Shown here: one piece after another, positions 1 to 39,536 of the stretch
How positions within the stretch are numbered: the stretch's first letter is position 1
Layout: every line of letters starts with the position of its first letter
Source of the DNA: a virus
Lineage: Duplodnaviria > Caudoviricetes
Direction: 5' to 3' (one strand)
Virus record (IMG/VR): IMGVR_UViG_3300048886_000261
Coordinates: 1 to 39,536 of that record
Length of the DNA stretch: 39,536 nt
Position numbers and translations under genes: made by a program
Notes under the pieces: model-generated
Told to the model about the DNA's origin: nothing
Databases searched by the model: none
What the model saw: the letters and a program-made list of their open reading frames with translations, nothing else

Positions 1-3000
1 AACGCACAGGATGTTCGTCTTGATGCACAGGAAGCCGCAGGCAATGTAAGTACGGCAGACTTGGCTGATGATGCTGTTGACGGAGACAAGATAGCTGCTA
101 ATGCTGTAGATTCAGAACATTATGTAGACGGTAGTATAGATAATGAACATATAGCAGATGATGCTATTAACTCTGAGCATTATGCGGCTGGAAGTATTGA
201 TCTTGAACATATGTCTGCTAACAGTGTTGATTCTGATCAATACGTTGATGGATCAATTGACTTAGCTCACATGTCTGCGAATAGTGTGGACAGTGATCAG
301 TATGTTGATGGATCAATAGATTCGGCACATATAGGTGCTGACCAAGTTATTACAGCAAAGATACTTGATTCTAATGTAACACTTCCAAAAATTGTAGATG
401 CATCTGCAACCAATAAAGTTCTTGGAAGAGTTGCTTCAGGTTCAGGTAACTGGGAAGAGGTAACTCTTGAGACTACACTTTCAAGTACCGATGAAGCTAT
501 ACCTACATCTAAGGCGGTAAGGGATGATATTGTTTCACTTGTTAATGACGTTGGTGGTTTCCATGCGATTGCTGATGACCAATCATTTCCTAATACTAAT
601 CCTGACCCAGATGATGGAGCAGGTACGGTAGTATCCATAGCTAACGCAGGTGGATTGGTAGTGAATGGTTCTGGGGTATCTACTACAGGACGTACATTAG
701 GTGCTTCGACTGTTACTATTAACGGTATTCCCTCTCCATATCAGGGTACAACGATTGCAGATTCTCTTGGTATGCATGTTATTTCTACAGTTACTTTGAA
801 TACTTATGCTTACCACAAGATCATTGCAAAGGAAGGTGACACTAATATAGTTTCCACTAATATAGCTAATGTGAATACGGTTGCAGGAATATCAAGTAAT
901 GTAACTACAGTCGCAGGAATTTCTGCTAACACGACTACGGTTGCAGGAATTTCTGGTAACGTAACTAGCGTGGCGGCAATAGCAAGTGATATAACGGCAG
1001 TGGCGGCAGATGCATCAGACATTGGAGCAGTGGCGGCAGATGCATCAGACATTGGGGCGGTTGCTGCCAAGGTTACCGAGATTGGAAGACTTGGCACAGC
1101 AGATGCAGTTGCTGATATGGCACTTTTAGGTCTACCAGCAGTAATCACTGATATGGATTTATTGGGTGCATCAGGTGTAATTGATGATATAGAAACCGTA
1201 TCTGATGATATCGCCAATGTGAACTTGACAGGTGGATCAATCGCAAACGTAAATACGGTAGCTGCTTCGATTGCTGATGTTAACCGTTATGCTAATGAAT
1301 ATACGGTTGGTGGGTCAGCACCGGGTTCTCCAGATGAAGGTGACTTATGGTACGATGAGGGTTCTGACCTTTTAAATGTATATTCTGCTGGTTCTTGGAG
1401 TCCTGTTTCTTCAGCAACATCTGGTATAACAGACTTGCATCAAGATGCTACGCCCCAGTTGGGTGGATTTTTAGATGCGAATGGTCATTACATCCAGATG
1501 CAAAAGGGGCCTGATATTGCCTCGGCTTCACCAACGGTAATTTTAACTACAGGAGATTTCTTCATCTGTACGGGTACAACTGGATTTTCAGCTTTCACCG
1601 TTGATGCTGATCGACATTTCTTTTTAGAGTTCGCTGGGGCATTAGTTATGACTCACGTTGCTGGCACTCTTGATCTTCCATCAGGAGATGATATAACTAC
1701 TGCGGCTGGTGATGTAGGTGAATTTGTTTCAACCGCATCGAATGTAGTTACTTGTGTTAATTATTCTAAGGCTTCTGGTAAACCAGTTAAAACAGACTTT
1801 GTTGATGCGGATATAAATGCTTCTGCCGCTATAGCAACTTCTAAATTATCAGGCGCAGTAACTTCAATTGCTAGTCATGGATTAGCTACTTCAGCGACAA
1901 CTGATACTACTAACGCTTCAAACATTGGTAGCGGTACATTACCAGATGGTAGATTCCCAGCTACGTTACCATCATCTTCAGGAGTTAATTTAACTGCCTT
2001 AAATGGTACTAACATTGGTAGTGGCACAGTTCCTACAGCAAGATTAGGAACTGGTACAGCCGATAGCACGAAATTCTTAAGAGGTGATAATTCTTGGCAG
2101 GTAGTTTCAATTCCAAAATTAGATTTACCAACAATAACTGGAACTATGTCAGTTCTTTCAGGTGGCACAGTAACACATACAATTACTAATTGGTCGGACG
2201 ATTTATCTTGGACGATTACACCAACTAACTGTACCGTAGGTACGGTAAACGGTTCTGGTGAATTTGTTATAACATCTACAGGTGGCGCACCTTCTTATAC
2301 AATTGTAGCCACTACAGATTCATTGGGTTTAGATGATTCAAATACAGTCACTAAGAATATAACATTACAACTAACTGCGCCTACTTTAAGTAGTCCTGCT
2401 GATTCCTACGAAGCTGTAAATGTTACCTACACCGTTACTTCCACTACGACTGACGATGACAAGATTATCTTAAATATAGGCTCATCAAATTTTACTTATC
2501 AAAGTGTATCGCACGGTGTAGGCAGTAAGGTAGGAAACACGGTTGAAGTAACAGGATTTTCAACCAATAACCCTGCTATAGTTATTCAATTCACAGCGGA
2601 AGCAACTTACTCTGTTACAGCTACATCTGCTAAAATTGATGGTAGTTTTACAACTTCTCCTGCTAGTGGTGCTGATAGCATTACTATTCTTAACCCCACG
2701 TTATCAGCACCTGCTATAAGTAGTCCTGCTGATGTTGGGACTGCTACAAATGTTGCGTACACAATCACTTCAAATGATGCTAACGATAATAAGCTTGTAT
2801 TAAATATAGGGTCATCTAATTTTACTTATGTAGGTGTCAGCGTTGGTTCAGGCAGTAAGGTAGGTAACACCGTTGAGTGTACTAGTTTTTCTACTAATAA
2901 TCCTGTAGTCACTATCCAGTATACTGCGGAAGCAACTTATTCAGTAACAGCGGCAGCTTACGATACCACAGGGTATTACCACGATTCAGCTAATAGTAGT

Positions 3001-3876
3001 GCTGACAGCATTATTATTTCTAACTATGCTTATGGAGGTACAAACTTTGGCTATTTTTGTGGTGGTTGGAATGGTGGCTGGCCCAGCACGACTAATGCGA
3101 TTGAAAAGTATTCTTACACTTCAGGAGCAAACGCAACCCCTGTAGGAACTATGACCTACACCGCTATGGCAATCGCTTGTGGACAATCAGACACATACGG
3201 ATACACGGGTGGTGGTTATCACGCTCCTGTTTATAGAAATCAGATGGGTAAGTATTCATTTTCTAGCGAAGGTGCGTCTAGTACTGTAGGCACTATGGTG
3301 ACATCGGCAGGATGGGTTAGTGGTGTTTCAAGCGAAACTCATTTTTATGTTCACGGTGGTGGTGGCAATGCCGAAAAAATAGGGAAAACTTCTTTTGCAT
3401 CTGGCGGTAATCTAGCCGTAACGTATAACGGAGGAAATAATATAGCAGATGGTGGTAGTTGTACCTCTCAATATTATGGTTATGCCGCTGGTGGCTCAAG
3501 TGCTGGAACAAATTATTATAGATATGCGTTTGCATCAGATACCTCCATAAGCGTCTATGGCACTATGCCCAGCGCCAAAGATGGTGTAGATGGTTGGTCA
3601 TCAAGTACAAAAGGCTATTTTGTCGGTGGTGCTACAGACGATATAAAAGGATTTACGTTTGCAAGTGGAGGATTACAAGCCGATGTAGGTGATTTGGTTA
3701 ACAGTAATTATTATTCAGCGACAACCTCTTCCACAACGTATGGTTATATCGCTGGGCAAGCACCTTCCTACAACAGCCTTATCCAGAGAATGTCGTTTTC
3801 TTCAGAAGGAGATGCTGTTGATACAACTTATGATCTTACAAAGAGCTATGGATATACAAATGGTTTTCAATATTGA
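1..3876 (+). CDS. Tail fibre / receptor-binding protein (5' end outside window)
   Basis: Frame is open from base 1. 20-aa and 10-aa repeats (NVTTVAGISA-type), GDLWYD motif, PQLGGFLDANG motif, duplicated beta-rich domain, C-terminal Gly/Tyr/Ser propeller-like repeats (GYxxGG...IEKYSY). Confidence 0.85.
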   Translation, partial: NAQDVRLDAQEAAGNVSTADLADDAVDGDKIAANAVDSEHYVDGSIDNEHIADDAINSEHYAAGSIDLEHMSANSVDSDQYVDGSIDLAHMSANSVDSDQYVDGSIDSAHIGADQVITAKILDSNVTLPKIVDASATNKVLGRVASGSGNWEEVTLETTLSSTDEAIPTSKAVRDDIVSLVNDVGGFHAIADDQSFPNTNPDPDDGAGTVVSIANAGGLVVNGSGVSTTGRTLGASTVTINGIPSPYQGTTIADSLGMHVISTVTLNTYAYHKIIAKEGDTNIVSTNIANVNTVAGISSNVTTVAGISANTTTVAGISGNVTSVAAIASDITAVAADASDIGAVAADASDIGAVAAKVTEIGRLGTADAVADMALLGLPAVITDMDLLGASGVIDDIETVSDDIANVNLTGGSIANVNTVAASIADVNRYANEYTVGGSAPGSPDEGDLWYDEGSDLLNVYSAGSWSPVSSATSGITDLHQDATPQLGGFLDANGHYIQMQKGPDIASASPTVILTTGDFFICTGTTGFSAFTVDADRHFFLEFAGALVMTHVAGTLDLPSGDDITTAAGDVGEFVSTASNVVTCVNYSKASGKPVKTDFVDADINASAAIATSKLSGAVTSIASHGLATSATTDTTNASNIGSGTLPDGRFPATLPSSSGVNLTALNGTNIGSGTVPTARLGTGTADSTKFLRGDNSWQVVSIPKLDLPTITGTMSVLSGGTVTHTITNWSDDLSWTITPTNCTVGTVNGSGEFVITSTGGAPSYTIVATTDSLGLDDSNTVTKNITLQLTAPTLSSPADSYEAVNVTYTVTSTTTDDDKIILNIGSSNFTYQSVSHGVGSKVGNTVEVTGFSTNNPAIVIQFTAEATYSVTATSAKIDGSFTTSPASGADSITILNPTLSAPAISSPADVGTATNVAYTITSNDANDNKLVLNIGSSNFTYVGVSVGSGSKVGNTVECTSFSTNNPVVTIQYTAEATYSVTAAAYDTTGYYHDSANSSADSIIISNYAYGGTNFGYFCGGWNGGWPSTTNAIEKYSYTSGANATPVGTMTYTAMAIACGQSDTYGYTGGGYHAPVYRNQMGKYSFSSEGASSTVGTMVTSAGWVSGVSSETHFYVHGGGGNAEKIGKTSFASGGNLAVTYNGGNNIADGGSCTSQYYGYAAGGSSAGTNYYRYAFASDTSISVYGTMPSAKDGVDGWSSSTKGYFVGGATDDIKGFTFASGGLQADVGDLVNSNYYSATTSSTTYGYIAGQAPSYNSLIQRMSFSSEGDAVDTTYDLTKSYGYTNGFQY
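94..333 (+). repeat. Four in-frame 60-nt (20-aa) tandem repeats in tail fibre
   Basis: Units resemble SANSVDSDQYVDGSIDLAHM; synonymous sites have diverged between copies. Confidence 0.9.
997..1056 (+). repeat. Near-perfect 30-nt tandem duplication (AVAADASDIG x2)
   Basis: gcagtggcggcagatgcatcagacattgg[a/g] twice, 29/30 identical. Confidence 0.95.
2371..3018 (+). repeat. Duplicated ~110-aa domain (330-nt period) in tail fibre
   Basis: SSPAD, LNIGSSNFTY, GSKVGNTVE, STNNP and TAEATYSVTA all recur 330 nt apart (e.g. 2521 and 2851). Confidence 0.92.
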
Positions 3877-4658
3877 CTGACTTAATTGTAAAAAAATTTA
3901 ATGGCTTTGAGAATCATCCGTCATATGGTGGTAAATCTCTTGCGACTAACTTAGCTAACGCCCAGAAAAGTATCGATAAGGTACGATACACAGATAGAAT
4001 ATGGGATAGGTCAAATTCGCAATGGATGGTAAAATTCCTGACTTGCTCGAATGCAGATGGATGGTTAAGGATGAGGCAGATTAGTGCGGAGATTTATTCT
4101 AAAAGAGCCGCACTTACTGAAGCACGTTTTAATTATATGAAAAGGCTGACAAAGGCAAGTATCAAGCGTGATGAAATGTTAGAAGAGGAGAGCGAGAATA
4201 AAAAATTACTATTAGAAATTGAAGCCGCTCAATTAGAACACGAAGCCTCTGAAACTTTATCATCAATGGAGGGGGCTTTGAAAGAGGTAGAAACGCTCGG
4301 CAAAATGCACGATGAATTGAAAGAACGGCTTGGTGAAATTACCGAAGAGGAGTTTGAAAAACAGCAAACAAAAGCCCATATTAAACGTGCAGTAATGCAA
4401 GCGGTTAGGGAGGTAAAAGAATGTGGCAAAATTAGATGTGGGAACGCTGAGTATTTAGAGCAAAGTGGATTATCCACATCAGCGATTCACGGAGAAATTA
4501 CTGCTTTTATAGAGAGGGAAACTAAGTCTGGAATTATTGATACCAGTATGCTTCATCAATTCTTAGATGCTATAGCAAATAAGTATGAAGGAGCCATTGT
4601 TCAACAAGCTGAATGGTTGGGGTTTGACCCTAAAGCAAGTATACACTTTACTAAGTAA
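3873..4658 (+). CDS. Coiled-coil hypothetical protein coupled to tail fibre
   Basis: 261-aa ORF, TTG start overlapping the tail fibre TGA; E/K-rich heptads. Confidence 0.8.
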   Translation: MTDLIVKKFNGFENHPSYGGKSLATNLANAQKSIDKVRYTDRIWDRSNSQWMVKFLTCSNADGWLRMRQISAEIYSKRAALTEARFNYMKRLTKASIKRDEMLEEESENKKLLLEIEAAQLEHEASETLSSMEGALKEVETLGKMHDELKERLGEITEEEFEKQQTKAHIKRAVMQAVREVKECGKIRCGNAEYLEQSGLSTSAIHGEITAFIERETKSGIIDTSMLHQFLDAIANKYEGAIVQQAEWLGFDPKASIHFTK

Positions 4659-4659
4659 T

Positions 4660-5253
4660 ATGTACAAAGTTGTAAGAGGTATTATATCGAAAGATTTGGC
4701 AAAGTTTTGTTACGATTATTTTTTGCTTAAGAGAAAAGTAGTTAGCTTTTTTCGTGAAATAAACTACCTTTCGCCACTTGATGAAAACTGGGGTGTTTGG
4801 AGTGATGGGCAAATCCCAGACACTTACAGCGTATACGGTGATTTTGTAATGGAAACTTTATTAGAAAAATTACATCCATGTATGGAAACAGAAACAGAAT
4901 TAAAATTATACCCAACTTATAGTTATGCCAGAATATATAAAAACGGAGATGTTCTTCACAGACACAAAGATAGAGCCAGTTGTAAAGTATCTACAACTGT
5001 AAATTTAGGTGGTGATGCTTGGCCTATATTTTTAGAGCCTTCTGGAGAATGTGGTAAAACAGGAATAAGCGTGTTGTTAGAAGCTGGTGATATGCTGATA
5101 TACGATGGATGTAAACTAGAGCATTGGCGAGAACCATTTGAAGGTGAAAATTGTGGGCAAGTGTTTTTGCATTATAACGATACGCCAGACAATAAATACG
5201 ACACAAGACCCTTTTTAGGGCTACCTCCGTATTTTAAGGGGATGAATGGGTGA
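4660..5253 (+). CDS. 2OG-Fe(II) oxygenase (phage type)
   Basis: PTYSYARIY, HKDR (HxD), EHWREPF, QVFLHY; ATG at 4660 immediately after the previous stop. Confidence 0.88.
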   Translation: MYKVVRGIISKDLAKFCYDYFLLKRKVVSFFREINYLSPLDENWGVWSDGQIPDTYSVYGDFVMETLLEKLHPCMETETELKLYPTYSYARIYKNGDVLHRHKDRASCKVSTTVNLGGDAWPIFLEPSGECGKTGISVLLEAGDMLIYDGCKLEHWREPFEGENCGQVFLHYNDTPDNKYDTRPFLGLPPYFKGMNG

Positions 5254-5838
5254 ATGTTTTATATATTTCCCAATGTAATTAGTCCTGATATTTGTGATGA
5301 AATTATTAAAGAGGGTAAACAACATATTTTAGAAAAGGCTGAAGTTTTTAACCGAGATAAAAAGTCATCAAGAGATGACCCTAATATTAGGAAAAGTTCA
5401 GTTTGTTTTATTGAGGGTAAAGAACACAAAATAAACCAACTTGCTTGGAATTTTATAAGACAAGCAAATAAAGAGTATTTTAAATATGATCTTGATTACT
5501 TTCAAGCCGTGCAATTTGCAGAATACAGTAAGGGGGGATTTTTCGATTGGCATCAAGATGATGTAGCTATGCGTGACGTTAGTGAAGTTAGGAAATTATC
5601 TTTCGGAGTCAATCTTTCTGACCCTGATACTTATGAGGGGGGAGAGTTGGAATTTTATAATGGCGGTAGACCTCTTGACGATATGGGAGAGATTAAAGGA
5701 GAGCAAGTAGTCAAAGACATTCAATCGCAGGGGACTGTTGTGGTTTTCGATAGCAGAGATTGGCACAGAGTTAAGCCAGTTACAAAAGGTTTGAGATACT
5801 CTATGGTATGTTGGACAGTTGGGAAAAATTTTATATAG
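5254..5838 (+). CDS. 2OG-Fe(II) oxygenase, prolyl 4-hydroxylase-like
   Basis: WHQD (HxD), RKLS, YEGGELEF, HRVKPVTKGLRYSMVCW (distal His and 2OG-binding Arg). Confidence 0.92.
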   Translation: MFYIFPNVISPDICDEIIKEGKQHILEKAEVFNRDKKSSRDDPNIRKSSVCFIEGKEHKINQLAWNFIRQANKEYFKYDLDYFQAVQFAEYSKGGFFDWHQDDVAMRDVSEVRKLSFGVNLSDPDTYEGGELEFYNGGRPLDDMGEIKGEQVVKDIQSQGTVVVFDSRDWHRVKPVTKGLRYSMVCWTVGKNFI

Positions 5839-5847
5839 GGGTAAAGT

Positions 5848-6159
5848 ATGGCAATCGTAGAATACAAATTACATCCAGTAGGCAGAGGGTTCGATATATG
5901 CAATAAGATACCTGAGTTTGTGACTGACGGTGGGTATTTCAATAATCCTGACGATCATACTTTTATTGGAATTGTTGATGATAATGCGGAGTATTATATA
6001 CCCGACACATTAACGACATTAACCTTAGAGCAGTTACAAACAAGACAACGAGCTATTCACGCTAAGTATCCAATGAAAAAAGTAGGGGAAATTCCAGAGG
6101 ATACTCTCACGGATGATGAGGTGAATGCTGCCGTGCAAGATTGGGTTGATTCCAGATGA
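5848..6159 (+). CDS. Hypothetical phage protein
   Basis: 103-aa ORF in operon, GGGG-type RBS. Confidence 0.75.
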   Translation: MAIVEYKLHPVGRGFDICNKIPEFVTDGGYFNNPDDHTFIGIVDDNAEYYIPDTLTTLTLEQLQTRQRAIHAKYPMKKVGEIPEDTLTDDEVNAAVQDWVDSR

Positions 6160-6248
6160 AAATTTTCATCTGGATTTTAACTGGGGCAACGGTTGTAGGT
6201 GTTGGTTTGTTTGTGGCTTATGTGATAGCAATGGCGAGGATACATTAA
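6156..6248 (+). CDS. 30-aa membrane micro-protein
   Basis: MKIFIWILTGATVVGVGLFVAYVIAMARIH; ATGA overlap with upstream stop; below the ORF-track cutoff. Confidence 0.6.
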   Translation: MKIFIWILTGATVVGVGLFVAYVIAMARIH

Positions 6249-6362
6249 ATGGAAGTATTAGATATATGGAATGGATTGGGATATATAGAAGGGTTTTTGT
6301 TTTCGCTATGGATAGGGCTTATGTATTATGCTAAGTGTTGGGTGGACAATCGGTTCAAATGA
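6249..6362 (+). CDS. 37-aa membrane micro-protein
   Basis: MEVLDIWNGLGYIEGFLFSLWIGLMYYAKCWVDNRFK; starts directly after the previous TAA. Confidence 0.6.
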   Translation: MEVLDIWNGLGYIEGFLFSLWIGLMYYAKCWVDNRFK

Positions 6363-6460
6363 TGAACACTTTGTTCCACGAAGAAATACTAAAAAAATTA
6401 GATCAAATTTTAGCAGCTATTAAAAAACTTATAAAAATTTTGGGTGGAAAGGATGAATAG
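6359..6460 (+). CDS. 33-aa amphipathic helical micro-protein
   Basis: MMNTLFHEEILKKLDQILAAIKKLIKILGGKDE; ATGA overlap. Confidence 0.55.
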   Translation: MMNTLFHEEILKKLDQILAAIKKLIKILGGKDE

Positions 6461-6611
6461 ATATTTATGTTTAATATTAGGATTTATCTTAACGACTCAG
6501 TTAGGGTGTGCAATTGTGAATACTGCCATTGGTTCTTTTGTTGGCAACTCAGTAGCTGAAATGGTGCATGAAGAATTTAAAGATAACAAAAATGACAGAG
6601 AAAAAAAATGA
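6453..6611 (+). CDS. 52-aa putative lipoprotein
   Basis: MNRYLCLILGFILTTQLGC: signal peptide with lipobox-like QLGC; overlaps neighbours on both sides. Confidence 0.6.
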   Translation: MNRYLCLILGFILTTQLGCAIVNTAIGSFVGNSVAEMVHEEFKDNKNDREKK

Positions 6612-6934
6612 CAGATGCCTTTAACAAAGTTGGTACAACAAAGCGAAGGAGTAAAAGAAAAGGTATGAGTGGATCAAAAAGTATAGACGCTCTGAAAGAG
6701 TTCATCAACGAAAAGTTTGATAATCACGAAGAGCTTGAGGCTTTAAGGTTTAAGCGTATAGATGAGTTGATTACTTCTTTTGGTAAGGAAATAGATTCTA
6801 ACGAGGAAACTATTAAGAGAGTACACACTAGAGTTGATCGGATAGAAACTAGGATTAAAACTGTTCAAGGTATGGGTACTGCTGTTGCTACTGCATTGGG
6901 TGCTGTAGCCGCTTGGTTGGGTATGTCTAAATAA
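6608..6934 (+). CDS. Coiled-coil protein with C-terminal TM helix (XhlA/holin-like)
   Basis: Heptad region (RVHTRVDRIETRI) followed by hydrophobic C-terminus; sits in the lysis cluster. Confidence 0.6.
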   Translation: MTDAFNKVGTTKRRSKRKGMSGSKSIDALKEFINEKFDNHEELEALRFKRIDELITSFGKEIDSNEETIKRVHTRVDRIETRIKTVQGMGTAVATALGAVAAWLGMSK

Positions 6935-6950
6935 TTTAAAGGAGAACTAA

Positions 6951-7151
6951 ATGTCTAAGATGATGGGTATGGCAATAGGTGCAATTGATAATTTTATGCC
7001 GGGTTATAAGACGTATGCAATATGGATTATAGCTATGGGAATGATGGGCTGTCAGATGATGGGTTATCATACATTTACCACAGAGATGTGGGGCATGGTT
7101 GGTGTAACTGGTATGGGTACGTGGAAGATGGGACAAGATAGAAAGGGGTAA
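6951..7151 (+). CDS. Putative holin (2 TM helices)
   Basis: AAGGAG RBS; GYKTY motif followed by two hydrophobic segments and a basic tail. Confidence 0.6.
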   Translation: MSKMMGMAIGAIDNFMPGYKTYAIWIIAMGMMGCQMMGYHTFTTEMWGMVGVTGMGTWKMGQDRKG

Positions 7152-7154
7152 ATA

Positions 7155-7196
7155 ATGTTTGGTATTTTATTTTGGTATTTAAACAGAGGTAAGTAA
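7155..7196 (+). CDS. 13-aa peptide resembling the i-spanin anchor
   Basis: MFGILFWYLNRGK; AAGGGG RBS; TAATG coupling to the next gene. Confidence 0.4.
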   Translation: MFGILFWYLNRGK

Positions 7197-7411
7197 TGTT
7201 TCAAGCATTATCAGCAGCTTTGGGTATTTTATTTTGGTTCTTGAAACGAAAGAAGGCTAGATCTTATGGAGACTGGAAGACAGACATTAAGGAAGTTAAT
7301 AAGGCAATCGCTGAAGGTGACGATACTGCTCTCACTCTTGCTTTTGACAAGTTGCGGTTGGAGTCGCACAGTAGTGATACCAAGCGACAGGACGGTGACG
7401 TGTCCAGATGA
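7196..7411 (+). CDS. Putative inner-membrane spanin (Rz-like)
   Basis: N-terminal TM helix then helical region; overlapped by a lipoprotein ORF in another frame. Confidence 0.6.
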   Translation: MFQALSAALGILFWFLKRKKARSYGDWKTDIKEVNKAIAEGDDTALTLAFDKLRLESHSSDTKRQDGDVSR

Positions 7412-7511
7412 TATAACAAAACCATGTCAGGTAAGTAAAGCTTGGTTGCTTGAACGCTACGAAACTGAACGTGGCTTGTTGAAACAGTTGGAAGAGTGCA
7501 GGGAGAAATAG
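7266..7511 (+). CDS. Putative outer-membrane spanin lipoprotein (Rz1-like)
   Basis: Lipobox LLLLTSC-G plus further Cys; overlapped architecture with the Rz-like gene. Confidence 0.65.
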   Translation: METGRQTLRKLIRQSLKVTILLSLLLLTSCGWSRTVVIPSDRTVTCPDDITKPCQVSKAWLLERYETERGLLKQLEECREK

Positions 7512-7512
7512 C

Positions 7513-8001
7513 GTGGGTGACATATTTAATCAAGCAATAAAAACAACTGGTGATGCTAAGAGAGAATCTGGTGAAAATATTACATGGGCAGATGTTGACT
7601 ATGATAAATTACGTGCCAGTAGGTTGTCTAATCCTAACATAACCAGTTGGTCTGCTAGACCTAGAGATGGTGGGACGAATGCCGAGCATCTGGCAACGAA
7701 TATTAAAGTTAATGATAGTAAAGGTGGCGTTGGAGGTATGGTATTCCCATCTACTGAAGAGGTAAGACAGTCATTAAGAGATGATATCGTTCCTCAGACT
7801 AATTATCACGTAGATCCTTATATTGGTTTTTCTGAAGCGTTTATGGCAAATCAACCAACACCACTTCCTTCGTCACAGGGTTCAGTCAGCCCTATATCAC
7901 AGGCTAGAGATTCACAAGCAGATAATACTACTGAGTACATGGGTAGACCTTTATCAGATGATGATGATAATGATACCCCAAGGGTAGGACAAATATTATG
8001 A
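7513..8001 (+). CDS. Hypothetical protein
   Basis: 162-aa ORF, GGAG RBS, GTG start. Confidence 0.7.
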   Translation: MGDIFNQAIKTTGDAKRESGENITWADVDYDKLRASRLSNPNITSWSARPRDGGTNAEHLATNIKVNDSKGGVGGMVFPSTEEVRQSLRDDIVPQTNYHVDPYIGFSEAFMANQPTPLPSSQGSVSPISQARDSQADNTTEYMGRPLSDDDDNDTPRVGQIL

Positions 8002-8357
8002 TACGTAGAAAAAAAACAAATAAATTCTTAGCCATATTGCTTCTTGTGGCATTTTTTATTACATTTTACTTAATTGGTGGTGCGAGAGCTGACGATGATA
8101 AATTAGAAGTTCCTCCTCCTATGGAGATTAGGAACTATGAACCACAAGCTAACCAATTGATGATAGTAACCTACGCCAATGAGCGTGTATTTATATATAG
8201 GATAGAGAAGATTATTCCTAAGCCAGACTGCAATCAAGTTAAGATTGATAACGATGATAGGGTTAGAATCACAACTCAAGCAGTAAGTCAGGCATATGAA
8301 TATATACTGGAACCCATGCCAATCATGGTAAGTGAGTGGGTACAGTATGATAACTGA
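7998..8357 (+). CDS. Secreted / membrane-anchored hypothetical protein
   Basis: Basic N-terminus, hydrophobic stretch and ARA cleavage-like site. Confidence 0.7.
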   Translation: MIRRKKTNKFLAILLLVAFFITFYLIGGARADDDKLEVPPPMEIRNYEPQANQLMIVTYANERVFIYRIEKIIPKPDCNQVKIDNDDRVRITTQAVSQAYEYILEPMPIMVSEWVQYDN

Positions 8358-8536
8358 TGTGGCTTTTGCTACTTGTTCTCTTTAGTGGCCCAATGCAAAT
8401 TGAACGAGTAGAAATATTACAAACGCATTGGGACGAGAAACAATGTGTACGCATGGCTAATCAAGCAAAAAAAAATGATTTGCCAGACAATGCAAACATA
8501 GGTTGTGTTTACGTAGGATCTATAAAGAAGACTTAG
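8357..8536 (+). CDS. 59-aa hypothetical protein with hydrophobic N-terminus and Cys pair
   Basis: MWLLLLVLFSGP...KQC...IGCVY; TGATG coupling; fills the gap exactly. Confidence 0.65.
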   Translation: MWLLLLVLFSGPMQIERVEILQTHWDEKQCVRMANQAKKNDLPDNANIGCVYVGSIKKT

Positions 8537-8537
8537 T

Positions 8538-9137
8538 ATGTATAGTGCAGATTATGCAGGACGGATATGGTTAGACAAGGATACATTCTTGGCTCCATTC
8601 GGACATTTTGATGCAGACTACAGATTCGTAATTAATTTTTTACGTGATCAAAGAGTATCAAGTCAGACATACCATGATGGTATGGACGAGAAGCAGCTTC
8701 TACATCAATATTCTGAGTACATGAAGAATGGATTTTCATGGATAGGTTTCCATGATGGTAAACGAGCAGGGTTTTTTGTATTACAAGTTATCAGTATGAA
8801 GCCTATTATATTCGCTATACATGGTGGAATAGATCCAAATTTAAGACGAACCAAGATGGCACAGAAAGCTTGTGGATTCATAAAACATTTTGCGTTTGAT
8901 CAGAAAATGGCAACAAAGATAGAAGGATATATAGCATCACCTAACAGGTTGATCGTGCGTTTCTTTGATAAATGCGGAATGAAAAAGGAATGTGAGGTTA
9001 GGGATAGGATCAGCATTGATGGCAATCTTTATCCGTTGCAGATTTATAGCATTACCCATGATGAGTACAAGGTAACGAACACAAAGAAAACTAAGAAGTC
9101 TAAGAAAAAGAAACGTGGATCAGTACCTATCTTATGA
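8538..9137 (+). CDS. GNAT-family acetyltransferase (RimJ/RimL-like)
   Basis: IDPNLRRTKMA (motif A-like), N-x5-FFDKCGMKKE (motif B); Lys-rich tail. Confidence 0.7.
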   Translation: MYSADYAGRIWLDKDTFLAPFGHFDADYRFVINFLRDQRVSSQTYHDGMDEKQLLHQYSEYMKNGFSWIGFHDGKRAGFFVLQVISMKPIIFAIHGGIDPNLRRTKMAQKACGFIKHFAFDQKMATKIEGYIASPNRLIVRFFDKCGMKKECEVRDRISIDGNLYPLQIYSITHDEYKVTNTKKTKKSKKKKRGSVPIL

Positions 9138-9619
9138 TGAAGTGGGATGAACTACCAGTTGTTCAGATGACAGCTCTTGATTGTGCTTTCGTATGTACAA
9201 ACATGAGGGATGCAGACTACTCAGAAACATCTGCATTAACTAATGATAAGACAAGAGATGCTATGGCTAAGTCAATCATGAATCAAGGTGGCGAGTCTTA
9301 CACAATATTAAATAGTAAGAAGGAACCAGTATTAATAGGTGGTGCTTATTATGAGAACCCAAAGGTGGCAACCATCTGGTTATTCGCAACTAATAAAATA
9401 ACAAATAGAGACTGGTGGGTAACAACACAGTTTATTACAGGGTTGATAGATAGAATGTTTGAGAATGGAATGGCACACAGGATACAGGCGTTGTCTATTG
9501 GTTGGAGACATGTAGCACATAAGTGGTTACAAAGATTTGGTTTAAGTAAGGAAGCTCATCTTAAGCATATTGCTGAGGATGGCTCAGACGTTTTAATCTT
9601 TAGTAAAGTAAAGGAGTAA
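9134..9619 (+). CDS. T7 gp13-like GNAT-fold virion assembly protein
   Basis: NMRDADYSE, ATIWLFAT, AHKWLQRFGL; lies directly before the ejection proteins. Confidence 0.7.
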   Translation: MMKWDELPVVQMTALDCAFVCTNMRDADYSETSALTNDKTRDAMAKSIMNQGGESYTILNSKKEPVLIGGAYYENPKVATIWLFATNKITNRDWWVTTQFITGLIDRMFENGMAHRIQALSIGWRHVAHKWLQRFGLSKEAHLKHIAEDGSDVLIFSKVKE

Positions 9620-9622
9620 GTT

Positions 9623-10360
9623 ATGGGTAAAGGTAAATCAGCACCAGCACCGCCACCTCAGCCAAGCCCAGAGGAGATAGCACGGGCCCAAATGAAGGTG
9701 CAAGAGGAAGCAAGACTAAAAAGAGAAGCAGGGTGGGCAAGTGACGCTAGTCAATTTGCGGCAGCTAATCCCATTACTGAAGACTGGAGAGCTGACATAT
9801 TAGGACGTTCACAAGCAGCAGGAGAAAAACAGGTAGGTATGTTAGGTCAACAGTTAGGTACAACGTTTCAGGATATAAGACAACAGCAAGCTGGTAGAGG
9901 TCTTGGATCATCAGCAGGAAGGTATGATCAGGCAAGTGAAGCACAAGGTTTAGGACAAGCAAGCAGGGCAGATATCATGGCTGGTGCAACTCAGCGTGCT
10001 GAAACATTTGGAAGAGATAGACAGGGATTCTTGGATACCGCAACTAGAAATATTAGAGGTGGTCAATCTGTTGAATCTGCTACTGCACAATATAAAACTG
10101 ATCTTGCTGACGCTAATGCTGCATTTGAGAGACAGCTACGTGAAGCACCCAGTATGGATCAACGTAACCAAGCATATAAAGACTTTGAGCTTGGACGTGG
10201 TGTAGCATCTCAAAGATTCAGCGATGCAATGGCTTCATTAGAGTCTGATGCATTGATGGCTAGTGCCGCTACGTTTGGACAAACACGTGGTGATAAGAGA
10301 TTAGAACAAGGACAAACATTATTTGGCGGTGGTGGTGGACAATCCACTCCACTAGGTTAG
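9623..10360 (+). CDS. Putative internal virion / DNA ejection protein
   Basis: MGKGKSAPAPPP N-terminus, Q/A/G-rich helical, no Cys; AAGGAG RBS. Confidence 0.7.
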   Translation: MGKGKSAPAPPPQPSPEEIARAQMKVQEEARLKREAGWASDASQFAAANPITEDWRADILGRSQAAGEKQVGMLGQQLGTTFQDIRQQQAGRGLGSSAGRYDQASEAQGLGQASRADIMAGATQRAETFGRDRQGFLDTATRNIRGGQSVESATAQYKTDLADANAAFERQLREAPSMDQRNQAYKDFELGRGVASQRFSDAMASLESDALMASAATFGQTRGDKRLEQGQTLFGGGGGQSTPLG

Positions 10361-10369
10361 GAGGATACT

Positions 10370-11404
10370 ATGGGCGATGATTTTATGAGCATAGCTTTAC
10401 CAATGGTAATTGGTATAGGCTTCGGTTTTGCAGGCGGTGCGTTTGGTGGAATGGGTACTGCGTCTGCTCCTGCAACAAATATATTTGGTAATGCTGTCTC
10501 TGGTGCTAGTGGAGGGTTTTTGGCATCAACACCATTTAGTATGGGAGCTTCTATGCTTGGTGGTTTAGGTGCTAGTATGATGATGGCTCCACAACAACCA
10601 CAGATGCCTGACTATAGTTCTCAGTTCGGTCAACAGCAAGCCCAGTTAACACAGGAGCAATCCTATGGTAGGCGTGGTACTGCTGAGTTAGAGGGTATCT
10701 TACTAACAGGCAGTGAGTTTGAGAAGAACCAAGCGTTTGATGAGTTAAGTAGACGTGGTGAAGATCAAAATAAATTACTTGAGATGTCAGGACGTAGTAC
10801 ACGTAGTGCCGAAGACCAAGCTAAACTGGATCAGTTTGTGGAAGAAAATAAACCACCAACAGATACTGAGATGGAACTCATGGCGGCTCAGATTCAAGCT
10901 GAACGTCAAGATTCTTTCAATAGAGATATGGAAGCAGAACGCACACGGTTGAAACAGATCAGTGCATCCAGAGGAACTCTTGATAGTAGTCGTAACCGTG
11001 AAATGAATCTCAGACTTGCTGAAATAGGTGCGGCAAACAAGGCAGATCTAGGAAGATCATCTAGAGCAGAAGCAGTTGAATTCCAGAAAGGAATACAAGA
11101 CATAGGAACACAGGGATACAACAGATTGTTGCAAGGTGCAGGATTTGCTGAAACCCAGAATAGATACGACATAGAGCTTTCCGAAGCAGAACGAAGATAC
11201 CAAGAAGGATTACGTAGAGCCAAGACTGATGACCAACGTAGTTTGGAATTCCAGAAATTCCAAGCAGACATGGATCGTCAGTTAGCTGTATACAATCAAC
11301 AGAACGAAACCTCAAGAGCCAGAGCGGCACAGATGGCAGGATTGGCAGAGATTCCTCTGAAGAAAGTATTTGGTGCTTACGAATATAATCCAGTCAAACA
11401 GTAA
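10370..11404 (+). CDS. Putative internal virion / pilot protein
   Basis: Gly-rich hydrophobic N-terminus then Q/E/R coiled coil; AGGAGG RBS. Confidence 0.7.
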   Translation: MGDDFMSIALPMVIGIGFGFAGGAFGGMGTASAPATNIFGNAVSGASGGFLASTPFSMGASMLGGLGASMMMAPQQPQMPDYSSQFGQQQAQLTQEQSYGRRGTAELEGILLTGSEFEKNQAFDELSRRGEDQNKLLEMSGRSTRSAEDQAKLDQFVEENKPPTDTEMELMAAQIQAERQDSFNRDMEAERTRLKQISASRGTLDSSRNREMNLRLAEIGAANKADLGRSSRAEAVEFQKGIQDIGTQGYNRLLQGAGFAETQNRYDIELSEAERRYQEGLRRAKTDDQRSLEFQKFQADMDRQLAVYNQQNETSRARAAQMAGLAEIPLKKVFGAYEYNPVKQ

Positions 11405-11424
11405 TAAATTAAAGGTGAAAAGAT

Positions 11425-14250
11425 ATGGCTAGTAACGCCCCACAAGGATTCACACCACAGCACGCTAAAGTTCTAAAGGCTGATGTAATACCTAAAGCTA
11501 CTATAGTTGGAGAATCTAAAAAACTATTTACTAATCCTTTTGATGACACTCCCTTCATACACCAACCTGTTAGTAACTACAGAACAGACGCTACCATAAA
11601 TTACGAGAGGTTAAAGGATAGAAACAAGAGAATAAGAAGTCTCATGGATCTTGATCCTCGTACTACGGAAGCCATGTTGCTGAACATAGCAGGTGCGTGG
11701 GAAGCAGGTCAAATACAGAAGCAGTTTAATGATATTAGAGGAGCTGCTATTAGGCAGGGAGAAGCAAAGGCAGAAAAGGAAAAGAAGGAAGCTCAAGAAA
11801 AAGTGTTTAAAGATAGCGTATCAAAAATTTACTCAGATAAAAAAGAATTAGCTGCTATCCATAAGCACCATCAAAGTGATCTTAAGAAATTTGCAGTCAA
11901 TAATGATATTGATGGGTTTGTCAAAGCAGTACAACCAACTATTAACCCAATCCGTAGACGTGGCACGATGTCTAAAAGGATTACAGGTTACTTCAAGGGT
12001 AAACCAAAAGGATTAGAGGGATATTTTCACGATCAATATGATGTAAATGATTTACATAGTCGAAAGTGGGAAGACACAACGGGCGAGGATGGTCAACCCA
12101 TAGAAGGTGCTAAGACTATACTCAATACAATCAGGAGAAATTTTGAACGCATACCAAGGGTTTTACCTCTTAAGGAATATGTTACTTTAGCTACAGCATA
12201 CGAAAAATACGAGAAACAACATCAAGAATTAATGGACGATGCAACTCTCCAGAACGCAAACCCAGAATTAATGAAGGCAATCCAGAAAAAAATGGAGAGG
12301 GTTGCTATAGTTCTGGCAACAGGACGAGAAGGTAAACTAGAAGAAATTCCACTTGTACCGCTTACTGGTGCTGAAAGTAAGGCATTAGAAGACAACCTTA
12401 ATAACGCTAAAAAAATACAATCAGAGCTTAAGGCACAAGAGGATGCTAATGCTTTTGATACACAAGGTACAGGTTCTGCATCAATTAAATCTCCAAAGCC
12501 AGCTAATACCCTTGGAGAAGCTGCTAAGAATTTTCTTTTTAATCAGCCAGAAGGAGCCACACAACCTCCCACCAAGAAAAAGTTATCTCCAAAAGTAAGA
12601 CAAGAAATAGATAGGGCTGAAAAGGCAAATCCTCTACGTAAAGATACAGGTGGAGCCATAGACAAGGTAGATGCTTTTGCTGGTGGGGTGTCAGGATCTT
12701 ATGTCTCTGACAAAATAGTAGACAAAGTATTAAAAGATGCAGAAGTTGAGCATCAAGATAAATTACAGAAATCAAAACAGATCAAGCCAACAAAGCCAAG
12801 TAAATTAGGTAAAACTGTTGGTGGTATTGTTGATCTTGTTCATGGAATAGATCCGTTACCTAAAGTTGATGAGCCACCAAAGCCAGAAGAAGAAAAATTA
12901 GAGTTAGGTGAGTGGACAGGTAAGCATACAAAAGAAGGACGAAAGATATACCCTACTAACAAGGGTTGGGAAGCTTCTGAATATACCATTGGTGTAAAAC
13001 ATCCACAGATAAACGGTGGTGAGTTAACTCACATACCAAGTATTTATGGTGGAAAGATTGTAGATCAAGCTACAGCAGAACAAAACATTATTGACAATGG
13101 TGGCAAAGATCCAGAGACTGGAAGGTATATTGGGCCGGGTGGTGATCCTGAAGCTAGGTCTAGAAGTATAGGAGAGCAAAAGAAATTATCCACACGGTTT
13201 GTGCCAACGGCTAAAGATAGGGTGATGGATCTTGTTATGCCAGCAGATGATGCATCGGTTGGCAAAGGTGTTGTCAAGTTGGCAGAAGAAGGTGATCCAA
13301 AAGCCAAGGCATTCATGGAGAAGTTGGAGAGAGATTACAACATAGTCCCACCATTAACAGGAGGAAAATACTATAAAGAGGATTCCATTGGTTACTTTGA
13401 AGGGATTGGCAAGGTATACAATTCTATCAGGAACAAGTATAATGAATGGAGAAAAGGTTATCAGGGAGAAGATAAGATAACAACAGCCGCACAAGCTGAA
13501 GCTGTACAAAAGAAAATAAGAGGGTTAACTGATGAACAGCGTAAGAACATTGATAGAACCAAGCGTCAACAGTCTATTGTTTCTGGTGAGTCTGACATTG
13601 ATACAGATAGGACTACTCCAAGGAATGCGTTTGGCTATGGGAAAGCACCTGCCAGTCCAGAGCAAATAAAATCTTCTTTTGAGTCTGCCTACAAGCAGAG
13701 TAAAACTCAATTCAAGAAGGATGCTGTTTGGGCTAACATCAAGACAGAGAATCCTCCACTAGATCCTAATGCTATAGGATTCAGACTTGAAGAAGATCCA
13801 AAGACAGGGAAGATGAGGAAGAAGACTACTAAGGAATCCCCTAATGGTATCCCTGTTTCTTATGGACTGGCACAGGTTCGCATGATAGCAGTCAAGGATG
13901 TTGTGAGAACTAATCCGAATTCAGTTATAGCAGGATTGTTTAAGGGGAAGAAGGATAGAGAAATAAAAGAGTTGTTGTTTGATCCCACCGTAAACATGAC
14001 AGTTTCTGCCATGTATCATGAGTTGCTCAGGAAACGATTCAGAAATAATAAACATACTAAAGGATTCAGTAATAAGGATTTTGAAGATCTGGTTGTAGCC
14101 TCTTACAACGCAGGCCCAACAGCAATATCAAAGATCATTGACAAGGCTATGGTCAAAAGATCTTCCATTAATATGAAGAGTCTGTATGTTTATCTCCCAC
14201 GTGAAACACAATTACATGTTGATAAATTCCGCATAAACAGAACAAAATAA
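11425..14250 (+). CDS. Internal virion protein with C-terminal lytic transglycosylase (SLT) domain
   Basis: IKTEN (catalytic Glu), YGLAQV, LFDPTVNM, ASYNAGP, RETQLHV motifs. Confidence 0.85.
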   Translation: MASNAPQGFTPQHAKVLKADVIPKATIVGESKKLFTNPFDDTPFIHQPVSNYRTDATINYERLKDRNKRIRSLMDLDPRTTEAMLLNIAGAWEAGQIQKQFNDIRGAAIRQGEAKAEKEKKEAQEKVFKDSVSKIYSDKKELAAIHKHHQSDLKKFAVNNDIDGFVKAVQPTINPIRRRGTMSKRITGYFKGKPKGLEGYFHDQYDVNDLHSRKWEDTTGEDGQPIEGAKTILNTIRRNFERIPRVLPLKEYVTLATAYEKYEKQHQELMDDATLQNANPELMKAIQKKMERVAIVLATGREGKLEEIPLVPLTGAESKALEDNLNNAKKIQSELKAQEDANAFDTQGTGSASIKSPKPANTLGEAAKNFLFNQPEGATQPPTKKKLSPKVRQEIDRAEKANPLRKDTGGAIDKVDAFAGGVSGSYVSDKIVDKVLKDAEVEHQDKLQKSKQIKPTKPSKLGKTVGGIVDLVHGIDPLPKVDEPPKPEEEKLELGEWTGKHTKEGRKIYPTNKGWEASEYTIGVKHPQINGGELTHIPSIYGGKIVDQATAEQNIIDNGGKDPETGRYIGPGGDPEARSRSIGEQKKLSTRFVPTAKDRVMDLVMPADDASVGKGVVKLAEEGDPKAKAFMEKLERDYNIVPPLTGGKYYKEDSIGYFEGIGKVYNSIRNKYNEWRKGYQGEDKITTAAQAEAVQKKIRGLTDEQRKNIDRTKRQQSIVSGESDIDTDRTTPRNAFGYGKAPASPEQIKSSFESAYKQSKTQFKKDAVWANIKTENPPLDPNAIGFRLEEDPKTGKMRKKTTKESPNGIPVSYGLAQVRMIAVKDVVRTNPNSVIAGLFKGKKDREIKELLFDPTVNMTVSAMYHELLRKRFRNNKHTKGFSNKDFEDLVVASYNAGPTAISKIIDKAMVKRSSINMKSLYVYLPRETQLHVDKFRINRTK

Positions 14251-14251
14251 C

Positions 14252-17200
14252 ATGACAACTCAAACAGATCCATTCAGATTTACTGAAGATGATTTGCTTC
14301 GGTTTGATCGATTAAATATTAATGCGAACTCATTACTTGAGCAAGGCTATGACCCTGAGATAATCTATCAGTATTCTGATGAGATAGAAGAAGAGAGTCA
14401 ACCTACCACCTACGAAGCACCATCACTCACACCTTCTTACGAAGCTCCATCACCACCTATATACGAAGCCCCACAAATTGAGACACAGGTACAACAGGAA
14501 GCTCCTGTTATGGGTGATGTTACGCCTGATACTAAGCTATCTGATCTTGGTAGTTTATTTATGGGATCATTCAACAAGGTATTATCTTATCCAGGATTTA
14601 TTGTTGAGAAGATTGGTGAGCAATCTGGCAATTCTAACATTACAGAATTAGGCAAGATGTTAAAGTCTGGAGCTGATGAAAATGCTAGATCTTATTTCAG
14701 CAGTCTTTCTGATCAGATGAAACGTGATCTGGAAATGGACTTCTTTACCTACGCTGATCCAGAATCTATCATACCTACAGGTACTGCCAAGGGTTTCTTT
14801 AACTTGAATAAGTGGTTGGGTACGGTAGCACAGGGTGCAGGCTCTACTGCTATTCCTTTAGGTACAGGTGCTGTTGCTACTAATGTATTAGGTAGAACAT
14901 TGTTGAAGGGTATGCCGGGATTAGCAGGTGCGTTAGGGTTTGGTGGAGCAGGAGCTACTATCGAAGGAGTTGGTTCAGCGAGAGATGTGCATGACACAAT
15001 ATTAGAGACTGACCTTGAGACTGTTTACAACTCACCAATGTTTGATGCATTCAGTCAAAAAATAAAACCAAATTATCCAGATGCTCAACCAGAACAAATA
15101 GCAATGTACACTCGTCAGATGATAGCAAATCACGCAAGTGTTGATGCAGGCAAAGTATCTGGAGCTATCATAGGAGCCACGTCCGTACCGTTTGGAACAT
15201 TACTTGGTAGATTAGGGATAGGAGGTGCAGGAGCTGCACGTCAGGGATTCGGTAAAGCATTCTTTAAGGGTCTTACTTACGAAGGCACACAAGAATTTGT
15301 TCAGGAATTCTCACAGCAGATCGTAAGCAACTATGGTGTATACGTATCAGGTGTACCAATATCACCTACCAAGGGTGCTTTTGAATCAGGCTTTGGTGGT
15401 TTTGCTGCAGGTGGCCCAATAGGATCAACCACAGCAGGCATTGCATCTGTATTACAAAAAGAACAACCAGATGTTACTCCACCTGATGATGGGGCTACTC
15501 CAGAAGAAAGATTAACTGCATTTGCTCAAAAAGTTAAACAAGAAGAAGAAGCAAAGGGACAGCAAACGCTTGTTACTCCTGCTACTGTAGCACCAGCGAT
15601 ACCAGTTCTTCAGCCTGATGTACCTGTAAGACAGGATGTTACTGACATTCTACAAGAAGGTGGATCTGAACTTACTACAGGTAGTCGTAGAACTGGAGGA
15701 AGAGTCTCACCAACAGAAGAACTCAAATGGATAGCACAAGAAGCTGACAAGATATCAAGACTGACACGTGAAGAGATAACAGAGGAAGATATTGCAGAGC
15801 TTAACATGTTGAGGAACTCACTTGGTCTCCCCACCTTTACCCTTGATCAGATTAAAGCAACGCTTGACTCTACTGAAATCGCTACCACACCACCATCTGA
15901 TGCACTACCTACAACAGTTGGAGCTGTTACTCCTGAACCAGATGATGAGACTAACCGATACTTTCCCGGACTAGATTTGGAGACTGGAGAAGATGTCACT
16001 GATGAAGTAGCTGATGAGGTAAATGATGGTGGTTATCAATACGAGTATGATAATCTCGATGGTATTTTCTGGAGAGGAGAAGGAATAGGTGGAACAGGTG
16101 TCGGTGGTGGAATGCTTGGTAAAGGATTTTACCTTGGGCAGAACAAAGAATATGCTGAGTGGTATCAAAAACAACATGGAAAATCTGGAGAACTTAATAG
16201 ATATAAAGTTAAACCCGGACTTAAAATTCTTAGTTATTTGAGTAGTGAAGTAAGAAGTATAAATAATGCGTTTGAAGAAAAGTATAATGTGTCAATGGTT
16301 CCACCTCCAGTAAACGATCCTAGATATGTTGACTTCCTAACCAAAGAAGTTAAAGCGTTGGGTTATGATGGTGTCTTTAGTTCACACCCACGAGAAGGAC
16401 TTGTTATATTTGATAAGAAAAATGTTGAGCGTGTTGTTGCTTCTACTGGTAAGGCAATTGAGTCCGTAGAAAAAGTACATCCTGAAGGATGGGATAGATA
16501 CGAAGAATTAATAAGCAAAGACTTCTATAAGAAAACAAGAGACTTAAAAACTAAACGAATAGTAGCTAACATAGAAGAGGAAATAGAAAATGATCCAGAG
16601 TTGTCTCGTATAAGAAAATACATAAGTGTAGAAAAAGAACCGAGTGTGCGTAAAGATCTTAAAGAGATTTTGGATATTCATACTCGTATGCTAAGAGCTA
16701 ACATACAACTAAAGCCAGTAACCGCAAAAGAACTGAAGGATTATATAAATGGTAATATAGAAGCAACTCCTGAGTTAGTTGAACGCATACGTGAAACAAA
16801 TCTTAATGATGTTGATGCCAAGGATTTCACGAAAAAAGAATTAGGGGCTATACTTGATAAGATGCACGATGACACAAAAGTTTTTGATAAAGCTGAAGAA
16901 ACTGATACTACTCCTCCTATTGATTTAGGGAGATCAGTGTCTAGCGAAGGGGTAGTTCGTATTCATGATAGTCGTGCTTATGGTATGCCAGATCACTACA
17001 TGCCATACACTAAAGAGGAGAAAGAGGCGAAAGGGTTTGACAAGTCTGATGAAAATTGGGGGACTAAGGGTGCATTAAAAGAAGAGTACCCATTCTGGAA
17101 TCATCCAGAAAATAAAGAAAAAAACATTGAGAAGTTATTCGACAAGTTTGTTGAGGCTGATGGCAAGGATAGATACGCAGTCAAAGCTGAGATAGATAAA

Positions 17201-20143
17201 GCATTAGGTCGTAAATCAGAAAGTTATGATGAAGCAAGGACTAGACTAAATCTGCCACCAGACACTGAAGAGGTAGCTCCTAAAGAAAAAGAAATATCCC
17301 CTGAAGCTGAGAAGATATTTGAGAGACTGGAAGAAGAACGACTGACTGACTATGAGACGTTCAGCCAGAGTTCAATAACAGTAGAAGAATACAAAGATGG
17401 CAGGTTCTCTGTCAGTGGTCTAGAACCAAAGTTTCTTATAAAGAATTTCTCCAAGGAGCAGGCAGATAATTTTGTTGCAAAGTTGAGAGATAATCCCGGA
17501 GAAACATTGAGAGTAATACAAGGATACGCACGCCTAGCTAAAGTACCTGTTGAGAATAAGGAAACTGTAACAGCGGTTGAGAAGAAGGTTGAGAATATAA
17601 AGAAGGAGGACAAGGCAGAGGACTTAAAGACTGCAAAGGAATTATCAGAGGCGTTACGTGCCAATGCTGTTATAGCATCTAATGCTAAGAGTATAGGTAA
17701 AGCAAAAACATCTCTTAAGGAAGTACAAAGGTTATCTAAGAAGTTAGGCAATTCAAGCTTACCTACTGAATTCTTACTTGAGAAAGCTAGGGAGCAGTTA
17801 AAGGAGGTAGAACAAGTCCCATTTGCACAAAGAGATTTCAAGAAGGTTGCGTTCTACAAATCTCACATCCAAGCATTAGAAGATATTCTGAATAATGTTC
17901 TCAGGTACAAGGATGCAAAAGCTGTAAAACAAGTTGCCACCATATTGAAGCGTCAACTAAAGGACATGAAGGAAACAGGCTATGAAGTTGAACGAGGCGT
18001 AGATCTATCTGGTAACGTAGGTAACCTTGTAAGAATACTTGAGTTTACGAAGATGCATGTAAAGGCTCCTGTCACAAAAGAAAATCCAGAAGGTGTCGTT
18101 ACGTTATCTGGAGCAGAACTGTTGCGTAGTCTTAACGTAGTTTCATCAATGAAGAAAACAACAATACCCAAGGGAACACAAGTAACTAAGCTTGATACTG
18201 GAGAAATACGCAGACGAGTAAAGACATTTGACAACGCAAACAGTGCATTGCATAGACGGTGGAATGAAGCTATAGAAAAAAATGATCAGTATGTCAAGAG
18301 TGGTAAGGATAAAGATGGCAAACCATTTACAGATGAAGATGGCATCAAGGCGATACAGGACATAGACAGAACTTCTATTGCGGAACAGAATCAATTAATA
18401 GAGGATTACATTAATGATGGTAAAGAGATGGGATTTAATGCGTTAGAGTTTTTCCCTACCGTTGAAGAACAATCAAGCGAAAATAAACTTGAGAAAGCTC
18501 GTAGGAGAATAGCTACTGCATTAGATAAGTTTACAACAGCAGCAGGTGGTGTCGAAACAGTGTTCGATAAGAAACAGAGATCTAAAAAAGCACGCCAAGA
18601 GGCTGTTGAGAAAGAAGTGTTATATCAGATGCCTGAACGTTTATTGTCTGGTGAAGTTATCATACATCAGTACCATCCAACCAAGGCAGGAGAAACAATA
18701 GTTAGACCCGGTTGGCTTGGCCCACTAAAGAAGAAAGTTCTGCCTGCACAAAAGGGAATTAAAAAACCAAAAGGTGTGCCTGTTACATCTTATACTGCTA
18801 CTCGTAAATCATTACCACAACCTCCATTGCTTGATGAAGCATTCTGGAGATCCTACATGGGCAGTGCTTTTGATAATAAAATGTATGAGTCGTATCGTAA
18901 GGGGAAAGTATCTAAAGCCACATTGAGTTTATGGGAGAACGCTAGGATTGATGGTCGTGTTCTTGAGTTATCTCCAGACATAACAGTTGTTACTTCAAGT
19001 GACCTTGAAACAACTAAGGCAATGAATGCTGCATCAGAACGTATAAAAAAAATACAAGAAACGGATGTTAATAAGTATGATTTGATGGAACGTACTGGTA
19101 AAGAGGGGCAGGCAGCAAGACAGGAATACTATGGGATGGAAGCACAAAGACAAGCTGACACAGGTGAGATCCCTATCAATCCTTCTACTGGCAGACCATA
19201 TAATTCTGTAGAAGAACAAGAGTGGGTGGAAAAAAGCAAGCCAACTGTAACAAGAGTTAAACAGCCTAAGAAAAAGAAAGTTGCTAAGGTAAGGTTAAAA
19301 CTGCGTGATGCAGCATTGTTATTTTCTAGGCGTAAGGTTAAAGATGGCGAAGAAGGTTCCTCCAATGCAAACAATACATACAACACTGGAAGGAATAATG
19401 TTGCCTACCATCACGAGAAAGATGGCAAGGATGACATTATCAGGATGGTATTCAAGGATGGATCTGATCATGGAAGACCGATTGCTTACCTGCATATAGA
19501 GAAAGGTGTACTCACAAAGACAACCAAGGTAGCTAGTGCCTTAAAAGATCTTGAGATATCAAACGATGCATTAAACACAAACATTGGTATTGTCATGGGC
19601 ATTGTTATCGAACAAAGATCACGTAATGCAGGGAAGAACTTGTTTGATGAAGTCACACAGCTTGATGGATTCATACCAAAACAAAAGGCTGAGGTTGATA
19701 GATTTCGTACCATGTTAATCGAAGGAGAAATATCAAAAGCTATCGTTGAGAAGACTATGGAAGATAGACCTATGTTCCAAGAGATGAAAAGAAAAATAGA
19801 TGAATTGAAGGAGCATGAAAAACTTACAGGTATGCATTATGCTAATCTTCCTGCTGACAGAATAGAAGCTGCCCATCAAACTGTATTACAATCACAAAAA
19901 GAACACAGTGATAAGGTAGTAGAGAAGGCTATGGAAGGTGTTTATGAAATTGTTGGAGCTAAGTCAACAGAGGAAACAAAATTAGCACCTAAGAAGAAAG
20001 CACTGTCAGAAACAACAGAGGTGCAAAGCAAAGGAAAACAAATTCTTGGTACTGATAAGTCTGGTGCAGAGCAACAGGCAAACATGGAAACTGAGTCTGG
20101 AAAAGAGAGTGGTTTAACAGATGAAACATTGAGGTGTGACTAG
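14252..20143 (+). CDS. Large internal virion / polyvalent ejection protein with ADP-ribosyltransferase-like domain
   Basis: 1963 aa; Gly/Ala-rich membrane-active region with EGTQEFVQE; WRG...GKGFYL...AEWY...GYDGV...E-x-LVIFD domain. Confidence 0.75.
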   Translation: MTTQTDPFRFTEDDLLRFDRLNINANSLLEQGYDPEIIYQYSDEIEEESQPTTYEAPSLTPSYEAPSPPIYEAPQIETQVQQEAPVMGDVTPDTKLSDLGSLFMGSFNKVLSYPGFIVEKIGEQSGNSNITELGKMLKSGADENARSYFSSLSDQMKRDLEMDFFTYADPESIIPTGTAKGFFNLNKWLGTVAQGAGSTAIPLGTGAVATNVLGRTLLKGMPGLAGALGFGGAGATIEGVGSARDVHDTILETDLETVYNSPMFDAFSQKIKPNYPDAQPEQIAMYTRQMIANHASVDAGKVSGAIIGATSVPFGTLLGRLGIGGAGAARQGFGKAFFKGLTYEGTQEFVQEFSQQIVSNYGVYVSGVPISPTKGAFESGFGGFAAGGPIGSTTAGIASVLQKEQPDVTPPDDGATPEERLTAFAQKVKQEEEAKGQQTLVTPATVAPAIPVLQPDVPVRQDVTDILQEGGSELTTGSRRTGGRVSPTEELKWIAQEADKISRLTREEITEEDIAELNMLRNSLGLPTFTLDQIKATLDSTEIATTPPSDALPTTVGAVTPEPDDETNRYFPGLDLETGEDVTDEVADEVNDGGYQYEYDNLDGIFWRGEGIGGTGVGGGMLGKGFYLGQNKEYAEWYQKQHGKSGELNRYKVKPGLKILSYLSSEVRSINNAFEEKYNVSMVPPPVNDPRYVDFLTKEVKALGYDGVFSSHPREGLVIFDKKNVERVVASTGKAIESVEKVHPEGWDRYEELISKDFYKKTRDLKTKRIVANIEEEIENDPELSRIRKYISVEKEPSVRKDLKEILDIHTRMLRANIQLKPVTAKELKDYINGNIEATPELVERIRETNLNDVDAKDFTKKELGAILDKMHDDTKVFDKAEETDTTPPIDLGRSVSSEGVVRIHDSRAYGMPDHYMPYTKEEKEAKGFDKSDENWGTKGALKEEYPFWNHPENKEKNIEKLFDKFVEADGKDRYAVKAEIDKALGRKSESYDEARTRLNLPPDTEEVAPKEKEISPEAEKIFERLEEERLTDYETFSQSSITVEEYKDGRFSVSGLEPKFLIKNFSKEQADNFVAKLRDNPGETLRVIQGYARLAKVPVENKETVTAVEKKVENIKKEDKAEDLKTAKELSEALRANAVIASNAKSIGKAKTSLKEVQRLSKKLGNSSLPTEFLLEKAREQLKEVEQVPFAQRDFKKVAFYKSHIQALEDILNNVLRYKDAKAVKQVATILKRQLKDMKETGYEVERGVDLSGNVGNLVRILEFTKMHVKAPVTKENPEGVVTLSGAELLRSLNVVSSMKKTTIPKGTQVTKLDTGEIRRRVKTFDNANSALHRRWNEAIEKNDQYVKSGKDKDGKPFTDEDGIKAIQDIDRTSIAEQNQLIEDYINDGKEMGFNALEFFPTVEEQSSENKLEKARRRIATALDKFTTAAGGVETVFDKKQRSKKARQEAVEKEVLYQMPERLLSGEVIIHQYHPTKAGETIVRPGWLGPLKKKVLPAQKGIKKPKGVPVTSYTATRKSLPQPPLLDEAFWRSYMGSAFDNKMYESYRKGKVSKATLSLWENARIDGRVLELSPDITVVTSSDLETTKAMNAASERIKKIQETDVNKYDLMERTGKEGQAARQEYYGMEAQRQADTGEIPINPSTGRPYNSVEEQEWVEKSKPTVTRVKQPKKKKVAKVRLKLRDAALLFSRRKVKDGEEGSSNANNTYNTGRNNVAYHHEKDGKDDIIRMVFKDGSDHGRPIAYLHIEKGVLTKTTKVASALKDLEISNDALNTNIGIVMGIVIEQRSRNAGKNLFDEVTQLDGFIPKQKAEVDRFRTMLIEGEISKAIVEKTMEDRPMFQEMKRKIDELKEHEKLTGMHYANLPADRIEAAHQTVLQSQKEHSDKVVEKAMEGVYEIVGAKSTEETKLAPKKKALSETTEVQSKGKQILGTDKSGAEQQANMETESGKESGLTDETLRCD

Positions 20144-23100
20144 TGGCTAAATGTCTTAAAGAAAAACTTTCAGATCCAAAGGCTAAGGACTTTCAATCAG
20201 TTCTTGATGCTAATACAGAAGCTAACGAAAGAGAGCAGGAGTTCACATCTTCTAATATATTTCGTATGTTCTACAAGCAGATCTTTGATGACAAGGCTAC
20301 TGTTCGCAGGGCATTCAAGTCTGTAGGTAAAAAGATTGAAGATCTTGCACCAAGAGTATTAAGGAAGCTTGACCTGACAGCAGGTGGATCTGCCAACGGT
20401 CTTGTTGTCTTCCAAGGGAAAGCTAATGATACATTATCTGATCTAAAGAAGGGAGAGTATGAACTCGTTGGTAATATTTTATTAGCTGAACGCATCAAGA
20501 CACTTGATACACACAAGGTTGAGGTAGCCCAGAGACAAGTTGACAACAACGGTATTGGCGTTGTTTATGACATGCGTGAAGATAAAGATGTAGCTGCACT
20601 TGGAGTCATACTTGGTAAGGGTATTGCTGAATCAATACAAATCCAGACACATAGAAAGCTAACGGACAGTGGAGCTGTTAACAATAAGTATCTTAAACAC
20701 TTCATTGCTCTCAGCCTGAAGAGAAACAAGAAGACTGATACACTTGATCCTGTCCATCACTATATAAAGACAAAGCCAGGTGCTGAGAAGTATGCCAGAG
20801 AGCAAGTTGATAAGGTGCTTGGTGAATCAAAGATATCGCATCCCGGTGGTATGACACGTGAATATGCACAGGCATGGCTTGATGACTTGAAGAAAGCAGA
20901 ACCTAAAATATTTGCTAGTGCCATGAAGCGTGTTAAAAAGATACATAATGTTTTTGATGAGCAATTAGATGTAGCTCTTGATGCAGGAATAATTTCACAG
21001 AGTGATTATGATCACATGAAGAATGTGGGTGATTACCATCCACGTAGATATCTTAAGTTTCTAGATCCAGATCAGACATTCAATTCATTTGAGAGTATAA
21101 GCAAGGGTAGCACACAGGCATTGCTTTCTGATCCTGCCTTATTAATGCATGATTACATAGTAAGGTTACATGACAGGATAGCAAGGAATGATGCTGCTCA
21201 AGAATTACATTCTATTATCACAAAGAATCCAGACAACAAATACCTGAATAAGATAGTCAAGTTGGTGGGTGACGGTGGCATCGAAGGTGGATGGAATGCT
21301 ATACCTGTATATGTAGACGGAGAGAAGTTAGCATTGCAGATGCCGAAAGAATTAGCAGAGGAATGGAACGGAAGAGATCCTGCTATATCTACTGCTACAG
21401 GTAGAATGATCGGATGGTTATCATTTGCTCCTGCATTGAGAGCTGCTGCTACTGGTCTTAATCCAGATTTTGCCGTGACCAACTTCCCTCGTGACATTTT
21501 CTTTTCATGGTTCAGGACAGATGAATACAACAGGGCTTCTCCTGTAGCATTGTTCCAGATAGCAAGGCAACTATGGAGAGTCAAGGGAGATATATGGACT
21601 ACTAATGACGTACCAAAAGGCAAGGTCAAGGATTACTTCTCTGAAAAGGGTGGGATGGAATTCATGACAGCACAAGGTATGGTATTGGAGAAACATACTA
21701 AGGGTGGTGCAAGTTTCAAGATCACTCATCCTAAGTTAAGAGCCTTAGAAAATGTGTTAAGTTTCATGGGACAAAAGACTGAGCTATGGACACGTGTCGC
21801 ACTCAGAGAGCAAGCGTTAGAAAACAGGATGAAGATTATCAATGCAAAGAAATTAAAGGGTAAGGATCTAGCAGATGCAATAGCTGATGCGAGAGAAGAA
21901 TCCACTTGGATAGCCAGAAATTATTTAGACTTTGCCCAAGGTGGACAAACAACCAAGGTAATAGATAAGTTTGTTCCTTATTTTAATGCAGGTATGGTGG
22001 CAACCAAAGGTATGATAGAAACCATGCAAACAAATCCTGCGTTAGCAACATATAAAATGTCACAGTTTGGTATTTTGTTTACGGCTCTTACGTTGTCTCA
22101 CTTATTAAGACATCCAGAGAAGTGGGATGTCACACCTGAGAATGATAGACACGGTAAGTGGTTATACTATCCTGACCTTCCACCTGTTATAGATAAAAAG
22201 GGTAACAAAAGATATCCATACTTGTCTATACAAATGGATCAAGGACAGCAAGCGTTCTCCAATTTATTTACTGGAATAATTTTACATACACTCCAGTCAT
22301 TCAGTGAAGCTACTGGTTATGATTATGGATTGGAAGATAGACAGCTAAGTAGAATATTAAACACAAGACTTGAACCTTTCTTTGAGTCTGCACAAAAGTT
22401 AATTCCATTCTCTGCCAAGATGCCACCATCAGCACAAGCATTGATAGGTAGTTCAGCAAACTTTCATCCATACTTTAAAGAACCATTGTGGAGAGGACGT
22501 GATGTTAATCCAGAAGATGAATTTGAACCAGATACACATGGTTTGTTTATAGCAATGGCTAATACATTAAACTTCCTAACTCCGTTTGGGGAACCTTGGT
22601 CACCTATAAGATTAAGATTTATGTTCTCACAAGTTATCACACCTGCCAACTCAGTGGTTAAGATGGTTGATTCAACAACAACAGATGTGTTCGATTACTT
22701 CACTGCTGAAGAACAAAAAGAGTTATCAGACCTACAATGGAAATCAATATTATCCGCATCTCCATTAGCTAATCGTGCCTTTAAGTTAACTAAACACTAT
22801 GATGTAGAAGCCTTAGAGGAAAACTACAATATAGAAAGAGAAGAGAATAGCAAACAACAAAAGGTTCGTATAGATGTCGAGACTGGTCTATCAGAATTTC
22901 ATGAACTGGAACAAGGTAATAACAAGGAGTTCACAGAAAACGAGAGAAAGAAATTAGCTGAGATTGGTAGTAGAATAAGAGGAAGCAATCTTACGGTGGA
23001 AGAGAAAGAAGCATTCACAAGGCAGGCTAAATTAGCTATGGCTTTCAAGAGACAGTTTGGTAAAGGTTATCCGAACCAATCTTTCTGGCGTGATGTAGCT

Positions 23101-23274
23101 GGTGCAAAGGAACCACACACAAAAGCTAGAATGATATACACTGCACTTACACGTAAAGATCCAGAGACACGTAAAGAATGGTTGGATGTATTTAATAGGC
23201 TTAAGTACATAAGCACAAGAGATGTTAAAAGATATTTAGCTAAGATGATTAGAGATAATCCATTTGAAGAATGA
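20143..23274 (+). CDS. Large internal virion protein with LPD38-like region
   Basis: 1043 aa; TGLNPDFAVTNFPRD, LDFAQGG, VPYFNAG motifs typical of polyvalent-protein C-termini; GAGGTG RBS, GTG start. Confidence 0.75.
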   Translation: MAKCLKEKLSDPKAKDFQSVLDANTEANEREQEFTSSNIFRMFYKQIFDDKATVRRAFKSVGKKIEDLAPRVLRKLDLTAGGSANGLVVFQGKANDTLSDLKKGEYELVGNILLAERIKTLDTHKVEVAQRQVDNNGIGVVYDMREDKDVAALGVILGKGIAESIQIQTHRKLTDSGAVNNKYLKHFIALSLKRNKKTDTLDPVHHYIKTKPGAEKYAREQVDKVLGESKISHPGGMTREYAQAWLDDLKKAEPKIFASAMKRVKKIHNVFDEQLDVALDAGIISQSDYDHMKNVGDYHPRRYLKFLDPDQTFNSFESISKGSTQALLSDPALLMHDYIVRLHDRIARNDAAQELHSIITKNPDNKYLNKIVKLVGDGGIEGGWNAIPVYVDGEKLALQMPKELAEEWNGRDPAISTATGRMIGWLSFAPALRAAATGLNPDFAVTNFPRDIFFSWFRTDEYNRASPVALFQIARQLWRVKGDIWTTNDVPKGKVKDYFSEKGGMEFMTAQGMVLEKHTKGGASFKITHPKLRALENVLSFMGQKTELWTRVALREQALENRMKIINAKKLKGKDLADAIADAREESTWIARNYLDFAQGGQTTKVIDKFVPYFNAGMVATKGMIETMQTNPALATYKMSQFGILFTALTLSHLLRHPEKWDVTPENDRHGKWLYYPDLPPVIDKKGNKRYPYLSIQMDQGQQAFSNLFTGIILHTLQSFSEATGYDYGLEDRQLSRILNTRLEPFFESAQKLIPFSAKMPPSAQALIGSSANFHPYFKEPLWRGRDVNPEDEFEPDTHGLFIAMANTLNFLTPFGEPWSPIRLRFMFSQVITPANSVVKMVDSTTTDVFDYFTAEEQKELSDLQWKSILSASPLANRAFKLTKHYDVEALEENYNIEREENSKQQKVRIDVETGLSEFHELEQGNNKEFTENERKKLAEIGSRIRGSNLTVEEKEAFTRQAKLAMAFKRQFGKGYPNQSFWRDVAGAKEPHTKARMIYTALTRKDPETRKEWLDVFNRLKYISTRDVKRYLAKMIRDNPFEE

Positions 23275-24149
23275 AAGGTGTATCAGATTACATAACTAAG
23301 GATGGTGTGAGGGTAGTTAAAGTTCATTACTCAGCAGATCCTGATAAGGATGTATCCACAGCAGAGGGTAAGAAGTGGATGGCTAAAGCTCTTCTTGGTT
23401 ACCCCGGTGGATTAGAGGGAGCCAAGTGGCGAAGGGAAATGGAGATAGACTTCAATGCACAAGGAGGTCAGCTTGTATTTCCACAGATGGATGAACACAA
23501 AGAGAGAATATTAATTCCACCTCTCAAGGAGATCCCAGATGAGTGGAAACTATATGGTGGGTTTGATTATGCAGGCAGAGGGACTACAGCTTTTGTAATC
23601 ATTGCACATGATAGAAAGAATGATGACTACTACTGTATAGAGGAGTATTATAAGAAGACAGCAGGGTATGTAGCCACGTGTGATTATATAAAGAATTGTG
23701 AATACTATCACATGTTAGATTGGATGGTAGCTGATCCATCTATGTGGGCTAAGACACAGGAGCGTGCAGGAGTCACTGACCTTGTCAGCATGGCACAATT
23801 ATTCAGTGAGCAAGGGGTACACTTCATCAAGGGTACAAGAGGTGGAGATACAGAGTTTGCTGAACTGATTAATGAGCAAATGTGGGGGAAGATAAACAAG
23901 AAGGGAGTTCATAGCAATCCACGATATAGAATATTCGCTAACTGCAAGAACCATTGGAGTGAGATGTCACAATGGAGATATTCAGAATGGGCTAATGCTA
24001 CAGGACAACATAAGAATGTTAAAGAAACTATGGTAGATAAGAACAATCATAGTATTGATGCTGCTAAGTATGTATTCAAGATGCTCTCCACTAACTGGAT
24101 GGCTGAGAAGGTAGACAGCTTTGATATAAACAAACATATCGTTAACTAA
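23271..24149 (+). CDS. terL: Terminase large subunit, C-terminal half (linker + RNase H-like nuclease) as a stand-alone gene
   Basis: HYSADPDKD...WRREMEIDF linker, GGFDYAG, ADPS, RIFANC, DKNNHSIDAAKY; no Walker motifs. Confidence 0.88.
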   Translation: MKGVSDYITKDGVRVVKVHYSADPDKDVSTAEGKKWMAKALLGYPGGLEGAKWRREMEIDFNAQGGQLVFPQMDEHKERILIPPLKEIPDEWKLYGGFDYAGRGTTAFVIIAHDRKNDDYYCIEEYYKKTAGYVATCDYIKNCEYYHMLDWMVADPSMWAKTQERAGVTDLVSMAQLFSEQGVHFIKGTRGGDTEFAELINEQMWGKINKKGVHSNPRYRIFANCKNHWSEMSQWRYSEWANATGQHKNVKETMVDKNNHSIDAAKYVFKMLSTNWMAEKVDSFDINKHIVN

Positions 24150-24159
24150 AGGAGACAGT

Positions 24160-24201
24160 ATGTATAATAAGAAAAGAAAACCTAAACCACCACCTTACTA
24201 G
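24160..24201 (+). CDS. 13-aa basic, Pro-rich micro-peptide
   Basis: MYNKKRKPKPPPY with AAAGGAG RBS; its stop overlaps the next RBS. Confidence 0.5.
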   Translation: MYNKKRKPKPPPY

Positions 24202-24211
24202 GAGAGAAGTT

Positions 24212-24421
24212 ATGCCAAAGTACAACACACCTGAAGAGAATCTTGCCGAATACGGTGCTGATTATGATAAGATTAAAGTAATGAAACCAGAGGAAGACTT
24301 GACTGATGTGTCCTCAATAGCAGGACGCAAACGTATCAATGGTTTGGTAGGTAATATCATTGACATGTCTGATTCAACACCTAACAGAGTCCATTGTGGC
24401 GATAGCGGCAACAAGCACTAA
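24212..24421 (+). CDS. Hypothetical protein
   Basis: 69-aa ORF with AGGAG RBS. Confidence 0.7.
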   Translation: MPKYNTPEENLAEYGADYDKIKVMKPEEDLTDVSSIAGRKRINGLVGNIIDMSDSTPNRVHCGDSGNKH

Positions 24422-24449
24422 CATAGATTACACCCAAGGGGGGTTGTCG

Positions 24450-25001
24450 TTGCAGATAAAGAACGCATGGCATCCATGTGACATGGTCACTGGAAGCCTG
24501 TTCTTGGGCAACGATGATAACCCACAGGCGTACTGTGTTGTGTCTGCCAAGCTACCAAGAACATATGATACTGACAGAAATGAATGGATGGCAGATCCAG
24601 AGTATCATATATTTGACGAGATCATTGGGAGACTATCTGATGATTTCATACAAGATGTCAAAGATTTTCTTCATGAAAATAAAGTGGAGAGATTAATCTT
24701 CGTATGTTCTGATGAGGAATTAAGAAACAGAATAAGGAAAGATCTACGCATAAGAGTTATCTTTGAGGATGAGAAGAGAAGAAATAATAATTCAATTATA
24801 CTCAGGGAATGGTTCGCAAGAACCAAGAAGGATGGTGAGGATTCACAACTCAAGATATGGGGGGTATGCTCAGAGGCTATCAAATCAAATTATCCACCTG
24901 CTCGTGACTGCATCGTGAGGTTGCTTGAATATTATGACAAGCGTAAGAAGTCAAAGATCTCAGTAGTCAGACCAAATAAAATGAGAGACGGATACTCGTA
25001 A
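24450..25001 (+). CDS. Hypothetical protein; possible degenerate terminase-nuclease-like (RNase H fold) paralog
   Basis: ORF is open from 24360, likely TTG start at 24450 after AAGGGGGG; motif order parallels TerL-C but the catalytic Asp residues are absent. Confidence 0.55.
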   Translation: MQIKNAWHPCDMVTGSLFLGNDDNPQAYCVVSAKLPRTYDTDRNEWMADPEYHIFDEIIGRLSDDFIQDVKDFLHENKVERLIFVCSDEELRNRIRKDLRIRVIFEDEKRRNNNSIILREWFARTKKDGEDSQLKIWGVCSEAIKSNYPPARDCIVRLLEYYDKRKKSKISVVRPNKMRDGYS

Positions 25002-25009
25002 GGAGGAAC

Positions 25010-25624
25010 ATGCCAAAGATAGGAAAAGGAGAAGACGTAGGGAAGCATTACGAAAAACAGGATAAGTTTATTAATCTGTTATTGTTGCATCCCAACCAAA
25101 GCAAGTATAGATCTGCGTTACTAGCAGGCTATGCTTCAAAGTCATTAGAGAAGCGTGTACCTGCCTTGATGAGAGATAAGAAATTTCTTGCTAGGTTAGA
25201 ATCCAGAAGGAAGGAAGTTGAGGAAGCGGTAAACGTAAACGTTGACAAGGTAGCTCAGGAATATGCACGCATAGCATTCCTAGATCCTGCCAGTTATTAC
25301 AAGTTTACACAAGATGGTGGAATAGAAGTTAACAAATCGTACACTATGGATATGCGTCCTATTGCTGAGATTGAGGAAGCTCGTTCAGGCAAGGGGGCTA
25401 ACGGTAAGAACCTTGTTAAGCTAAAGTTCTACAATAAGATGGATGCATTAAAATCATTGAGAGATATGTTTGGCTATGACAAACCAACTAAACATGCAGT
25501 CGCTGGAGTTATCGGGACTGAACAAGGACTCAGTAAAAAGGGGATTGAGTCGGCTATCATCGGACTCATTGGAGGAGTTACACAAGCTCCTGACTCTGAG
25601 ACATTGGATAGCACACCCGAATAA
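25010..25624 (+). CDS. terS: Terminase small subunit
   Basis: SALLAGYA HTH motif, VAQEYARIAFLD, KLKFYNKMDALKSL; AAGGAGG RBS. Confidence 0.9.
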   Translation: MPKIGKGEDVGKHYEKQDKFINLLLLHPNQSKYRSALLAGYASKSLEKRVPALMRDKKFLARLESRRKEVEEAVNVNVDKVAQEYARIAFLDPASYYKFTQDGGIEVNKSYTMDMRPIAEIEEARSGKGANGKNLVKLKFYNKMDALKSLRDMFGYDKPTKHAVAGVIGTEQGLSKKGIESAIIGLIGGVTQAPDSETLDSTPE

Positions 25625-26198
25625 CTTTATCTTTAGCGGTGTTGTCATGACCAAGGATGAGCATGACAGTGACACGCCAGTTAAAGCGTTCCCTCCTAAA
25701 GATTATCTTAAGGAGATAGTAACTGCTGTCCACGAATCAAGCAGAATATTTATACCCAAGAGTAGACAGATCCGTATGTCTTGGATCATGGTACTGTATG
25801 CTCTATGGTTAGCTTTATTCTTTCCACATCAATCTATATTTATTCAGAGCAAGAAGGAAGAAGATGCAGCATCGCTGGTATATGACAAGAAACCAGAGAA
25901 CTCTCGCATGTCATTTGTATATCATCACCTTCCTACGTGGGTCAAAGAAATGAATCCTGTGGATTGCAGTTATGCTAAGATGAGGTTCGCTAATGGAAGT
26001 ATTGTCTGGGGGATACCAGAAGGGGGACACATCATCCGATCTCATACAGCTAGTCTAGTGATTTCGGATGAGTGTGCCTTCCAACCTGAGTTTGAAAATG
26101 CCTACACGGCAGCAGTTCCTATGGCTAAGAAGATAGTAGGCTTATCTTCTGCAAACGGTGGGACATTCTTTGGGGATATTGTAACGGAGGTCATTTAA
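25476..26198 (+). CDS. terL: Terminase large subunit, N-terminal ATPase half as a stand-alone gene
   Basis: KSRQIRMSW (Walker A region), QSKKEEDA, RFANGS, LVISDECAF (Walker B), LSSANG (coupling motif); start uncertain (25470/25476/25494). Confidence 0.9.
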   Translation: MTNQLNMQSLELSGLNKDSVKRGLSRLSSDSLEELHKLLTLRHWIAHPNNFIFSGVVMTKDEHDSDTPVKAFPPKDYLKEIVTAVHESSRIFIPKSRQIRMSWIMVLYALWLALFFPHQSIFIQSKKEEDAASLVYDKKPENSRMSFVYHHLPTWVKEMNPVDCSYAKMRFANGSIVWGIPEGGHIIRSHTASLVISDECAFQPEFENAYTAAVPMAKKIVGLSSANGGTFFGDIVTEVI

Positions 26199-26608
26199 TA
26201 AATCCATATAAGCTGATCTGATTTGTCTTGATCAATATCAACATGGATGAATCCATCCTTACCTGACACACCTATTCGGGAGAACAAATCATGTTTCATT
26301 ATTAGTTGTACCAACGCATATCTTTCTCTGCTAGTTTTAGCAGAGATATCCGCAGCTAAACCTTTGGCATGACTACTGAGTCCCTTGGATTCAGGGCGTG
26401 ATATCGTTAGGGGGTGATCCTTGCATCTAAAGCCAGAGTTAATTTTTATTGGCAACTTATATAATTTTCTTAATTGCTCAAGCTTCTCTACTAACTTGAA
26501 GCTCACACCCAACTCACCATAAGGAGTACACTTATCACACTTACATGATAATTCTGTTGGCTTGAAATATACAAAATCCCATGACACAACTTCTCTATCC
26601 GTTGTCAT
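26195..26608 (-). CDS. Peptidase M15A family endolysin
   Basis: CKC, NSGFRC, SSHAKGLAADI (H-x6-D), FIHVD. Confidence 0.9.
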   Translation of the reverse strand: MTTDREVVSWDFVYFKPTELSCKCDKCTPYGELGVSFKLVEKLEQLRKLYKLPIKINSGFRCKDHPLTISRPESKGLSSHAKGLAADISAKTSRERYALVQLIMKHDLFSRIGVSGKDGFIHVDIDQDKSDQLIWIY

Positions 26609-26819
26609 CTGACATCTCCTTTAATTGTTTGATTGTTTCTTTAACTCTCTTGTCTCTTAGCTCAAGCTTACGTTCCAGATAAGATATATATAACAACATT
26701 TCTTCCCAACATTTATAAGCTCTGGATTTTTTTGTTGCCGTCTTAATTAATTCTCTGCCTAGATGTTCTATACATTCATCTGGTCTTTCTAGTTTGCGTC
26801 TTAGGTCTGGTGTCTTCAT
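26595..26819 (-). CDS. Hypothetical protein
   Basis: Helical ORF, GGAG RBS before ATG 26819. Confidence 0.65.
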   Translation of the reverse strand: MKTPDLRRKLERPDECIEHLGRELIKTATKKSRAYKCWEEMLLYISYLERKLELRDKRVKETIKQLKEMSDDNG

Positions 26820-27201
26820 TGACTTGCTCCATAAAATCATCTACTGGTATTACTGAGTAATACAATGATGTTCTATCCTCAATAGGAAGGCTTCTATTAT
26901 TTCTTGTATACCAGTAATCATGTGGCACAACTACACGCCAAGGTTCTCTGCTACGTCTGAAAAATAAAACAGGCAATCTTTCTACCGATGCCTGTTCAAC
27001 AGTTTGCTTCCACCAATTTTCTATTTGTAACTTCTCTTGGAACTTTACTTCTATAGCGTACCCATCCAGACCCAACACATCATAGCCACCGTCTTGGGTC
27101 TGCATGAGATTACGCTTATACTCACCCCCCAGCTTCTCAGCTAGTAGCTTGCATATCTCCCTCTCCCCTCGTTGCCCCTTCTGTCTGCTTGCTCGACTCA
27201 T
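26776..27201 (-). CDS. Holliday junction resolvase-like PD-(D/E)XK nuclease
   Basis: SRQKGQRGEREI, GGYDV, AIEVK, LPVLFFRRSREPWRVV. Confidence 0.85.
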   Translation of the reverse strand: MSRASRQKGQRGEREICKLLAEKLGGEYKRNLMQTQDGGYDVLGLDGYAIEVKFQEKLQIENWWKQTVEQASVERLPVLFFRRSREPWRVVVPHDYWYTRNNRSLPIEDRTSLYYSVIPVDDFMEQVNEDTRPKTQTRKTR

Positions 27202-27319
27202 TGACTACCTCTCCTTGACAACATGGTGAGTAATTACCTTTGCATACAGAACATTGTGTATGTCCATGCACGTCAATAGGTACACATTCTTGATGACATA
27301 GACTACATCTTTCTTTCAT
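27137..27319 (-). CDS. Small Cys-rich zinc-finger protein
   Basis: CSLC...HGHTQCSVC...CCQG; GGAGG RBS before ATG 27319. Confidence 0.65.
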   Translation of the reverse strand: MKERCSLCHQECVPIDVHGHTQCSVCKGNYSPCCQGEVVNESSKQTEGATRGEGDMQATS

Positions 27320-27560
27320 TACGTTTCCACCTCCTATATACAGACATACTTGCCCATCGTTTATACAAATGAGATCCGTAAATCCACAGCATCCCTGCGT
27401 CAATTAAAATGATACCGATCTGTCCTGTGTGAATCCACATCCACACCCAAAATATTTGAGTAACAAATGCAAGAGGCACACCCCAACTGTGATGATGGTT
27501 GGTGATAGCCCATATGCTTACCAACGTAATACTAGATAATATTATTTCTATTAGTAACAT
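27303..27560 (-). CDS. Small 3-TM membrane protein (PnuC/SemiSWEET-like half module)
   Basis: Three hydrophobic segments; WG...QIFW...GQIG pattern. Confidence 0.55.
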   Translation of the reverse strand: MLLIEIILSSITLVSIWAITNHHHSWGVPLAFVTQIFWVWMWIHTGQIGIILIDAGMLWIYGSHLYKRWASMSVYRRWKRNERKM

Positions 27561-27675
27561 ATTCAGTTTTTACTTGATTCTAATTCTTCTATAATAAACT
27601 TGAGATGTTCTTCTACAATTTTAATCTTGTCACGATGGTCTGATAGTATATGGCACAGACTAGTCACAACTGTAA

Positions 27676-28119
27676 TTAATTTTGTATCGTTCCCCTCGTT
27701 ACTTTCTTCCCCATGTGTAGGCATTTTATATCCTCTGGTTCTAGAGTTTTAAGCATAGGCAATTCAGATGCCTTGTAAACAACTTCTGGAAACTTATCCT
27801 TAATGGTATCAAACATCTCGTCACGGCACAAGTAAAAAGCCTCACCCAATAGAGGTGATACTAACTTTATATATCCATTTGTTTCAAAGGACTTACGCCA
27901 TTCATCCATCTGAATAACTGATGTGCTTTTAAATGTAAGCTCCATTGCTTTGCGTTGTATCTCCACGCTAGTCAAATCAGAATTCTTCTCCTTAATGTCA
28001 GCGTGTCTGTCATCGTAAATATCATTTACTATTTTACCCATCAAAGAGAGAACTTGAGGACGTGAAGGTTTGTGGCCTCTTGAATCCAGAACCTTCGATG
28101 CTTCCTTTTCGTAATCCAT
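27676..28119 (-). CDS. Hypothetical protein downstream of helicase
   Basis: 147 aa; GGAGG RBS inside the dnaB 3' end. Confidence 0.7.
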   Translation of the reverse strand: MDYEKEASKVLDSRGHKPSRPQVLSLMGKIVNDIYDDRHADIKEKNSDLTSVEIQRKAMELTFKSTSVIQMDEWRKSFETNGYIKLVSPLLGEAFYLCRDEMFDTIKDKFPEVVYKASELPMLKTLEPEDIKCLHMGKKVTRGTIQN

Positions 28120-29449
28120 GATCAGCCTCCGTTATAGTTTGTGTTTCTTTACTGTAATTAATATGTATTGTTCTTGGTGATACACCGTTCCTATTCTTAG
28201 CAAGCTTAATATAATATTGTTCAAACTCTGGTGGCCCTGATGGGTCAGAATTCTTAATCATCTCGTAATGCAGTATCATAAATATGTCTGCGTCTTGTGC
28301 TAACTGCCAACACTCACCAACGTTAACCAAGTCTGGATCTTTATCACCATCCCTGTTAAGTTGTGCGACAACGATTGCTTTGATACCAAGCTTGGTACAT
28401 GCATTCTTGATAGCTTGGTTATACCTACCAAGAGAGATACGCCTGTTGTTCTCCTTGTATGACAGCTTATCTGATTCTATGTGACCGATGTAATCTATGA
28501 TCACTACCTGTATGCCATACTTGTTTTGATATTTATTAATTAAACTAATTACTTTACTTATGTTCTTAGGCTTATTGTTAGTCATGTACAAGGAAGACTG
28601 CTCAAGCTTCTTAGCTATACTTGCTACGTTAGCAAAGTTTTCTTCATCCTTATACTTACCAATCTCTATCTCATCTACCGTGACACCAGACAAGTTAGCT
28701 AAGACACGGCATAACATCTGATCAATGTTCATCTCAAGATTAACATACAACACAGGTACTTTCTTTAACGCTAAGTTAAGAGCTATGTTTAATGAAAGAC
28801 CTGTCTTACCAACACCAGTAGAAGCAGCTATAACATTCAGATCCTTTAATGATTTGATATGTTCATCTAGTGTATGGATGCCAGTCTTTAATCCTGTATG
28901 TGAATCTGGATCTTCAAACCTATTCTTAGCATCAATAAACCCACGCTCTGCCATATCCTTTGGTGTGTATACATCCTTCTTATCTGTCTTGTTATCAGAT
29001 TGGTTGATCATATTGAACACAGATCCGTAAGCTTCTTCAAGTAATGACGATGGGTCTTCTGACATTTCGTAAGCTTTCTTAACATACCCACCCATCTCTT
29101 GAATAAACTTTCTCTGTAATGATAACGTGCGTACCCTGTTACAATGATGAGACAACGCTTCTGATGTTGGGACAAAATCTTCTACGAGTGATATGAAATC
29201 TATTCCACCCATATCATCTAGTATATTTTTATTCTTAAGATGATCCGATAGTGTCAACATATCTATGCGTTTATCTTTCTTAAGCAGATGCGTCATCGTT
29301 TCAAATAATATACGACATTGCCTACTCATGAAATCATTTGATTCAACATTAGACATTGCATCATGTATCTTATCGTTGTCTCTCATGATAGCAGACAAGA
29401 TACCCATCTCTGAATCCTTACAACTAGGAGCTACCTTTAGTTCACTCAT
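28034..29449 (-). CDS. dnaB: DnaB-like replicative helicase
   Basis: DnaB N-domain (SEMGILSAIM), TGIHTLD, ASTGVGKT Walker A, NLEM, IIDYI, AQLNR, QDAD, AKNRNG. Confidence 0.95.
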   Translation of the reverse strand: MSELKVAPSCKDSEMGILSAIMRDNDKIHDAMSNVESNDFMSRQCRILFETMTHLLKKDKRIDMLTLSDHLKNKNILDDMGGIDFISLVEDFVPTSEALSHHCNRVRTLSLQRKFIQEMGGYVKKAYEMSEDPSSLLEEAYGSVFNMINQSDNKTDKKDVYTPKDMAERGFIDAKNRFEDPDSHTGLKTGIHTLDEHIKSLKDLNVIAASTGVGKTGLSLNIALNLALKKVPVLYVNLEMNIDQMLCRVLANLSGVTVDEIEIGKYKDEENFANVASIAKKLEQSSLYMTNNKPKNISKVISLINKYQNKYGIQVVIIDYIGHIESDKLSYKENNRRISLGRYNQAIKNACTKLGIKAIVVAQLNRDGDKDPDLVNVGECWQLAQDADIFMILHYEMIKNSDPSGPPEFEQYYIKLAKNRNGVSPRTIHINYSKETQTITEADHGLRKGSIEGSGFKRPQTFTSSSSLFDG

Positions 29450-29801
29450 CGAATAACTCCTTTCTGTATTGTTCTCTTAATAATTTTTCTCTTTCTTCCT
29501 GAGCCTTCTGTATCTCTGAGTATGAAAGCTCAACAGTTTTCTCCTTCTGATGAGTGTCACGTAGACATCCAATGGAAGGATAGAACTTCATGTAATAACC
29601 TAATGACTTCTTGCCTTGCAACCATTCTTCCTTACTACTCAGCATGAATTGGAAGTCTGCTATGATCTCATCAAATCCACCTCGTTGCTTGGCTATAGTA
29701 GTAAGGATAGGATAATCCTTTCCACCGTATGGCATCTTGCCACCACCAAAATGATCTTGGTACATGGATGCCATTACTTCTAATGCATCCTTAGCTGTCA
29801 T
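29442..29801 (-). CDS. Hypothetical protein, possible replication initiator / helicase loader
   Basis: Directly upstream of and overlapping dnaB; AGGAGG RBS. Confidence 0.5.
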   Translation of the reverse strand: MTAKDALEVMASMYQDHFGGGKMPYGGKDYPILTTIAKQRGGFDEIIADFQFMLSSKEEWLQGKKSLGYYMKFYPSIGCLRDTHQKEKTVELSYSEIQKAQEEREKLLREQYRKELFDE

Positions 29802-30754
29802 GCTTCCTCCTTTCTTGTTAGTCTTTGTACGTATTTATGCATGACCACACGCTTGCGTGGACTCATCTTGTTATACTGCTCAGTTATCTCAGGCAACTTA
29901 TGATTGGCTAACCTTTGAACCCATTCATAAGGAACATCAGCATCTATCATACGAGTAATAAATGTACGCTTAAACGAATGCACATCCGTATTCATAATAT
30001 CTGGATACTTCTTGGAAGCAGACAGACGTGCAGACTTATACTCAGTACAATTCATTTGACTGATAGGCTTTCCTTTTACTGTAAACACATAAGAAGAATC
30101 AGTCTTATGTCTATATACTTGAGCAAGAGCTATATCATTCAACACAACATAAGCATCTTCCTTCATGTATCTACTAGACTTCATAAATGTTTTTGGAACT
30201 CTGAAATAAGTTATCTTCTTATCACTATACGTATCTGTGTGTAGCCATGACCATCTAAGGTTACACACAATGGACTCACGTTGACCAGTATGAATACTAA
30301 ACGTAACCATGTTTTGAAGTAACGGTGATAAGTTCTTCAACAACTCTGCTTCCCATTCAGGTTCAAGATGTAACCTGATACGACTAGGCTTAAAGTTCCA
30401 CCTAGTAATTTCACTCTCATCTAACAACCTTATATTCTCCCACGATCTTCTTGATAGTAAAGCATACTCCTTAATTGCTTTCTTACCAATAGTATTTATA
30501 AGAGATAACTCCTTGTTAACCGTGTTAGCTGTGACACCATCCTTTGCACGTTTAAGAACATACTTGTTTAATGCATAGATAGGCACATAAAGGTTAAGTT
30601 CTTTAGGTCTGATCAACTCACTCATATATATACCACCAATAAAAGGAATAAGTTTATCTACATACTCATGATCCTTGTTAGCAGTTTTCTTTGTTATCAT
30701 CTTAAGGTGAGCTTTAGATATCTCACCGAAGGTAGCATCTTTTATTTCTTGCAT
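29798..30754 (-). CDS. Tyrosine recombinase / integrase
   Basis: TANTVNKEL, HTGQRES (Arg), HSFKRTF, LANH, TEQY (Tyr). Confidence 0.9.
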   Translation of the reverse strand: MQEIKDATFGEISKAHLKMITKKTANKDHEYVDKLIPFIGGIYMSELIRPKELNLYVPIYALNKYVLKRAKDGVTANTVNKELSLINTIGKKAIKEYALLSRRSWENIRLLDESEITRWNFKPSRIRLHLEPEWEAELLKNLSPLLQNMVTFSIHTGQRESIVCNLRWSWLHTDTYSDKKITYFRVPKTFMKSSRYMKEDAYVVLNDIALAQVYRHKTDSSYVFTVKGKPISQMNCTEYKSARLSASKKYPDIMNTDVHSFKRTFITRMIDADVPYEWVQRLANHKLPEITEQYNKMSPRKRVVMHKYVQRLTRKEEA

Positions 30755-31164
30755 TCCAGTTCCCTCCTCTTTCTATCCCACATTCCAGAATATTCTTGCC
30801 TCCTCCTAGCACCTGCTAGAGAAGTCCTTCTATTGTTTTCTTCACTACATTCTTTACTACATGTGATTTGTCTACTTTGTGTTACCTCTAACTTTGTTTT
30901 ACATATACGACATGTTATTTTCCTAGCACCTTTTTTTTTCTTATATGACCTAGCATGTTCGTTCCTACATTTTCTACTACCACATGTAATCTTAGATGTT
31001 CTTGTTTGCTCAACAGTAATGCCACAATACTTACATATAAAATGTCCTTTAACAGAAGCTTTAGGTGCTTCACTACTGCCATATATTTTCTGGAAATCTT
31101 TATGACCATTAACTACTTCCTTAAGATTCCCATGCTTATCGAATACCTTGATGTCATAAATCAT
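30742..31164 (-). CDS. Zinc-binding protein with two CxxC...ITC-x3-4-C repeats
   Basis: AAGGAGG RBS before ATG 31164; CKYC...KITCGSRKC and CRIC...QITCSKEC. Confidence 0.75.
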   Translation of the reverse strand: MIYDIKVFDKHGNLKEVVNGHKDFQKIYGSSEAPKASVKGHFICKYCGITVEQTRTSKITCGSRKCRNEHARSYKKKKGARKITCRICKTKLEVTQSRQITCSKECSEENNRRTSLAGARRRQEYSGMWDRKRRELECKK

Positions 31165-31176
31165 TTGTACCTCCTT

Positions 31177-31404
31177 AAAAAAAGATAGGCAAGAACGTGG
31201 CATCAGCACACCAACGGCTGATGAAAATTTCCCACGTCCTTGCCTTAATACATCTTCTTGAGAGCTTGCCTACCTTGACTGAGTTTTTATGAATACGTCC
31301 AACAGTCGGGGCATCAGTGTTGACTTACGTTTCGTTGTAAGCAGGTAAGCCGTGTTATCCCTGTCCACTCTCACACGAGACACAGGTTAAGGTAGCCCCT
31401 GTGT
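31177..31404 (-). ncRNA. Candidate structured RNA / attenuator-like element
   Basis: Several nested stems whose mismatches are G-U pairs on the - strand; 14-bp closing stem followed by a U-tract. Confidence 0.55.
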
Positions 31405-31408
31405 TTTT

Positions 31409-32038
31409 CTAGATAGGGATATCCTCGTCATCCATACCAGCCATAACAGGTACACCATCAATAGCTCCAAGCCCACTACCGCCAGACTTGAACTCAACCA
31501 AGTCAGAGAATTGGAGGGCTAACAGATCGAGTTCAAACTTGAGTACCTTCTCCTTAGTCTGTGGATTCTTCGTTGGAGCAGGAAGATAACTCGACACCTT
31601 AACTCTAGCAGTAGAACCAGTAGCAGGCAGTCTTCCATCAATAAAGTAATCCCTTAAGTTGGTAGTACCCAAACAGTCTGACAGATGTGGTGCTTGGAAC
31701 TGTTGTACCTGTTTGTCTTTCATGAATGCAGCTTTCCTACGTGGCTTGATGACATACATCCCCTCATCATTAAGCTTGTAAGGTGGGCGTTCCTTATCAA
31801 ACTTACCTGCGTATTGTTTCTTATGCTCACCCCATAGGTTATCAAGTGTCTTCTTAAAATCTGAATCATCAAACGTGTCTGCATCAAATACAATGTTAAC
31901 ATTATAGAAAGCATTCAAGTCATCACGTTCTGCCCTGACACTACGTCCTTTGTCGTTGTCCCACTTGCATGGTTCAACTACCCAAGGATGTTTTACCTCA
32001 CCTATTGGTGTAACAAATGCTTGTTTCTTTTCAGCCAT
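31409..32038 (-). CDS. ssb: Single-stranded DNA-binding protein, T7 gp2.5-like
   Basis: VTPIGEVKHPW, GSTARV, ALQFSDLVEF, acidic tail DDEDIPI. Confidence 0.8.
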   Translation of the reverse strand: MAEKKQAFVTPIGEVKHPWVVEPCKWDNDKGRSVRAERDDLNAFYNVNIVFDADTFDDSDFKKTLDNLWGEHKKQYAGKFDKERPPYKLNDEGMYVIKPRRKAAFMKDKQVQQFQAPHLSDCLGTTNLRDYFIDGRLPATGSTARVKVSSYLPAPTKNPQTKEKVLKFELDLLALQFSDLVEFKSGGSGLGAIDGVPVMAGMDDEDIPI

Positions 32039-32048
32039 TGTGTTTCTC

Positions 32049-32912
32049 CTATTTAATTGTTAAACGTCTGACACCTTTGGTGTCGTTCTTAAAAGTGGCG
32101 ATCTCTTCGCCTTGTGGATTCAATAAACTTTCACTTACTTCCATGTGCCTTATGATCTGATTGCTGAACTCTGTCTGGTCAGACTTCATCTCTCTTATAG
32201 CAGTCTTGATACCACCATATGCAGTAACAGCTTCAAGTATACCATCATTAGCTACAGCATGAACACCAGTTTCAGCCATCGGGTAACGCTCACGCAACAT
32301 TTCTCTTGTGCCTTCGCCCTTACCTATGGGTGGCTCAGTATCCTTAACAACATATGTCCAGAATTCATACGCCTTATCCCTGTACTCATCCAGTTCCTTA
32401 TCACTAAACTTAAAACTATGGATACGAAAACTTGGACTGTTGACCATATGGATTACAGCAAGGTCAACTTCATTGTATCCAAACACAGCACAGTAATGTT
32501 TGATCTGACTAACATAGTAAGGTGGAATCTCACAGCTACCATCCTTGCCCCACTTGTTCATGGTAAAAGATATCTTACATTCAAGTATCTTATTCTGACC
32601 CACAATCTTACGATCAATGTGTCCACCCATGAATGGCTTACCATTATATGTATGTTTCTTATCCCATACTGTACGGTTATTGAATCGTACCTTGTTACCT
32701 GTACGTCTACAATATTCCGTAGCGACATTTGGTTCCATGTAATGACCCATCCTTAGTATCAACAAGTCTGGTACTACATCGGAATGCCTGTGTGTCTTAA
32801 CATTCCACAACCAGTTAAGATCACACTTGTAATGACATCCCTCTAAGATGGAAGCTTCACTCCCAAATATACCAAGCTTTCTTTCTTCCAACTGTTTCTC
32901 TGATAGACTCAT
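32049..32912 (-). CDS. YqaJ / lambda-exonuclease family nuclease
   Basis: RKLGIFGSEA, GHYMEP, GHIDR, ILECK, IPPYYVSQIKHY. Confidence 0.9.
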   Translation of the reverse strand: MSLSEKQLEERKLGIFGSEASILEGCHYKCDLNWLWNVKTHRHSDVVPDLLILRMGHYMEPNVATEYCRRTGNKVRFNNRTVWDKKHTYNGKPFMGGHIDRKIVGQNKILECKISFTMNKWGKDGSCEIPPYYVSQIKHYCAVFGYNEVDLAVIHMVNSPSFRIHSFKFSDKELDEYRDKAYEFWTYVVKDTEPPIGKGEGTREMLRERYPMAETGVHAVANDGILEAVTAYGGIKTAIREMKSDQTEFSNQIIRHMEVSESLLNPQGEEIATFKNDTKGVRRLTIK

Positions 32913-32944
32913 ATAAGCCCTCCTATATTTATATTACCATACTT

Positions 32945-32975
32945 AAACGAAAGAGCCACCTTTACGGGTGGCTCT
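32945..32975 (-). terminator. Intrinsic terminator
   Basis: 9-bp stem AGAGCCACC/GGTGGCTCT followed by TTCGTTT, just after a stop codon. Confidence 0.7.
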
Positions 32976-32979
32976 ATCA

Positions 32980-33186
32980 TCAATTTAATCCAAAGTTATT
33001 CTTGGGATCATCCTTGTTTATATCAATAGCACCCTCCATTGCTACCCTTTCTACCCATTCTGGAGGGAACTCCTTGAGACGTTCATATAATGCATCCCAT
33101 CTCTCTGGATTATCTTCTACTGTTTCATAGACATTCATACTAGCCAATGCCTTGTTGATGTAACGATCAAATTCTTCACGATCCAT
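32980..33186 (-). CDS. Hypothetical protein
   Basis: 68 aa, AAGGAGG RBS. Confidence 0.75.
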   Translation of the reverse strand: MDREEFDRYINKALASMNVYETVEDNPERWDALYERLKEFPPEWVERVAMEGAIDINKDDPKNNFGLN

Positions 33187-33195
33187 ATGTCCTCC

Positions 33196-34320
33196 TTATG
33201 CTGCTACTGCAATTGTTTGCCAGTCATTCTTAGGCAATTCTATTACATCTGCTCCTGTTTGCTCAAGCTCACTAGCACGATCATAATCAACAACATCCTG
33301 ACTGTATCGTGTAACTGCTGAGTGTAACCCATAAGCAGATAAGTTACCACCCTTTATAAGATGAGTCAGAATTCCTGATCGTTCTTCTACATTAACCTTG
33401 AACTTATCAGCGAAACAATCCATTGCCTTCTCAACACTACCAGTAATCTCACGCTCACGTGAAGCCTTTAACTTCTCAACAATAATATCAAACACCTTGC
33501 CACCTAATGATGCATCCACTAGGTCAGCCATCTTAGACCATACAGCCGCATCACTCAGTCGATTAGACTTCTCTGAGTAGATGCCGTAATGATCATACTC
33601 TTCACTACCACTAGTGTCACGACCAACATGGTATTTGCGTATTGCGTTAGACTTAAACGTAGCTAAGTTGGTACACTCCTGTGTCCATACACCGGGTATG
33701 CAGAATACAGATGACAATCCAACCTCACTATTACCTAACGTGATAGCAGGTTTGACAACATCAATAGCATGATGACCCTGACCCCAATTGTAAGCAGTAA
33801 CTTTAGGATCACGTGGCATTTCAAACGCTACGTTATTATCAACAGCCTTGATGTACATCTTACTCTCAGTTACATCACATGACTCAATAGTAATGTTCTC
33901 CTTATTAATATGAGGCAAGACAGCATCCAACATATCAAAGTTATCCAATGGGCGATACCTGTTAGACAAGAACGCACGCACGTAACGTTGGTTGTTGGTG
34001 TCTTCAATAGTCCTCACCATCTGATCATTCGGTTCATTCTTGAACCAATGGTTGACGTTGGTTGCGAATAGATCAGGAGAATCCTTCACCATGCGATCAA
34101 CATACTTAGCAGGGATACCAGTACGATCACCTACCTGACGCAATGCAATCTTACTTAATGGGAAACGATCTGTATGTCCATCACGTCCCTTCAATGTAAG
34201 ACATACCACACCGTTAGCATCAGCATCCAACGCTCTCGTGTTGGCTGTGTAATCTACCTTTGAATCAGACTGTCGCTTTACTTCTCGTACCAAATCGTTA
34301 ATTGATTTTCCTTGTTTCAT
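33196..34320 (-). CDS. DUF932 family protein
   Basis: GIPAKYVDR, MVRT, RAFLSNRYRPLDN, NSEVG, CTN, HVG, YDRASELE; AGGAG RBS before 34320. Confidence 0.8.
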   Translation of the reverse strand: MKQGKSINDLVREVKRQSDSKVDYTANTRALDADANGVVCLTLKGRDGHTDRFPLSKIALRQVGDRTGIPAKYVDRMVKDSPDLFATNVNHWFKNEPNDQMVRTIEDTNNQRYVRAFLSNRYRPLDNFDMLDAVLPHINKENITIESCDVTESKMYIKAVDNNVAFEMPRDPKVTAYNWGQGHHAIDVVKPAITLGNSEVGLSSVFCIPGVWTQECTNLATFKSNAIRKYHVGRDTSGSEEYDHYGIYSEKSNRLSDAAVWSKMADLVDASLGGKVFDIIVEKLKASREREITGSVEKAMDCFADKFKVNVEERSGILTHLIKGGNLSAYGLHSAVTRYSQDVVDYDRASELEQTGADVIELPKNDWQTIAVAA

Positions 34321-34342
34321 TTTATATCTCCTATTCATTTAG

Positions 34343-34426
34343 TTAGATAATATTTAACCATTCAAGTACAGCACCTACAAGTATTACTACTAATGCCCAT
34401 ACACATACGATAAATATCTCTACCAT
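34343..34426 (-). CDS. 27-aa membrane peptide
   Basis: MVEIFIVCVWALVVILVGAVLEWLNII; TAATG coupling; fills the intergenic gap. Confidence 0.55.
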   Translation of the reverse strand: MVEIFIVCVWALVVILVGAVLEWLNII

Positions 34427-34704
34427 TAATCACCATCCTTTCCTATAGTATTTATATTAGAGTCTGTTTCTATCCATACTTCTGCACCGCAACCCATAGG
34501 GTCACCATACATTAGACGTGATGAGCCAAGGATCTCAAGCCCATTACACCTTGTTGCTATAGCACCACGTCCATACCGTACAGTTACAACAGGCAACAGT
34601 TCCTTCTTCAACATGCTAAGAGATGTACGCCACTTTCTATTAGCCCTGATGTTATGACTGTTCACATGTATGACTAGCGGTGCTTTCTTAGGTTTGATTA
34701 CCAT
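34426..34704 (-). CDS. Hypothetical phage protein
   Basis: IHVN..NIRAN...CGAEVWIET pattern; AAGGAG RBS. Confidence 0.75.
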   Translation of the reverse strand: MVIKPKKAPLVIHVNSHNIRANRKWRTSLSMLKKELLPVVTVRYGRGAIATRCNGLEILGSSRLMYGDPMGCGAEVWIETDSNINTIGKDGD

Positions 34705-34715
34705 AGTATCTCCTT

Positions 34716-34970
34716 TTATAGCTTATGAACCCCTGTCATTGGATTACAGTTATCATTATAATCATCCCTTCTGTCACGCCCTTCATCTCTCCTTTCCTCT
34801 TCACCATCCCATTCATCTTCACGTATCTCATCGCTGAATGTGTTGCCAAAGATTTCACACACAACCATAGCAAACTTCTCTTGCTCTTCTATATGCTTGA
34901 TAGGTAACTCACATATCTGATCCTTGAAATGTAACGCTCTCTGATATACTACCTCTGACTTAGTCGGCAT
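34716..34970 (-). CDS. Hypothetical protein
   Basis: GGAGG RBS; operon context. Confidence 0.7.
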   Translation of the reverse strand: MPTKSEVVYQRALHFKDQICELPIKHIEEQEKFAMVVCEIFGNTFSDEIREDEWDGEEERRDEGRDRRDDYNDNCNPMTGVHKL

Positions 34971-35190
34971 ACTCTACCTCCACCTTAAGTGTTTTATATT
35001 TGTCTCTTAATAATCTCATACAATCATCCAATTGTTCTTTGGCAGACTCGCATTCTTGTCCACGCCCTGTCATGCAACCCAAGTCCCATGCTTCACACAA
35101 CAGTTTCTTTAACTCAGCACCACTTATTGATACCTTCTGAGGATCACGCTTGTCTACCACAGTTGACAAATCTAGTCTCTTCTTAGCCAT
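34960..35190 (-). CDS. Hypothetical protein
   Basis: AAGGAG RBS before ATG 35190. Confidence 0.7.
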   Translation of the reverse strand: MAKKRLDLSTVVDKRDPQKVSISGAELKKLLCEAWDLGCMTGRGQECESAKEQLDDCMRLLRDKYKTLKVEVEYAD

Positions 35191-35425
35191 TACCTTTACT
35201 CCTTTCTTTTCGTTTAATAAATTCATTGCCATCCCAGTAGTAACCATCTTTGATAGGCAATGTGTTAAGTGCTGTTGCTATGCCACCTACTGTTACATCT
35301 ACATACACCATAGTCACATCATACATACCACCATGTGTATACTGATCCGCTTCAGACTTAAGGTGAGTAAAGTAACTGTCTTCACCGTCTATGTTTATGC
35401 GATACAGTTTAATTCGTCTGCTCAT
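35183..35425 (-). CDS. Hypothetical protein
   Basis: AGGAGG RBS before ATG 35425. Confidence 0.7.
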   Translation of the reverse strand: MSRRIKLYRINIDGEDSYFTHLKSEADQYTHGGMYDVTMVYVDVTVGGIATALNTLPIKDGYYWDGNEFIKRKERSKGNG

Positions 35426-35585
35426 GTCCCTCCTCTCCATCAAAGATCATCTCAACAGATGAACCTACTATCTCAGCATCAATGACATCATCAGGATATA
35501 TAATTTCTGTATTAATAATGACATCATCTATGTCTGCTCCATCATTAAGATCTAACCTTATAATAAGATATGTTTTCTTAGCCAT
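35409..35585 (-). CDS. Small acidic hypothetical protein
   Basis: GAGG RBS before ATG 35585. Confidence 0.6.
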   Translation of the reverse strand: MAKKTYLIIRLDLNDGADIDDVIINTEIIYPDDVIDAEIVGSSVEMIFDGEEGHEQTN

Positions 35586-35859
35586 TATTATCCTCTCTAT
35601 TATGTTTGTCATATAAATCATTGATACCACTTGACTGTATCTCTACATTAAACTTTGGTATTATTTTCTCTAGTATTCTTACATGTGCATCAGACCTACC
35701 ATCTTCACTGTCACCTACAGTGTCTATCTCCTGTTGTATTTCTATTTGTAGTTGTCTTAATGCATCCCTTATGAATATAGATTCTCCACGTGTTACCACT
35801 ACAACTCTACTACTAACTGGTATATCCCATGATCCAATGTTACCTAACTGTCTAGCCAT
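35578..35859 (-). CDS. Hypothetical protein
   Basis: GGAGG RBS; operon context. Confidence 0.7.
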   Translation of the reverse strand: MARQLGNIGSWDIPVSSRVVVVTRGESIFIRDALRQLQIEIQQEIDTVGDSEDGRSDAHVRILEKIIPKFNVEIQSSGINDLYDKHNREDNNG

Positions 35860-35860
35860 A

Positions 35861-36925
35861 CTAACCTCCGAAGTTTAAGTGTTGTTGTTGAAATCTTTTC
35901 ATACTAATTTCTACATACTCAGGGTTCAACTCTATACCTATTGCTTTTCTACTATGCTTCCTTGCTACTGCACCTGTAGTTCCAGATCCCCAGAAAGGAT
36001 CAAGTACAATGTCACCTTCCTTACTGCCAGCCAGTATGCAGAACTCAGGTAACTCAGGTGGAAAGACTGCGAAGTGTGCCTCCTTATATGGCTTAAGATT
36101 AATATTCCATACTGATCTCTTGTTCCTTGTTACATAATTGTTTCTCTTTAATCCTGTTATCCTGTCACGTCCGGGAGTTTTGTTTAGCTTACCCTTGTCC
36201 CTATCCCTGACCTTTTCATCATACGTAGTAGTAGGTTCTTTCAATGCTTCATGATTAAAGTAATACTTCCTACTCTTAGACAATAAGAAGATGTACTCAT
36301 GTGCCTTAGTGCATCTATCCTTGACTGGCTCAGGCATAGCATTAGGTTTGTTCCATATAATATCCTGTCGCAAGTACCAACCATCAGACCTCAATGCGAA
36401 TGCTAACATCCAAGGAATACCTACCATGTCCTTAGCCTTGATGCCATCTATCTTATTGTTCAATGCTACTGACTGTGCATTCCTACGCTCACCAAACTTT
36501 GGATCTTTGGTATCACCCTTATGTCCAGTACCACAATAGGTATCACCAATGTTAACCCATAGTGTGCCATCATCCTTGAGGACTCTCTTTATTCCACGGA
36601 ATACCTTCACCATGTTATCTATGTATTCTTCTGGAGTTTCCTCAAGACCTAACTGCAAGTCTTTCCTTGTAGCACCACAACGTGGACACTCTGTTTTGTA
36701 TATAGCATCACCACTTGGAAAGACTTGACCTGTCTTAGTATGCTCACTCTTCTTAGTGTCCCTGACATGACTACACTCAGGGTCACCACCTTCCCATTCA
36801 CCAGTACCGTAATCCCTCAACCCCCAGTATGGAGGTGAGGTAACACATGTCTGTACCGATGCATCTTCTACATCCAGTATGCCAGTCATGACATCCTTGT
36901 TTATAATACGTATACCTTCTATCAT
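35861..36925 (-). CDS. Orphan DNA methyltransferase, N4-cytosine/N6-adenine family (beta class)
   Basis: TSPPY catalytic motif precedes the DPFWGSGTT SAM-binding motif; LRQDIIWNKPNAMPE, HFAVFP. Confidence 0.93.
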   Translation of the reverse strand: MIEGIRIINKDVMTGILDVEDASVQTCVTSPPYWGLRDYGTGEWEGGDPECSHVRDTKKSEHTKTGQVFPSGDAIYKTECPRCGATRKDLQLGLEETPEEYIDNMVKVFRGIKRVLKDDGTLWVNIGDTYCGTGHKGDTKDPKFGERRNAQSVALNNKIDGIKAKDMVGIPWMLAFALRSDGWYLRQDIIWNKPNAMPEPVKDRCTKAHEYIFLLSKSRKYYFNHEALKEPTTTYDEKVRDRDKGKLNKTPGRDRITGLKRNNYVTRNKRSVWNINLKPYKEAHFAVFPPELPEFCILAGSKEGDIVLDPFWGSGTTGAVARKHSRKAIGIELNPEYVEISMKRFQQQHLNFGG

Positions 36926-37239
36926 ACCTTCTCCTTTTTATAACCTACCCTAGCTCCTCTCTTGACCTTGGTAGCTAAAGAAGACCATGCTTCCATAGAT
37001 CCTTCTCCGTTAGTTTTAGTAAGTCTTGTTTTGTATATATTCTTAGACTTATTACTGTGCCTCTTCCTCGTGCTATCTATAGGACGTTCCATGAGATCAT
37101 CAGGTGTTATTGTTTCTATTAGATTACCTTCACCATCATACCTCTTAACCTCATGAAACATCTTAGCACCATAGTTACTCAACTTAGATTTGTCACGCCT
37201 ATACTTTGATATTCTTTGTTTCGAGTAAGACTGTCCCAT
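36922..37239 (-). CDS. Basic hypothetical protein
   Basis: AGGAG RBS; contains HEVKRYDGEGNLIETI motif. Confidence 0.7.
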   Translation of the reverse strand: MGQSYSKQRISKYRRDKSKLSNYGAKMFHEVKRYDGEGNLIETITPDDLMERPIDSTRKRHSNKSKNIYKTRLTKTNGEGSMEAWSSLATKVKRGARVGYKKEKV

Positions 37240-37248
37240 TTTATTCTC

Positions 37249-37440
37249 CTACTTAGTTATATATAAGTCATGCTTGTCAGTACATACACTACCCTTGTCA
37301 TTGATCCGCTTCCTTGCATCTTCACATTCTACTTTGTTGTTGTAAGTCAGGTGGTAGTGATGCGTTCTCGTGTCGAACCAAGACGGTTCATATACAAACA
37401 TACCTAACACCAACCCTAACACTACAATGATTACAGTCAT
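37249..37440 (-). CDS. Small membrane-anchored protein with Cys pair
   Basis: AAGGAGG RBS; N-terminal hydrophobic helix. Confidence 0.7.
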   Translation of the reverse strand: MTVIIVVLGLVLGMFVYEPSWFDTRTHHYHLTYNNKVECEDARKRINDKGSVCTDKHDLYITK

Positions 37441-37443
37441 CGC

Positions 37444-37887
37444 TTACCTCCTTAATAGATTAATAAAACTTATTACACCCTTGGTTACTGCATCATAGTC
37501 ATCGTCTGCTTGTATTAAAAGATCATCATGCCTAGCCTTCCACTCTTCACCATCCATGTGGTCAGTAAGCAGATCATCGTACTCACTCCGCAATACTCTA
37601 TGCTTCTCAAGCAATATGTTTCTATCATTAAGCAAGTGCTGGTACTTCTGTTCTAATGAACGATCTCTTACATACATATCACCTGACCGTGCATCTTCCC
37701 ACTTCAGGTCACCACCATGTCCATACTTCTTACCTTCTACTGGTTGCCTAGCCCTCCACTTGATCTCAAAGTGTGAAGGCTTGGAGTGATACTGTCGTAG
37801 ATCCCACATCATATCCTTGGGTACATTCTTAAGGACTGATGTGAGGTACTGTGGTTCTAACTTATCTGGACAATCTCTATCACTCAT
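37444..37887 (-). CDS. Hypothetical protein
   Basis: AAGGAG RBS; C-terminal coiled coil. Confidence 0.75.
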   Translation of the reverse strand: MSDRDCPDKLEPQYLTSVLKNVPKDMMWDLRQYHSKPSHFEIKWRARQPVEGKKYGHGGDLKWEDARSGDMYVRDRSLEQKYQHLLNDRNILLEKHRVLRSEYDDLLTDHMDGEEWKARHDDLLIQADDDYDAVTKGVISFINLLRR

Positions 37888-37911
37888 AGTATCTCCTTAG
37901 TTTAATTAGAA

Positions 37912-37938
37912 TAAAAACAGGGTGGCGTTATGCCACCC
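37912..37938 (-). terminator. Intrinsic terminator
   Basis: GGGTGGC-ATAAC-GCCACCC followed by TGTTTTT. Confidence 0.75.
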
Positions 37939-37954
37939 CATCTCTATTAATAAT

Positions 37955-38524
37955 CTATTGCTTGTCTACTTCATCTACAGTTGCATCATCTGCATATACC
38001 TCACCATTATGGAATCCTTCCATGACCATGTCACGTCCCAACTCCATAGCTTCATCCTCAGTAGATGCCTCTATGTCTTGTATGCTGAACTCACAAGTAC
38101 CAGTAACATTAAACTTATACTGAAACCCATAGTCTTGTAACTTCTCACACAATGCAGTAAACGCATCAGATAATAGCTCCATATCATTAGCACACATGTT
38201 GTTGTTGTTGTCGTGATACTCCATGTCTACTATGAGTCCTATGTCAGCACGCACACTATTCATGCAAGTTACAAACTTAGCCTTGAGATCTGTGAAGTCA
38301 GCTTGCAAATCATCTTGCTCAATGTATTGTATCTGATCCATATCTAATTCTTTTAGCTTACGTTCATGTGCTTGCACAGTAGTACGAGATGCAGATAAAC
38401 TATTAGTTAACTCTGTTACCTGTCTCTTTAGTTTATCCACTTCCTCATTATGTCGCTTTGTTATTACATGCAATGCGTCTACTGTTGGTACTGACTGTGT
38501 GTCTGTTGGATTGTGAAATTCCAT
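37955..38524 (-). CDS. Hypothetical acidic coiled-coil protein
   Basis: 189 aa; AAGGAG RBS. Confidence 0.75.
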   Translation of the reverse strand: MEFHNPTDTQSVPTVDALHVITKRHNEEVDKLKRQVTELTNSLSASRTTVQAHERKLKELDMDQIQYIEQDDLQADFTDLKAKFVTCMNSVRADIGLIVDMEYHDNNNNMCANDMELLSDAFTALCEKLQDYGFQYKFNVTGTCEFSIQDIEASTEDEAMELGRDMVMEGFHNGEVYADDATVDEVDKQ

Positions 38525-38558
38525 GATAATACTCCTTTCGTTAGGTTATTAAAGTTAA

Positions 38559-38792
38559 CTACTCATGATCACTACACTTATCAACGCCAGAATATATACA
38601 CTCTGACTCTTTTGTTATAACCCTCCTATACTCATCCTTCTTCTTAATTATATCTTGCAACTTATTAAACTCCTTCTGTATCTTCATGTACCTTAAGACT
38701 GCATCCTCTACCATCTCTAATGCTTTTACATTACACTCCTCAGATTTCTCTGCTTGTTTCAATACCATATCTAATGCATCTTCAAGTGTCAT
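38559..38792 (-). CDS. Hypothetical protein
   Basis: GAGGAGG RBS region; helical. Confidence 0.65.
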   Translation of the reverse strand: MTLEDALDMVLKQAEKSEECNVKALEMVEDAVLRYMKIQKEFNKLQDIIKKKDEYRRVITKESECIYSGVDKCSDHE

Positions 38793-38979
38793 CTTCATCC
38801 TCCTCTTCATAAAATGTTTTAGGATCTACCTTCCTATCTTCATGCTTGTGGTGGAACATCATCATGTACCAATTCTTATTACTCAAATTGGCACACCACT
38901 TACATGACCTGTACTTCTCACCATCATCACGATAGTCTTTTACTGTTGCTTCATACTGCATACACACTTCACACTTCAC
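38782..38979 (-). CDS. Small zinc-finger protein
   Basis: CEVC...CKWC; GTG start coupled to the upstream stop. Confidence 0.65.
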   Translation of the reverse strand: MKCEVCMQYEATVKDYRDDGEKYRSCKWCANLSNKNWYMMMFHHKHEDRKVDPKTFYEEEDEDDT

Positions 38980-39536
38980 TAACTCACCCCCTTTATTTTA
39001 TTAGGTGGGTACACTACGGTGTTGACCTTCGGGTCATAACAGTAGGTACATTCAAGACAGGCATTGCCTTGATACTTAGCTCTACACTTCTTGGTACTCT
39101 CAGTGTCTATCACATCATCATATCTGTCCTGTGTATAGACAACTGATCTATACTTGAACTCCTTCATAGGTAACTGGTTCACCTTTGGTGATGATACCCT
39201 GAAGATAATGTTAGGTGGTATATCCTTCACCTTCCTTAACATACTACGCAACCAACCATACTCCTTGGTAGGACACCAGAACTTTTGATCCCTACATCTG
39301 CGTGCTACCTCTACCCACATGAAGAACTCAAGTTCTGATACCGCATCACCACCATCCTTGATCCTCACCTTGGTGATACCCATAGTTTGTTTCTTCTTAC
39401 CTATAATGAAAGACATGATCTCTGCTACCCTTGGGTAACCCATGTCATCCAAGGCAGAGATCAACAGCTCTGTATTCCTACGGTACGACAGCTTAACGTT
39501 CTTCCTGAAATTACACAGCCTCATAGAATAACAGAA
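38979..39536 (-). CDS. Gp88-like (radical-SAM-related) phage protein, 5' end outside window
   Basis: Frame is open to the window edge (FCYS...); RIKDGGD, FWCPTKE, PPNIIFRVS, C...CLECTYCYD. Confidence 0.7.
   Translation of the reverse strand, partial: FCYSMRLCNFRKNVKLSYRRNTELLISALDDMGYPRVAEIMSFIIGKKKQTMGITKVRIKDGGDAVSELEFFMWVEVARRCRDQKFWCPTKEYGWLRSMLRKVKDIPPNIIFRVSSPKVNQLPMKEFKYRSVVYTQDRYDDVIDTESTKKCRAKYQGNACLECTYCYDPKVNTVVYPPNKIKGVS

Follow-up and report, generated by a model that had tools for sequence, protein, structure and literature searches.

The window analyzed here, i.e., the entire stretch of 39,536 nucleotides, contains a packaging module in which the gene for the large terminase subunit (TerL) is present as two open reading frames on the plus strand, in the gene order C-part, orfB, terS, and N-part (Table 1). 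The C-part lies upstream of the N-part at a distance of 1,326 nt, and the interval is occupied by a 13-codon ORF, a 69-aa ORF, orfB, and terS. This agrees with the original prediction of a permuted split terL at these positions, with about 1.3 kb, three ORFs, and terS between halves that would join to about 530 aa; the two parts amount to 532 aa (240 + 292, with the N-part running from an ATG at 25476 to a stop at 26198). The presence of the intervening ORFs was thus correctly noted, but the predicted nuclease-like fold of the orfB product had gone unrecognized. The stop of the upstream 1043-aa gene overlaps the C-chain start (ATGA), and the last 149 nt of terS overlap the N-chain gene, which is read in the +1 frame. 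The scan for promoters and terminators stayed at chance level, no tRNA is present in the window (one was found in 19 loci), long repeats are absent from the break ends of the window, and no endonuclease family was matched among the intervening ORFs.

Table 1. Features of the split terL locus and its flanks (positions in the window)
Feature	Position	Strand	Description
1043-aa protein, upstream flank	20143..23274	+	probably an internal virion protein, judging from its position
TerL C-chain	23271..24149	+	292 aa; end of the ATPase domain, then RNase H-like nuclease
38-nt stretch within the C-chain gene	23958..23995	+	second identical copy in record G006; at neither break end
13-codon basic ORF with AGGAG site	24160..24201	+	variable among relatives
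69-aa ORF	24212..24421	+	patchy conservation in the clade; matches no family
orfB	about 24396..25001	+	about 201 aa; start placed at a GTG on the basis of the ATG at the equivalent site in L003/L004
terS	25010..25624	+	204 aa; Pfam Terminase_2, E 1.8e-12
TerL N-chain	25476..26198	+	240 aa; ASCE ATPase core
Peptidase M15 endolysin, downstream flank	26195..26608	-	convergent; 4-nt overlap with the N-chain stop

The N-chain has the Walker A, Walker B (SDE), and coupling (SSA) motifs of an ASCE ATPase, matches the TerL ATPase families PHROG 5989 (E 1.4e-10) and PHROG 2 (E 2.1e-7), and aligns to residues 140-299 of T4 gp17. Its Walker A motif (K-SRQI-RM-S) is of the lambda type, in which the Lys comes first (PMC13595956); the usual Gly and adjacent Lys are absent from it, a trait common to the fused relatives of the family, and the P-loop Arg is invariant in 79/79 rows. 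The chain ends 12 residues past SSANG and 14 past SSA, at a point corresponding to approximately residue 300-303 of T4 gp17, which confirms the earlier description of an ORF that carries the ATPase motifs only and stops 12 residues after the coupling motif.

The C-chain, in which an intact RNase H-type nuclease had been foreseen, does contain one: it matches the TerL nuclease family PHROG 5653 (E 5.6e-10), and its AlphaFold model (pLDDT 83.9) compares to the TerL nucleases of P22, D6E, and SPP1 with Z-scores of 19.5, 19.4, and 17.9, respectively (rmsd 2.5-2.9, 169-179 residues aligned). The RNase H-like nuclease extends over residues ~64-280 and retains its catalytic acids, with D99, D155, H260, and D263 present in 18/18 tree rows. 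The preceding residues 1-63 form the end of the ATPase domain, consisting of a β-hairpin and the lid helices, in which H19 and E56 are invariant (79/79 rows). The position of the break, drawn from the T4 gp17 match, the comparison of the C-chain model, and the D6E lid and linker residues given in PMC5727402, is inside the ATPase domain, at about T4 gp17 residue 300, which means that the C-chain carries the lid subdomain as well. In that, the original prediction of separate ATPase and nuclease subunits holds for the existence of two chains but not for a clean division between the domains, as the C-chain begins with ~63 residues of ATPase domain. Neither in the window nor in 36 related contigs are the ATPase and the nuclease joined from N to C on one polypeptide.

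The same breakpoint and reversed order recur in these 36 other IMG/VR contigs, and also in L168. The reversed-order contigs form one clade, with a support of 99 in both trees (121 rows), within a wider family that further includes 65 contigs with a split at this site in the normal order (L102-L109, L053-L062, and others) and 12 fused ones (among them L065, L125, L139, and P0070). The reversed order and orfB are peculiar to the clade, but the split itself is not. The break follows S[ST]A by 13-17 residues in 34/34 reversed-order rows and by 12-25 residues in 62/62 normal-order rows; in 17 of the latter, the N-chain stop shares 1 or 4 nt with the start of the C-chain, as is typical of two translation units that are coupled. 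The corresponding junction of the fused forms measures 37-65 residues in 11 of the 12 loci. Both halves possess a start and a stop of their own, their flanks are not conserved, and wherever the 5′ end is intact (32/32 sequences) the C-chain begins with an ATG or GTG at one position. The catalytic residues of the N-part as well as the C-part are retained in 18/18 tree rows, and the dN/dS values of the two halves lie at 0.030-0.057 and 0.032-0.064 in seven of eight comparisons each, the remaining one being saturated. No cultured phage exceeds 32% identity to either half, the best capsid match is 36%, and no member of the reversed clade was found among eight genome loci.

The tree distances of the N-part and the C-part correlate with r 0.92. 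It has to be noted that such congruence reflects shared descent and says nothing on contact between the chains. Together with the fused relatives, which carry both halves, it speaks against an origin of the halves from unrelated TerL clades.

The assembly was verified in run X1, perhaps the source run, in which three contigs, including one that covers 23966-26149, tile the region without differences and at uniform depth; no sign of misassembly was seen. A profile of 536 positions, built from 40 fused relatives, was used to scan for terL. In G001, a relative that is CheckV-complete by estimate (a linear record) and in which genes for terS, portal, and major capsid are present, positions 4-219 of the profile fall on the N-part and 224-503 on the C-part, and similarly so in the window, i.e., two separately translated fragments, with their own starts and stops, together cover the protein. 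No full-length terL was found in G001, where the two halves alone match the profile, nor in G006, which spans portal to tail, is present in X1 without differences at the depth of the window, and is the likely remainder of the window's genome.

The additional gene of the clade, orfB, is present in 36/36 reversed contigs and in 0/77 normal-order or fused ones, with a dN/dS of 0.047-0.077. Its product is predicted to adopt an RNase H-like fold nearest to that of the TerL nucleases: the model compares best to PhiV-1 TerL (8dgc; Z 12.0, rmsd 3.3, 153 residues aligned), the seven best rows of the structure search are terminases, non-terminase RNase H folds follow at Z 9.9, about 2 below the top, and for a distant relative of orfB a score of 0.95 to Terminase_3C clusters was obtained. 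Homology to the terminase nuclease does not reach significance at the level of sequence (hhalign probability 0.4-3.6%, E 0.012-0.16), and searches of PDB sequences, Pfam, PHROGs, and the ESM Atlas (the last with the orfB protein of the window itself) gave no usable match. In a register of the catalytic site taken from hhalign rather than from superposition, the first catalytic Asp (end of strand 1) is found in 0/24 orfB rows as compared with 90/90 in true nucleases, and the Asp of the last helix in 10/24; the strand-3 Glu is kept. The protein is probably a homologue of the terminase nuclease without nuclease activity, serving as an accessory of the packaging module, although its two invariant acids, D30 and E65, mean that it may not be dead. 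Among its distant relatives, P0059 alone gave a locus, and no genomic context was found for P0046 and P0051. A further idea, that the start of orfB is a copy of the C-chain hairpin completing the ATPase, was rejected, as the best window (-2.2) tied with an unrelated turn (-2.3).

The model we propose is that terL of this clade consists of two intact genes in reversed order, the products of which likely assemble after translation into one packaging subunit. The N-chain would supply the ATP-binding core, and the C-chain the lid subdomain, the last strand of the ATPase sheet (by analogy to the one-chain structures), the linker, and the nuclease, such that a complete ATPase would require both chains. 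Docking of the chains would occur through fragment complementation, at a loop which in the fused relatives is long and variable, and, as the covalent link from lid to nuclease is kept, the usual coupling of ATPase to nuclease would survive. Historically, a break at this loop appears to have been tolerated, with switches between one and two genes having occurred at least eight times in the family; the split probably came first and the reordering later, once, in the ancestor of the marine podovirus clade. Assembly in trans, which the original prediction had also favored, is the best reading because the search for introns, inteins, and misassembly gave no signal.

A first alternative, which we regard as unlikely, is that the chains work largely apart, the N-chain as a nuclease-less motor and the C-chain as an independent or transiently bound cutter. 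That the genes can be separated and reordered, and that the C-chain folds confidently by itself in the model, would be consistent with that, but the C-chain has retained its ATPase-domain segment with both invariant residues. This segment is the lid, which in D6E is contacted by the P-loop Arg (PMC5727402), the very residue that is invariant in the N-chain. Moreover, the recurrent switches between fused and split states, with a minimal junction of 37-38 residues, imply the same architecture in both states.

Still less probable is that a +1 frameshift in the terS overlap yields the N-chain, partly or wholly, as a fusion of TerS and ATPase, which would still pair with the C-chain in trans. The overlap is conserved and always in the +1 frame, and the sequence resembling a ribosome-binding site before the ATG is weak and distant. 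This ATG is, however, held in 26/26 distinct overlap sequences and is directly preceded by an in-frame stop, conservation extends to both frames across the overlap, and no conserved slippery run is evident.

Rejoining of the halves by RNA trans-splicing, through a circular RNA or DNA intermediate, or by protein trans-splicing with a split intein is a reading to which we give very little credence. There are precedents for spliced group I introns in terL of jumbo gut phages (PMC12880540) and for a split intein in a phage terminase (PMC2677866). Against this, no Rfam family was matched in positions 22500-27500 up to an E of 5, the scan of five related loci returned only a tRNA, and no group I or II ribozyme was found beside the exon ends, where the flanks are other genes. 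Both ends overlap neighboring genes in the window, and the flanks are unconserved. Nor is there room at the ends, with 14 residues past SSA and 18 before H19, the same as in fused junctions; intein halves were not found on the fragment ends (where the tails measure 13-17 residues and the heads 18), and no intein family was matched in 39 N-chains and 41 C-chains. A joint of N-chain end to C-chain start is absent from the contigs of four DNA runs, a search that rare forms could escape. The earlier dismissal of rejoining in cis stands, and split inteins, which act in trans and had not been considered, are excluded here for these 39 and 41 proteins. Finally, the reading of the halves as relics or an assembly artefact, with a full-length terL elsewhere, could draw on the 69% completeness of the window and on the two-copy 38-nt repeat, but is close to refuted and retains almost no probability, given 36 independent contigs under strong purifying selection, the lack of a full-length match in G001 or G006, and a repeat that is gene-internal, with the path through it confirmed by relatives.

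The two-chain assembly may tentatively be extended to a four-gene terminase, made of TerS, the ATPase core, the chain combining lid and nuclease, and orfB as a dedicated pseudo-nuclease, which would have arisen together with the reversal and would either limit the number of active nucleases on the DNA from within the motor or act as a decoy for terminase-sensing Avs immunity; we consider this possible but doubtful.

TerL is described, in PMC13595956, as one chain with ATPase and nuclease joined by a linker, and the silencing of the nuclease during translocation is presented there as a long-standing question. With the genes reversed, no route in cis leads to a single chain, and the clade would thus present a two-chain motor subunit in a clean, naturally occurring form. 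The position of the break tells a dispensable link (core to lid) from a kept one (lid to nuclease), separable chains permit the mixing of active and dead parts, with orfB as a candidate natural nuclease-dead partner, and the close fused/split pairs L065/L063 and L125/L119 allow direct comparison. Surveys that rely on terL will overlook or misplace the family, as it is not captured by the terL models of Pfam and NCBIfam.

In the main texts of the open-access literature searched, a reversed or splicing-free two-gene terL was not found; 10.1101/672428, PMC10580990, PMC6563490, PMC11946847, 10.64898/2026.02.21.707213, and PMC13729910 describe other splits or none. The intron-split terL of the Jug phages (PMC12880540) and the split-intein terminase (PMC2677866) are likewise spread over several ORFs but are rejoined by RNA or protein splicing, whereas no intron or intein parts were found in the clade described here. 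The split NrdA (NrdA-a/NrdA-b) of the Aeromonas phage Aeh1 is an essential enzyme encoded by two genes and assembled without splicing of RNA or protein (PMC3045599), as is proposed for this TerL. It differs in that the mobE endonuclease gene lies between its parts and acquired tails are needed; this TerL has neither, its ends matching the length of the fused junction, and its gene order is reversed. The predicted fold and strand order of orfB are like those of Terminase_3C, Terminase_6C, and 8dgc, from which it is set apart as a stand-alone gene without the first catalytic Asp and without a significant sequence match. With the fused and normal-order members of its own family, the reversed clade has motifs, break site, and tree in common, but those members follow the order terS-ATPase-nuclease-portal (seen in L103, L104, L108, and L109) and have no orfB. 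With the classical one-chain TerL proteins (T4 gp17, 3ezk/3cpe; D6E, 5oe8; P22, 4dkw; SPP1, 2wc9) the clade shares the ASCE ATPase, lid, linker, and RNase H-like nuclease as well as the location of terS directly upstream of the ATPase gene; unlike them, it has two genes in reversed order broken within the ATPase domain, a Walker A without the Gly, and an extra nuclease-like gene.

In the window, a linear virus record of 39.5 kb with a CheckV completeness of 69%, one large terminase (TerL) is covered by two intact, selected and separately startable genes, of which the one for the C-terminal part comes first. The six-ORF module that holds them forms the end of the + strand block (table), the + strand carrying tail and large virion-type genes and the - strand the replication genes. 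Re-derivation of the ORFs confirmed the coordinates, motifs and lengths that had been assigned to both halves, as well as their order around three ORFs and terS. Each of the two chains overlaps its neighbouring gene by 4 nt at one end. Elsewhere the window has a pair of neighbouring genes of the 2OG-Fe(II) oxygenase type, a member of the tyrosine integrase family and a DNA methyltransferase (4585-5838, 29798-30754, 35861-36925), and a tail-fibre-like gene (61-3876) with repeat units of 60, 30 and 330 nt.

The terminase module of the window, in gene order
Feature	Coordinates	Strand	Position
C-terminal part of TerL (C-chain), 292 aa	23271-24149	+	first gene of end module
13-codon ORF		+	second
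69-aa ORF		+	third, before orfB
orfB	about 24396-25001	+	fourth
terS (small terminase)	25010-25624	+	fifth
N-terminal part of TerL (N-chain), 240 aa	25476-26198	+	last

The N-chain might be made as a frameshifted TerS-ATPase fusion across the 149-nt dual-coding overlap of the two genes (25476-25624), whose +1 frame is conserved across the reversed clade; this is regarded as very improbable, and the chain's own ATG, which sits within terS, is retained in 26 of 26 distinct sequences. The C-chain, in turn, starts with an ATG or GTG placed exactly 18 codons ahead of a conserved His in all 32 sequences whose 5' end is intact; on either side of the gene the flanks vary freely. Rfam gave no match in 22500-27500 of the window (E up to 5) and only a tRNA in five related loci, and Pfam intein families were absent from 39 N-chains and 41 C-chains; a tRNA-Met lies between the nuclease gene and orfB of a complete relative (L073, 6179-6252). 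The original prediction that neither cis-splicing nor frameshifting can rejoin the halves stands, the gene order being beyond repair by cis processes. Searches of the open literature yielded only intron- or intein-split terL genes and no reversed terL.

Scans of IMG/VR and GTDB with both halves and orfB as queries (one scan giving the best 80 of 142) returned 159 loci, or 131 after 28 re-fetches of the same contig were dropped. Among these 131, the reversed order recurs in at least 36, with ATPase identities to the window of 56-98%, while at least 65 are split in normal order, at least 12 are fused and at least 18 have one half only. In run X1, the possible source, 22800-26800 is covered by three contigs free of differences, at a depth of 31-38, and contigs from four of four runs contain no joint from the end of the N-part to the start of the C-part. 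An assembly artefact, which had been named as a way for the prediction to fail, is rejected on the recurrence and the X1 contigs.

Relic halves are likewise rejected: all 18 reversed-order tree rows conserve the Walker A K/S/R, Walker B DE and coupling motif, together with nuclease D99, D155, H260 and D263. Measured against the window, the N-part has a dN/dS of 0.030-0.057 and the C-part one of 0.032-0.064 (each in 7 of 8 comparisons, one being saturated), and a profile search met only the halves in G001. This 52.5-kb member of the reversed clade, 100% complete by CheckV, linear and with no end repeat found, has portal, capsid and tail genes among 40 ORFs scanned, and a fused-family profile search of it matched the two halves and no full-length terL. 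An origin in unrelated TerL clades, also raised originally, does not agree with the tree distances of the halves (r 0.92 within the reversed clade, 0.64 over 79 rows), a correlation that indicates shared descent, not contact.

The part of its genome that the window lacks is likely G006 (L170, 1-17344; 17.3 kb), a record from the same phage family: the two do not overlap and together make 56.9 kb, with about 57 kb expected. Over 4 kb compared with X1 it shows no differences (depth 29-37). It encodes portal, major capsid, tail tube, a dNMP kinase and a glycosyltransferase, and no terminase ATPase was found in it. Terminase genes usually sit directly upstream of portal; here that place is taken by an endonuclease VII/HNH gene (5301-5852; also in G003), possibly a packaging co-factor. 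A 93-aa early-region ORF of G006 ends in 38 nt identical to part of the nuclease gene (window 23958-23995), and the 19 nt immediately before them are identical to window 37148-37166 (G006 2762-2817 for the whole stretch); the 38-nt repeat has double depth in X1, and X2 and X4 share its flanks.

In FastTree trees of 121 rows (79 loci rows, near-identical and short ones removed, plus 42 of 45 longer proteins), which are unrooted, contain long branches and carry support without bootstrap, the reversed order forms one clade with support of 99 for both halves. Switching between fused and split forms needs 14-15 changes, at least 8-9 of them forced by strong branches of these unrooted, long-branched trees. 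Of 62 normal-order rows, 17 show a 1- or 4-nt overlap between the genes of the two chains. Normal-order relatives retain terS-ATPase-nuclease-portal; in the reversed clade the module has moved and lies last among the late genes, an order of events that we infer. In one normal-order split clade on a very long branch (L043-L052), Asn takes the place of the last catalytic Asp of the nuclease (7 of 49 normal-order rows). Elsewhere the halves are separated by inserted genes, heptose-phosphate adenylyltransferase-like and methyltransferase (L140 1421-2689, L146 9018-9945). Normal-order split terminases also occur in genome bins of Acidobacteriota, Alicyclobacillaceae and Omnitrophota (L151, L153, L155, L148, L149), possible hosts of the wider family.

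The N-chain ends 14 residues past the SSA coupling motif, near T4 gp17 residue 300-303, and by structure match the nuclease domain of the C-chain begins at residue 64-67, equivalent to T4 361 and D6E 233. In D6E the linker spans 230-241, and Y213 and R224 are lid residues (PMC5727402), so that C-chain residues 1-63 are the end of the ATPase domain. In the model they fold into a beta-hairpin followed over the rest by two helices. One strand among them presumably completes the ATPase sheet, as in the T4 structure. The proposed separation into ATPase and nuclease subunits thus holds for the nuclease and the ATPase motifs, but not for this segment. Since 37-65 residues separate the coupling motif from the conserved His in fused relatives (11 of 12 loci), the break lies in a variable loop.

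Among the loci gathered (one scan giving the best 80 of 142), all 36 reversed contigs carry the intervening orfB and none of the 77 others does; its dN/dS is 0.047-0.077 in 6 of 8 comparisons. A search of 1.84 billion proteins gave 15 relatives, each of at most 217 aa; a distant one (cluster representative at 34% identity) led to contig L168, ordered C-chain, orfB, one ORF, terS, N-chain. The orfB model (pLDDT 79.8) has RNase H topology, its top seven structural matches being terminases (Z 12.0-9.9) and its best Foldseek match PhiV-1 TerL (E 3.4e-5), and another relative scored 0.95 against Terminase_3C clusters; sequence homology to terminase nucleases was not significant. The first catalytic Asp, present in 90 of 90 nucleases, is missing in 24 of 24 orfB rows, D30 and E65 being invariant. 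The predicted fold suggests that orfB is likely a pseudo-nuclease tied to the reversed module. Avs1-3 sense large terminases (PMC11564622), and orfB may serve as a decoy for them or else as an accessory of the motor.

In the mechanism envisaged, the chains would dock through the first 63 residues of the C-chain, restoring ATPase core and lid, and would assemble at the portal into the usual ring, the lid staying joined to the nuclease through the linker. Two-chain TerL is recurrent, but this clade is a strong test case for its reversed order, its break within the ATPase domain, its orfB and the matched pairs of fused and split forms; the reversed order and orfB are what is specific to it. The Walker A, K-SRQI-RM-S, has its Lys first, as does that of lambda (PMC13595956); all 18 reversed rows and all 12 fused ones lack the Gly, which makes this a family trait. 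For a TerL made from two genes, the nearest precedent is the split NrdA of phage Aeh1 (PMC3045599).
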